Positions 1-64,000 of a stretch of 64,000 nucleotides of DNA are shown piece by piece. Origin of the DNA: Minutocellus sp. GHC0000111 (taxonomy: Eukaryota); the NCBI GenBank assembly GCA_977018835.1, contig OZ361258.1, positions 1,922,001-1,986,000 on the forward strand, in the 5' to 3' direction. Made by a program: the position numbers and the translations under genes. Every line of letters begins with the position of its first letter. Within the stretch, counting starts at the first letter, position 1. Under the pieces are notes generated by a model. It was not told the DNA's origin. It saw nothing but the letters and a program-made list of their open reading frames with translations, and made no database searches.

Positions 1-526
1 GGCTCGGCCGCACAGTCCAAGGAAGCTTCCCCTTCGCTGCGCCTGTGACATGGGTGACTGGGGTGCGTTCTCGTACCTGGTGTCGAAGGAAGCTGAACTG
101 GGCGTGGATCCGTGGCTTGTATGTCGCCGCAACGGCGCGGACTTTCTCCAGGCTCTGCTCAATCACCCCTCCTTCCCCATTGACTGGGTTGATGAAAAAG
201 GCAGGACGCTAATGCAGCGGTCGCTTCGGGAGATGGAGAGCAGTCTGCGGTTTGAAGCTGGCGAATCCAGACTTTCTGAAGAATATGATGACGAGGAGTT
301 TTATCTTGGCACCATTGTAAACCATGGCCAAGGTTACTTCCGTTGGTGCACTGCCGACTTCTTGGAGAAGCTCAGAATTCTCCTCGAGGTTGGAATGGAT
401 CCAAGTCTTGCGACTGAAATGCACGAGTCCCCTGCCGACTTTGTGAGAGCAAAACTGCCGGCAGGTCGAGATGAAGCCTTTTGGCAAACTGTTGGTCGAG
501 TTATGGAGGAGGGCCGCCACATGTAG
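1..526 (+). CDS. 3' part of an ankyrin-repeat-like protein (begins upstream of window)
   Basis: The frame is open from base 2. Ankyrin-like segments: LPLRCACDMGDWGAFSYLV, DWVDEKGRTLM, LRILLEVGMDPS...ESPADF. Confidence 0.55.
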   Translation, partial: ARPHSPRKLPLRCACDMGDWGAFSYLVSKEAELGVDPWLVCRRNGADFLQALLNHPSFPIDWVDEKGRTLMQRSLREMESSLRFEAGESRLSEEYDDEEFYLGTIVNHGQGYFRWCTADFLEKLRILLEVGMDPSLATEMHESPADFVRAKLPAGRDEAFWQTVGRVMEEGRHM

Positions 527-746
527 ACCTACATGTGCAAGATGTTTGGGCAGATCCTGTGATTGCAGAAAGTAGCCTTCACATACTAGTAAACATCTAC
601 TAGCCAGTCGAAAGAACCGGGTTATAGGATCAGAGCACCATTTTATGCTATTGCTCTTTGATTACTCTTTCCCTCCATTACTACGTAGCAAGCCCCTCCA
701 CATTAATTTACCGGCAGCCCTGCAGCTTTCCATTCCCATTTCCACC

Positions 747-3662
747 CTACGCATCCCGAATCTTCTGCCAACTACCGAATTCCTTCCGGACAAGCTCAAG
801 GACATCCGGGACGTCATGGAGAGTTCTCAGGAACCGCTCGAGCTTGAGCAGCTCCCGATCAGACGGATCATCGAACCAGCTCTCAATGGGGATGCCGTTA
901 TCGACCTGATACCCAAAGGCATGAGGGCTGTTATCGACCAGGACCATCTTCTTCATATCGCGCTGGCAGACGTTGAGATCCTTGAGGTAGTTGCCCTCCA
1001 CGGCCAGGCAGGCCTCGCGGAACATCCGATGCTTGATGTACTTGCGATCCGGATCAATGCGATCCAGCAGCTCATCGGCATATACCTGCTGACTAGCCGT
1101 AAAGACGATGACCTCGAACTTGCCATGAACTCGCTGGAGGAATTCCTCCAGATACGGACGCTTGCGAACATTGACGCTGTACTCAACGCCATTGAACACG
1201 ACGGGAAATACCATGTCGGCATCGGGGATCGGTTCGACTGTGCAGTGGACCAGAGTCTCGTCGAGGTCCAAAACCAAAGCGATGGGAGGATCAGTCTTGT
1301 CCTTGGGTGGGAGACAAATCTTGTGCTGAGGATAAGGCACCACCAAATGGTACGATGGAAGACTCTTGATGAACAGATAGGGATTGAATTCCTCCTCGTC
1401 GTCTTCCTCGTATTCTTGACTGTCGTCATCAACCTCAATATCCGCACTTTCCTCGGCATCGACCTCTTCCTCGTCGGTACCATTCAGAGTCGCCGAAATC
1501 TTGGCATCCACGTCAACGTCGGTGACGGAAGAGTCGAACGAGTACTCCTGGACGACAGCATCGTGGCCGTTGGGTGAGCTACGATTGTACGTCGTGGTGG
1601 TAGTTGTGGTCGTCTCCTCGTGCATGTGGACGTGGTAGGATTGAGACCTGAAGATAGAAAGATGAACAAGAACAATATGTGAGATCAGTGGCCAACAATG
1701 ATAGAATCCAATAAATAAAACAAAGATATAGGTTGTCAGATAACTCACCCGTCAACGTCCTCCATTGCCACATCGCCATCGGCATCGACACCCTCCTCGG
1801 CGGTGGCATAACCAGACTCGTCATTGGTATCCTCGGCGTCGTCGTTCCTTGCAGCAGCTGCAGGGACCGCATCATTTAGATGGACCAGACCCTCCACCGC
1901 TGCGGCCTCGGCGTCCAGATCAGCACCGACGCCTCCCACGCCTAAGCCGGCACCTTGCGCCTCTTCTTGTTCAACGGCCACATCCGCCGCGTGCTGACCA
2001 GCAGCAGCACCGCCATCCTCATCTCCTTCCTCCTTGGTACCGCCCAGAAAATTCATGACGGGAGAAAATATGTTGGATATCTTCCACTGGCCGTCGGGTC
2101 CCATCTCCCTCTGTTCATCTCCACCGTCATGCGCGTGATGATGGTGGGTATCGGGAGAATGAGCCTTCATGGGCTTGGCGGGATGCATGGGACTCATGGG
2201 AAGACCGGGAGTCGGCGGGGCGATTGCAGTATCGTCCACACAGGCCGACTTGGCCATGGGAGAGGAGAGGTTGACGGGAGTAGCTACGCGACCATCGGGC
2301 GAGGAGTCAGCGGCGGCCAGGACTGTGGTACGGTTACGGTTGGGCATGGGACTGGCAAATCCATTGCCAACAGTGGTGTCATTGTCACCACTGCCGACAA
2401 TCTTCTTGCCGAGAGCATCGCCATCATCACCATTCTCCTTGAGGCTGTCTGTCGAAGTAGAAGTTGAGCTCTTGGAACTGGCCGAACCCTCCGGCTCGGC
2501 GGATGCATTGGAAACGCCCCCGCCAGTGGGTGGAGTCATAATACCAGTGCCGAGGGATACAGACGTGGATCTTGTCGTCGTGGTAGTTGTAGTGACTGTG
2601 GCCGTGGTGGTCGTTTCGCCAAGGTTGCGGGTTGAGTTGGGACCGGGACCTATTATTGTGGGATATTAAATTTGGTGGGAAATGATGAGCGAAGTGAGTG
2701 TGACGAATGGCCTCCGACTTAGTAGGTATAAAACAAATCAGCCTCGTGCGTCAAAACAAGGGCATTATCATGTTCCGTTTCCATACATAGATTGACCGGG
2801 GCTCGTGGCCTTAGTGCTTTACCCAGCCGATTGTCCAACTGATCGGAAATCTTGCTGTGATATCCCAACACACCCGATCACGCCACCGTTTGCTCCCACG
2901 ATCCGAGCGAAGATACCACTGCCACGAGCATACCCGAAGCAGTCGACCAATCCCCATTCTTTTCAATGCCACATGCTGTCACATGCTTCTATTCAAACTC
3001 ATCATCCTCACAGGTACACATCCATGACATGACCATCCCTCCATAAAAAGATCAGAGGGGAAAATTTTTTTAAAATTCAAAATATCCACGGACTTACCAA
3101 CCCTCTGCTTCCCCCCGGCACCTTGGTGGACCATGGTCTTGGAGGTCGAACGGCATCCGCCCAAACTGGCTCTGGGGCGTTTGATGCTGGCAATCGGCGT
3201 GGACGTGTTGTGACTGGGCGTAAACTTGGGCGTCTTGGGCTGTTGCTGTGCCCCTCCTCCAGCGGCTGGCGTGTTGGCGGCCGACGACGAGGCCGAGATG
3301 GATACAGCCGGAGTGCTGGCTGCGGAAGAAGACGCCCGCCGGCTCGGAGGCAATCCAGTTCCGGGAGTTCTCGAGGGAGTCTTGCTAGTACCGGCCGGCG
3401 TCCTCGAGGGGGTCTTGCCTCCTGCCGAACTGTTCTTGGGCGTGTTGTACGCTCCGGCAATCAGTCCTCCGGCCACGGGCGTTAGGCCACCTCCGCTGTT
3501 ATTATTATTTCCTGCCGATTTTCCGCCACCCGCAGGGACGGGAGTTCGGACGTTGCCGGCAGAATCATCGGCCGGACTGCCGAATGAGACGGCCGATTCC
3601 GACCGTCTCGGAGGTGCCGCCGTGCCGGAATCCTGTCCTAATTTGTCACCGTTGCACGCCAT
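747..3662 (-). CDS. CTD small phosphatase-like protein (SCP/FCP1/NIF HAD phosphatase, CTDSPL2-like), 3 exons
   Basis: Motifs LVLDLDETLVH, RPYLEEFL, VFTAS, KDLN..RD..LVDNSP..QVDNGIPI.SW. Exons 3662-3098, 2649-1749 and 1647-747 join in frame across GT-AG introns 3097-2650 and 1748-1648. The N-terminus is long and S/T/P-rich low complexity. Confidence 0.9.
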
Positions 3663-5088
3663 GATGATATTATCGGTTGCTTCTGCACTGCGCACTGCTT
3701 GGCGAACCGATATTTAGCTAGCAATAACCTTCTGTTAGATCTTGCCTCAAGCTGCTCTCTGGTATCTGGCTAGCTGGTATCTATCGGATGAAGGACCCAA
3801 ACCAAAACCAAACGACCAAATAATAAAAAGCCCGCTCTCCAATGTCGGCAAAATAATTCGCAACTCGCTTCGTTGACAAGTCAAAGGAAGTTTCAAAATG
3901 GATGGATACCGCCGAGGTATGTACAAATCAGTCAAGGAGAATCGGTCCTATCCACGGTTGTTGATATCTGCCTTCAGTGGGTATCTGCCATGGGTATCTC
4001 GTAATCAACAACTCAATCAGCACGCGACGAATGCCATTGTTCTGGCATCATCAAACAAATGACGGGCCGGCCGGCGTTTTGCCGTTGGTTTAGTATTTGA
4101 AAAAAAGAAAAAAAAACGATAAAAGATTGTAAGAGAAAGCTGCAAAGTTTCGCGCGATCTGTTGAACGTCGTGAACATGGCTGACACGTGAGAGATGGCC
4201 GTCGATGGCTAAAGATACGCTTGCGATTTGCGAGCGCGCAAAACTAGCTGATACGGCCGACATATTTATTCTCAGAGCAAGCACGGTCGGTTTCATCATT
4301 CTCTTAATTTGTAGTCCATGCCATCATCGTCTCATCTCCGCAAGGCAGCCGCCGTGTTCTGCCACTTCGAACTTCCGTCGAGTGTCACTTCGCTGCTTTC
4401 CATCCATCGAAAAATCAAAGCAGGCCCGATCTGGCTCACGGGAAGTACTAAATTGCCGGTAGCATCAGCAGGAACTTGATCGTCTGAATTTTCTTCCAGC
4501 AAGAGAGCTGGTGGTAAAATTCGATCTGCATCAGAAGTGGCGACACATTGCTACATCTGCCCTTCTCGTTGAGAGTCGGGATGTAGCCTGCAAAAGTAGA
4601 TGTTGATCGATTCGCATCCATATATGGCCCAGCCGCAAATAAAGATCCTCCAGACGTGTCCCCACATACATTCCATTGACTTCTGGCAAGCCAACCAAAT
4701 TATTGGAGGCTGTTGTCCCTCCCACATTTTTGGTTCTCTTTTCTGAAGATTTTGGCTGCATTTATCGTTGTTGGCGTGCCTATCTTGGAGCGTGAACGAA
4801 AGTGATTTTCTAAGGAATTTCGAGTCCGTGGACATGCTCACCGGACTTGTCATTGAGTGGAGATATCATTGTTATATTTTGGCTTGAAATGCATGCAAAT
4901 TGGGCACACAAACGAATTTCACGTGTTGGTTGGCTGCTACCGGCACAATTTTCCCATCTCTAGCAGCACCACCACCTCTCTCTCTCCTTATGAAATGCAA
5001 CGAACTTCCGTATATTACACACATGTAATCATAACAAATAGGGTGGACTATGTGAAATTTTTCCCTATGTAAATTATGTATGTAAAAC

Positions 5089-6468
5089 CTAGTAGTTGAT
5101 GAATGGGATGAGTGCATCATCCGCTTCATCGCAATTCAGCGAGGGACACGCCGAAACATCATCCATGGCTTCATTGCTGGGTGCCAGTGCCCCACCCGTG
5201 GCGCCAACGGGGGGCAAACTCTCAAAAAAGTTTGGCAACTCCGGAACGCTGAGGTCGTTCTCGGCCCCGGCCCACGGGAGGAAAGCATTGCCGGCATCGC
5301 CGGCAAATGGAGACAGAGGAGGATGCTCACCGTGGTCCTCCAGCGTGATGAGCTTGGGAGGGGCGGTGGTTGCGGTGCCGCCGGCCACACCGCCCACTTC
5401 CGCGGGAAGGTCTGAGATGCAATCCCAGTCCATCCCGAGAGTGCCGGTCGCTGCGGGTGGCTTGGCGATGGGCTTGGTACCGGTGGCAGTGCGGAGGGCG
5501 AAGGCAGCGGCGTGGTGAGCGACGGCCGATGGGACGAGGTTCTTGTCGATGGCAGCCTTGCCGACGAAGACGGCGGCAGTGGCCGTGGACGCATCGGAGT
5601 TGCGACGATGGCCCAACTCGGGGATGGACTTGGTCTTCGTGCTCGCAGCGGTAGCGGTAGCGGTAGCAGTAGCAGCGGGAGTGGTACCGGCAGCAGTGAC
5701 CGTGACTGTGGCGGTAGCGGTAGCAGGAGCAGCAGTGGCAGAACAAGGAGGTGTAGCGGCAGGAACCTTGCCACTCTTGACGGCAGCTGACCCCGTGTCA
5801 GCTACGGTCGTGGGCGAAGGGCGGGGGCTTGCCTTCTTCTTCTTCTTGGGGGGAACGGGACGGGCCGATGGTGGTGCCGGCTGCATCGGCGTCCTGCTGC
5901 GGATGAACGGAGAGGGTGGAGGAAGCACAACGAGCTCGACCTTGGGGGGGATGCCCAACACATTCCTGATGGCCGACCACACAGCAATCACCTTCGCTGG
6001 ATTCGGGGAAACGTTGAAGAGGAGTTTCTTCTCGTATGTGGTGTAGCCACGATCACGCCACCCGGTTGTGGGTTTCTTGTACTGGTACCCGTATTTAGTG
6101 AGCTTCTCGACAAAGGTGCTGGCCTGCTGCTTGGGGAAGCGCTTGATGATCCCGCGCTCTTTCAACTTCCAATTTTCCGATTTGTCAAGCTTCTCATTGT
6201 ACTCCCTGAAGAGCGTAACGAACCTTTCGAGATCTTTGAATACCAGCGGACTAAACTGATGCTGCTGGTCCTCGGAGGCGGTGGCGACGGAGAAAATTTT
6301 TGGCTTGTGTGAGCCGGTGTGATGCTCTAGCAAGTTCTTTGCGAACGGCGTGCCTTCAATGACTTCCGTGGATATGAAGCAACAACACGCAGCGAAGATA
6401 CAAATAAAGTCATCATCACTGGTGGCTGGCTTCTTGGGAGCATTCTTCTTGCTTGCGCGATCCGTCAT
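5089..6468 (-). CDS. Hypothetical protein with possible divergent HSF-like winged-helix segment and A/T/P-rich tail
   Basis: 459-codon ORF from ATG 6468. IIKRFPKQQASTFVEKLTKYGYQ resembles the HSF recognition helix. It has a PPKKKKK NLS-like stretch and an acidic C-terminus. Confidence 0.5.
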   Translation of the reverse strand: MTDRASKKNAPKKPATSDDDFICIFAACCCFISTEVIEGTPFAKNLLEHHTGSHKPKIFSVATASEDQQHQFSPLVFKDLERFVTLFREYNEKLDKSENWKLKERGIIKRFPKQQASTFVEKLTKYGYQYKKPTTGWRDRGYTTYEKKLLFNVSPNPAKVIAVWSAIRNVLGIPPKVELVVLPPPSPFIRSRTPMQPAPPSARPVPPKKKKKASPRPSPTTVADTGSAAVKSGKVPAATPPCSATAAPATATATVTVTAAGTTPAATATATATAASTKTKSIPELGHRRNSDASTATAAVFVGKAAIDKNLVPSAVAHHAAAFALRTATGTKPIAKPPAATGTLGMDWDCISDLPAEVGGVAGGTATTAPPKLITLEDHGEHPPLSPFAGDAGNAFLPWAGAENDLSVPELPNFFESLPPVGATGGALAPSNEAMDDVSACPSLNCDEADDALIPFINY

Positions 6469-6732
6469 GGTGCCGGCCGATGGGATTCCGGAGCGGAGGG
6501 CAAAAAAATGACACAAGTTCGCGCGAAAATGGCGAAAATTGCAGGCAAGGAATCCGCCAGCTGGCTGGCCGGACAAACTCCCATAATATGGTCTTTACGT
6601 CGGCCGACCTGACGTGTTTGCGGTTGCTGGCCGTCGAAATCTCAACCATGGCGGCATTCTTCGTCGGCTCCGCCAGTTGTTGCTGCAATTGCACTGCTCC
6701 TTCTGTTCGAATTATATAAAGAAACCTGTAGG

Positions 6733-9081
<2,349 letters not shown>

Positions 9082-9129
9082 TAGCTACACATTTTAATGA
9101 CACACACTAGCAAGCATGACTGTGCTGGA

Positions 9130-11250
9130 CATGCTGCGCGGAAAAATAATAAATTGTTAATGATCTCATGCTAAACCCTCGCATGTTGGCGAAGATGCAT
9201 CAAACACACCTTGAAGAGCGTTTTCACGCGGCGGAATGTGCAAAACCAGCTCACAGCACGTGTCAGGCGAGAGAACAGATGAAGAATGTGGGCATGGATC
9301 TCCATGCATGAGTAACTGTTTGCGGTTGGCATTGCTGGTTCTACTTTCTTCACTTCTCTCGTCTCTCATCGCCCGACTGTGTCAATCCTGTAAACGTCTA
9401 GATGTCTGTGTAGAAAATTGTCACACACGCACACCGGTTGCTGACACCGAAGGCTGGTGCTGGGCCGTGCAGGCTCTGGGGGCTGCGCTTGGCCGTGCAG
9501 GCTCTGGGGGCTGCGCAGACGACAACTGCGCACCAATGACGCAGATGCTCATTTTTGGCCCGTCGAGTCCGCAGCCAGGACAAGGCACGGAGTCAGTGGG
9601 CTGATGCACCTGCAATCCTGTGATCTAACTAACTGGACTCTCACAACCCAGAGTGAGGTGAACTCCCAGCCAGTTCTGCATGCGTGGAGAACTGAAAGAT
9701 GCAGGCAGGTGCTCTTCAGTTCACACAACAACTGAAAAGTGTGTGGGGCCACAGACCAGTCAAAAGACCACCAACAAGCAGAAGACACTTTCTTGAGAAC
9801 ACAAGAGCGCATCACTGCTACGTAGGCCTAGTGGCTATCGCTGAGAGAAAAGGAGGAAATTTTGCAAAAATAAGTAGAGTTTTGCGCTGCATTAGATGGC
9901 CCGGGCACCCCGATGAGATTAATGCGATCAGAAAATTATTTTTAAAGAAAAGCATGTCAAGGGTTGGTTGGAGGAAGGAGCTCTGACTTCAATTAGGAGC
10001 AAGCAGTGAGATTAAGCGATCAGAAAATTGTTTTTAAAGAAAAGCGTGTTAAGGGTTGTTGTTGGTTGGAGGAAGGAGCTCTGACTTTTCAGTTAGGAGG
10101 AGCGAGCAGGTGTGTAGAGACAAGGTCTCACAATTCTGCCAAGAGCTAACCTTGATTGAGCAAGCCAAGTCACAGGCCCACTTTTGATTGCCCCACTTCA
10201 CAGTGTGCTCAAGCAGTCACTGACAACCGACACACGGCGGCACCAGCGCAGCGGCAGATGGCTCTCCGCACGACTGCACTCAACAGTGTGTTAGCAATTA
10301 AAGCTATCAAAGAACACCACCATCATCAAAGGACAGGATCAAAGAAGAAAGAAAGACAGACATGAAGAACAGTTGTTCTCGAACAAAGAAGGCGTGGCAA
10401 CAGTTGCAATGCATGGGGACCCGGAACTAAGTCCGGCGAGGAAACATCTGGTAGAAGCGCAAACGCTTGTGCCCAACACCCGACCGAGGATGGGGCCACA
10501 GCAGGGGCGACCGAATGTCACTCCCCTCGACAATGTGGCTGCCATCATGGGCACCATCAGCATTCTTAGAGAATCTGAACGCCAGAAAATCAAAGGCTTG
10601 AGAAGAGCGAACCATTCCTTGGATGAACGACTCTTGGTAAAAGGACATCAGCGGGACCATCCTTGCCATCAATGTGAGCAAAGTTGATGATGCCAGAGGC
10701 CTGGGCTTCTCGGCACATGTGGTAGTTGAGAAGAAGGTGAGAGCGCTTCTGAAGCTTGCTTGCCACTGCGATCCATTAGAAACGTCTTCCCAAGAATGTC
10801 CAAAAGGTGATCTGAAACATCGAACATGTAATCCGATTGGATCAAGCAGTTCCAAGACAACTCTGACGAAGCGAGGGTCTGGGGAAGCGACCTCTCCTCG
10901 GCGGTCTCAGCTTCGGTGATGCCGCCAGCGCCGTTGGCCTCGATGGGCTCGCCCACATTCTGCTCTGCCTCCTCGTCATCACGATTCACACGAGTGGACC
11001 GGAATTGTTGTCAACGACCTCTCCCCCAACAAAGGAAGAAGGTTCAGGAAGTGGTTGGGCAGACAGTTTAGCATGATGAAGCAAGAAGGGGGGCAGAAGT
11101 GGGATGGAGGGTTTTCTGACGCTTGGCTTCAACCATGTTGGCCTGACGAGAGGCACTGATCTTTTCCATCTCGACGGGAAGGGGTTTTCCCCCCAAAATG
11201 ACCGCAAAAGCAATTTCCCCACGGGAATCTGGGAAATTCCCGGGGAAATT
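9130..11250. other. Degenerate, TpA-poor repeat-derived region
   Basis: No long ORF. Local duplications at 9462-9516 and 9914-10087. A ~60-bp segment (9884-9945) is shared in inverted orientation with 47735-47795. CA/TG-rich texture. Confidence 0.55.
9914..10087. repeat. Imperfect direct duplication (~76-80 bp unit)
   Basis: TGAGATTAA(T)GCGATCAGAAAATT(A/G)TTTTTAAAGAAAAGC...GGTTGGAGGAAGGAGCTCTGACTT occurs at 9914 and at 10007. Confidence 0.9.
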
Positions 11251-13881
11251 CAAACTAACTAAGAAGCTCTGTCAACAACATGGATGGGAAAAAGAGCACG
11301 CCTCGCCAAAATCGACTAAAATAAGCGACTGACATGTGAATATTCGTCGACCTATAAAATTGCAACTAAAAAAACACACGACCTCTTATTGCTAGATTGG
11401 CCACGCCCACCCTCCAAGTGGCGACGTAGTGGCATGCCTTAGAGGGCGCCCGGGCCCAGCATGGTCTGAAAGATGCGAGCGAAGCGAGAAATTTCAGTTC
11501 CATTTGAGATGCGACTGATGGTCTGCACGCAAATGAATCAAACGTCAAACGTCATGGCCGAAAGTTCCGTTGCTTGACTTGCGTTGCATGTACTTCTCTT
11601 GCTCATATTCTGTTTGGCAAATGCGATCACAATGGAAAGATGGTGGGGGGACATCCGTGCTACCACGCGTAGCTATACAGCGGATTACGAACTCTGAGTT
11701 TTTGCGGCGAAAAAGTTTCTTGGGAGGGCAGGCCCTCTTGTCCCAATGCTTCCGCGCGTCGGACCTCGTGTTGTTGTAAATGCCAACGGTAACAAGCGGA
11801 TGCAACCGTCAAACTCAATCTACGCTTATCATTCAACAAGATACTCTCCAAAGATCAAGTTATGTGCCACTAACACAGATTATTCCCAATCGAGTTGATG
11901 GTTCAAGGGGGAGAACGTGTTGATGGAGTGCGCCGTAGATTTCCTACCTCTTGCTACGCACCAGAAGAAATTCCTACCAATTGGTACATGTCTGCCCAAC
12001 TTTTACTGATGTAAAACTCAAGGGCACAGATTTGAATTCCAAATCAGTATGGATGATGTATGGAAAGACTGCATTCCTCGTGCTGCATCTGATTTTACAT
12101 TCATTCGCTGCCAAGGCGCTTCCATCTGCCTTCCGCATTCGAATTGTTTTTGTTGATTTGATGTGGCCGGCAAACATGCTCTATGCCCCCCGCATGGCTC
12201 TCCCAGCTGGATCATACTCTCCATCTCGGCTACTCCGATAGAATATAAAACATGCTGGAACCATCAGGCAGGACTACCAGAAAGGCGGCGCAATCTACTA
12301 GTATGCCTCAGTGTAATCATCAGCGACTTGATGTTCTTTTGGAAATCCAAACACAATGACAAATAGAATATAAAACGTAGGGATTTATGTAACTGAAACA
12401 TGTATTTGCGTTTTGCATCGCTCTCAATCAACTACTCCGTTTCTAATTTCCCATCACTGCTGTTCTTGACCTTTTGGCCTTATCGCCATCATCGGCACTT
12501 TGGCTTTAGAGTTCACAGCACTTCTTATCCTGTGACCGTTCCTACCCATCATATTTATTTGAATAAACAGCCAATCATCATTGCATGCCATCTAAAGAGC
12601 ACCGAGCTGTTCCAAATTATCGAGTACCTAGTCCGTCTCTTGTTGCTCGGCAACTTCTTTAACACGAATCCTACCATCGTCCCGAATAGAAATGATGAGG
12701 TGAAGAAAATCGACAGGACTTGATGGCTCAGAGGTTCAAGGAGACCAAAAAGGAGAGAATCTTTGAATTCTTCCACACACATTCTTGCGTCCACTTGCCA
12801 AAATACTGGACATCCTCCCCGATCCTCCTTATGTATTCAGCCGTGTTTTTGCTGCCGATGTCATCAGTGTTGGCCGAGGTTGTTGAAGTCAAACAACACA
12901 ATTCCCCGGCTCACGAACATGTATCATAAAGCTCCACAGCTTGGTATCTCGCATAGAAACGCCCTTGAAATGCACATAACTCATGGTCACAAATAGCTGT
13001 CGCGAAAAGCATCGGGCCGTGTGAGCCGGGACGGTCAGCATGCCATGTAGTCCCTCACAATGCTTGGCCAATTGACGGACTCGACACACTGGTAGCCTTG
13101 AACAATCTGCAATCCATGTGCTACTTTGCCCACCTCCATTTGCTATCATCTGCAAATTCCATCATGGAATGGATTCGGGTATTTTTTACGCAATGCATTT
13201 CTGCCATCCATGTGCATCTGAATGACATGACCGTGCTGGCGCTGAAAGATTTGGTAATTGGGTTACACATTATGTGACACCCTCATGCATATTTACCACA
13301 ATGTGGTAAGGAAGGAAAATAAATCATTGCAATATAACTTGTATATCTAAATAAAGTTATTGCTCAATATACACATCTAAACTAAATGCCCAGGCGTTTG
13401 CCAATCCTTCCAGTCTGGACGAAAGATGGAGGCACCTTGCTCGGCCTGCGATTTTCAGCAGTGCTGGAGCGAAGGATAAGGGGAAGACTTGCGGTGGGGA
13501 TCGGTAGTGACGATGGGCTTGGGCGAAGAAATAGCCGGCAAGGAAGCGCTCGTAGACTCTAAAAATGCACCCCTACTTTTGAAGAATGTACTTGTACTTG
13601 GCATTTGACTGGCTTTATCTCTCTCTCTCTCTCTGTGATTCAAAAAGGAAATAGCGCGAAAAAAGAAGGAAAACGCCATTGAAAAAGGTTAGCGATGACG
13701 ATATGGTTGATATGATGTGTGCCGATGCGGATGATATGTGCGATATGGAACTATAAAACCAATAAGTCATTCGAAAATATGTGAAACACAAATCAGTTTG
13801 GAATTATGCCGCACTTACCAAAACACAAACATGTGTAAACCGACGATGGACTCATCGGTGCGTGGCCACCGACTGGCACGC

Positions 13882-14758
13882 CTACTTCTTGCCATCCTGC
13901 CACTCCTTGCGAATGGTCATGAAGAAGGAGAAGGCGAGGAAGCAGGCAAAAATGATCGAGTTGGTGACAAGTCCGAGATTGCCGAAAAAAGAAAATGTAC
14001 GACACAGTCTCGGTCACGAAAAGAAGGACGAGAAGGCCAATCATGCAAGGGCCGATCTATCCAAAACCTTTGGCGCAGCCAAGAACGGAGCGTCCAACGA
14101 CCTCGGCCCAGTTGCTAAGCTCGATGTGATTGGGGGCAAGGGAAGCATCACTCGTCATCTCGGTGCTCTCGCTGGCGCTGCTGGTGCCGTCGCCGTGGAT
14201 GTTGGAAGGATGAGGGCCAGCTCCCTCCATCTGTCCACGCAGGCCGGCGATGCCGGTACGAGGGCCAGGGGAGGCACCTTGGGGAAGACAAAGACGGGAG
14301 GTACCTTGGGGGCGAGGTGGGACTTGGGGGGCAGCAGAGGCGGGGGCGGCGGGAGGGGTGGGAGCAGAAGGGGCGGGAGGAGCAGAGGTGGGAGCGGCGG
14401 GAGGGGAAGCATTGCCAGTCAACTCCGCAATTTGGGCGTCCAAGGTGGCATCGATCCTGGCTTTTTCGGGGTCAGGAACGACACCAACGATAGCATCATA
14501 AAGAGTAGGGAACATGGCGCGAAAGTAGACGAAGTCAGGCATAAACTTCTCGTCGGTGCGGAGTTTTTCCCAAACCTCTTCGAGGATCTTGCATTTGTCT
14601 TCCTTGGTCTTGCCTTTTCCGAGTTCCTTGAGGATGGAAGCAGCATAGCGTTTCAAGTAAGCGGTTATGTGCTCGGGAACGATAAGCTTGCCCTGGGAAT
14701 CACCCACGGCCTGAGGAGCATCGGCAGAAGGACTTTTAGGTAGCGATGGACGCGACAT
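13882..14758 (-). pseudogene. Hypothetical protein with C-terminal transmembrane helices, interrupted by a stop and a frameshift
   Basis: The 233-aa ORF ends at TAG 14057-14059. Hydrophobic sequence continues in frame (IGPCMIGLLVLLFVTETVSYIFF) and, after a shift in a T-run near 13985, as GLVTNSIIFACFLAFSFFMTIRKEWQDGKK*. Confidence 0.45.
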
Positions 14759-15064
14759 GACGGCAGTAGTGTCGGTGTTCGGCAGGTGATTTGACTTGGA
14801 TGTGTTATTTTGTGATGATCGCCAGCAATGCGATCTGGCGCCGCGCGATCTGGCTTGTGCGGCAAAATGCGAGGCAGCCCCTCAATATTAAGTTCCGGGA
14901 AATAGATCTGGAATCCTACTAGTGATTAGTTAGGACAAATCTAAAAAAGGGGGCAGAGCGCTCGAGTTGCAATTTGGCTTGCAATTTGCGCTTGCGATTG
15001 CAGCACATCACACCTCACATCTCGATTATCGTATCTCTCGCCTGTAATCATAACCAGCACCATC

Positions 15065-15595
15065 ATGATCATTCCCAAGGAAGCGCTGACTAGCATCAAC
15101 ACTAAAGTGATGAACGCTTTGTCCACGGAGGTACTCGGCCTCAGCATTGGCGCCCTCGGCCTTGCTGTCATCAGCCTTGCTGCCATCGGCTTCGCCGGCT
15201 ACACCTGCTTCCCCACGGCCGAACCTGACCACGAGATCTGCATCCATGACGGCATTGGTGGCAACGGAGCCGCTCGCTTCATTGCATATGCACTGGTCCT
15301 TCTTCTTCTGGGCTCAGCGGAGTACGTGTTTGGACTTCGCGAGAAGGTCACTGGCGCAATTTCTGCCAAAAATACCAAGAGCGTTGGTGAACTCATCAAG
15401 GAGGAGTTCGAGGATATCGGTCGCGACGCCCGCATTGTCCACACGGCCCTTTCTGCGTTTTTCTTCCTAAACGTTCTTGCCCTTCTTTTCCTTGCGCAGT
15501 TTGGGCTCATCGAGTTCTTGCCTGCGCTGAACAGCATCTTCACCGCAATGTTCATTGCGGTCTACTTTCCCAAGGCCATCCAGCACTTCTTCTGA
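15065..15595 (+). CDS. Small multi-pass membrane protein, unknown family
   Basis: 176-aa ORF with about 4 hydrophobic segments and gene-like codon usage (GC-rich third positions). Confidence 0.6.
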   Translation: MIIPKEALTSINTKVMNALSTEVLGLSIGALGLAVISLAAIGFAGYTCFPTAEPDHEICIHDGIGGNGAARFIAYALVLLLLGSAEYVFGLREKVTGAISAKNTKSVGELIKEEFEDIGRDARIVHTALSAFFFLNVLALLFLAQFGLIEFLPALNSIFTAMFIAVYFPKAIQHFF

Positions 15596-15648
15596 ACAAG
15601 TTCTCCAAGATTCCACAAGGACATGCATGTGTAGATATAGCCACCTAC

Positions 15649-15700
<52 letters not shown>
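15649..15700. repeat. Compound (TA)n(TG)n microsatellite
   Basis: A run of AT dinucleotides is followed directly by a longer run of GT dinucleotides. Confidence 0.95.
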
Positions 15701-15702
<2 letters not shown>

Positions 15703-15944
15703 CTTTTGCAAGATGCTTTGTGGTTCCTTAGTGCGATTTTATCATCTAGTCTGTAGCTTTGTTCCTGATGAATTTTAGACGCAAACGAGTATTGTGTTGT
15801 GTGTACGACGTCTTGTATTGCTTTATGTTTCTATCTAAAATAAATTAGAGAAAATACTACACATATGTGCTGCCCTTCAATCTGAGTTGTTCAACCTGAG
15901 TATGATTGCACGTACGTGTACGGTAATAAATGCTATATTCGTCT

Positions 15945-16850
15945 TCAACAAAAAGCAGAAGCAATGAGAATCGCAATGAACACGTTCACAAAAACAAAAA
16001 CAAGGTTGGGCCCACATCGCTCGTAGCTCTCATCTTCGGGGTGGCCGATGGCTGCGTCCGTTCCTGCTGCGGAGTGGCGGCTGGCGCTGTCGTTGGCGAT
16101 GCCGCGCTCAAGCCTTGGGGGCACCGGGACGGCCGGGTTGGAGGCCGAAGGCGTGGTATCGACGGCAGAACGATTGGGCAGGGCTGACGCGACGGGGATG
16201 GCCTCCTCCTCCTCCTCCACCCAGGCACCTGCGAAATTGATGTTCTGGGCAGGGGGAGGGGAGCCGTCTGCCGAGACGGCTGGGACAACACCAATCGCGG
16301 CGCGATCGTTGGCGTCATGGCGCGCGTTGGACTCGTCCACGCCACGGCGAAGGCTGGCAATGGCCGGGGCGGCGTCAGCCGGGTGGTCGTACAGGTTGTC
16401 CGCGTTGTTCATGCGAGCGTTGGTCTCGCGAAGGTCGTCATCGGAGGAAGAGGCGAAGGAAGACTCGTTGCCGCTGCTCGTAGGGGAGTCCTCGCTGACG
16501 TGTCCCTTGGAGGAACCTGGCGAGGAAAATGATGGTTTCGACGAATCGTCGTCGTCGTCGTCGTCATCATCGTCATCCTCCGGCTCCGGCTCGGTTTCGC
16601 CGTCGGTTTCGGTTTCGGCTACGGCTTCGGGAGGGACGACCACGCCATCACTGCCGTCATCAGCACCAATATCATCGGGGACAGGGGCAGGGACAGATGA
16701 AGCTTCATCATCTGGGACGAGAGCATCATCTGGGATGAGAGCAGGAGCAGGTTCCGGGACAGCAACTGGCGGCTCAGCTGGCGGCTCGGCTGCGGCAAGC
16801 GCGGCTAACGCCGCCGCTTGAGCTCTGGCCTTGCTGCGGGTCAGGGGCAT
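15945..16850 (-). CDS. Acidic low-complexity protein with C-terminal tail anchor
   Basis: 301-aa ORF starting MPLTRSK, with poly-D/E tracts and a terminal hydrophobic helix LVFVFVNVFIAILIASAFC. Confidence 0.6.
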   Translation of the reverse strand: MPLTRSKARAQAAALAALAAAEPPAEPPVAVPEPAPALIPDDALVPDDEASSVPAPVPDDIGADDGSDGVVVPPEAVAETETDGETEPEPEDDDDDDDDDDDSSKPSFSSPGSSKGHVSEDSPTSSGNESSFASSSDDDLRETNARMNNADNLYDHPADAAPAIASLRRGVDESNARHDANDRAAIGVVPAVSADGSPPPAQNINFAGAWVEEEEEAIPVASALPNRSAVDTTPSASNPAVPVPPRLERGIANDSASRHSAAGTDAAIGHPEDESYERCGPNLVFVFVNVFIAILIASAFC

Positions 16851-18787
16851 TCTTTCCGGTCTATTCGATATATTTTTGCATCAACACTCCTTTACTTATT
16901 GACGAGAGGCGAATGAGCCTCGTTCGTTACTCTCTAGCATTCGGTCTTAGACAAATGGGATAACAAATCGCTGCTTGCTCGAGGCTCGAGGCAGGGCGTC
17001 CCATCACTCCTTGCGAACTTGTTCCAAGACGAATGTAGCTCTAGCTAGGCTTTATTACAATTTAGTTGCCATGGCGCATCGCGCATCCCTCCGAAAGCAC
17101 AGAACGCGTTCGGAGAGACAAATGAATGCTCTCCAATGCATTGGAATTCCTTCTTTATAGTAATGAGGCACCTCCTGACATAATGGCAAGCTAGAGCATT
17201 GCTTTGCACCATCGAATAATCGTTACAAGTCGCCCTGCCATTGCGTCACGCCCATGCTTGATGTGCCAGAACCACCCGTCCGCTTCAACAAAACAATTTG
17301 ATTTCAGCCATTGGGAATTCATTCATCGTCTCGGCAAGTATGCCTGTTTGGCGCCTCAACACGTGGATAGCTACTTAGCTACGTAGAAAGAGCAGAGATG
17401 AAGTCAGTTGTCTTTTATCGATGCCTACAAACCATTGCTGCCTGTTGGACCATCCCGTACATATCGAACAAGTAGATGCAACTTTCATTAAGTGCTCTAT
17501 GGGCGACATTTATAGATCGTCGATGCCTCTCGTGGAATTCCAAAATGCCCTGCGCCGGCCACGAGTTCGTGGGTTTTGAGATGCTTTGTCCTTTTCCAAG
17601 TAATTATATGGAAATGCCTAGGAATTTCTATGGGCAGGTTGGTCATCGGAGGAGCAACCTATCATGGCAACAGGCTAAACACATGGAGAGCGGGCATGTT
17701 TACTTCTCGCTGCAGCATTTACTTTGAGCTCCTGGCGGTTGTTCTCTGCTCTGAATCTCACTTGGACTTGCTCGTGTCCGTATATTCGTGCTTTCGCGGT
17801 GTAACCTGTGATATTCTTAATGCGGTTGCCATCTTAGCGCATGTTGCATCAGAAGTTCCTCAGCATAGCTCATGGGCATATGATTTCTTTCTATCGCTAA
17901 TTGAAGCCATTGCGTCTGATGCCGAAAGATCTTCTTTCCTTCTTGTACCAGCTATTGGGATAGAGAGGTGTCCGAGGGCCATCCTTTGCTGAGAACGCCC
18001 AGATCTATTGCAGGTCTGGCGACACAATTAAGAACGAGATATGCATTGAAAGTGCCGACCGGTCGAGTGTTACAACCTTTATCTCCGATGATCTTCGAAT
18101 CATACCGTTTCGAGCTCGGCCTCTGTCTGGCGAATCACATTCACAGCAAAACTGGCAGGCATCTCCTCTTTGTCGTCCAATTCTTCAAGCTTTATGAAGG
18201 GGGATATCTCTGATACATTCTTTCAAAACGCTAGGGGAAGTGGGATGCTGAGAAGATATCAGATAAAGACGGTTGCCGATACCGTCGCCGAAAACATGAT
18301 GGGTCAAGCTTTTTCGTTTATCTCGAGCTGACGTTTTCCAACGCTGCTTTTCCATCCATGATGAATGCCATGTTTGGAGTCGGCGGTAATCATTTGTTCT
18401 ATCACAATGCTACAAGTATATGAAAGGAAGCGCATTTGCTCCGATTGCATTATTTGCGCGACCGGAACGAAGGAACAAAGGAATTACTTGAAAGATCGAT
18501 TTGTGTTATGTTCTATCTACTAGAACTGGCAAATTTTACAATGTCTACTTGTGTCCAGGCAGAGTTGCAAATACCTGCTGTATCTAGCTAATCTATTTAC
18601 CGCCTATGACAGAATATTCGGTTCTTGCAAAAAGAACTGCATTCCAATGCTGCACTCACAAATGTTAGCAAGGAGTCAAATCAAGATGTTGCATGTTGTC
18701 CCTACAGGATAACTGCTAACCAAAGGCCAATGCCAATGCTGAAGCTGCATTGTGAAATATCAATAAACAAGAGCATGCAGAAGACCA

Positions 18788-19183
18788 CTATGGGGCCAAA
18801 TGCCCGTTGTAGTACAGCTCCGCTCTGGAGAGCTGTTCATTTACTTTGGCGAGGTCGTCGTCGCTACCAACTGATTCATCAGTACGGATGCTCTCGTCAC
18901 TAACGGCACTCTCCCCGTTGTCCAAAAGCCCAGCATAAATCTGCTCCGCTCTAGAGATGTGCCCATTGGCTTTGGCAAGGTCTGATTGAAAACGTTCATC
19001 TTCCCTGTCGATCGACCCGTCGCTACGGATGCTCGCCTCTGCGTGGCTCGATACGTCATTTCCAGCAACATCACTTGCCGACCCCGAGGAAGAGACAACG
19101 CTGAGACGGGCGGAAGGCATGCGCCCAGGATCTGAGTTTGTGGAGGGCACACAGAAAGTGCCTTTGGATGAACAGCATCCCAT
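18788..19183 (-). CDS. Small putatively N-myristoylated/palmitoylated protein with two internal repeats
   Basis: Starts MGCCSSK. Repeated unit SIR(S/T)DxS....DLAKxNxxxSRAExxYxGxL. Confidence 0.55.
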   Translation of the reverse strand: MGCCSSKGTFCVPSTNSDPGRMPSARLSVVSSSGSASDVAGNDVSSHAEASIRSDGSIDREDERFQSDLAKANGHISRAEQIYAGLLDNGESAVSDESIRTDESVGSDDDLAKVNEQLSRAELYYNGHLAP

Positions 19184-19683
19184 TCTGAACAACAACAGCG
19201 GTGATGCGCTCTACTGGAGGGAAGTAGGCTTGAAGACGGCCTCTTCCTCACGCGCCAACTGGCGCCCCGGGCGATTTGAGAATTGTTAGGGGGGTTTAAT
19301 TGGATTTTTTTTACCAATTGGTAACTATTTCAATGGTCGGTTTTCCTCTTTCGGTACACCCCCATATCATTTTATAAATTGAGGGGCAAGACGAGGAATT
19401 GGGGATGAGAAAAAAATGTATTCAGAAAGCATCATTAGTTATTTAGTTATTATGCAGGTTCATTTTTTGTTTATTTTACATGTATTTTGTGTTAGCCGGC
19501 ATCTACGAATACATGTAGTCCAAGCTGCCCATGGCCGGTCTTTCTCATGAGATATGGATCTATACGTACTCTTAGGGTCAGATCTACGTGTAGATCTAGA
19601 TCTGTCTACTCATCTACATTCATAACAATTTTCTACACAGTCGTTTTATCATCTACATGTAGATCTACCGGTACTCATTTGAA

Positions 19684-20907
19684 TCAGACCCCATCATTCA
19701 TGTCCAACTTGCAAGCGACTCTTCCCTCTTCCTCCCACCTGGCACTCCGAGCAGCCTCTTTCACTTCTCTTCGAAACTTGGCATGTTCCATCGCCCCCCT
19801 TTCCGCCAACTCTCCGACCCTCCTGACAGTCCTTTTAACGGCATCGGCCGTGCCGCGGGCCTTGGCCGCTTCTCGCCTGGCCTTGTTTACGTCCCGCCTG
19901 AGGCTGGATATTTCTTTTTTATTTTCCGAAGCGACGCTCTCGGCCTCCACCGCCGTTTTGCAAAGAAAACCCATGCGGGCCACCTCCCTCTCGTTGAATC
20001 CGCCACCGCTGCGGTGGGCTGCTTGTGGGGTGACTGGCGGGCCGGAGAGAGCCCGCATGTGCTCCATCGAGTACAGGTAGCGCTCCGGTATCATTCCGAT
20101 TTGGCGCCTGTCCATCAGGAGCAAAAAGCATGTCGTTCCGTCCGCACCGGGACGCTCCTCGACACCCAAACGCGTCCCGTTGGCGCGTTCGTCGTCATCC
20201 TCGGGGGCATAATTTGAGTTGGTGCAGTAGTACCCTCCGTTCGTTACCGAGATCTGCCAATAATCCGTGTGTCCTGGCAGTTGAAAATTGTCGGGTTCCT
20301 TCGGGATGGTGTGGACCTTGGCTTCCCCATTTTCGTCCTGGGCGACGGACTTGGAAGTGGATGCGACCGCGGCCGGCTTCTTGGAGGCGGACTTCTTGGC
20401 GGCGGACTTGCGGGAACCGGCGGGAGTGGAAGGGCTTGTGCTTGCGTTGTTGCGCTGGTCGTTGGCCCTGCCAATCTCGGCGGCGGCCTCTTCTGGGGAA
20501 AGACCCAGGAGGTATTTTTCAACCCAGTGGGTGATGCGGTTGACCATTTGCTTGGGATTGAGCTTCTCCCAATCCTCCTTCGTGGCCCTGTTGCTACCGG
20601 TGGCCTTGTGGCCGCCAGTCGGGTCGTCGCACCCAGGGCCGAGGCCGTCGTAGCACATCGGGAGGAGATCGTACAGCACCTGCTTGACCCCGTCCTTCTC
20701 CCTCGGCGCTTTGACGAGTAATTCCGATACAAAACATTTTTTGTATTTGACCCCTTCCTCTCTGCCCTTGCCCGTCATGAGGTCGTCTTTGACGAAGCGG
20801 TGGCTGTCCCGCCCTCCATCGAGGTCCCCTTCCTTCATCTTCTGCTTCTGCTCTCCTTTCCCCCCTTTGCTCTTCGAGCGAGTTGACCTCGTTGTCCTCG
20901 TTGCCAT
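19684..20907 (-). CDS. Hypothetical protein (basic N-terminus, C-terminal coiled coil), head-to-head with HECT gene
   Basis: About 407-codon uninterrupted ORF with no recognised domain. Confidence 0.6.
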   Translation of the reverse strand: MATRTTRSTRSKSKGGKGEQKQKMKEGDLDGGRDSHRFVKDDLMTGKGREEGVKYKKCFVSELLVKAPREKDGVKQVLYDLLPMCYDGLGPGCDDPTGGHKATGSNRATKEDWEKLNPKQMVNRITHWVEKYLLGLSPEEAAAEIGRANDQRNNASTSPSTPAGSRKSAAKKSASKKPAAVASTSKSVAQDENGEAKVHTIPKEPDNFQLPGHTDYWQISVTNGGYYCTNSNYAPEDDDERANGTRLGVEERPGADGTTCFLLLMDRRQIGMIPERYLYSMEHMRALSGPPVTPQAAHRSGGGFNEREVARMGFLCKTAVEAESVASENKKEISSLRRDVNKARREAAKARGTADAVKRTVRRVGELAERGAMEHAKFRREVKEAARSARWEEEGRVACKLDMNDGV

Positions 20908-20927
20908 TGCTTCTACCGGTTTACTAA

Positions 20928-23276
20928 ATGCGTAGGACAATGATGAATAAGGGTATTAGAGTATGTGGGAAGCGGTCGAGTCAAGGCTGGTACAAGTATG
21001 TTCCTTTGATCCAATACGCTACGGCGTGCCGAACAAAATCGACTTTGGGGGCTTCCCAAGTTTCCAGAGCGCCCCAGCCCCTTCTTCGCAAAAAAATCAA
21101 AGAGATGGCCACATACATGGCAATTTCCGACTGCCGACTGCCTGTTGCATCCTCTTCAGCCCATTTTCCTCCATCTTTACTACATTTGCGGTATTGCGTA
21201 GGTGTAGCATTGACCCTCTCAGCTCATCACAAACTTGCGGCCGTCTCTCTGGTGCCATGGACCTTTTCTTTCCACATGCAGTCACTTCTTCCGACGATAG
21301 CAGCAAACAAACGCCCCGGCGCCCATCTTTTATCGCTGCCCACGGTAGTACCCGAAGGTGTGGGTCCGAAGGAGACCTTCAATGTGCGCCTTGCGACCAC
21401 CTCCCTCGACGTGCTGGTCAAGTGCCCGCCCAACGCCAGTCCGGGCGACAGGGTATTTTTGAGAGTCACCCCCGTTGATCTGCGTCCTGCGGTACTCACC
21501 AGCGGCGAGGCCGGACAAAGAGACGGCGTAGGCGGGAACGTCCCAATGTCGGAAAGTACTCTCCAGGCCAACGAACCCGCCAGGTTGGAACAGCGACGAA
21601 TCAGGAAGCAAAGAGAAAGGCGTCGCATTATCATTACGGTGCCCGAGAGGACACAAGCCGGACCCTTTTGGTGCCGCATCGAAGTGCAGGGCAAAAACTT
21701 GCACATTCATTTCACGGACGCCGATCGGCCAGGAGATGAAATTCCGATATACATACCCCCGCCTCAAGTGGACTCGACTCAGAGCAACCGAATCGAGATG
21801 GCGTATCAGTCAAATCGCGATACGTGGGTCCGTGTAATCCGGGCCGATGACTTGAAATATGTTTGGACTCGAAAGAAGGAGGGACGCATCGACGTGAGGT
21901 CGCGATTTGACATGCATCGGTCTGCCTACGTTCGCTACCTCGTCTTCTTTGCGGGCAATGACAAACGGATGCGCACTGGAGTTCTGGAATTAGTTCCCGC
22001 TGCAGAAGCGTCTTTTGATTCGAGCTGTGTTGTTAGTAACGGTCGGATGCGCAAGGCTTTCGGACACTCTGACATCGTTGCAGTGCAAAGTGGCAGCTTC
22101 ATGCAGAAGAAGGTATGGTTCAACAGTATCTGCCAGGACCACCTCGGACTTGACAAGAATCTGGGCCAGGTGATGATCAAAGTGCGCCGGGACATGTTAC
22201 TAGAGGATTCGGTAAAGGCGGTGATGAGCCTTGGCCGCCTTGACCTACGAAGGGCGTGGAGCTTTGAATTTCTTGGTGAAGGAGGGATAGATGCTGGCGG
22301 ACTTGCACGGGAGTGGTTTAGCATCGTTACTAAGCAGGTTTTTGATCCGAACAGGGGCCTTTGGTTGTTCGAAGCTGGGAATCAAATGAACATGCGTATC
22401 AACCCGCTCTCCAGTGTCACTTGTCCCCAGGATTTTTTGATTTATTTTCGCTTTTTAGGGCGTGTGATTGGAAAAGCGCTTCTTGATCAGCAACTCTTGT
22501 CTAGCCGAATGAGCCTTTACATATACAAGCATATTTTGGGTTGGCCAATCACTTTCGATGATCTTGAACTAGTGGACAAAGATGTACACAAGCACCTGCA
22601 GTCTATTGCCGAAATGGAAGAAGAACAGGTGGAGTGTCTTTGTTTGGATTTTACGTGCACAGAAGAGATTTTGGGCGTCAAGGAAACTATTGAGCTAGTC
22701 CCAGATGGCCGGAACATTGACGTGACTAACGAAAACTTGCCGGAGTATTTCAAGGCATATCTCAAATACCACCTTCTTGGTCGGGTTGAGACACAGCTGA
22801 CCGAGCTTCTCTTGGGTATTTTTGATGTTGTTCCGGAACCTCTACTTGCTGCATTTGACTGTGGAGAATTGGAGTTGCTATTGTGTTGTGTTCCAGTCAT
22901 TGATGTAGATGACTGGAAACAAAATACCGAATACGCCATGTGTGCGCTTAGCCATGGTCATAGTCAAGAAGTGATTGATTGGTTTTGGGATGTAATCGGA
23001 CATGACTTCAATCATGAGATGCGTGCACGGCTCCTTCAATTTGCTACGGGAACCAGCGGCGTTCCATCTGGTGGATTTTCTATGCTGCAAGGAAGCCGCG
23101 GCGAAATCTGCAAATTCAAAGTAAATATCATCACTGACTCCTCCGATGAACATTTCCCGACTGCTCACACCTGCTTCAACGAAATTATGATACCGACGTA
23201 CTCAAGCAGGGATCTTCTCTTAGAGAAACTGACAAAAGCTGTGACTTCCTCTGCCACAGGATTTGGTATGGCATAG
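20928..23276 (+). CDS. HECT-domain E3 ubiquitin ligase (NEDD4-like HECT; true start probably further downstream)
   Basis: VRRDMLLEDS, FLGEGGIDAGGLAREWF, FRFLGRVIGKAL, RLLQFATGTSGVP, and FPTAHTCFN with the catalytic Cys. Confidence 0.92.
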   Translation: MRRTMMNKGIRVCGKRSSQGWYKYVPLIQYATACRTKSTLGASQVSRAPQPLLRKKIKEMATYMAISDCRLPVASSSAHFPPSLLHLRYCVGVALTLSAHHKLAAVSLVPWTFSFHMQSLLPTIAANKRPGAHLLSLPTVVPEGVGPKETFNVRLATTSLDVLVKCPPNASPGDRVFLRVTPVDLRPAVLTSGEAGQRDGVGGNVPMSESTLQANEPARLEQRRIRKQRERRRIIITVPERTQAGPFWCRIEVQGKNLHIHFTDADRPGDEIPIYIPPPQVDSTQSNRIEMAYQSNRDTWVRVIRADDLKYVWTRKKEGRIDVRSRFDMHRSAYVRYLVFFAGNDKRMRTGVLELVPAAEASFDSSCVVSNGRMRKAFGHSDIVAVQSGSFMQKKVWFNSICQDHLGLDKNLGQVMIKVRRDMLLEDSVKAVMSLGRLDLRRAWSFEFLGEGGIDAGGLAREWFSIVTKQVFDPNRGLWLFEAGNQMNMRINPLSSVTCPQDFLIYFRFLGRVIGKALLDQQLLSSRMSLYIYKHILGWPITFDDLELVDKDVHKHLQSIAEMEEEQVECLCLDFTCTEEILGVKETIELVPDGRNIDVTNENLPEYFKAYLKYHLLGRVETQLTELLLGIFDVVPEPLLAAFDCGELELLLCCVPVIDVDDWKQNTEYAMCALSHGHSQEVIDWFWDVIGHDFNHEMRARLLQFATGTSGVPSGGFSMLQGSRGEICKFKVNIITDSSDEHFPTAHTCFNEIMIPTYSSRDLLLEKLTKAVTSSATGFGMA

Positions 23277-23434
23277 CTAGGCAGACATTTATTTTAGTTG
23301 TAAAAGGTTCGCCAATGTTGGTAATCTAAACGAAATTCTCCTACTCACTCTCAAGCAGGGCTTTTTCACAATTCCTCAGGCGCTAGAGGAACATTCTTCG
23401 TCGGGATGACAAGGTCGATGGCGTATTCGGGACT

Positions 23435-25126
23435 TTACATTTCAGAGCAGGCGGCAAGGAAGTCCACGTAGTCGGCCACGGCCTTGGCGAGCTCCTCCTC
23501 TGCTTCTGCGACATTGTTGTTGGCACGGCCGCACTCTCTCTCGGCAAGCCGAACATTGTCACGGGCAACGACAACGAGTGGTGTGAGCTTATCGATGACG
23601 GCATCAACAGCGAGCTTGGCGACGTTGGTCTTGGCTTTGTCGAGTTCCTCCAGAGTCTTGACCAAGCCGCCCTCAGCGTCGACGAGGACGTTCGCCTCCT
23701 TGGTGCACATCTCTTCCTTGATCAGATTGGCGAGCTTGGCCTTGGCGTACCATAGGTCGCTCTTGCGCTGGACCAGAGTCTTCTTCGCTGCTTTGGCCTT
23801 GCCCTCTGCCACTTTCACTTGCTTGGCATATTTGTTGTGAATGATTCTCTGAATGCGCTGCTGCTGCTCGCAATCCGCCGACTTCATCTGAAGCTTTGCG
23901 TTATTGTACACGCAACTTCTACTGCCACCGCCGCCACCGCCAGACACAAGGAGGCGACCTAAAATACCTGTGCTAATTCTGGTTGTAGCAGGAATGACAA
24001 TATCAGCACGGTGATCGACGTCAGTGTTTCCCTTTTGAAAGACCTGGTATTCGTCGGCCAAGTCGTCATGCTCCTCGGTAGCATCGGCAACAGCTTCGTC
24101 GGCGAGAACATAGGCTACCTTGGCACGATCAACCTCATCCCTAGCGATCGCAATGTCAGCGTTGAGCTCGCTATCCATGGCGGCCCAGTAGTTGCGTTTG
24201 GCGGCGGAATGCTCCTCCTTGCGGGTCTTGACGATGCCCTTGGCGATGGCAAGCTTCTGCTCCAGAACGCCAACCTCTTCCTCGGCCTTTGCCAGGTTGA
24301 CTTCGGCGTCGGCGAGGCCAGTCGAGTGCTTTTTGCGCTCCTCCTTCTCGTGAAGGCTGGAGAGCTTGACCTTGGCGGTGTTGTAGATGGCCAGGCGACA
24401 ATCGCGCTCCTCCTCCATGGCCTTGATGCGAGAGAGACAATAGCTGAGACCACGGCTGTATTCGCCGTCCATGGCCTTGATCATACCGCTGACACAGGCC
24501 TGGTCAGGAACGAATCTGATAACACAACGACGACGAAGATCTGCTAAAGCAGTTTTGCCGCTACCATCGGTGGCGGAGCCCAGAACGGGGCCGAGGCTGT
24601 CCGGCCCGTTGGACGCAGCACCGCTGTCCTCGAGACCAAGTGCCAGGCCGAGGCCTTGACCAGGTCCGCTGCTGCTGAAGCGACGTCCATCACCAGAGGT
24701 GGCGACGATGCGGCCGTCACTGTCCGTGCTAATGTTTGTTGAACCAAGGCCGGCGCGACGACGACCGTGGCTTCCAGGCGTACCAGTCTGGCCGTTGCCG
24801 TTGCCGTTGCCGTTGTCGGTGGCCAACATCGACAGAAATTCGTCGGTGCCGTTGCCGCCGCCGCTGCTCCAGTCGACCTGGCCGCCGCTGCCGTTCAGGG
24901 CCAACGTCCTGCCGCTGCGAGAACGACCGGCACTCCAGCGATCGAGGAGCTGGTCCAAAGTTTCTCCTTCTCTTCCTCCTCCTCCTCTGCCGTTTCCGTT
25001 TCCGTTTCCGGTACGAGAGGTGCTGCTAATCCTGCTGCCGCCGCCGGTGCGAGTCGAGCTGCCGTCGCTGCCGCCGAACGGAACGAGCGCGTTGATTTCG
25101 TCGTCGGGATTGTTGGTACTGGACAT
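23435..25126 (-). CDS. Hypothetical coiled-coil protein with G/S/N-rich N-terminus
   Basis: 563-aa ORF with long A/E/K heptad-like stretches. Confidence 0.65.
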   Translation of the reverse strand: MSSTNNPDDEINALVPFGGSDGSSTRTGGGSRISSTSRTGNGNGNGRGGGGREGETLDQLLDRWSAGRSRSGRTLALNGSGGQVDWSSGGGNGTDEFLSMLATDNGNGNGNGQTGTPGSHGRRRAGLGSTNISTDSDGRIVATSGDGRRFSSSGPGQGLGLALGLEDSGAASNGPDSLGPVLGSATDGSGKTALADLRRRCVIRFVPDQACVSGMIKAMDGEYSRGLSYCLSRIKAMEEERDCRLAIYNTAKVKLSSLHEKEERKKHSTGLADAEVNLAKAEEEVGVLEQKLAIAKGIVKTRKEEHSAAKRNYWAAMDSELNADIAIARDEVDRAKVAYVLADEAVADATEEHDDLADEYQVFQKGNTDVDHRADIVIPATTRISTGILGRLLVSGGGGGGSRSCVYNNAKLQMKSADCEQQQRIQRIIHNKYAKQVKVAEGKAKAAKKTLVQRKSDLWYAKAKLANLIKEEMCTKEANVLVDAEGGLVKTLEELDKAKTNVAKLAVDAVIDKLTPLVVVARDNVRLAERECGRANNNVAEAEEELAKAVADYVDFLAACSEM

Positions 25127-25580
25127 GATGGAACTGGTACCGGTATGGTTGTATAGGTGTTGATCGGTTGATTGGTTGGATTGATTGTGTGTCTGAAAGT
25201 AGAAATAAAGATTTCACGGCGGGCGGCGGTGAAAAAAAACAGCAACCGACACGTCATCGCCACGTCACGAGGACATGGCCCGACCGGCGCGGCACGTCAT
25301 TTTATACCATGGTGCCCTGGCTGCATCGTGAGCCTATGCACATACACGGCCGCCATCTTGCCTCCTCTGCCATGCTTTCATTGATAAGTCGAAGAAAAAG
25401 ATTGAATGGTTGGCGGGGCAGAGCAGCAGCTGAAGATCTTACTGCTCGCCGACGGTGACATGATTTGGGTACCGACCAGGGGTCCACACGAAGCAGTCCA
25501 AGATCTCAGCGCTAAGTGGTCCGAGATGAAGGTTGACGTCCGACAAAGTAGATTACCGGTACTCAAGCAGGGAACGAAAT

Positions 25581-27008
25581 ATGAAACGGATCTACTCTGC
25601 ATTTGCGACAGCTTGCATTGCCGTAGCAGTAATGATCGACGAGTGCCATGGCTTCGCACATCCAACAGGCGGCTCCCCATCAGTCGATGTGAAAGTAGCC
25701 GCCAAGAAGCAGCCAAACGAAATATCTCCCGAACATCCGCTCCGAGTTCTCATCGCCGGTGGGGGCGTCGGTGGTCTCGTATTGGCCAACTCTCTTGCCA
25801 AGATCGATACCATGAATGTCACAGTCCTCGAGCGTACGGAATCCTTTAAGAGATTTGGCGGGCCGATACAATTGGCTTCGAACGCCCTCCAAGTTCTCAA
25901 GGTGATGGATGGCGATGCCTTCGAACGAATCATGGACAAGTTTACTTTGACGGGCGACAAGATCAACGGCATTAAAGATGGTATTCGTACAGAGTGGTAT
26001 GCCAAGTTTGATTTGAGAGAGCCAGCCGAAAAGAGAGGTTTGCCCTACACTGGTGTGATTGATCGGCCGGACTTGCAAGAGATTTATCTGGAGTCGCTGC
26101 CGGATGGGATGATGTGCAATGGTGACGCTGTTATTGGTTATGAAAAGAATGTGAATGGGCATGGCGTAAAAGTTCGAATGAAGTCTGGAAATGTGGTGGA
26201 AGGCGATGTGCTTATTGGTGCGGATGACATTTGGTCGGCGGTCCGAGCTTGCATGAGAAATGAGCCAGCAAAGGGTGAGGGATCTGGTGTGGCGTATTCT
26301 GGCTACACTGTATTTGCCGGCGAACTTTCGTACGACAGCTTTGATAACGGACGCGTGGGTTACAAGGTATATATCGGTCCAAATCGCTACTTTGTTGTTA
26401 CTGACATTGGAAAGGGTTGTTATCAATGGTACGCCTTTCTGGCCAGGCCTGTCAATTCTGCTGACAACACTCCCATGCCGGACGGAACGTCGAAATATCT
26501 TCAGGATCAATTCGTTGGGTGGTCTCAAGAGATCCATCACATACTGAAGGCTACCCAAGACGATGAGATTGAGCAGAGAGATTTATACGATCGGCCGCCG
26601 TCGGTATTCCAACCTTGGACGGACGGTAATGTCGCTCTGATAGGAGATGCAATCCACGCCATGGCACCCAATCTCGGCCAGGGTGGATGCCAAGCGATCG
26701 AAGATGCATACGTGCTATGGCAAGAGCTCGGCACAATTAAACAAAGAGATGAGATCGAGACAAGTTTATCGAGATACCATAGACGCCGACTTGTTCGATC
26801 GGCAACAGTGCAAGGTCTCAGTCGCTTCGCATCAGACATTATAATTCAAGGATTCGATACACCTGCAAAGATTATAAGAATTGAAGATGGTGGTATTGAA
26901 TTCCAGAATTTCAACTATGCCGGTATCATGACGAAACTTCTCCAGCCCATGCTTCCCATTTTCTTTTGGGTGCAGTTTACGTATCTCTATTCTGGGTGGG
27001 AAAATTAA
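25581..27008 (+). CDS. ZEP: Zeaxanthin epoxidase-like FAD monooxygenase, plastid-type presequence
   Basis: LRVLIAGGGVGGL, FGGPIQLASNAL, INGIKDG, TGVIDRPDLQ, GADDIWS (canonical GADGIWS), IGDAIHAMAPNLGQGGCQAIED. The signal peptide ends ...CHG-F. Confidence 0.9.
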   Translation: MKRIYSAFATACIAVAVMIDECHGFAHPTGGSPSVDVKVAAKKQPNEISPEHPLRVLIAGGGVGGLVLANSLAKIDTMNVTVLERTESFKRFGGPIQLASNALQVLKVMDGDAFERIMDKFTLTGDKINGIKDGIRTEWYAKFDLREPAEKRGLPYTGVIDRPDLQEIYLESLPDGMMCNGDAVIGYEKNVNGHGVKVRMKSGNVVEGDVLIGADDIWSAVRACMRNEPAKGEGSGVAYSGYTVFAGELSYDSFDNGRVGYKVYIGPNRYFVVTDIGKGCYQWYAFLARPVNSADNTPMPDGTSKYLQDQFVGWSQEIHHILKATQDDEIEQRDLYDRPPSVFQPWTDGNVALIGDAIHAMAPNLGQGGCQAIEDAYVLWQELGTIKQRDEIETSLSRYHRRRLVRSATVQGLSRFASDIIIQGFDTPAKIIRIEDGGIEFQNFNYAGIMTKLLQPMLPIFFWVQFTYLYSGWEN

Positions 27009-27180
27009 ATGTAATGTAGCCATTCTATTATTACTTATTTCTGGGGTACAATTGCAACGTTGGGAGTTGTGCTGGCTGGCGTCGGTTCTTGTCGGGGAAC
27101 CATGAATGCGAACATACGAACCCATGTTCCCTATTCCAGAGGAAATATGTAATAAAATAGAATGCCGGTGATGCCGACCA

Positions 27181-28303
27181 TTACCACTCCAACTTGTCAG
27201 CCATCGACCGGGGCACAATCCTCGACGTGGTGCCCTCTGCTCCCGCCCGGGTGATGGGAACACCCTCTTCCTTGTATTGATAAATGAGTTCATTCCGGTA
27301 GTCCTCCCAAAGCTCCTCAAGGTCGTCAAATTTCTGGTAGGGTCTGATGACAACGCATTGGGACCGAAGTTCCCACCCCCAGTTGTTGAGGCGGTGGACA
27401 TGGAACGTCCAAGCAGGTGATCGCTTGTTCCCGTCATTTGTTGTGTTGACAATGCTTCCATTGTCTTCAATCTGATAGGGAGGCGATCGATCTCCGCCAC
27501 TGACGGTGCCATCTTTTAGAAAAAAGAGATTATTAGAGGCGGCCCTCCAAAGTCCGGATCGAAGGGCGGTGGGCTCATCACTGGGAGGTGCCATGAACCA
27601 TCTGTAGGCGCTCCACTGCCATTCGCGGAGGTCGCTGAGAGTAGTACGATTGACGGTCGCCATCTTGAGCTCATTCCAGTATCTGCGGTACCAGAAGCCG
27701 GCCCTTGGAGTATCGGAGCTTGTTGGTTGTTGGTGGGTACGGACGAATCTCAGACGACGATGAGACGGAAAGGTCGAATTCGGAATCATTTCCGCCGTCC
27801 TTTCGTTCGGCATCCGTTTTGGCCCGCTCCATCCGGAATTGGTATCCGAACTTGGTCTTCCACTTTTGGTCGCACATCTCCTTCCAGATGATATTATCGA
27901 GGGCGGCCGCACGGAATGATTTCGACGACTTGGATATCTCGAGAAGTTCGGAAGGAACCTCGCCGTCGGCCAGGAAGTCCAGGGTGGCGACGATAAGGTC
28001 GTGGGAATGGAGCGGGTTCTGTGCAGGATTTTCTTGCTCCTCACCGCCGACATCGACTTCAGCGACATTCTTACCAGAGGCAATGGGCTGAAGCTTATCA
28101 GGTAGACGGCTCGACAGCAAATTGGGAGGGGAAGGGGAGGGGGAGACGTGCCGGACCTCTTCGGTACGTGGGACCTTGCCAGGTGCGCCGGAGCCGCAGA
28201 ATTCTTCAACCTCTGTCCCTTCTTCTTTTCCGAGATGCGCGGCTTTGCGCTTACCTCCGATGAGGCCAGGCTCGGCCCTACATGTATTAGATGCGGTGGC
28301 CAT
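27181..28303 (-). CDS. F-box-like protein split by a 1-nt frameshift near 27703
   Basis: F-box-like segment HDLIVATLDFL...SKSFRAAALDNIIWKEMCDQKW. It continues in another frame as GFWYRRYWNELK...RLNNWGWELRS. Start position uncertain. Confidence 0.65.
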
Positions 28304-28380
28304 GCTACTACGGTGGACACTTAGCTGCCGATGCCGCCGCCACGCACGTTGCGGTATTCTTTTATCACGCAAGTGACATT

Positions 28381-28508
28381 AGAACATTCTTCATGCTACT
28401 ACGAGTAGACTAGCTAGAGTACGCGCTGGCAGACGATTACCAATAGAACATTCTTCATGCTACTACGAGTAGACTAGCTAGAGTACGCGCTGGCAGACGA
28501 TTACCAAT
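28381..28508. repeat. Perfect tandem duplication, 2 x 64 bp, in the divergent intergenic region
   Basis: AGAACATTCTTCATGCTACTACGAGTAGACTAGCTAGAGTACGCGCTGGCAGACGATTACCAAT occurs at 28381 and at 28445. Confidence 0.95.
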
Positions 28509-28807
28509 GGTACGAGGAAGAATGAGCGGCATGCAAAACGGTTCTGAATGACGTAATCATAAGGCCTAATATAATTTAATTTTTAAATTGCCTGACGAGG
28601 CCACGGGCGGAAAACTGGCGGAAAAGCAATGAACGGTATCTTTTTGGTCGCTCAGCACGAGCACGGACTGTGGTACAACTGGACTAGCTACGTAGTAGTA
28701 CCTGCCTCATTACCTTTGGTCGTATCGTATTCGTCGTCTTCATTGCGTTCGACGCCATTGCTTTCCACTGTTTACGATTGCCATCACAGCCGAGCAGCTT
28801 CCAACAA

Positions 28808-30742
28808 ATGCCCCAGCAGTCGCCTTCCGATGCCGGCAAGTGCCTGAGCAGTCCCCCGGGAAAAATGACACAAGCATCGGCATCGGCGGCACATATGCCA
28901 AGCGCCGACCAGATGAGCGGTGCCAGTGCCACCGACCTGCTGTTCGGCGGTGAGCTGTATGCCGATCTGCTCGGATTCGCGGGACCCGAAGCCATTGCGC
29001 ACATTCGTGATGATCGGGAGTGGCGTCGGGCCATGGACGAGCTGCCCGATGGCAACAACAAGAAGCTTGGCCTCCCGGTATTGAGAGTGCCCCGCCCTTC
29101 AGTTGAAGATCGTCGCCTACTTCGGGAACTCCTGACCGAGCCCGTCCGCGGTACCGCGGAGTCGGGTACTGCTGGAGAGGAAGGGGATGCGGGCGCGGCA
29201 ACACGTGTCGGATGGAAGTTCAACGAGCTTGGACTGCAGGTGCTTGCCGAGTCACCTCTCACGTCAAACACGGTGATCGGAAAAATGATAGCAAGCGGCA
29301 ACTGCAGCGACGACATTCTTGGGCTGATTGCTCGGCGCGAATCTGTTTCTTCCAAGACTCTCTCTACGTTGCTCAGTCTTGAGAACCCGGCCGTGTTTCC
29401 TTACATTGCTGCACACTGCAATGCAACATCTTCAATACTCTCGGACGTGCTGGTCCAGCTTTCAAAGTCAAACCTCTCAGAAGATATAATTTCGGGCATC
29501 GAGGAAGAAGTAGGTCGCCACAAGGAAACAAGCGAGATGGATTTGGTTCGCTTGTCAATTAGCAAGGACGATGTTGTTCGCGGTGCCGTTGCGGAAAACT
29601 CATCCACTCCCGAGTGGGTTCTCGGCCAACTTTCAACCGATGATGACTATTATGTACGGCATGCACTTGCGCGCAATATAGCGACTCCTTTGAGCCTCCT
29701 CCATAAGCTTGCTTTTGATGTGGACTTTCACGTACGACGTGCAGTAGCGCGCAATGGCAAAGTGACGTTTGGATCGGACATCTTCAAGATACTGGCTAAT
29801 GACAGTGATGAGTACGTCGTTGAGGAGCTGGGACGTTGCCACAAAAAAAATGTCGACTGCATTTTCAGCGTCAGGAAGAAGTTGCACCGGTACTGCCTCG
29901 CGATGTACAGCAAAGACTCGGAAACGTTGAAGCGTCTGATCAGTGTGGATGGCGGGCGGTACCAAGAAGAAATCGCCTACAATCCAAATGCTCCTAGCAA
30001 AATTCTAGAATCTCTTGCGCAGTCTGAGGATCCCGATGTGCGCTTGGGCGTCGCAACAAACCAGAATGCCCCCGGTCGTGTTTTAGAGATGCTTTCGGAA
30101 GATGACGAAGTATGCGTTCGAGAAGCCGTTGCAGAGAATAGTAGCACCCACAGCCATACTTTGAAGATGCTCTCGAGGGATTGTGCGAGTGTTCGGAGAA
30201 GTGTTGCTGCTAATGAGTCAACTAGCCTCGAGATTCTCGAATTGATGTTACCTCGTGCGGTTGAGGAAGAAGAGGGGGATAATGATCCTTATTTTTTCTC
30301 ACTTTACTCTTTGTTCCTCAACAAGAACTTCCCTTTGCTCCGGACAGCAGAGACCATTTCAGAACTACTCATGAAAGACAACGAGTTAGCTGGAAAGCTT
30401 TTTGCGTATGCGAGGCCTTTTGAATTTGAGAGGAAAATTCACACTGTTTGGGAGCTAATTCTAAAAGGAGCGGACATTTCTCCTAAGACTGTCACCGAGT
30501 TGATTCTTGCTATGTCGCAATCAAGAAAAGCGCGGGCGCGACGCATCGCAGCGGAATTCGACGTGCTACCAATGAGGGATGTTGTGCGCATTGTCAGCGA
30601 AGACATGGTACACGAACATGACTATTGGAATCTTCGCGCAAACCCTCTTGTTCAGATTGCTGCTGACAAGCTGTCGCAGTTACTCAGCAATGCTTTCGCT
30701 GGCCATGATTTGCGCCACACGGCTGAGGAGAGCTGGTGGTAG
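28808..30742 (+). CDS. LRV (leucine-rich repeat variant)/HEAT-like repeat protein
   Basis: Multiple ~24-aa repeats of the form VRxAVAxNxxTPxxxLxxLxxD (VRGAVAENSSTP, VRHALARNIATP, VRLGVATNQNAP, VREAVAENSST). Intronless. Confidence 0.8.
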   Translation: MPQQSPSDAGKCLSSPPGKMTQASASAAHMPSADQMSGASATDLLFGGELYADLLGFAGPEAIAHIRDDREWRRAMDELPDGNNKKLGLPVLRVPRPSVEDRRLLRELLTEPVRGTAESGTAGEEGDAGAATRVGWKFNELGLQVLAESPLTSNTVIGKMIASGNCSDDILGLIARRESVSSKTLSTLLSLENPAVFPYIAAHCNATSSILSDVLVQLSKSNLSEDIISGIEEEVGRHKETSEMDLVRLSISKDDVVRGAVAENSSTPEWVLGQLSTDDDYYVRHALARNIATPLSLLHKLAFDVDFHVRRAVARNGKVTFGSDIFKILANDSDEYVVEELGRCHKKNVDCIFSVRKKLHRYCLAMYSKDSETLKRLISVDGGRYQEEIAYNPNAPSKILESLAQSEDPDVRLGVATNQNAPGRVLEMLSEDDEVCVREAVAENSSTHSHTLKMLSRDCASVRRSVAANESTSLEILELMLPRAVEEEEGDNDPYFFSLYSLFLNKNFPLLRTAETISELLMKDNELAGKLFAYARPFEFERKIHTVWELILKGADISPKTVTELILAMSQSRKARARRIAAEFDVLPMRDVVRIVSEDMVHEHDYWNLRANPLVQIAADKLSQLLSNAFAGHDLRHTAEESWW

Positions 30743-30989
30743 TTAGAATCCTAATCTCTGGTACTAGTACCACCTAACTCCTACTAGCTAGCGGCATTCT
30801 TTACTAATTTGTAATTAATGGTACTGGTACTGCATCAAAAATCTCCAGCCGGTGCTTCCGATTTTCGTTCGGCTGCAAATTGTGTATCTTTATTATGGGT
30901 AGGGATTCAAATGGACTGTAACATTGGTATTCGCAACGGCATTCTTTGCTGATTTTTTTAATATGTGCGATCGTAGCTTTTCTATTATT

Positions 30990-32066
30990 TTATTGCTTGG
31001 AGAATATTTGCCTCAATATCTCAGGCGCACCGACATGGGACGGCACAGCACCCCGTACATTGGCAACGTACGCACCAAGCGCACATGCTCTCTCTAACGC
31101 CTGGTCAGCCGGTTCTTCCTCCAGCAACAGATATCGGATCAACGCCGCCAAGAACGAATCTCCAGCCCCGACGGTATCGCTCCCTGGTTGCGATTCACAA
31201 GAGTAACCGCCATTCTCCACAAATACATCGCCCTGTCGACAATACAATGTCGCCCCACTATCCCCTCGCGTGACGCATACTCGCTTTGCGTTGACCGCCG
31301 ACCCCAATGCCTTCATCCTTTGCTGGATGGCATCACCAAACAACCCGTCATTGGACGGCTGGAGGCCGCACCAGGATTCCACAATGGGTAATTCTTCTTC
31401 GTTCAATTTCAACATTGCCAGCTCCGCCGCATCATTCGCATCTCCGCGACAAAGAGCCAGGACATCGCCAGCCTCGTACCACGGTGGACGCAAGTCGATA
31501 TCCATCACGACAGAATCCTCCTTGGCGGTATTGCGGATGGCAGATATCGTAGCCGCAGAGGTGGCACCGTCGGACGAGCCCAGCCGACACGCAATGGTTC
31601 CCATCACAACCACCGAAGCTGACGATACGGCATCTTTCAACCCATTGGACAGCTGCAGTCCATCCCATGCTGCGGGTGTATCGAACTCATACGAAGCATC
31701 TCCCTTTTCGTCAAGGGTGGCAACGACCATACCAGTTCCCAGATCATCGTCCATCTGCATCAAGGACGTATCAACGTTTCGAGTTTCCAATCGCCGACGT
31801 GCTTCTTTGCCGAGCTGATCATTTCCAACGCAAGATGCCACGGCAGCACCAACACCCAGGGACGACAAATGAACTGCCACATTGGTCACGGCACCGCCGA
31901 GGAAGAGGGCCTCGGGGAGGCTGTCGTACAACGTCTCTCCGACGCAAACTACAGAGGGCGCTGCCCTTGCCGAAAACGCCAAAGCGACATGTGTTGTGCT
32001 TGCAACAAAATAAAAGGTGGATATCAGCGCATATCGGACAGCATAAGAAGTGAAACGAGGAAGCAT
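30990..32066 (-). CDS. PfkB-family carbohydrate kinase (fructokinase-like), with signal peptide
   Basis: VCVGETLYD, GGAVTNVA, VGNDQLG, KLNEEEL, VTRGDSGA, and the DTVGAGDSF PfkB signature. The presequence ends ALA-F. Confidence 0.9.
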   Translation of the reverse strand: MLPRFTSYAVRYALISTFYFVASTTHVALAFSARAAPSVVCVGETLYDSLPEALFLGGAVTNVAVHLSSLGVGAAVASCVGNDQLGKEARRRLETRNVDTSLMQMDDDLGTGMVVATLDEKGDASYEFDTPAAWDGLQLSNGLKDAVSSASVVVMGTIACRLGSSDGATSAATISAIRNTAKEDSVVMDIDLRPPWYEAGDVLALCRGDANDAAELAMLKLNEEELPIVESWCGLQPSNDGLFGDAIQQRMKALGSAVNAKRVCVTRGDSGATLYCRQGDVFVENGGYSCESQPGSDTVGAGDSFLAALIRYLLLEEEPADQALERACALGAYVANVRGAVPSHVGAPEILRQIFSKQ

Positions 32067-32153
32067 CTTGCTTGTGGGTATGGTTCGGCTTTGTTTTGTT
32101 TTGTTCCCTGCTTGTTCCTTCGCTTGGTTCAACCCTTCACCCTTCAACCTTAA

Positions 32154-32247
32154 GAGGGCGCTGTCCATAATTTTCCCCGTTTTTAATCCCCCTTATTCTT
32201 ATTTCTTATGACGAGCGAAGCATGAAAAAATCGCCCCTCTGCCCCCT
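32154..32247 (+). mobile_element. Isolated copy of the Kolobok left end
   Basis: TTAA followed by GAGGGCGCTGTCCATAATTTTCCCCG..., identical to 34089-34160 for about 72 bp. After a gap it matches 34184-34202. Confidence 0.9.
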
Positions 32248-32250
32248 TGG

Positions 32251-33162
32251 GTGAGGTTGCAGTCCAGCACAACCAACCTCAACCATGCCTTTGGCCACAA
32301 ACGCATCCTTTTGACCGGTGCGTCCTCTGGCCTCGGTGCCGCAATGGCACGACAGCTTTGTACCAGCGTGCCTTCCTCCCACCTAATATTGGTGGCAAGA
32401 CGGAAAGACAAACTGGAGGAGGTGGCCAGCACTTGTCCTGGCCAAGTAACGATTGTGCCGCTCGACGTGGCGGGGAATGAAACCGAGGCGACAATTCAAA
32501 AGATAATCAATGGCGTTGGGGGGATTGACCTACTAATTCTCAATGCAGGAAAGTTCATCGAAAAGCAAACTCTTGAGGTTGACACCGACCAAAGCCGGCA
32601 CATACTGGAATTGAATCTAATGGCCAACATTCGGATAGCGTCTGCAGTGATGAAGTTGGACCATTGGGACACCAAGGATGGCGGCGGTCATGTCGTTGTA
32701 ACATCATCCCTTGCTGGAAGGCTGGGGACGCCGGTATCTGCCGCATATGCCGCTGCAAAGCATGCACTGCATGGGTACTTTGCAAGTCTGAGAGCGGAAA
32801 TGGCACCGTCTCAATTGCGTGTGGACATTGTTTGTCCAGGGCCGATCGATACAGAAATCTTTTCAGCAAGTGATCGACCAGACGACAAGAAGAGCATACC
32901 ACTAACAATTCCGGGATCTCTGATGAATACCGAGCGCGCATCTCGCCTGATGCTGAGTGCCATGATGGGCAAGCCTGCATTTCTCTTTCGCGAGACTTGG
33001 GTAGCCAGGGGAATATCACTGGCCGTCATTTATCTTGGACAGTACTCTCCCCATCTGTATGGATTCGTGAGCATGTTAGATCCAGTTATAATGGAAGCAT
33101 ACGTTGATGGTCAAGGATTTGGTGGGTGGGGCATTTTTAAGAGGTTGCTTCCGTGGAGTTGA
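32251..33162 (+). pseudogene. Classical short-chain dehydrogenase/reductase (DHRS7-like), lacking an ATG before the Rossmann motif
   Basis: LLTGASSGLG, ILNAG, TSSLAG, YAAAKHAL, CPGPIDT. In-frame stop at 32209 lies inside the transposon end; the first Met comes only after TGASSGLG. Confidence 0.75.
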
Positions 33163-33300
33163 TTTTGCAAACATTTATTTGAATGCCAAGCCTTGGTAAT
33201 TGGTGGGGGGCTGAAAAGCTGAAAAGATATTACTTAAAAATATGCAATTGGTTTTTAAACTGAAAAACGTCCTCTCGCTTCCTCCACTCTCCAGCGGGCT

Positions 33301-34013
33301 CTAACCATTAAAACCACGTTCGGCTAGTTCCTGCTGCTTCTGTCGCCTCTTGAGCTCGATTGCCTCGATATCTTGCCTGCAACTATCATAGATACCCCTT
33401 ACGACACGGTCCTTCGGGAGCCAATTCTCTCGGTCTTCCAGCGTGGCAAACTGGCCGAACAACTCGATGCCCATCTCTTGCTTGATGGCGGTGACTTTGT
33501 TTTGCAATAATTTTAGCTCCGCCTTGAGTTTTCCTTCCACGCCTGCAGATGCAATGGTGTTTCCAGCCTTTTTGAACTTGTCCTGTACCGAATCGGACTG
33601 GGCGCCAAAGGCACTGGTCCGACCAACCTCGGCGGCCGAAACGTCCTCCTTGAGCTGCGAGACTTTGGCTTCCAGAGCAGCCACCTCCTTGTGGGTCTGG
33701 ATCAACAGAGGTCGGACCAACTCCGTCATTTGCTCGTCGTCGTACATCGGGCCCGTGTAAAAGTCGACAGACGAAATGAGCGGGCTCATGTGATCGTACA
33801 TTTCCACCCCAAACTGTTTTTCCTCCCATTGATCTCCCTGTCGATGAGGGCCACCTCCGCCCTAAGCTTCGCGGTGCCGGCCGCCACCCGAGTCTTGGCA
33901 GCGGCCGCTTCCGCGATAAGCTTGGCCGATACCCACCAATTGTTTGCTGCGGTCGTTGCCGACATGCTGCTGCTTGTTTCCTCGCTCACGAGATCGCGCG
34001 CAGGCTTTGGCAT
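33301..34013 (-). CDS. Coiled-coil protein with two internal repeats, frameshifted in an A-run near 33820
   Basis: KLRAEVALIDREI..RK-[shift]-QFGVEMYD is echoed by KLKAELKLLQNKV..IKQEMGIELF. Confidence 0.65.
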
Positions 34014-34212
34014 GCGCCGCTTCGTGTTCGCCCTCTTCTCTGAGCTTGAAGAATGAGGAATGAGGCCGAGGTGCACCATAATTGTTAAGAGGGCGCTGTC
34101 CATAATTTTCCCCGTTTTTAATCCCCCTTATTCTTATTTCTTATGACGAGCGAAGCATGACAAAAACTCGACCCCACCATGAGAATCGCCGCTCTGCCCC
34201 CTCTTCATTACG

Positions 34213-35426
34213 ATGAAGCGCAGCGCTGATAATAGTGCCGGCCCGGCCCACAACGCAGATACGCGGTTGCGGAAACTCAAGACAGATAACTCCGGTCGCC
34301 CGATTTTGCCTGTTGACAAGAAGAAAGAGAAGGCGGAGGACAAAGCGAAAGACGCCGTTACCGAGATACTGGAGGGCCTCGCCGTCACGTTGGAGAACGA
34401 CCCGAACGGACAAGGACGAGAATTATGGAACAATCCCGGCGTCGGCCATGCACTTCAACATCTTGTCAAAGCAGTCGAGGCTCGCGCTGATAAGTATCAT
34501 GTTCGGGATGATATTGATGTCGCTGCTGAGCGGCCCGGCCTCGTAGTTACCAACCTGTCCGTGGCTGATGTGAAGTTGAGGCTGACGGTCGGCATCGTCG
34601 ATCAATTGCAAGATCCCATGTTTGACGCCGGACCTGAATTCTTCCCTATATTTCAACTTCATGGGAAACGGATCGATATTGGATCGGCTCTTGCTGCGCA
34701 CGGCCGACCTTTCAACACCACATCGCTTACTTTGCTTGATGGAAGCGGAAAGCTTATCGTCGCTCGTGTTGCCCTGACAATTACCGAAAAGGCCCGAAGT
34801 CTACAACAGGGCCATGTGATCAAATTGACAAAGTTCCACCGATGGCATGTGGCTCCATATGATGACATACACTCTACTGCTGGGATTGGACTAGTTGATT
34901 TTGATATTGTTGGAATGGGCCAACTTCTGCATCAGCAGCGATCAGATCGGACACGGATGCTCTTGTTGCGGCCGTTTGTGAGGAAGCCGACGATGATCCG
35001 ACGGCAGCGCCGGAGGCAGACACATTCGGTAATTGGGACGAGACCAGAGAGAGGCCGCCAATACCCCCTGCTTGCTGCACTGCCGCCAACCGAAGCTGCT
35101 CAATGTACGGCACACTCTTCTTTCAGAAATGCGTCTGCGAAGAAATGCTGGTGCCGACGGAGGAGGACCTGGAGGATATCGCTGACAAATACTACGCAAC
35201 CACCATGCCAGTCGAAGCCATGGCAAATAATTTGAAGAGGAACATGCTGTATTGGTACTATGCAACTGAGGTGTATCATGTGAGAGGTTGGCTTGATCGG
35301 AAGCCCCTGCCAACCTGTCTAGTCTTTTGCATTAGGTTCATTTATCCAAATGATAAAGGTGAACGATATGTTGGATTCATCCCTGGTCATCAAGATGAAG
35401 AGGAAGAAGAAGAGGAAAATGCATAA
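34213..35426 (+). CDS. KolX-like accessory protein with putative N-terminal OB fold; 1-nt frameshift near 34920
   Basis: C-terminal RNMLYWYY...RKPLPTCLVFCIRFIYPNDKGERYVGF is the KolX/P2X7-ballast-type motif. Cys cluster CCTAANRSC..KCVC. OB-fold-like SLTLLDGSGKLIVA...LQQGHVIKLTKF. Confidence 0.8.
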
Positions 35427-35530
35427 TCATTACCTCAACACATGTAGATAACAAGAATGTGCGTAGCACGTGAGTAACAGCACACAATAAATCCATTTTT
35501 ATTTACAGTGATAAAATATTTTACACGTGT

Positions 35531-38015
35531 TTACAAGCTGCCATTTTCTCTCAGTATCGCCGGCATCCAAGAGCTAACATCATTTGCCGATACACCGAAG
35601 TTTGTCTTAGCTTTCTTATTATTTCTTGCAGATTTCTTGTTGCTGCCTGGGCTTCTGCGCTTCTTTCCGGCGTAAACGACAACGTCGTCAGCATCGTCGC
35701 ATTGACATTCAGCCCGAGTGTGGCCAAGCTGCTTGCATTTCTGACACTGCTGGTCAATCTTCTTCTTGCGGCCAGGCTTTGCTGGTTTCGCCTTACCAGC
35801 AGCTAGGGACCTGTACTTCTTGTACACATAGTCCTTGTCGTCTTTCTCGCTTCTGTTTCGCAAGGCTGCTCGAAGGCGCTTGCTGTCGCTCTTGCTCTTT
35901 TTGTACTCATCGGTGCGCTTACGCGCAAGGTCGCCCTCGAGCTTCCGGTCAATTGCATCGAATCCATCTTTTCGGGTAGGAGAATCCCTCGATCCCAACT
36001 TTCCAAGAACTCGCTCATTGAATTCCGTACCCAGTGACTTGTGGCCAGCGGCTCTACTTGTTGCATTTGGGTAGGCGTCTGAAGCAGTCAAATTCGGCCT
36101 TTTCCCCATCGTGAACTTCGTCACCATCCCGTTGAGCTGTTCGACGCCGGTGGTAGATTCCTTCTTGCAGTTGGAGTCGGCAGCATTCTTGTTGATTCTC
36201 TTGGTTATTTCAAGCGTCATCTTGCAAATCGTGTCGTCACTAATCTCCAATATGTCGCCATCGAATTGATTCCCCGAGCTCCATTCCTCATCGAGCTTGC
36301 CATCACTCCAATCAGGATGAGCAATGCTGAGGCGAATCCAATCACACGTGTTGGTGGTGCAAAAAGTGTGAATGCCACATTGGTGACGAACGACGGACTG
36401 GAGTTCTTTCTGAAGGAGGGCCAGATGACTTTGTTTTTCCTCCTCGGACACAGCACCATCGGGCTGATCGAGAACGCTGTGCTTGTACCGATCAGTAATC
36501 TTCGAAATGTCCTGTTTCATCCGATTGATGCGTGGTCGGGGGATGGCATTAAAATTTTCAACTCCCAACATTCTCGGCAAAGCTCAACACCAGAAGCCAA
36601 CTCATCACCTACTATGTCTTCCTGAGCGGCTGCTGCCCTAGTAATGCCTTTGCTATCGCCATCAGCAACGTGCTTCTCAACGAAAAGAGGACACGCCTGC
36701 ACGCTTCCTTCATCGTCGACCAGAAGATTCCGTCCAACATTCTCGGCCAGATGCTCCTCTGCCACACCGGGGGAGTAGGAAGAGTTGCGATAGCAGAAGC
36801 CATCATGGTCGTACAGGGCCAGTATCTCATCCTTGCTCATGTTTTTGAGCTCACTCGGCGTTATTGGATTGCCGGCTTCCCGCCTCTCCCTCAATCTTGC
36901 ATTGCAGGCTCTCACGCAACAGTGGCAGCTTGCCTGAGAGATTCTCTTGTCAACAACAAGGCCAGTTTCCTTGTCTACGGCAAACACCGCTGCAGCAGAG
37001 CCAGTGTAGCAATGGCCGTAGTCGCGTTTGAGGGCGCTGCCGTCTTGGGCCACCGTAACCACCGCCGCCGTGTGCATCTCGCCGCCTTGTTCAAACTCAA
37101 CAGTCTTGCTGCTAGCGGCATGTGCTTTTGCCCTATTCTCGTCAATGATTTCATCAGCTGCTTCAATAGCCGCTGCTCTGCATTTCTTTTCCACCTGTCG
37201 GGCATTCTTTTCGGTCGGATGGACGATGTCGGCCTTCGTGCAGAAATTCATGAAGCGACTTGCGCACATGGCCTCATCTTCCGCTGCCTCCATCAGCTCC
37301 AAGTTCATTCCAGCCTGACTTCTAGAATGCTTTCTGCCGGGGCACACACAACTTCTGACCTCTGGCCGATCCAAGTGCAAAAAGAAAAAGGTTGGTTGCA
37401 TCTATCGCATCGCCATTCAAATGTGACGCCGAATCCACGCCGAACTGGCTCGGCCGAGAGATGCAGATTGCCGCACGATCGGTGGAGATTCTGTACGAAA
37501 TCATGCAGCTGCTTCATCTCAACCACAATTCTTTTGCCGTTGAGCTGCACGCCGGTGATGTTGGGACGATCGGTAGCGTTGGCGGTGGGAGTAGATGACC
37601 GACCGCCCGAAGAATTCTTGTCGGAACAACACTTCAGTGTCGCGTTGAGATGGGGCCCATGCTTTTCATCGTCCTGGAAGCAATTTTCAGGCATGGTCGG
37701 CAGTGATCGCTTGCCATTGCGTTGAGAGCGTGGGCTGGCGTTATCGGCCATTCTGGAGAAGCGGTAGAAGGGCTTTGCAACGTCAAGGCCTGATATTTTC
37801 TCTGGACGTCGTCGTTGGACATTGACCTCGTGTCGTGTTGGGACGCGTTGAAGAGATGATCGAACAAGAGAGATCTCTAAGCTCGGCGATGCGCCACCGC
37901 GCATCAAGATGCGGACAAGCTCATCAATAGTGTAGTAAGTACATCTGACTTCGTCTGGGAATGAGAGCAAGAGTGAGAGGATTGCCTCCTTGGCGTTAGC
38001 ACGTGATGTTTCCAT
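35531..38015 (-). pseudogene. Kolobok DDE transposase, broken into three frames
   Basis: VAQDGSALKR..GH..G (D1), SCHCC...H..C..N...S...E, VADGDSK (D2), HQCGIH..C, TTGVEQLN (E), and a C-terminal CQKCKQLGHTRAEC knuckle. Frameshifts near 37345 and 36580. Confidence 0.85.
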
Positions 38016-38725
38016 GGTTGTTTTTTTGGTTTGTGTCGGTTCTGGCGCAAGATGCGCTTTTCGATGAGAGCCTTACAAAAAGAACCCCAAATGAGGGAGA
38101 CGTGCAAAAATACCCCAAACAAATATCCCCTTACCTCCCAACAGCAAAACTTCAAGATATCTTCCCACCAGCACCACCAATGCTGGTCATGCGTCGGCCG
38201 AGACTAATTTCGGTCGATCCGACGATGATGTGTGCGTCGACCATTGTGTTTCTGAGGGAGAGTTGATTCATCGAAGTTCCTCTGAACCAAGTGTTCCTGG
38301 AGGGATTTCCGACTTAATGCTGAAAGGAACGTCGATGACTCTTCGCCACTGTGGAGAGCGGCGGCCTTCGATGAGGAGCCCATTGTCACGTTGGAGTGCT
38401 AACTTTGGCGATGGTGCGAAGAAAAAACGGCACAAAACACGCATTTTGGGGGCTTCCTAAAAGTTATGGACAGCGCCCTCTTAATTCCTTCATTTCGTCT
38501 CTTCCGGGCGACGAGCAGACCATTCTTAGTGCAGTCAAGCGAGCCTTTGGAACAAAAAGCCCTTCGCCGCTCGGCCAACGCAACGGCAGCAGCAGCTCTG
38601 ACTTTGCGCCTCGAGAGATGATGTCAAAATCGAGAACACATCCATCATCCCATACATCATGCAGGCAGTAACAATTTGATTCAACCAACACCAAACTATA
38701 TCTATTCGCAATTCCTTTCTCACGC

Positions 38726-40353
38726 ATGCGTCGACTTCCATTGACAATTCTCCTCCCCTTCGCCTTGACGATGGCAGCAGCTGCTGCCGCCAGCTCGACG
38801 TCACCTTCATCCATCGAAGAAACAGCTCAAATCTACAAAGAAATCTTTGCATCCTACCACGTCTTTCCACCTCTGACGTCCAACTCATCGATATGGCAGG
38901 ATTCCAACTATGAGGCTGCCAAATTGAGACCCATTCAAGTCATTATGGGCACCGTTTTTACGTCCATTGATGAAATTTCCCCTGGAGATAGCCGCTTTAC
39001 CGTGTCATCACGAACCCTCATGTATTGGAAGACCAAAGATTGTAATCAGACGAATGTCCATCAACTTGCCTGTGAAGCCCACGTCGATAATGGTCATGGG
39101 TTCAAATTCCTCATGGCCGAAAACAGCGTCGACAACAAAATGACCCTCTTTTCCTTTCCCGGCATCCATAGCGAAGAGTTTGCCAGGAGGGGACTCGAAG
39201 ATCTGCAGCCTGACGCGGACATATCCATGGGCAATCAAGTCACCATCAAGCAAACCTTTGACGAACGATACTTTCCCTTCGAATATCACGAACTAGAAAT
39301 CAGCTACCAGTCCGTGTATACAACGAATGTCGTTCAACTTGCACTACTACCAGACATTGATCCTGGCATGCTTGAACCCGAAGTGCCCCCCGGTTGGAAG
39401 TTGCATGGCATCACATGCGGGGCTGGTGTCTCCAACGAGGGCCGTGCCATGCGCCAGATTACCGGTGCTGATCTAACCTACTCGACACTTCGTTGCACAA
39501 TCGCCGTCTCTCGAACCAATCCAGGGTGGTGGATAACTTCATTTCTACTATTTGCGTGCCTCCTTGTGATTGCCTTTCTTGGTTCGCTGGGAATTCTCTC
39601 CAAGTATGTGGCCGAGGCTCGCGACGATAAGGATGAGGTCAGGCAAGCTATATTCAATGGCACGCGGCTTGAAGGAAAATTTACCATCGGCTTATTACTG
39701 GTAAGTGCGAATTTGCCGTTTGATATATGAGTGTTGTGATCTGCATTAGACATTGACTAATACCGTTATCACTTTAAATTTGATATTAACAGGTATATGT
39801 CTTCCAAGTGGAAATATCACCCTACGGGCAGCCGGTTGAGTTCTGGCCAACGATTCCGACGTCGACCATGATATACTGCCTTGGTTTAGTTGCCATCATG
39901 GCACAATCTGCCGCCGGCCTTCTGTGCAGTCTTTTCTTCTCACGGCCTCTTTTGGTTGATGGCTTCGTAGGCTCTTTGATGGGACCCTACGATTTCAACC
40001 TCGTACCAAAGGAAGGCGAAGTCCCAGAGGAAGACGCCCCACTCTTGGTGGATTCTGCTAGTGCCTCGCTAACCAGCCAAAAGGAAGATGGTGCAGGGGA
40101 GGGTGTAGACGATGAGACGCCAATAGGTCCTGACAAGGCATTCTCTTCGCCTGGGGAGCGGATTGCACGGGCTCGCAAGCGTAATCAAAAGACATACAAT
40201 GTACTCAGTATTGAGGAGGCTCGGATCATCAACAAATTTGCTCGCAATACCTTCCTCTTCAAGGTCTTTCTGATCACCCTTGTAGCGCTAGTTGCCTTTT
40301 GTCTCCTTGTTATTGCCAGAGTGAGGTTTGATGATATGGTGAACAGTAGCTAA
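38726..40353 (+). CDS. Cys-less pentameric ligand-gated ion channel-like protein, 2 exons
   Basis: Signal peptide, beta-rich ectodomain with FDERYFPFEYHELEI (Pro-loop) and PGWKL, pre-M1 IAVSR, and four TM segments. GT-AG intron 39701-39792 joins in frame. Confidence 0.75.
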
Positions 40354-40720
40354 GCTGGTTTTATAAATCATTTGCATACTATTCAGGCGAATTCCATTAA
40401 GAAAGTAAATTATTTATAAAATGCCCATGAATACATTAATTTGATACGCCTCAAGTCAGTGGCATTTCAGGTGCGGTGGGGAGCTCCAAATGGCCCCGAT
40501 TGCCTCCCTCGCCAACATAATACGAGTCCAAATTCATCCACAGAGCATTGCATCGATCCTGACATTCTCTCAGGTAGATCGATCGCTGTTCCCTGTCATC
40601 GTCCTGCTCGAAGCTCATGTCTGCAGTGATAGCACACTTGGAAAGGCAGACAATTCCACCGGCCTGCGAAACATAAACGAAAATTGAATAAAAAGTGATG
40701 GACATAGATGGGTAAGAATC

Positions 40721-42506
40721 AAATGTATAGATAAATAGAATATTCGAATTCTGCAAGTTCAAGGTTGCGGCATGTCTCATTCACCAGACGTACAGTTCTT
40801 GGCCCGGTTGTTGCGTCGCACTAAGTAATAAGAGAAAGAATAGTACAGAAACGACGATTAGATGAAGTGTCAGCGACGTTTTGTCAAATGAGTGGAACAA
40901 TTAGCATGCTGATACAAGGCGAAGGATGCGACCTTCAAGGCTCACCCAATGCATTCCGTCGGGAGATATGCGCCCTCGTTTATCTTCTACGCATGTCTGA
41001 ATAGTCTCGGGGTGGTTGGGAGTACGAGTGCCGGCACATGCCATAGCGGTAAGATGTGGGCAGTACCTCGTCCCCGTGAATGCGTGACGCTTGCTCAGAC
41101 CCTCGCAGGACACTTGGTGTTTGAATGCCATCTCGGGTGGGATGTTCATGGTCTCTGCATTGGCCAAAACCAGAGCGTCGGTCAACTTCTCCCAATCCAT
41201 AAGCAAAACGTTTTGCACGCCTCGGTTGGAATAGTAGGGATTTTATAGTTTGCGACGAATTGGCGCAAGACCTCATTGTCCTTTCGAAGCGATTCGAACC
41301 CGTCCATCTTGAGCGCATTGTTATTGATGGCCGAGGTGGCAAAGATGACGGTGTGGGGGTTGACCATACGGCGAGACACCTCCAGGACACGATAGTAGTC
41401 GTCTTCGACAATGTTGCCGAGCTTGCCAGTCTTGGCCATCCTATGCAACAATATGCAGGAAGGAGCAAGTGAGAAGTGAGATATGAACTTGAGGTTTGAC
41501 ATCATAGACACATCTGAATGAGTATTTATACAGCTGTACTCGCTGTCAGCTATGTCTCACCATGGCCATGGCGTTCGATATATGAGAACATCAACGTCGC
41601 CATATTCACGCTTTAGTGAATCAAACATGGTCGGATCCCACTTGACAAAGTCTTCGTGCGTACGATCGATCTCGTCTCCGTGCCAAAGGTGTAGGACACG
41701 GCCAAAGGCAACGTATCCTCCACCGCGGTCCTCGGGGACTGGTATCACGAACAAACAGTGGAAAGTTGAGATGTGAGAAAGGATTGTAAACATATTTCTT
41801 CAAATCGCTGCTTTCGTCGATCCCAGCTGAAAATCCCGCGCTCCTTTCATCGATCCCAGCCGATGATTCGTTGAACATACATACCTTCGTTGACCTATAT
41901 TTTGTCCTGCGTCTTGCCTTCCAAGTTGCTCTCTGAGGCAAAGTGAATTCTGTCGCCGATCGACATTTGATCCATCCCGGCATCTCGATGGGCGTTGGCC
42001 AAGAACAGGGCCATATTTTCACCGACACTGTCGCCGACGATGAGCACATTCAACCCATTGTAATCCACCATGGTATGAAAGTTGTTATTGAGAGCAAACT
42101 TGGAGTTGGGAGGTACCGGCACCGGCTTGGTCGGTTCGATCCAATCGTCGTGCCTGGGGCTGTAATGCGCCTCGCATTGCTTGCCCTGCGTGTTGGGAAA
42201 GGGATTGTACTGTAAATGCGACGACAAATAGTTGGAGTGCAATTTGCGTCCCGGTTCAATCGTCTCGACCTTGAGTGATCGGAGGGTGCCGCCATGCTTT
42301 GTAGTTGCCGATGGGTCATTCTGCAAATTCTGTGAAGTGTTGGGGCTACTTTTGGAGTAGGACTCGTTGATACCCAGGACCGCTGCGCCGCACAGCAGTA
42401 GTGCCGCAGTGGCCTGCAGCGCCACGCGGCTACGTCTCCGACCGGCCATAATCGCTGCGGCTGAACTGGTAGGGTCCATCGTCGTTGTCTTGGAGGAGGT
42501 CTCCAT
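40721..42506 (-). pseudogene. Type II membrane SGNH/PC-esterase (TBL-like) protein, multiply disrupted
   Basis: N-terminal TM helix, VLIVGDSV, RGGGYVA, and a C-terminal DGMHW-C DxxH motif. In-frame TAG at 41895-41897, no canonical AG acceptor near 41760, and a frameshift near 41220. Confidence 0.65.
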
Positions 42507-42834
42507 TGTTGCAGTATGATGTCCGATGGCGTGACTTTGGATGACCGCCAGACATTTGTACTCGACTCGCTCGACTGTGATGGCAGCAAACCTAACCCAG
42601 CAAACCTCCCCGAAAGGGAGAAAAAGAGAAGCAGCAGCAGCAGGATACCTGAGAGAGAGGCGTTACCAGAAGATTTGCCGGTAGTAGAGGACAAGCTGGA
42701 TTATGTGTACAATGTGCACAAATAAATGATACCAAATTTATCTAGCTTACCACCAGAACAGAGAATGGTACCGGTGCTACGGTAGATCTAGATCTAGCTA
42801 CGTAGTACGTGTGTGTAGTGTCCAAAGGAAGATC

Positions 42835-44380
42835 TCAAAGAGAGTTCTCTCTTGATTTTGAGCAATCCGCGTGAGCTTTCAATAAATCCTCCACCCAATC
42901 CGCACCGATCAATCTGCAAATCTCCTCCACCCCATGGTCACAGTCGCCCTCCAAAAACATGTCTCTCCCGCTGCAGGTATCATCGCCTTCTTCGTGTCCA
43001 TTCATCGTTCTCATCAGCTCGTCTCGCACAAAATCCCCCACCAATTCTCGATTCAGCAACAGCCGCGGCACATTTCGTCCAACCCAAGACGGCATGGCAG
43101 CGACGGGGTTGACCAGCAAACTGGTACCCTGTACAATGAGTAGATCGCTTTTTTCCATGTCATCCTCGACCAACTCCTGGAATCGTCGCGGCAATTCTTC
43201 ACCAAAGAACACAATGTCCGGTTTGGACAAGCTGCCGCATTGCGGACATTGATGTGGCACACCGGCAAGATACGAATCTCGACACTCAGCAACATCATCG
43301 GACGTAAATTGGCACGATATGCACGAGAAGGAACGGAAATGCCCGTGGCATTCCACGAGCTTATCGTCAGACATTCCCGCCAAGCTCTCCAGTCCATCGA
43401 TGTCTGCACAATGCACCCCGTTGAGGCGAATGGAGAAAAAGACGTGAGCCTGCAATCAAACCTAAACACAACAAAGAACAAACAAATCTGAATCAGTCAA
43501 TGCAATTTTGCCGCTCTTGCCCACACAAATTGCACTCACTCTGCGTATACACCCTTCGTAGCATGCCCTTGTCCTCCAACACCTTCAAAAACGCATGCGT
43601 CCTCGATGGCCTGGGACCCTCTTCCTGACCCGGCCAAATCTCCTTGGCCAGCGTCGCAGATGCCTGCGGTTCTCTCTTAAAATAGTCCAACTCAAATATT
43701 GCCTCGGGATACGGTAGATTGTATTCCTCCAATTTGGAATACAATCCGGTGCCGGGCGTACGAAAGTCGGGTATGCCGCACGAGGTCGACACGCCGGCAC
43801 CGTTGACTACGACAATGTTTTGGTAGACATTGTGGGTGAGGTTGGTGATGACTTGGTCGAGGAGACGGCGGTGCTTTGGTTGGATCCGAATGGAGGGCTT
43901 CGCTGGTGCTGCATCGTTTCTTGAGTCGTCGTTATCGGCATCATCGTCACTTGATGAGGCAGACGAGGTAGATCTCGAGGCTAGCAGCAGGCATCGTGGG
44001 CCAGATCGACATGCGTGTGGCACATTCACATAAGACGGTGGGAGTGACTTGTGACGACAACGAAAACTCCGAGGAGTTGCCGTAGATGCAGATGCAGAAA
44101 GGAGGGCCGAAACCGAAGTTGACGACCTGGGCCGAACCTGACCGACGCCAGCCGTACTTGTTGTGCGTGCATGCAGCAAACGGTCGGAGAAACCCATCAG
44201 CACGCGCGTGCCGGCGCCTCCGCTGCTGGTGGTACCGCTGGAAGTGCTAGCGGCCGCGAGTCCTACGAGGGCGGACAAATACCTCCTGGAAGGCTGCGAC
44301 GGCATGGTTCTTGCGCAGCTCTTGGTGCTTCGCCGGTGGCCGCGCGGCACTTTCGTGGTTCCCCCGGCAAGGGATGGCAT
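42835..44380 (-). CDS. Class I sirtuin (SIRT2/3-like NAD-dependent deacylase), 2 exons
   Basis: GAGVSTSCGIPDFRTPGTGLY; YTQN|IDGLE across intron 43539-43404; ECHG, CxxC..CxxC, KPDIVFFGE, GTSLLV, NRE. Long R/S-rich transit-like N-terminus. Confidence 0.92.
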
Positions 44381-44630
44381 CACTTGCAGCTACTTGCCCC
44401 CCCGGCCTCGCCCGGCTGCCGCTCGTCCGAAAACAGAACAAAAGCGTTGATGAGGGGTTGTGCTAAATTAAAATAATGGCTGCTAGGGAGTGAAAGTTTT
44501 GAAGCAGCAGGACGGAACCCTGCCAGCACGAATGTCGTCGAGGAACCTCTGGCACGCACCACCTTTCTTGCTCACCTTGACTGTCCCACCACCAGGTGTG
44601 TCTCCGCTTCGGCCCCTGCCACCTCGAGCG

Positions 44631-45121
44631 CTACAACGAGGAAGTCCTGGAGAAGCTGAAGGCACTTGTGGAAGAGCTGGGGATGTGAAGAGGGACGAGA
44701 GCTCTCTCCTCGACCTTTGGATTGGATGCCCTCTCCTCAGCCTTGAACTGCGCCGTCTGTTGGGCCTCATGTCCCTTGACGCCCTGAGTCCGACGATCTT
44801 CCTTAACGCCCTCTTGGTGGGCTCGCTCTACAAACGATTCGTCGAGCCAATAGATGCCGCCCCATCCATTCTTCACTAGCCAAATGTGTTTTGGTCCAAG
44901 ATGTGATCTTCGAGCAAGTGCCACTTGGGCGTCATGCTAATGCCGATTGCCCGTGCTTGCTTGAGGGCACTTGCAATCAATGCTTCAAGCTCTCTCACAG
45001 CCTTCTTTGCCTCATCATCCCATTTCATGTACCATTTCAGAAACCTGGAACACATTGCGTCAAGAGTGTGGAGCAAATTAGAGCAAGCTTTGCAGAGCTC
45101 TTTGATGTCGTCATCCGTCAT
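44631..45121 (-). mobile_element. C-terminal fragment of a Transib/RAG1/Chapaev-like DDE transposase
   Basis: ISMTPKWHLLEDH is followed, after a frameshift, by GGIYWLDESFVERAHQ. The sequence is TpA-poor and has no intact ORF. Confidence 0.55.
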
Positions 45122-45313
45122 GCCATCTTCCTCGCGATTGTGCTCTAGGAGAGTTCCTTTGGTGGAGGTGTCATGGTGGATGAACGAACTCTATTGTCCT
45201 TGGTTTCTTCTTGTTGTTGCCATCAGAAATATTAATAGATAAAGCTCTCCAGCATTCTGCCGCCAGCACTGCCCTTGTTTTACCTGAGTCGGCCGCCTCA
45301 ATGCCGGCCTTTT

Positions 45314-46086
45314 TCAGGAAGTGGAAGTGAGGGGCATCGTCATCCTCTCGGCATCATCGACGACAGCTCCCATCTCTGGCTCACCATCACCGTGCTTCTG
45401 ACGACTCTTCTCAAAGCACTGCTGCATGCATGCTTCATGTGCAGCGTCCTCTCTTGCAACATCAGCTTCGTCCTCACAACAGGGCACACAGTCCTCGTCT
45501 TCGTCGTCTTCGTCGTCATCGTCCTCACTGATCTCGCCGGCCTCCGTCGTGGTCAGGGTGCCCACCGTCCCAACGTCGTCGTCATTGTCCCACCCCCATC
45601 GTCCTGGCCATTGCACCCACCAGGGAGCTTCTGGGCCTCGAGCAACATCTGCCTGTTGATTTCGCAGTCCATCGCCGCATGACATCCCACCGACACATGT
45701 GGTGCGACCGACTTGAGGAATGCATTACATGCCTTCGTCAAATTGAGCCGCGGCGGCGGTGTTTCGAGGCGAAATTGTTGCTCGACCGTGACCATGTCGA
45801 AAGCCATCCATCCATCATCATGGAGAGCGTCGGCTGCACGAGGATTGACAGAGCCGAGGCGAACAAATGTGCTCATTTTGTGTGGGGTTCGCTGAACGTC
45901 GTCGGCAAGGCAGTGTCTTGATACCATTTCATCCCATCCATTCTGGTTGTCTGTCCTCACAAAAAACACATCGTCGTGCCGCCGCACGCAGTCTTCTTCG
46001 TGTTTCTTCTTCTTCAAACCCAAGATGCCCGCAGTGCACATGACGGCGCCGTACATGATGGGACTGCATCCCAACACATTCATCAA
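45314..46086 (-). pseudogene. Hypermutated ORF relic, unknown family
   Basis: Two overlapping frames with 1 Tyr in total and excess Cys/His (DEDCVPCCED, HEACMQQCFEK). No TpA in 45283-45725. Confidence 0.55.
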
Positions 46087-46772
46087 GGAGTCGTTGTTGT
46101 TGCCGATGAAATTGTAGTAATGAAGTTCCTTTCTGCGAAGACGGACGAGTAGTTCAGCCAGGGCGTCCTGCGCACCGCAACTCTGTGTCTGCGGTGTTGA
46201 CCGCGGGATTGCGGCTGTTATTTTTTTTGCTCATGGAGAATCATGGATCGAGACCAACGGGAATATCACCAGGATGTCGGGAGCACCTGGTTGGTGGTCT
46301 CGTGCCGTAATTCTCCCACACCAGCGCGAGATGTCGCCTTCGTTCTGCACGTAGCGGCGGCAATTTGAATTTTTGCCGCCATGGTGGCTCGCGTTGGGCG
46401 CGCCGGTCGGTTGCTTCGCGCGCCGGCCGGCCACCGAAAGTGCGACCAAAAGTATGCGAGTCATCCGGCTGGCAGATGGTGCTGTGGGAGTGGCAGTATT
46501 CTTCAACCTCTGCCCCTTCTTCTTCTTTTTTTTCTTCTTCTTCTTCAAAAAGCGCAGTTTTACGCTTGCTGCCGATGAGAGCAGCGGCACATGTAGCCGG
46601 TGAGGTAGCCAGGGCGGCGGCGGCGGATGCAGTGGCAGCGGCGGAAGCAAAGGCACAGGGGGCCTCTTCCTCTGACTTGTTGCTTGGTGCCACAGAAGGA
46701 TGTGCCGACGAAGGCACAGCGGGAGAATCTGAAGCGATCTTCTTGCGGGGACCGTGCTCACACAGATGTAAT

Positions 46773-47294
46773 TTACGAGATCAGACAAGGGGGGAGACTA
46801 GCAGCACGGTCGACGAGGGCAGAGAGTGTTCGGCAAGATTGTGTTTGCAACAATCGATCGGCATTGGCTTGGTACTCCTTTTTGTGGACGGTGGCGAGGT
46901 GATGAGTGCCATTGGAAGATTGGTTGTTGTGGAGGGAAAATACGCAGTTCTCGAGGCGCTTCGTGGGGTCCTTGAAGCAGGTGGCACAAATGTAGAGGAA
47001 GGCTCCTTTCTGAGTCATCGCGGCTTTCAGCTTCTTGTGGAGGACGGTGCCATCTTTGTCCACATCAAAGTCGTCGTGGAAGTCATGCTTGCACAGTGTT
47101 GGTTTTTCGTCTCGCGCAAGGCTGGTCGAGAGCCCCGTCACCCTCGTGTTCTTGAGATTTAGGGTGATGTGCTGCTGAATGCAGTGCTTGCATCGGTCAG
47201 GCAGGTCCTGGCGGAGCGTGCCAAATTCCTTGCGATGCCAAAGCAGCATTGTCTTGCCTTTGGCAGGATTGGAAGCCATGCTGCCCTGCTGCAA
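46773..47294 (-). mobile_element. BED zinc-finger fragment, probable hAT transposase N-terminus relic
   Basis: YICATC...SSNGTHHLATVH fits the aromatic-x-CxxC...HLxxxH pattern. Confidence 0.6.
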
Positions 47295-48753
47295 ATGGAG
47301 CCAGAGAGCTGGTGATGCGACAGGCCGACACTGGTTCTTGCCATGTGGAGAAGGCAGGGGTTTGGAACAGGTGCGCGCGAGCCCCCTGATGTGTGAGCCC
47401 GCACCACACCAAGACCCTGCTCATCTCGTCGATGAAGTTGGTAAGGATGTCACGCTCGTTCGCTCTTCATGAGGCGTCGCGCCAGATCGGCCAGCTCCTC
47501 CTGGCTCTTGGTGTTCTCCAGAGTGTTCCTGCTCTTGGTGCGCCATCCTGAGTCACCAGCAATGGTGATCCCAAGATTGGCACCTCCCAGAGCCGAGGCC
47601 AAAGTTGCCGCTGCTTCCTGCACCGACGCCGAGGACTCGTTGTCAGAGAGCCATTGCGGACCGTGGGCAGATTGCTGTGTTTTCCCAAAGAGGCCAGACC
47701 GCCTCGTCAGGAGAGTGTGAGACACGCATGAACTAAAAATAGTTCTGATCGCATTATTAATCTCATCGGGCGCCCGGGCCATCTGCTGCAGCGCAACTCT
47801 TCACACGGCCTTTTTGCGTGTGCTTTCTGCGCGCAGATGGGAGCCCACTCCCTCTGAGCGTGCGTTAGCCACTAAAACATCATCGCATCAGCACTAAACA
47901 CGCATTCAACGCGTGCTTAGGCTTTTTACATGCTTGCTTGCTCATTGCAAGTCTCATCTCATTTGTGCCCCCGCAGCTTGTCTCTCGGTCATGCCTTGCT
48001 GGCGGCCATCTCCTGCTCCGTCTTTTCACTCTCAAGCGCTCGAGCCGAGCGGCCAGTGCACCCCCCTCCTTGACGAGAGCATCCAGCTCCTCGGCAGCCT
48101 GCACCTGCTGGGCAAGTGCTTTGGCTCGATCCTCCGATTTCTTGGCCACATCTCCCTCATCATCCTTGGAGCCGGCCGCGGCGGCGTCCTCCGTCGTCTT
48201 GGCCTTCTTGGCGGGGGGTCCTTCCCTGGCACCGGCCTCGCGCTGGGCCCGGACCCTGGCCACCTCCTCCTTCTCTCCTCGTTCGTTCTCCATAATTGCT
48301 CCGCCTCTCTGCATTGATGAGTGACAGTGCGGCGACACTGTTTTTCGCATTCGCTTCGCTCGTGTGAAAGCTGCTGCTGCTGGCCGCTGGAGGGCCCTCT
48401 TGAAATCGAAAAGCAGAGCAAGCTGATGGAAGATTTGCCTGCGTATTGCAAGTCGCATCTCATTTTTTGCAGCCGCAGCAGCTCACAGCACCATGAGATT
48501 TCTCGCCTTTGCCGCCGCGCCGCCGCGACGCGACGCGACGGCTACGGGCGGTGTATCGAGCGATGGTCGTGCGTGCGTCGTCCGTCACCGCTCCGCCGCC
48601 CTAAGTCAGTATCGAGGGCATCGAGGGCTTACCTGGCAGGTCTCCTCTCCCTGTTTGTTGGGTTGGAAATACAGAGAGTCTCTCTCTTGCGCCGACTTTG
48701 TTTTGAATTGAATTGCATTGATTTGCACACGGCTCTTTTTCTTGCAACCAAGC

Positions 48754-49203
48754 ATGCCGCCAACCGCAACCGGCTCCGACGACGAGCGCATGGCCGACGC
48801 CGTGGCCGCCGACGAGGCGGCCGAGGCCGCTGCTGCGGAAGCCGCTGGTGACGAAGCAGTTGCTTCGGCTGCTCTAGCTTCCACACCTGCGAGTGCGAGC
48901 AATGCGAGCGGTGCCAGCTCGGCAGGCGGGGGAGATTCCACCGAGGAGGAGGAAGACGACGACGACGACGACAATAGTAACGATGATAGCCACGAGTCGT
49001 CGGGTGATGATGATGACGACGACGACAACGACGACGACGATGATGATGATGATGACGACGATGACAATGAAAGCAGCGGGAGCAACGAGGACGAGCCGAT
49101 GGAGGTCGAGGCAGTCCCTACCGAAGATCAGGACGACGAGGACGATGATGCCGAAGATGACACAACCAGCGCGACCCAAGGCAGTATGCATTGGTTGCGG
49201 TAG
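48754..49203 (+). other. Asp/Ala-rich ORF fragment with GAY trinucleotide tracts
   Basis: MPPTATG...poly-D. It runs head-on into the truncated minus-strand presequence at about 49190. Confidence 0.4.
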
Positions 49204-49552
49204 TGGTTGAACCATCACTCTTTTCGCTGCTGTCACCTTTGCTTCCATCTATCTCTGCATTGTCATCCGAGCTCGCCGAAGATGTTACCAGCCGACTTCC
49301 GCCGACGTACGACGTTCGGCATCGGGTGGAAAATGACGATGCTGGCAGCAGATTTGACTCTCGGGTGTGTTGAGTATTGCGATCATTTGCACAAAGCCGA
49401 TTCGATGGGCTGTGCATACGCTGAATTTGAACATATCCTCCAGTTGATGGTTGCGCCGGCTGAGGATGGAACGCTGACGCATGTGGAACAGAAGAGTCCA
49501 AGATACCCAGCACGACCAGGAGTGCACCAACGAAAAGCATCGACTTTGACAT
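49185..49552 (-). pseudogene. Orphan bipartite plastid-targeting presequence (5' gene fragment)
   Basis: MSKSMLFVGALLVVLGILDSSVPHASA-FHP, then an S/R-rich transit peptide. No mature domain follows. Confidence 0.6.
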
Positions 49553-50245
49553 GCTGTTCTTTCTTGCGTGAGTCATATTTTTATTGGTATAAACAAGGAT
49601 GGAGTGCAATTTAATAGTGACCACTCTAGTAAGCTTTCTCAGTTGTCGGCCTTTGAGTGATTGATTTGATTGCGTTCGTTTGTTCAAACAGAAGCACAAT
49701 GTGTGCTCGAAATTGATTGGAGTGAGATATGGACGCTGATTGCTCTGCTTTCGGTTCAAGGCACTGAACACCAGATATAACAAGATAACGATTTTGTATC
49801 TGGGCAAATTAGGTACTCGATGGTCTCCTTCGCGTACTAGTCTAGCTAGTATTGCAGGCGTTCAGAGTAGTCAACGACGGCGGACCAACATCTTTGCGCT
49901 GACGCGCCCTTCAAGCTGCTTCAACCAGTCGCTCACCTATCCTAAAATGCTGCACGTAGAGGCCGCTGTACTTCAAGTCGCCCAGAGGATGGAACTTCAA
50001 GTCAGAGCTAATCGTGATGTCGAACAAAAGGGTCTAAACTCTAATCAATTTCAAAACGCATCTAAGTCGTACTATGTGCCGGTATATATATCATACATAT
50101 ATACATGTAGCCATGTAGCTAGAATTGGGCATTCTGATCTTTCTCAGCCGTAGATCTCATGCATGTTTAAGATCTAGATCTACCAGTACATTACATATGT
50201 GTAATGTAGACTAGGATTCCTAGAGTCCATCTCCATCTCCCCTCA

Positions 50246-51750
50246 CTAGGAGGCTCGATCCCACCCCATCACCCTAACCTCGGTCAAACTGAGAGGCTCA
50301 CCAGCGGTTAGCTGGACCATAACATAGCGCGCGAAAACACCTTTGCCTGGATAGAATATCTGGGTCCATTGGTCGCCCTCGAGACCACCGGCGTGGAACA
50401 TGTTCTTGACCTCGTTGCCGCTCTCGTCCAGGAATCGGATGTAAAAGTTGCTGAGCCGGAAGCGGCAACAATCGCCTCGATTCCAAAGCTGAACGCTATC
50501 AATCTCCTTTGTAGCCTCCAGATCCACCCGCCACCACGAATTTGACGTCTTGCAGGTGTGGGTTATGTATCTCCTTCTTTTATTAACAATCCCGTCGTTT
50601 CCTTTCTTTGCCGGATACCGTGAACCATAGTTGCATTTGTGAGATGCTGGCTTGCCCACGGAGAGGTTGATGGGAGGGCTGGGTGTGCGGGTAGGAGACA
50701 AACTCAACGAAGGAGGCATGCTGGGCGCATTCCTCGTCGAATCGGTGGGAACGGCGCTAACCGAGGGGAATGAACTCGGTGCGGACGTCGGCTGAGGGGT
50801 GGCAAAGCGGATGCTCTCCGTGGTGATGTGGTCCGCACAGGCAGGCGCGTCGAAAAGGGTGAGGACTGCATTAGGGAAGCCCACGTTGCCGTCGAGGTCA
50901 ACGAAGGAAACGTCGTAGTCTTGGCCGCCCGGGAGGACGAGGTCGAAGATGTCGTTGTAGGTTGTGCCGAAGGGCCAGCTCCGCCGAGTCGACTTGTCGT
51001 ATGTGTATGTTTTGCTCGGGTCAAGCCGAGAAGTCACTATCATCATGTAGTCGATCGGCAGTGGATCGGGGCTGCTGTCAAGCTTACTACAGCATCCAGT
51101 ATTGACTTGGATTCGGCGAAGACATACTCCAGGGCAGAATGTTGTCCTTTCATTGATAACGTCGGGCAAGCAAGAGTCTTGAATGAAAGCGGTCATGAAA
51201 GGTTTGTCCGCCACGAAGAATCCGGGCTCGAGAGTGGGAGTCATTGTTCCCTCTTTGTCTTCTAGGTAGATGATCTCTTGGTAATAATTAGAGGCGGTAA
51301 CTTCAAAGGCATATGGCGGCGTCGAGTCGAAGTGTATGCCCGACCATGACGTTGGACTGTTGTACTTGTCCCTGTTACGATCGTACGGTGAAGTTGGACG
51401 AGGCGAGAAGGCAGCAGTAATCGCGTTAGTCGGATCGCCGGAGATTAAGCGCCACAGAAACAAAGCAAGCATATCCGACCAACATCACCCCAAAGCCCTT
51501 CTTACCTAATGTCGTTTCCTTGCCACAGTCTGATCGGACGACCAGGCTGTGTGCATCCGGACGGCGCCGGGCCGTATCCCCTGAAGGTGACGTTGGTGAG
51601 TTTAACCATCTCATAATCCGGCTCCAGGCTAAAGGTGACCCCGCTACCGGATCCAAATTCGTGGAGGCACTTCCCCCCAGCCGCGTGGAGCGAGTCGACA
51701 GCGAAGATTTGTGTGTCCTCCAAAATGTTCGATCCGGGGCGATTGCCCAT
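50246..51750 (-). pseudogene. 3' part of a large secreted protein ending in a fucolectin (FTP/F5-8 type C) domain; 5' end lost next to the mariner element
   Basis: PTSAPSSFPS linker, NLSVGKPA, GNDG, THT, WWRVDL, NRGDCCRFRLSNF, ARYVMVQL, LSLTEVRV. Upstream exon 51750-51506 has a GTAAG donor, but the in-frame acceptor reads CGG (51440-51438). Confidence 0.7.
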
Positions 51751-52007
51751 AATGAAAGCTTGGTTTTGGGATCAACAGGATCAGAATTGCGAAACCTGAT
51801 CGAGACACGAGGTCCGGGACAGCAATTTCGGGGACCCGGTTTTTTGGGTCTTTGGACTTTCCGACACGGCGGTTTGCGCGCACCTTGAAAAACACGCGGC
51901 AAAGCAAGCAAATCAAAACACATCCGTCAACAACCGACCTCCAAGCAATTACCACAAATAGACTGGGCAACTTCTGCCGACTGGCGCTTCAAGAAGCTTC
52001 CATACTC

Positions 52008-53144
52008 ATGGATACTCCAAAGGGACACATCTTCAGTCCACCGCGTCCACCGAAACGCGCCGAGGCGACTGCATTCAGCCCCTCGCGCCATGAGAAGGAA
52101 ACTTCCAACGAAACGCCGGAACATCCGCGGTATCGAGAGAACAAGGACAACGATGACGAGGAGGACAACCAAGGGGTCCCACCGGCATCGTCAGACCTCA
52201 CATCTCCTCGTGTGTTGAAATATCGACGCGAGTACAACGAAGAGGATGGCTTCGCCGCCGAACAAGCCCAAGCAAGGAAGTACTTGCATCATGACATGTT
52301 GCGTGCCGACTTTCGCGGTACCGCTACCGTTTCATCTCATTCTGATGAAGATGATTCATTCTCAGAGATGAGCATAGCAACCGCCGACGCAAAGCCAAGC
52401 GGCGAGAGGAGAAAGCCCGTGAGCTCATTCGACCTTCCCTCCGCCACGCCCATGGTAACAAGTCCAATGTCAGTTCATACTCAGTATGCTCTTACCCCAA
52501 GCCGCTCATGCCCGTCGTTCAGCAACCTTCAATTGTCATCCCCTACCATCTTGGAGCCCTTGCCTCCAACCGAACCAACCGAACGACAGATTGAACGAGA
52601 GGTTGAGGAACATCGGAGGCTTGCGTGCTTTTTGACGTACGGAGAAGCACCACTACCACAAGATATAAAGAACTACAAGTCACCCACATGTAGTCAGAGG
52701 CCCGAACCAAGAAGAAAAGAGAAAGGGGTCTACCTCCCCTTCAAACAAGTTCCTGGTTGGGGTAGCGAGGTCGCGGTCACCACAGTGCTAGGCATGATCG
52801 AAGTCGATCGCCAAGTAAGAGAGGGTCGTGGTGCCTACCCGAAAGGGTGGAGAAGCAGAGAACTCGGATTGTATGATAACAAGACAATAGAATTCTCTAT
52901 TGCATTATCTACTGACAAGATTGCATTAGATGCATATAAGTTGGGATATGAGGATGGGAGTAAACAACCAACTGCTCACCCTGCCCTCACTGACAATAAA
53001 CTTGCCGATGCATATGGTGTGAAGCGCGGAAAGATTCGTCAGTCCCTCCACGCTGTGTGGCTTTCTAATGATCATAAGAAGGCCAAGGAGGCAAAAAAGA
53101 ATACCGGTAGAAATAGAAGAACAAAGAAGCCCACCGTGATATAA
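52008..53144 (+). CDS. Accessory ORF inside the mariner element, with C-terminal HTH-like motif
   Basis: 378-codon intact ORF with an S/P-rich N-terminus, LTDNKLADAYGVKRGKIRQSL and a basic tail. Confidence 0.65.
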   Translation: MDTPKGHIFSPPRPPKRAEATAFSPSRHEKETSNETPEHPRYRENKDNDDEEDNQGVPPASSDLTSPRVLKYRREYNEEDGFAAEQAQARKYLHHDMLRADFRGTATVSSHSDEDDSFSEMSIATADAKPSGERRKPVSSFDLPSATPMVTSPMSVHTQYALTPSRSCPSFSNLQLSSPTILEPLPPTEPTERQIEREVEEHRRLACFLTYGEAPLPQDIKNYKSPTCSQRPEPRRKEKGVYLPFKQVPGWGSEVAVTTVLGMIEVDRQVREGRGAYPKGWRSRELGLYDNKTIEFSIALSTDKIALDAYKLGYEDGSKQPTAHPALTDNKLADAYGVKRGKIRQSLHAVWLSNDHKKAKEAKKNTGRNRRTKKPTVI

Positions 53145-53239
53145 ACAAACCAATGCTGCTGCATCTTACATGTAGATCTATAAATAATTTGTAGACGTGT
53201 AACATTTATTTAATACATGTGTAAAGATATTAATACTAT

Positions 53240-54960
53240 CTATTTATTAGAAGGATGACGAGCTGAGGGCTCCATCCCCTTGGCCGTTTCGTTGAAGTCG
53301 ATCCTAATTCCAGTGTGCAAGTTTTCGTCACCCAACCTTCCAACAAACTCATTGCTACCACCGGCCTTAATCACCAGGCCCATTATCCTCCAGTACTGAA
53401 TGAAGGCCGAAGCAATTTTGCAGTTAGGCATGCTATCGTAAACGTCCTCGGCAGTGTCCCAGATCTGGTCGGTGGAAATGACGGAGGTGCCTACCATTTT
53501 TCGTGCCCATTCCGAGTGCCGCCGGCTCATCGCGGGGAACACGCTCAAGTCAAGGACGTTGGCGTGAGGCATCTGCGGTGCCTGTGGCTGCCACGTCCAG
53601 CCTTGCTCAGCACAGAAGTTAGTAACAAATTGCGTGAAGGTTCCGTCCTCGTGAGGCCCGGCCTGGTCGCCCTGGATAATAACATGGCAATCTTCGTGTT
53701 GCTTGCCCGGACCGACAAGGTTGAGAATCGCTGGGAAAATAGTCTCCTTGAATGCGAGGAGCAAAGAGCATTTCGGATCCTTTTTGGTGCCTTCGTTCGA
53801 TCCAGTAACGCAACAATCAACAAGAAACGACTCTCCTTTCCGGCGAAGAGGTTCCTTTGGTGTCCCATCGGGGTTGGTGTTTGGGTACCGCATTGAACCA
53901 TCAGGCTGTGATGCTGCTTCGTGCTGAGCTCGCTCCGCTATTTTAGGAGCTTGAGCTCGTACCAGTGGCAGTTTTACAACCTCGCACCCACTCTCAAGAG
54001 AACCGTCAAAGACAGCGGCAACAAATGCAATGGCCATGACCTTGTTGATGTGGCTCCTGTGAAAGGCCGCGTAATCTCGCTTTTTCACGCCGATTTCCTC
54101 GCAAGCCTTCGCAAAAGCTCGGAGGACGAGACCCCAGAACCATTTCTCATCGTGATGCACGAGGAGAACTCGCTTCTTTCCATTCGGTAAATTGCCGTCC
54201 GTTTGCGCCTGTCCTTGGCAATTGAATCGGCATTGAGGCCGAGTGGGATCGGGGTGATGGCCTTGAGAGGCACATTCTCATGCATCATGCCACCAAAAGG
54301 CTTCTCATGCTGGACATCGCAAAGAGCACCTCCACCGACACCTCGACTGACCATAACAAATCCCTTGCCCTCAGGCCGATTCATGTTGGGACTGAAGTCG
54401 GCAGACACAAGGACATGTTCCCCAGCACTGATGGCAGGTCGCATGTCATCTTCCATTCTCATTGCTTTCTTGCGTTCGGGTGGTGCATCCGTCGGCATCC
54501 TGTGCGACCGAAGATGTTCACGCATTTGCACCCTCTGCTCCAAATGACGCATCGCCTCCTTCATTTTGTTCCTTTTCTTCTCGGCATCGGCCATGGCCTT
54601 TTCATCCTTCCGCTTTTCTCGTTTCAAGGTGTCCCTTAGCCCTTTCAAAGCCTCCTCTGCAGCTTTGCATTGCGCTTCGGCCTCAACCAGCAGCTTGTCC
54701 AAATTCTCCTCGGTCGATCCACCAGAATTGGCGGTGCCGGTAGCAGAAACACCGACACTGGCAGGATTGCCAGATTCTTCACTGTTGCCACTTCCATCCA
54801 CCACCATGGACTCGGCGATGCCCCCAGCTCCGACATCATCATCACTAGGACGAGCAGCGACACCAGCATTGTTCGTCCTCGACCGTCGGCTCAGGGCTGG
54901 CATCGGCGTCATTGGATGACGAATTGCGCCGAGCAATTTGAATTTGAGAAATCGGCACAT
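53240..54960 (-). pseudogene. Mariner-like DD38D transposase, frameshifted between N-terminal region and catalytic core
   Basis: HHDEKWF (D1), IIQGDQAGPH (D2) and QAPQMPHANVLDLSVFPAM (D3, 38 residues after D2) resemble plant-mariner DD39D motifs. The N-terminal coiled coil and small beta-barrel-like segment lie in another frame. Confidence 0.85.
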
Positions 54961-56232
54961 CTTGTGCCGGATCAGGACCGGTCTGGCTCGGACAGCACAG
55001 CTCCTCCTCTCGGGCTTGCTCCATGACGTCCTGCTGTTTCTGAAGTGAGAGGCCCGCCCATGCCCGGTTCGCTGTGGTCTGGCTGGATCATCCCAGGAGA
55101 CTTGCCACGAATCGTAGAGGCATCGATGGTGCCGCTCCGATGGACAAAATAATCAAAGCATGGGATGGAGCTGCCGGACCGACGGGAGCGGCGACATGCT
55201 GGCGCATCAGCTGCGGTGGCAGCAGCAGCAACAGCCATTTGCATTAACATGGTGTTGTTGGGGATGCAGTGTTTTGTGGCAGCAGAGCAACAGTTTGTGT
55301 GTCGGGTGGGTTGGAAATGAGGAAGGTTTCATTGAGTGGCGGGCGCGCCGGGCGGGTGATGATTTTTTTGGCCCGCTCGATTTTGGCGCGGGGTCACCCG
55401 GACCGCACACAAGACACGCCATTCATTGTGGGGACCATGGAGACCGATGTCGGAGCTCAAACCACATGGCTGCTACTTGACTCATCAATCAATGCATGTT
55501 TGGGAGGTGGTGGTGGGGTCGGGAGGTGGAGGAGGTGACCGGTTGTCATCGGAAAAACTGGCAGAAGTCGGGAGGGGCGATGTGGATGTGGGGTGAATCG
55601 GCCAGACGCTGGCATGGGAAGATGAAATCGACATCTCCGAGTCGGTCCAAGGAAGGTCAAGGACCAAACCGTTCTGGAGACACCACGCTTGTCCCTTGCG
55701 TGAAGCGGGGATGCCGTCGGCACTGCCGTCACCGCCATCTTGAAGACAGGACGACAGCAAATAAATGCTGCTTGCTGCGTGCGTTTGTGCTGATTTTTTT
55801 ATGAGATTTTGCCCAAAGACCCGAAAACCGGGTCCCTGAAACTGCTGTCCGCGACCTCGTAGGTACGAGCACGTGGTTGTTCCTCCGAGCTCTGAAAAGG
55901 GCCTCATAACGTCATTTAGAAAAGATTTTCATCAACCGCGGGTTCCATCGGACAACTGAAAGACGTATATAAAAGGAGTGAATTGGAATTCAAGGTAATT
56001 CATTTTCATCGAGAGCAGAAGTCGAGACGACCATGCATGCTCGCTCGCTTTTTCCAGCTATTTTGCGAACGAACCAGAGGAGGGCACAATTGTTTCAGCA
56101 CCATGAAATTTCCCAGCCAATGCCGAGAAGATGCGCGTGTTTGCGTAAGCGCCACGTATGCGCCAGCATGTTACTTTGCAGGAGATCGATTGGTCAGAAT
56201 ACCGCGAATATTGATTGGTAACGATAAGTAAC

Positions 56233-58020
56233 ATGAATGAAACGCATGCGAACGGAGCAGGTGATCCACGCGATAGTGTCCACAGCCTTCCCCAGCCCGA
56301 CGAGGCCAGGATGGACGCCAATGCAGCGTTCGGGCTGGTAGGTCACGGCGACAGAGAGGAGGCGGCATGGTCGAAGAATACCGAAGCGGCCAAGAGGGCC
56401 ACGGAGGCGGCCTCGGAGCTTCTTCATGTGGACCACGTCGATGATGCCGGTGATGATGACGCAGAGGACATCTATGACGGTGACGAAGAGGCGCCGATTA
56501 ACCCGACCGCTGCCAACAAGAAGACGCGAAAGGAACGATATGTGTGCTCGTACCTTTGTGCAATTGCCAGATATTTTGCTCTGACTATTTCCGGCGCGGC
56601 CCTCATCGTTGGGCTGTATTTCGTAATCCACGAGATTATCGTCGTGTCCAAGCTCAAGAAGGACAATGCCGCCAAGGCGATGCAGATACAGGAAATGACG
56701 GAACAGGTGGACCTTCTTCAGCAGGGTATCATTGCCGAACCCTTCCAGCAAGAAGCCGTGCATTGTAAGGACCTGAAGTCTCTGACAGTCGCTGGCTTGT
56801 ACCAGGATGGTGGAGACTCGACGGGTTCCTCTGATCCCTCCAATGCCGCGAACCCCAACCTGCCGGGCTATTATGGTTGCGTTTCCAACGATGCTCCAGC
56901 GACCCTGCTTGAGGCGCAGAAACGAGTGCTGGATTGGAACTCGGTCGAAGCACCGTCTGATCTGGCCGGCAAAACGCCGGAATGGATCGCACGACGCGTA
57001 CCAAATTATGGAATTTGGCTGTATCCCCGCCTCAAGCTGATTCTCTTTTCTTGCCCCCAGTGTGGCAACTCAGAAAGCCGTACGATGTTGACGGTACTGT
57101 CGAGCATGAAGCAGCGTACGACCGTCGGTGACGCCAATCAGCCGAATGTGCTCAACTGGACAGTTCCGGTTGGCGCATGGATTCAAGAGAGCACCGATTC
57201 GTGGAAACTGGACGGAAGCTTCAAGGGTGAAGGCGGCAGGGGTATGAGCGGTGGCAACAAGGCCACCGTCGATGCATTTCGGCTTGTGAGGGAGCTACTG
57301 CTCGGCCAAGGAAAGGGGAACGGTGGAAAGTGGTCTTCGCTGTCCATCGTGAGGCATCCCTACGAACGTTTCGTCCAAGCGTATGCAGAGCTGGAGGCCA
57401 ACTGGTCTCGCCTGCCTGACAATGCCCCTCAGCTGAAAGTGCTAAAGGACCGTCCCTTCTACAAGATGCCAGTGGGCTCGTGGGAACGGGTGCAGGCGTT
57501 CTTTGCGGATTATGTGTTGGGTTATCTTTCGAAACGAGATGACAACTCCAATTGTCTTGTGTCGACGCTACCAGATTTGTTGACTATGATTCCTACAGCT
57601 CCCGGGTATCTTCGAACTGGATCCGGGTCTGGTGCGTACTTCAATGCAGATCAAATCATTTCTATTGATCAGATTCACCAGGCATGGCCGGATATGCTCG
57701 AAAAGTGGGGGTTTGGATCGAATGACCCCGAGCTTCTTGAACTCGCCAATGTCCACATCAATTCAGCAGGGTACGGATATTACAGTGGTTCCGATGCTGC
57801 CAAGGCTGCAAGGGATTTGCTAGCATCCGACGAGGAGTTTCGACGATCTGTGGATGCCTTTTACGCGCAAGATTTCAGTTGCTTTGGTTTTCAGAAAGGG
57901 CAAAAGGTTCTCGGAATCGATGCCAAGAAACGTCCAGCGCTCCCTCCGACTCCAGCCCCGACTGCAATTGCCCCTCCGCCACCAACTCCCCCCTTTAATC
58001 CCGGGAATGGTCGTCGTTAA
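56233..58020 (+). CDS. Type II membrane carbohydrate sulfotransferase-like protein (Sulfotransfer_2 family)
   Basis: TM helix, LILFSCPQCGNSE (5'-PSB-like loop), IVRHPYERFVQAY (3'-PB) and FYAQDFSCFGF. Confidence 0.75.
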   Translation: MNETHANGAGDPRDSVHSLPQPDEARMDANAAFGLVGHGDREEAAWSKNTEAAKRATEAASELLHVDHVDDAGDDDAEDIYDGDEEAPINPTAANKKTRKERYVCSYLCAIARYFALTISGAALIVGLYFVIHEIIVVSKLKKDNAAKAMQIQEMTEQVDLLQQGIIAEPFQQEAVHCKDLKSLTVAGLYQDGGDSTGSSDPSNAANPNLPGYYGCVSNDAPATLLEAQKRVLDWNSVEAPSDLAGKTPEWIARRVPNYGIWLYPRLKLILFSCPQCGNSESRTMLTVLSSMKQRTTVGDANQPNVLNWTVPVGAWIQESTDSWKLDGSFKGEGGRGMSGGNKATVDAFRLVRELLLGQGKGNGGKWSSLSIVRHPYERFVQAYAELEANWSRLPDNAPQLKVLKDRPFYKMPVGSWERVQAFFADYVLGYLSKRDDNSNCLVSTLPDLLTMIPTAPGYLRTGSGSGAYFNADQIISIDQIHQAWPDMLEKWGFGSNDPELLELANVHINSAGYGYYSGSDAAKAARDLLASDEEFRRSVDAFYAQDFSCFGFQKGQKVLGIDAKKRPALPPTPAPTAIAPPPPTPPFNPGNGRR

Positions 58021-58261
58021 TAGGACAGGAGGTATCACCATACCAAAACCCAAAGATACGCACCCATATCCACGAGTGCAAGACGTCAAGGAATTCCTGT
58101 CTATTAAAAATTTGCTGGCGCCCATCCTTTTATACATAACAGAGAACTACCAAGCCGTTCTGTACAACGCAATACGCTTTTACTAGCTAGTAGTCTCTAA
58201 ATAAAATTTCTAAAGTATTCATTAACAAAACTGGATAAGCAGGAACATCTTGTCCTCTCCT

Positions 58262-60040
58262 CTATACAATGGTTCCATCGGCAGTAAATGAGAAAGACAG
58301 AGCAACTACTGCCAGTGCCAATGCACCGACTTGAGCAGACCGCGGCGCCGAAGAGGATGTCCCATCGTCTGAAGCACCGGCCTCACCTGTGTCACCGACA
58401 CCAGGAACAGGAGGAATAACACCAAAGACTCGCTCTACCTCCGAAATGGGTTCGGTCGTCAGAGTTCCAGCACACGCCGGGAAGAACCAGTTGGCACCGC
58501 ATACTCCAAGCGGCAACTTTTGCTTCGGATAGTAGTGCATGTACGACACGCACATTTCATCCTGACTGCCGTACCCATATTCAATAGCTTCCTTTGAGGA
58601 AGTCGTATTGAAACTGCAGCTGGTGCGAATGCTGTCTCCGGGTTTGATGGTGAATGTTCCCTGCTGAACTTCGTGAAGTCCTGCCTGATCAAAGTCAAAG
58701 TAGTCCACAGATGCACGGCGCATGACCTCGCCATCACGAATGACCTCGTTGAACATGGTGACGCCAACTTCGTGCATGTGAAGGACTTCCTTGTAGACCG
58801 TGACTTCCTCTTTGAAGTTGAGCGAGCAGGTCGATGGACAATTGAAATCGTGTCGAATCAAACCCTGCCCGATGGGCTCACCGGCGAGCTGCACGATTGG
58901 GTCGCCAAGCTGCAAGATACCGGCGTCGTGCTTTCTCTTTTGGGTGGTGTAGTAAATTCGCACACCACTCGAGTCGGAAATACCGGTATCTTGCCATCGG
59001 TTGTCGTAGTGATAATTCAGGTAAAACATTTTGTAACTATCCTCACCTGGGCCGAGAGGGACGCCGGCTTCGTCCGGCATCTCCCATGGGACTCCGCCGG
59101 GTGCGTATCCCCATGCAAAGCTCAAACCCCCCTGAAACGCCACGGCTGTCTGGTCGCAGCTGCCCTCCGGCAGATCACCGTCGTATCCACTCCCAAACAT
59201 GACCAGATGGTGCAGATGCCTGGCACTGTCGATGACGGGCTCAAATCCAATAATGTGCAGCGGTACGTCGGCGGGCATGCCAAGGTTGATCAGGTCCTGG
59301 TACGAGAAGCACAGGTCGACGTATTCGGTCTCGTCGAGCGATACGGGATGGTCCGGCATGAGCAGATCGATGTACCCCTCGGCCTCTTGTGCCATTTCCT
59401 CGGCAAAGACATCTTCTTCTCTGCCGCTGTTGCCATGGGCCGGGTAGAATCGCAGGGCCGACCGAGCACGGTTGTCACCATGGTACGACACGGTGGGAGT
59501 GTCCCCCCACGCGGCAATGACTCGATGCGGGGGGATGACGAACTCACCGTCGAATCCGATGGGTCGGTCCATGGCATCGCCGGTGTCCAACAGCCGTTCT
59601 GCCTCAAAGATGATGATGTTGCCGTCGGTTTGCGAATGGATCAAAAGCCAATCCTGACTATCGTCGGTCTTGGGCGCCACGTATTCGATGGCGTAGGCGT
59701 CCGTGAGTGTGTTGGTGGCAGCCTCAAACAGGACAATGTCGGCACCTTTCATGCCTCCGGCCTCCGCAAGGCCAAACCCCACCCATCCCGTGGCGGGGGC
59801 GGCGACCGCCAGGCGGATTGTACGCGTCGAGTCGTCAATGGTCCAGTGGACGGCGACGCCATCGCCTTCTGTTGTGCCGGATAGGAATGCCGAGTGTTCA
59901 AAGTTGGCTTCTCCGCGACTGGTCAGCCACGACACGTAGGGTGCATTGATGTCGGCGGAAAAGTATTCGGCTGGTGGGACGGCGGCGGCTGTAGCGCCGA
60001 TGAGGCAGACGCAGCTAGCGAGGAAGAGCAGATGCTTCAT
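58262..60040 (-). CDS. DOMON + copper type II ascorbate-dependent monooxygenase (DBH-like/MOXD1-like), secreted, probably GPI-anchored
   Basis: GWVGFG..GGMKGADIV, IAAWG..SYHG, HLHHLV, YHYDN, DSSGVR, LHMH, DEMC. Signal peptide and hydrophobic tail. Confidence 0.92.
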   Translation of the reverse strand: MKHLLFLASCVCLIGATAAAVPPAEYFSADINAPYVSWLTSRGEANFEHSAFLSGTTEGDGVAVHWTIDDSTRTIRLAVAAPATGWVGFGLAEAGGMKGADIVLFEAATNTLTDAYAIEYVAPKTDDSQDWLLIHSQTDGNIIIFEAERLLDTGDAMDRPIGFDGEFVIPPHRVIAAWGDTPTVSYHGDNRARSALRFYPAHGNSGREEDVFAEEMAQEAEGYIDLLMPDHPVSLDETEYVDLCFSYQDLINLGMPADVPLHIIGFEPVIDSARHLHHLVMFGSGYDGDLPEGSCDQTAVAFQGGLSFAWGYAPGGVPWEMPDEAGVPLGPGEDSYKMFYLNYHYDNRWQDTGISDSSGVRIYYTTQKRKHDAGILQLGDPIVQLAGEPIGQGLIRHDFNCPSTCSLNFKEEVTVYKEVLHMHEVGVTMFNEVIRDGEVMRRASVDYFDFDQAGLHEVQQGTFTIKPGDSIRTSCSFNTTSSKEAIEYGYGSQDEMCVSYMHYYPKQKLPLGVCGANWFFPACAGTLTTEPISEVERVFGVIPPVPGVGDTGEAGASDDGTSSSAPRSAQVGALALAVVALSFSFTADGTIV

Positions 60041-60645
60041 TATGCTGCGTTGTGGAAATAATATACCGCGGAACGAGCGCAGTAGGAGCCAATCAAAAAG
60101 TAAGTCCTGTTTCTTATGGGATCGATCAAGGAACCAGTTCGAAGTCCTCGGAAAGAAGGGCCTTCTCCTACTACTTTCGGCAATCGACTCGACGACTCGG
60201 AAGAGAGGGCAGAAAGCCAAATCAATATCAACTCCAATCTACACACAGTTCTAACCGTCAGCGATACGCCCAGTTTGCCTTCTTGGGGGAACTTGAGACT
60301 GGAACTCTCTCACACCAATTTGACTCAGCCAGGGGGCGGAAGAAAAAAAATGGGCCGATGCATGTTTCGCCAGGTGGTGGCCGGCCAGCCATGCTGCATC
60401 TATCTCACTTGCTTGTTTCCCCGCCAACTTCGCCGAGCAAAAAACAGCACATCTGCCTTGGCATGAATTGAGATCACAAATAAATGCGCGTCGCGCGGAA
60501 ATTGACCGCGGATTTCATCAGTCCCTTGCCGCGCCATTGTCATTGCCGCCATGGCCCTCGACCGGACAAATCGTCAGGGGTAGTAGCAGTAGCAATACCA
60601 AGAGAAGTTCATTCACTCCCAGCAGGGGAGGTCTTGCTGCAAATC

Positions 60646-63199
60646 ATGCCGCCAGCGCCCGCTACTACAAGTAAGGAGGATCAGCACGCCGACGAGCGGC
60701 ACAACGCAGACAGCACATCATCATGCCAGCAGAACGACGACGGCGGCGGCGAACCCCCCCTCCTCCTTCTGGGCGACCCCGCCGAAGATCCCAAGTGGCT
60801 GTCCCCCCCCGCTGTGCCTGATCCGGTCGCAGATCGAGGTATTCGCTGCCACTCCCGCCGACGTCGCCGATCGGAAGCGCCATCCCCCGACCGTCGGACA
60901 GGTGGGACTGCGGTGCATTTACTGCCGCCCGCCCCTCCGCCGGACCAACGCCACCTGCGCCAGGGGGGCGGTGTCGTTTCCCAAAAAGATCAGTCTGGTC
61001 CACCAGACCGTACGCAACTTCCAGCGCTACCACGTGCTGGACTGTCCGGACATGCCGGCCGACGTCAAGGGGCAGTTGGAGGCCTACGCCGACAAGAAGA
61101 AGCAGCATCAGAGCCGTCGGGACGGGGCCGCCGCCTACTGGGTCGACAGCTTCCGGTCGCTGGGGGTGAGGGATGTGGTCCACGTGGCTGCCTCAGATGG
61201 TGCTGGCGGTGCGGGGTCGATGAGGGAGGAGATCCGTTTCGTGGATGGAAAGGACGGCACGCCGCAGAGGGCGGCCTTCGATGACAACGGCGACACTTCT
61301 GCAGCAGGCGAGACCGGTAAGGTGGACATGGAGGCCATCAGGGCGAGGAGGGTGTACGTGCCGGTACCGTATGTTCGTAGTCGAGTGATGCCGCCCACTT
61401 TGCAAGATTCGTCCCCAACACATATTGCTGTTGGAAAACCCTCCAGTTCTCCCGATGTAGCAGCTCCTCAAGAGACGGCCCCAGCGCACAAGGAAGAGTC
61501 CCCCACTTCTCCTGGTGCAGTTCTACACAATGACGATGGGAAAATTGGTGATGATATCGACGACGCAGACTTCTTAGCTGATATCGACGATGATATGATT
61601 GGAAACGAATTGTCAACTCTACGTGCAGCTCTCGGTCCAGAGGAAGAAAAGGTTCTTTTTCAACAACAAACGGTTCCAATGGGAAATGCAGACTTGGAAG
61701 CGATGGCAGAAGAAACTACCAATTTGGCTTACAGCGAAGCAGAAAGCAACAATGTGTCGGGAACGCAAACATTGCAGGCACAGCCAGATCTTGACGGCGG
61801 GATTAACAAGAAGAAAAGCGGGCTCCTTTCACTTCCCAAGAAGGCTACTGCAAGCCTCAAACAGTTTATATCCCACCACCACCACCCTTCTCCGCCAGAT
61901 GAAACCGAAATCATAGAGTACGTTTCCAACGAGAGCAGTAAGAAGCGGCAACGTCGCCGCATATCGGACAAGGATATGGCCCCTTTCGATGATGAAGATG
62001 CTCCAGCAGGCTACACGGAACAAGATGAAGTGCGGGATATGGCATCTCTCAGCATTTCCGAGGTCATTGCCCGCGAGTCGGACCTTCGGGGGATCATGAG
62101 GCCTGGCAATCACAATCTTCTTTCTGCTCTACATGAATCTGATGTGTTGAAACGGCTGGACGACGAGATGGAGAATCTTCGCGAGGCAGATACCGCTGCA
62201 TACCGGGAGGCGCTGATCCGATGTCCCGACCAAGTGTCAGACGAACGGCGCATGCGCTTCGTTTACATTGCCTTTGGGGAGTTACCAGCCGGGGAAACGA
62301 GCAATTTGCTGCATTTCCTCGCCGATCCCAATCGAAAATGCACCACGCAATCACAACGAGATCAGGCCGCGCGAGTAGAAAGGCGGATACGAAAATTGAT
62401 GAAAGAGTGCGCTGAGGCTTTGGCCCGACACTGGCAGCTCCGGTATGATTTTTTTGGCCCCGATAGGTGCTTCCTCCCCATGACATTGAATGGTGCCATG
62501 CAAGATGAAGTCGACAACTTGGTCAATCGTTGTATCGTTCAGCTTCTTCCAGTCCCTGATAAGTCTGGTCGGCATATTGTGTACTCGGATTTAACTCGGC
62601 GCGACTTCAGCAAGTACAGCACCAAGCAAGAGTGCATGGCCTTCTTCTATTTCTACGAAGTTATTGCAGAAGATTTGGACTCCCTCCGTGCTGGCTTTAT
62701 CTCATTGCACAATTCGTTTGGGATTACCAAATCTTCTTTCAATAAATCAGCAAGAGAATTCGCTGCTAGGTCTGATGACTTTTCTCCCCTGGTTTGTAGA
62801 GCGTTGCATGTCGTGAACCCTAGTCCCATAGTGCACCACCTCATTCTACCTATCGTCAAGAATTTATTTGGGAAGTCCCTGCGTTTGCGTGTCGCTACGC
62901 ACAGAGGGCCGCCGGACAAGATACTGCGACAGCTAGAACATTATCGGCTTCCAAAAGAATGCATTCCCGTTGAGTTGGGAGGGTCGTTGCAGCTCGACAT
63001 GAAGGAATGGGTGACCAAACGCATGGAGGTCGAATCAGAACGTAGCAGGAAGTTGAACGCAAGTCCGGATAATCTTTCTGAACCAATGCGAACCAATCTT
63101 AGCCCTGCCATTGATGCCATTAGGCTCAACGAAACGTCTCCGATGCCAGAGGTGGAGTCGACAACCAAAAGGGCAAGAATAGGCAACCTCAACGACTAA
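60646..63199 (+). CDS. Protein with N-terminal GLRCxxC..H..C domain and C-terminal CRAL-TRIO (Sec14-like) domain; frameshift in C-run at about 60803-60810
   Basis: DPKWLSP|LCLIRSQIEVF..VGLRCIYC..AVSFP..FQRYHVLDCPDMP..YW. C-terminal AYREAL..P..V, HWQLRYDFFG, DKSGRHI, ALHVVN, CIPVELGG. Confidence 0.75.
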
Positions 63200-63286
63200 A
63201 TGAAAACTCTGACGATTTGATTTTACATACTGATTTTAGACTGTAAGATTTACCCCAAAATTAAACAAACATCAGATATCTTGTCG

Positions 63287-64000
63287 TTACTCTTTCTTAA
63301 CGTTACCATCCTCCCATCCCGGATCATAATAAAGCACCACTGATCGCCCCCCAAACCCCAAATCTTTCTTGCGGATCATAGCGTTCTTCAACATGATCCA
63401 CTCTATGAATTGTTCATAAGATCTCACATGTGTTTCACACGGCAGAGTCCTTTGGTCAAATATTTTCGGAAAGACGCAGCAAGGTACGACGGCAAAAGGC
63501 TTGTCCATAGACAACGCTGTATCAACAATGTCGCCAGTGGGTTGATCAGGGTGCAGTCCAATGATTATTGATGCTGATGCCAAAGTACTGGATACTTCCG
63601 TCGCAGGCGGAGATGCCTGGGCTTCTCCGATTCCACAGGGCTGACAAAACACAGGGTTATCTGCATTCGTTGCGGGACTTTCATTGTCATCGGTGTCAGA
63701 ATCACTTTCTCTGCCAGCTTCTTCGTGCTCGGCACAATAATCTTCCTCATGCCCACTGGCCGTGGCAGCCGGACCGACAAGAGCGGCCGCTTTCTTCGCC
63801 GACCTCACTAGGCGCTTATTTATATCCTCACTCTCCGGCGCAATCATCCAATCACCAAAGAACAGTCTCAAATGCCTTGGTGCCTTGCCAATAATGAGCT
63901 GATCATCACCAGTTTCATCACCACCTTCTCCTTCTACCAAGACATCATCCAGTCCAATACTATTGTACTTTTGTAAAGGAATAGTGCGGCGGTAGATTCC
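63287..64000 (-). CDS. 3' part of a SAM-dependent methyltransferase-like protein (continues beyond window)
   Basis: IIGLHPDQPT..IVD.AL...KPFAVVPCCVFP...L.FGGRS.VLY. Confidence 0.7.
   Translation of the reverse strand, partial: GIYRRTIPLQKYNSIGLDDVLVEGEGGDETGDDQLIIGKAPRHLRLFFGDWMIAPESEDINKRLVRSAKKAAALVGPAATASGHEEDYCAEHEEAGRESDSDTDDNESPATNADNPVFCQPCGIGEAQASPPATEVSSTLASASIIIGLHPDQPTGDIVDTALSMDKPFAVVPCCVFPKIFDQRTLPCETHVRSYEQFIEWIMLKNAMIRKKDLGFGGRSVVLYYDPGWEDGNVKKE

Follow-up and report, generated by a model that had tools for sequence, protein, structure and literature searches.

A segment (44490..48300) of the 64-kb window that we analysed in the diatom Minutocellus sp. is poor in TA dinucleotides, and this scarcity is the result of a mutation process rather than of native composition. 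In our preferred reading, TA has repeatedly and independently turned into TG or CA in resident transposon and repeat copies, for the most part where a pyrimidine follows, and a host enzyme that deaminates adenine in silenced mobile-element chromatin is the likely agent. We give this reading about even odds.

TA scarcity and the relic blocks of the window

An exact recount bore out the sequence-only reading of the two poorest intervals, as 45283-45725 (443 bp) contains no TA and 47162-47700 (539 bp) contains one. Across all 3811 bp of 44490..48300 there are 48 TA (observed/expected ratio, o/e, 0.27), with o/e values of 1.41 for CA, 1.23 for TG and 0.84 for CG; the CG value is 0.91 in 45283-45725 and 0.59 in 47162-47700. 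TpA is not equally low in single-copy host genes, where its o/e is 0.42-0.67. In host ORFs, the density of TA is 0.030 per base, or about 1.8 in 60 bp, in agreement with the 1-2 per 60 bp estimated earlier for host exons. The longest TA-free gap of the window (445 bp) lies around 45283-45725. None as long arose in 200 simulations of a 64-kb sequence at the dinucleotide frequencies of host genes (longest gap: median 256, maximum 413). The features of the first block and its flank are the following:

44697..46524, minus strand: block A, a high-copy repeat (TA o/e 0.28; ends approximate)
45283..45725, unstranded: TA-free interval within block A, 443 bp
45556..46230, minus strand: relic ORF1 of block A, in which copies vary at three-state columns (Y/C/H and I/M/T)
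44697..45121, minus strand: frameshifted second-ORF remnant (TPKW.L.EDH ... DES.VE..H), 42-53% identical to two other proteins
44490..44733, unstranded: single-copy flank adjoining block A, 1 TA in 244 bp, on one single-depth contig

Block A is likely a non-autonomous or decayed transposon. Its summed contig depth, which does not equal copy number, is mostly 1e4-1e6 compared with 226-361 in the flank, and the majority of its 49 protein relatives are found on megabase ENA contigs. The 44697..45121 remnant is likely the C-terminal part of a transposase, and may resemble RAG1/Transib-like enzymes. Searches of block A against Pfam and PDB sequences gave no match, nor did a Foldseek fold search with its low-confidence predicted structure (pLDDT 51). 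Pfam hits to gag_p24 on the proteins P0274, P0259 and P0245 were judged spurious. The stretch 43500-49500 yielded no terminal inverted repeats, and an Rfam search of 43000-50000 gave no match. A metagenome scan with block A returned one distant locus (L001, 34% identity; TA o/e 0.44, eight RTAY and six YTAR), in which the signature is not clear. The TA-poor flank may reflect either spread from block A or an older relic.

The other relics of the window are listed below; the boundaries of block C and of the block at 9-11 kb were drawn partly by TA poverty.

46560..47750, minus strand: block C1, a low-copy relic that includes 47162-47700 (1 TA)
46776-47420, minus strand: ORF of block C1 with a CxxC...H...H pattern
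47750..48400, unstranded: block C2, a moderately repeated relic, with 1 TA in 47930-48400
53243..55760, minus strand: block B, a Tc1/mariner-type transposase relic outside 44490..48300 (ORFs 53243-54277 and 54088-55152)
35534..38072, minus strand: Mutator-like transposase relic (PF20700)
9100..11400, unstranded: further relic block (RTAY o/e 0.03, YTAR 0.76)

Block C1 has a depth of 108-368 in run X3 and mostly of 258-2085 in X1. A second X3 contig differs from it at four places in 47223-47264, three of which restore a TA in TAY context. The CxxC...H...H pattern of its ORF looks by eye like a BED finger; searched among proteins of 118-377 aa, the ORF matched only itself. In the AT-rich stretch of block C2 (47700-47930), the surviving TA are mostly TAR. 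A contig from an RNA library covers 46458-48379 and was not counted as evidence of transcription. Tc1/mariner elements are marked by a Tc3-type HTH, a DDE transposase, terminal inverted repeats and a TA target, and the block B family member P0051 scores above cut-off for PF01498 (HTH_Tnp_Tc3_2). Depletion is mild around the Mutator-like relic (TA o/e 0.41 in 35500-38600), and the 9100..11400 block has 63 bp in common with 47734-47796.

The depletion had been described as restricted to repeats. This holds in that mobile DNA is affected while host DNA is ordinary in a control stretch of 7.25 kb and in 12-15 host ORFs, but TA is also scarce in the low-copy stretch 46560-47750 and in the single-copy flank (44490-44733). 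Hence, the data do not imply that repeats pair as in RIP.

Spectrum, direction and sequence context of the mutations

Copy-to-copy DNA variants showed the excess of TA<>TG/CA that the sequence-only reading had anticipated. The variant tables comprise the best 40 of 66 and the best 40 of 82 rows. Among these best-supported variants, 27/38 in 44.7-48.4 kb were of this class, compared with 4/40 in the host-gene control (20900-28150; Fisher p 3e-8), a single 7.25-kb stretch whose last kilobase is partly repeated. When only best-supported transitions are considered, the figures are 27/36 and 4/20. In run X3, the ratio of transitions to transversions was 50:3 in 44.7-48.4 kb and 33:32 in the control. 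The 27 best-supported TA-class variants, 11 of TG type and 16 of CA type, are unpolarised, and in 18 of them the TA is present only in other copies.

Mutations were polarised and counted in the Tc1/mariner family of block B (family B), with protein copies drawn from ENA contigs assumed to be of the same species. Tyrosine codons were changed in 68/339 cases, 41 to His and 27 to Cys, and to no other residue; Arg changed in 3/845 and Phe in 3/702. An 82%-identical outgroup carries Tyr at six of the seven Tyr columns that it covers. In conservative counts, with no sites reverted, TA>G affected 20/46 sites (43%), TA>C 0/44 and TA>T 1/38, while AA>G affected 11/171 (6%), GA>G 4/281 and CG>T 16/183. 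Unlike 5mCpG decay, in which CG loss dominates, the process thus spares most CG sites and Arg codons, as had been argued from the retention of CpG. In block A, three polymorphic columns have Tyr in 5/5 outgroups, and at most of the three-state columns of ORF1 the outgroups carry Tyr, Phe or Ile. Both the outgroups and the three-state codons agree with the direction proposed earlier, TA to TG/CA, which is opposite to that of RIP.

Six tyrosines had been proposed as lost from the block A relics, and three of them find support. In DEDCVPCCED, the first and third Cys are Y/C/H three-state positions in other copies, and the Cys of EEDCVRRHDD has a TA-bearing DNA variant at 45989, with Tyr in three of five outgroups and Cys in two. 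Two restorations found no support, as the middle Cys of DEDCVPCCED is Cys in 39/39 copies among those listed and that of KACNAF in 43/43. The His of EEDCVRRHDD sits in a stretch that is missing from most copies. Overall, the proposal of a TA>TG/CA process withstood the three checks set out with the sequence-only reading, including the one for homologues with native Cys or His.

The copies of family B appear to have mutated independently. The 35 copies comprise 23 haplotypes, and 20/21 site pairs are four-gamete incompatible. Four-gamete incompatibility could also come from gene conversion between copies. The load per copy is overdispersed (p 0.001), without correlation to other differences (rho 0.06), and 4/35 copies lack any TA-class change. 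In distant Tc1 relatives (<70% identity), only 12 of 332 residues at conserved Tyr columns are Cys or His, and hence these relatives show no trace of the process.

The target had been given as TpA; TA is indeed what is affected, but the motif is narrower, namely T-A-pyrimidine and at best RTAY. A 3' pyrimidine is found in 26/27 of the best-supported TA-class variants, and 19/26 TAY sites were mutated compared with 3/22 TAR sites. All RTAY sites (10/10) and no YTAR site (0/11) were hit; this ranks RTAY above YTAY and RTAR and leaves YTAR untouched. Correspondingly, RTAY o/e is 0.19 in relics and 0.89 in host ORFs, and YTAR o/e is 0.42 in relics, 0.25 in host ORFs and 0.41 in the remaining DNA. 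Both strands are mutated (12/28 and 10/20 sites), and at asymmetric sites the best-supported variants are 13 of YTAY type and one of RTAR type. A purine is favoured at -2. G is not preferred at +2, with 2/3 TACG sites mutated and a TE/host survival of 0.40 for TACG and 0.45 for TACH.

Possible routes to the signature

We consider adenine deamination the likeliest route. A candidate host enzyme would act on adenine within silenced mobile-element chromatin; the resulting hypoxanthine would pair with C at replication, and A:T would become fixed as G:C. The first mutation would remove the TpA, which may explain the absence of TA>CG double changes from Tyr codons. Targeting would operate by chromatin domain and not by repeat pairing, because TA is scarce in low-copy DNA and in the unique flank too. 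The process may serve genome defence, eroding transposases through Tyr>Cys/His, Ile>Met/Thr and similar replacements, and a TadA/ADAT-fold deaminase is our leading guess for the enzyme. A genome defence aimed at adenine had been suggested from the window itself; the TA>TG/CA process in mobile DNA stands, while we infer both the defence role and the adenine target.

TpA is self-complementary, and therefore a thymine-directed route would leave an identical record. Oxidised thymine can mispair, and a modified T at R-T-A in transposable elements (for instance, by TET/JBP-type oxidation) that mispairs with G would give T>C. Since T[A>G]Y and R[T>C]A describe one and the same change, and pure transitions fit, this process accounts for the same data, although we regard it as unlikely. 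A similarly low probability applies to error-prone repair synthesis of the polymerase eta type, recruited to silenced elements. Polymerase eta also produces A transversions, and these are nearly absent at TA (1/82 opportunities). The enzyme is reported to mutate WA motifs (PMC7884765), and, as in somatic hypermutation, A is mutated here after T or A, with AA>G (11/171) above GA>G (4/281) and mostly before a 3' pyrimidine; however, TA sites are mutated about seven times as often as AA sites, and the C>T lesions that would trigger repair are not in flood. Mobile DNA could also carry a symmetrical mark on the adenine of TpA (6mA, for example) that decays or is misread to G, much as 5mCpG turns into TpG. 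The palindromic RTAY target, as expected of a maintainable mark, and the domain-like spread suit it, but strand matters at asymmetric sites, and we hold it to be rather improbable.

Very little weight is left for a reverse direction (RIP-like CA>TA in the other copies), CpG decay, native codon use or GC-biased gene conversion. The unpolarised variants, the 18/27 best-supported cases with TA only in other copies, the slightly low CG o/e (0.59-0.94), the slightly raised CG>T and the two fixed Cys would accommodate them. They are largely refuted by codons that occur in all three states (Y, C and H), which requires a TAY hub, by Tyr or Ile in outgroups and family majorities, by stable Arg codons, and by the spared YTAR, with neither GA>G nor A/T>G/C transversions elevated. 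ADAR-like editing of element transcripts, fixed via reverse transcription, is hardly credible: ADAR is reported to prefer a 5' U (Mettrop et al., bioRxiv 10.64898/2026.01.13.699255) and block A has no assigned class, but the signature is present in Tc1/mariner and Mutator relics, which lack an RNA step, and both strands of single copies are affected.

Known systems and meaning for diatom genomes

In ascomycete fungi, RIP converts CpA to TpA and needs duplicated DNA. Both RIP and the present process accumulate dinucleotide-specific transitions in mobile DNA on both strands, but the direction is reversed here, as outgroups and three-state codons indicate, and low-copy DNA and unique flank are depleted, though partners may once have existed. 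The sequence-only reading knew of no comparable mechanism in diatoms. Our literature search, which covered titles and abstract openings with few subscription papers, likewise found no diatom report of the signature, but there is a precedent outside diatoms, and the pattern has so far been reported in one other alga only, Bigelowiella natans. According to the main text of the preprint, integrated NCLDV and virophage DNA of this rhizarian undergoes TpA hypermutation, which arose de novo about 1000-fold above background and is active in some lines only; transposable element domains are among its TpA-poor genes, transposons and repeats are named as possible targets, and an ADAT2-like enzyme of the genome is a candidate (Mettrop et al., bioRxiv 10.64898/2026.01.13.699255). 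In both cases, nearly all mutations are A:T>G:C transitions at TpA and yield TpG as well as CpA (here, 41 His and 27 Cys at Tyr codons), the target is foreign or mobile DNA while host genes are ordinary (here, one control and 12-15 ORFs), single-copy sequence can be affected, and the load is uneven, among lines there and among copies here. They differ in that B. natans shows de novo mutation of viral inserts, whereas the diatom shows standing variation in DNA transposons and repeats, with no viral insert identified in the window. As the motif, the preprint gives TpA only in its main text, without the words trinucleotide or diatom; an RTAY rule may be found in its Fig. 2B or supplements.

As for the enzyme, pure transitions fit deamination. 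Some engineered TadA editors convert A to G after a T and before a pyrimidine, and TACG or YAY>YAR preferences have been reported (PMC8052359, PMC12528748). The -1 T and +1 pyrimidine of the TadA-type context UACG are present here and the +2 G, judged from few sites, is absent. Given this and the purine favoured at -2, the match to TadA is partial. On DNA, amphioxus ADAT2 prefers GAA and not TA (PMC10354150); it is the one natural ADAT2 reported to edit adenines there.

We tentatively propose, with somewhat less confidence than in our main reading, that diatoms, and perhaps much of SAR, may possess a natural enzyme that edits adenine in the DNA of the nucleus, is directed to silenced mobile DNA and recognises R-T-A-Y, unlike TadA or ADAT2. 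Such an editor would parallel RIP and APOBEC while acting on adenine, and would be caught mid-course here in young, many-copy transposon families. Because erosion is partial and unmutated copies survive, the process can be dated, mapped and watched in this genome, and a motif sharper than TpA constrains the candidate enzyme. The signature also skews the dating and annotation of diatom transposons. Altogether, these results would extend mutation-based defence, measured in one rhizarian alga, to the transposons of a diatom, and a natural enzyme editing nuclear DNA adenine, if true, would be of consequence both for base editing and for the study of genome evolution.

Depletion of TA in relic DNA

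The segment 44490..48300, where loss of TA (to TG or CA) was first noticed, holds 48 TA dinucleotides in 3811 bp, with observed/expected ratios (o/e) of 0.27 for TA, 1.41 for CA, 1.23 for TG and 0.84 for CG. Exact counts agree with the scarcity described in the sequence-only reading: none in 45283-45725 and one in 47162-47700. The former region harbours the longest TA-free gap of the whole window, and a gap as long arose in 0 of 200 simulations with host-like composition. TA o/e was 0.26-0.41 in five relic blocks versus 0.42-0.67 in fifteen host ORF stretches of similar GC. The second-longest TA-free gap (385 bp, 5093-5478) falls within a low-complexity, Ala/Thr/Pro-rich portion of an ORF (5092-6594) and is probably compositional; thus, TA gaps by themselves are not proof. 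The elements concerned are:

44700-46520 (approximate ends), minus strand: block A, a high-copy repeat with summed contig depth two to three orders of magnitude above the flank
46560-48400: block C, of low to moderate repeat number, comprising C1 (46560..47750) and C2 (47750..48400)
53243-55760, minus strand: block B, a Tc1/mariner-type relic outside the segment
35534-38072: Mutator-like relic outside the segment
9100-11400: further relic block outside the segment

Copies were gathered from public sequencing runs and protein collections. Block A contains one relic ORF (45556..46230) and a frameshifted second ORF akin to two proteins without a name; our searches yielded no family name for the block, and of its 49 protein relatives most are located on contigs of megabase size. 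A 38-bp copy of its right end (46487-46524), 89% identical, occurs at 28190-28227 and adjoins a 64-bp tandem duplication at 28377-28508. At its left end, contigs from runs X3 and X5 diverge from the window at 44694, a possible insertion or junction polymorphism, and the X1 contig continues to 44733. One 1922-nt RNA-library contig spans all of the TA-depleted stretch 46458-48379 with 0 differences, which by itself does not amount to transcription. Regarding neighbouring genes, the best Atlas clusters of the FAD-dependent (ZEP-like) ORF 25530-27005 are mostly Bacillariophyta, which identifies the window as coming from a diatom. The nearest Atlas neighbours of the PfkB-family ORF 30993-32192 are bacterial clusters only, in itself no sign of transfer.

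Spectrum, direction and independence of the changes

The predicted excess of TA to TG/CA substitutions among copies is present. In variants called from assembled contigs, TA<>TG or TA<>CA changes made up 27 of 38 in the segment (the best-supported 40 of 66, minus two in unique flank, neither TA-type) versus 4 of 40 (the best-supported of 82) in the host gene control 20900-28150, whose last kilobase is partly repeated (p 3e-8). When only the transitions listed were considered, the figures were 27/36 and 4/20 (p 2e-4), with about 0.2 expected by chance. Transitions and transversions in run X3 stood at 50:3 in the segment versus 33:32 in the control. Part of this control (27167-28150) is duplicated or divergent, with a second 343-bp haplotype, about 32 differences and raised depth; the variants listed there have no TA excess.

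Family B (61 protein copies of block B plus the window's own) had 68 of 339 codons changed at Tyr columns, 41 to His and 27 to Cys and none to any other residue, versus 3/845 at Arg and 3/702 at Phe columns. An outgroup 82% identical carries Tyr at six of the seven Tyr columns covered and Leu at one. For family A (77 copies of block A), the outgroup residue is Tyr in 5/5 at three polymorphic columns; at one M/T column it is Ile. Because a Cys codon is separated from a His codon by two steps, and either can be reached from TAY in one, TA is the ancestral state, which rejects both forward RIP and natively present Cys/His. Hence TA was lost, not made, and the proposed direction opposite to RIP holds. 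Two of the six proposed Cys/His to Tyr restorations fail in the family A comparison. Also contrary is one Cys fixed in family B and its near outgroup, though distant homologues carry Tyr.

When counts were restricted to columns in which the window's residue agrees with the majority (138 copies), TA>G hit 20/46 sites, TA>C 0/44 and TA>T 1/38. At other adenines, AA>G hit 11/171, GA>G 4/281 and CA>G 15/214, the last inflated by TA-derived CA/TG pairs. These counts show no general GC bias, and CpG decay is a minor contributor (CG>T 16/183, other C>T 25/539). All 15 TA-class sites are covered in 35 family B copies; these fall into 23 haplotypes, with four-gamete incompatibility in 20 of 21 informative site pairs. 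Individual copies bear 0 to 6 TA-class changes, a load that is overdispersed (p 0.001) and shows no relation to differences of other kinds. Most simply, resident copies were hit recurrently, and gene conversion could contribute to the incompatibility.

Sequence context

A pyrimidine follows the adenine of TA in 26 of 27 DNA variants (oriented on A, best-supported set). Among sites at which TA survives in the window, hits fell on 10/10 RTAY (51/320 copy-codons), 9/16 YTAY (18/585), 3/11 RTAR (15/377) and 0/11 YTAR (0/284); no G preference at +2 was seen among them. The motif is narrower than the TpA first proposed: T-A-pyrimidine, with RTAY hit best. Pooled composition agrees overall: o/e in relics, host ORFs and remaining DNA is 0.19, 0.89 and 0.84 for RTAY, and 0.42, 0.25 and 0.41 for YTAR. 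Three classes are unseparated in block A alone (0.29, 0.27, 0.25) and in the Mutator block alone (0.37, 0.44, 0.35).

Host coding DNA across the window mirrors the eroded relics, strongly avoiding YTAR and keeping RTAY, and an RTAY index per kb tells relics and genes apart more clearly than TA o/e does. Erosion is weaker in the Mutator-like relic (35500-38600; RTAY o/e 0.37) than in blocks B, C and 9-11 kb (0.03-0.10); this relic may be younger, or shielded in part. Among TAY contexts in the pooled transposon blocks, depletion is strongest at TATG (TE/host survival 0.12 versus 0.40-0.50 for others), to which CG>TG decay feeding TGTG could contribute.

Nature and reach of the process

Altogether, we put the probability that this TA-loss process is real at about 95%. 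It is a both-strand, transition-only process at T-A-pyrimidine in mobile DNA, and it acts on DNA, since DNA transposons are among its targets. The leading proposal for its source, about as likely as not, is a host enzyme that would deaminate adenine in mobile DNA. Engineered TadA editors are described as preferring TACG or YAY>YAR (PMC8052359, PMC12528748) and amphioxus ADAT2 as preferring GAA (PMC10354150); agreement with the motif seen here is poor at -2 and +2. Polymerase eta-type repair, with its reported WA motif (PMC7884765), is an unlikely source of the changes, and so, to the same degree, is thymine modification; a decaying adenine mark is slightly less likely still.

The claimed restriction to repeats stands only in part. 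Repeats and transposons are depleted; so are block C1, which has one to a few copies and yet the strongest depletion, and the single-copy flank 44490-44733, with 1 TA. A second contig of C1 has four differences, three of which restore TA in TAY context. The depletion of these low-copy sequences suggests targeting by chromatin domain rather than repeat pairing, although they may be old relics.

Such a feature is of a kind recently described in Bigelowiella natans. Mettrop et al. (bioRxiv 10.64898/2026.01.13.699255) report that, of 302 de novo mutations, 231 fell in two viral inserts, one of them single-copy; all but one were A:T>G:C, each of these at TpA, and hypermutation affected a subset of lines. 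The authors propose ADAT2 and name transposons as possible targets; the main text mentions neither diatoms nor trinucleotide context, and our literature search found no report of such a signature in diatoms. To this the present analysis adds many copies in a genome that is only partly eroded, together with a polarised spectrum and a flank rule of four classes.
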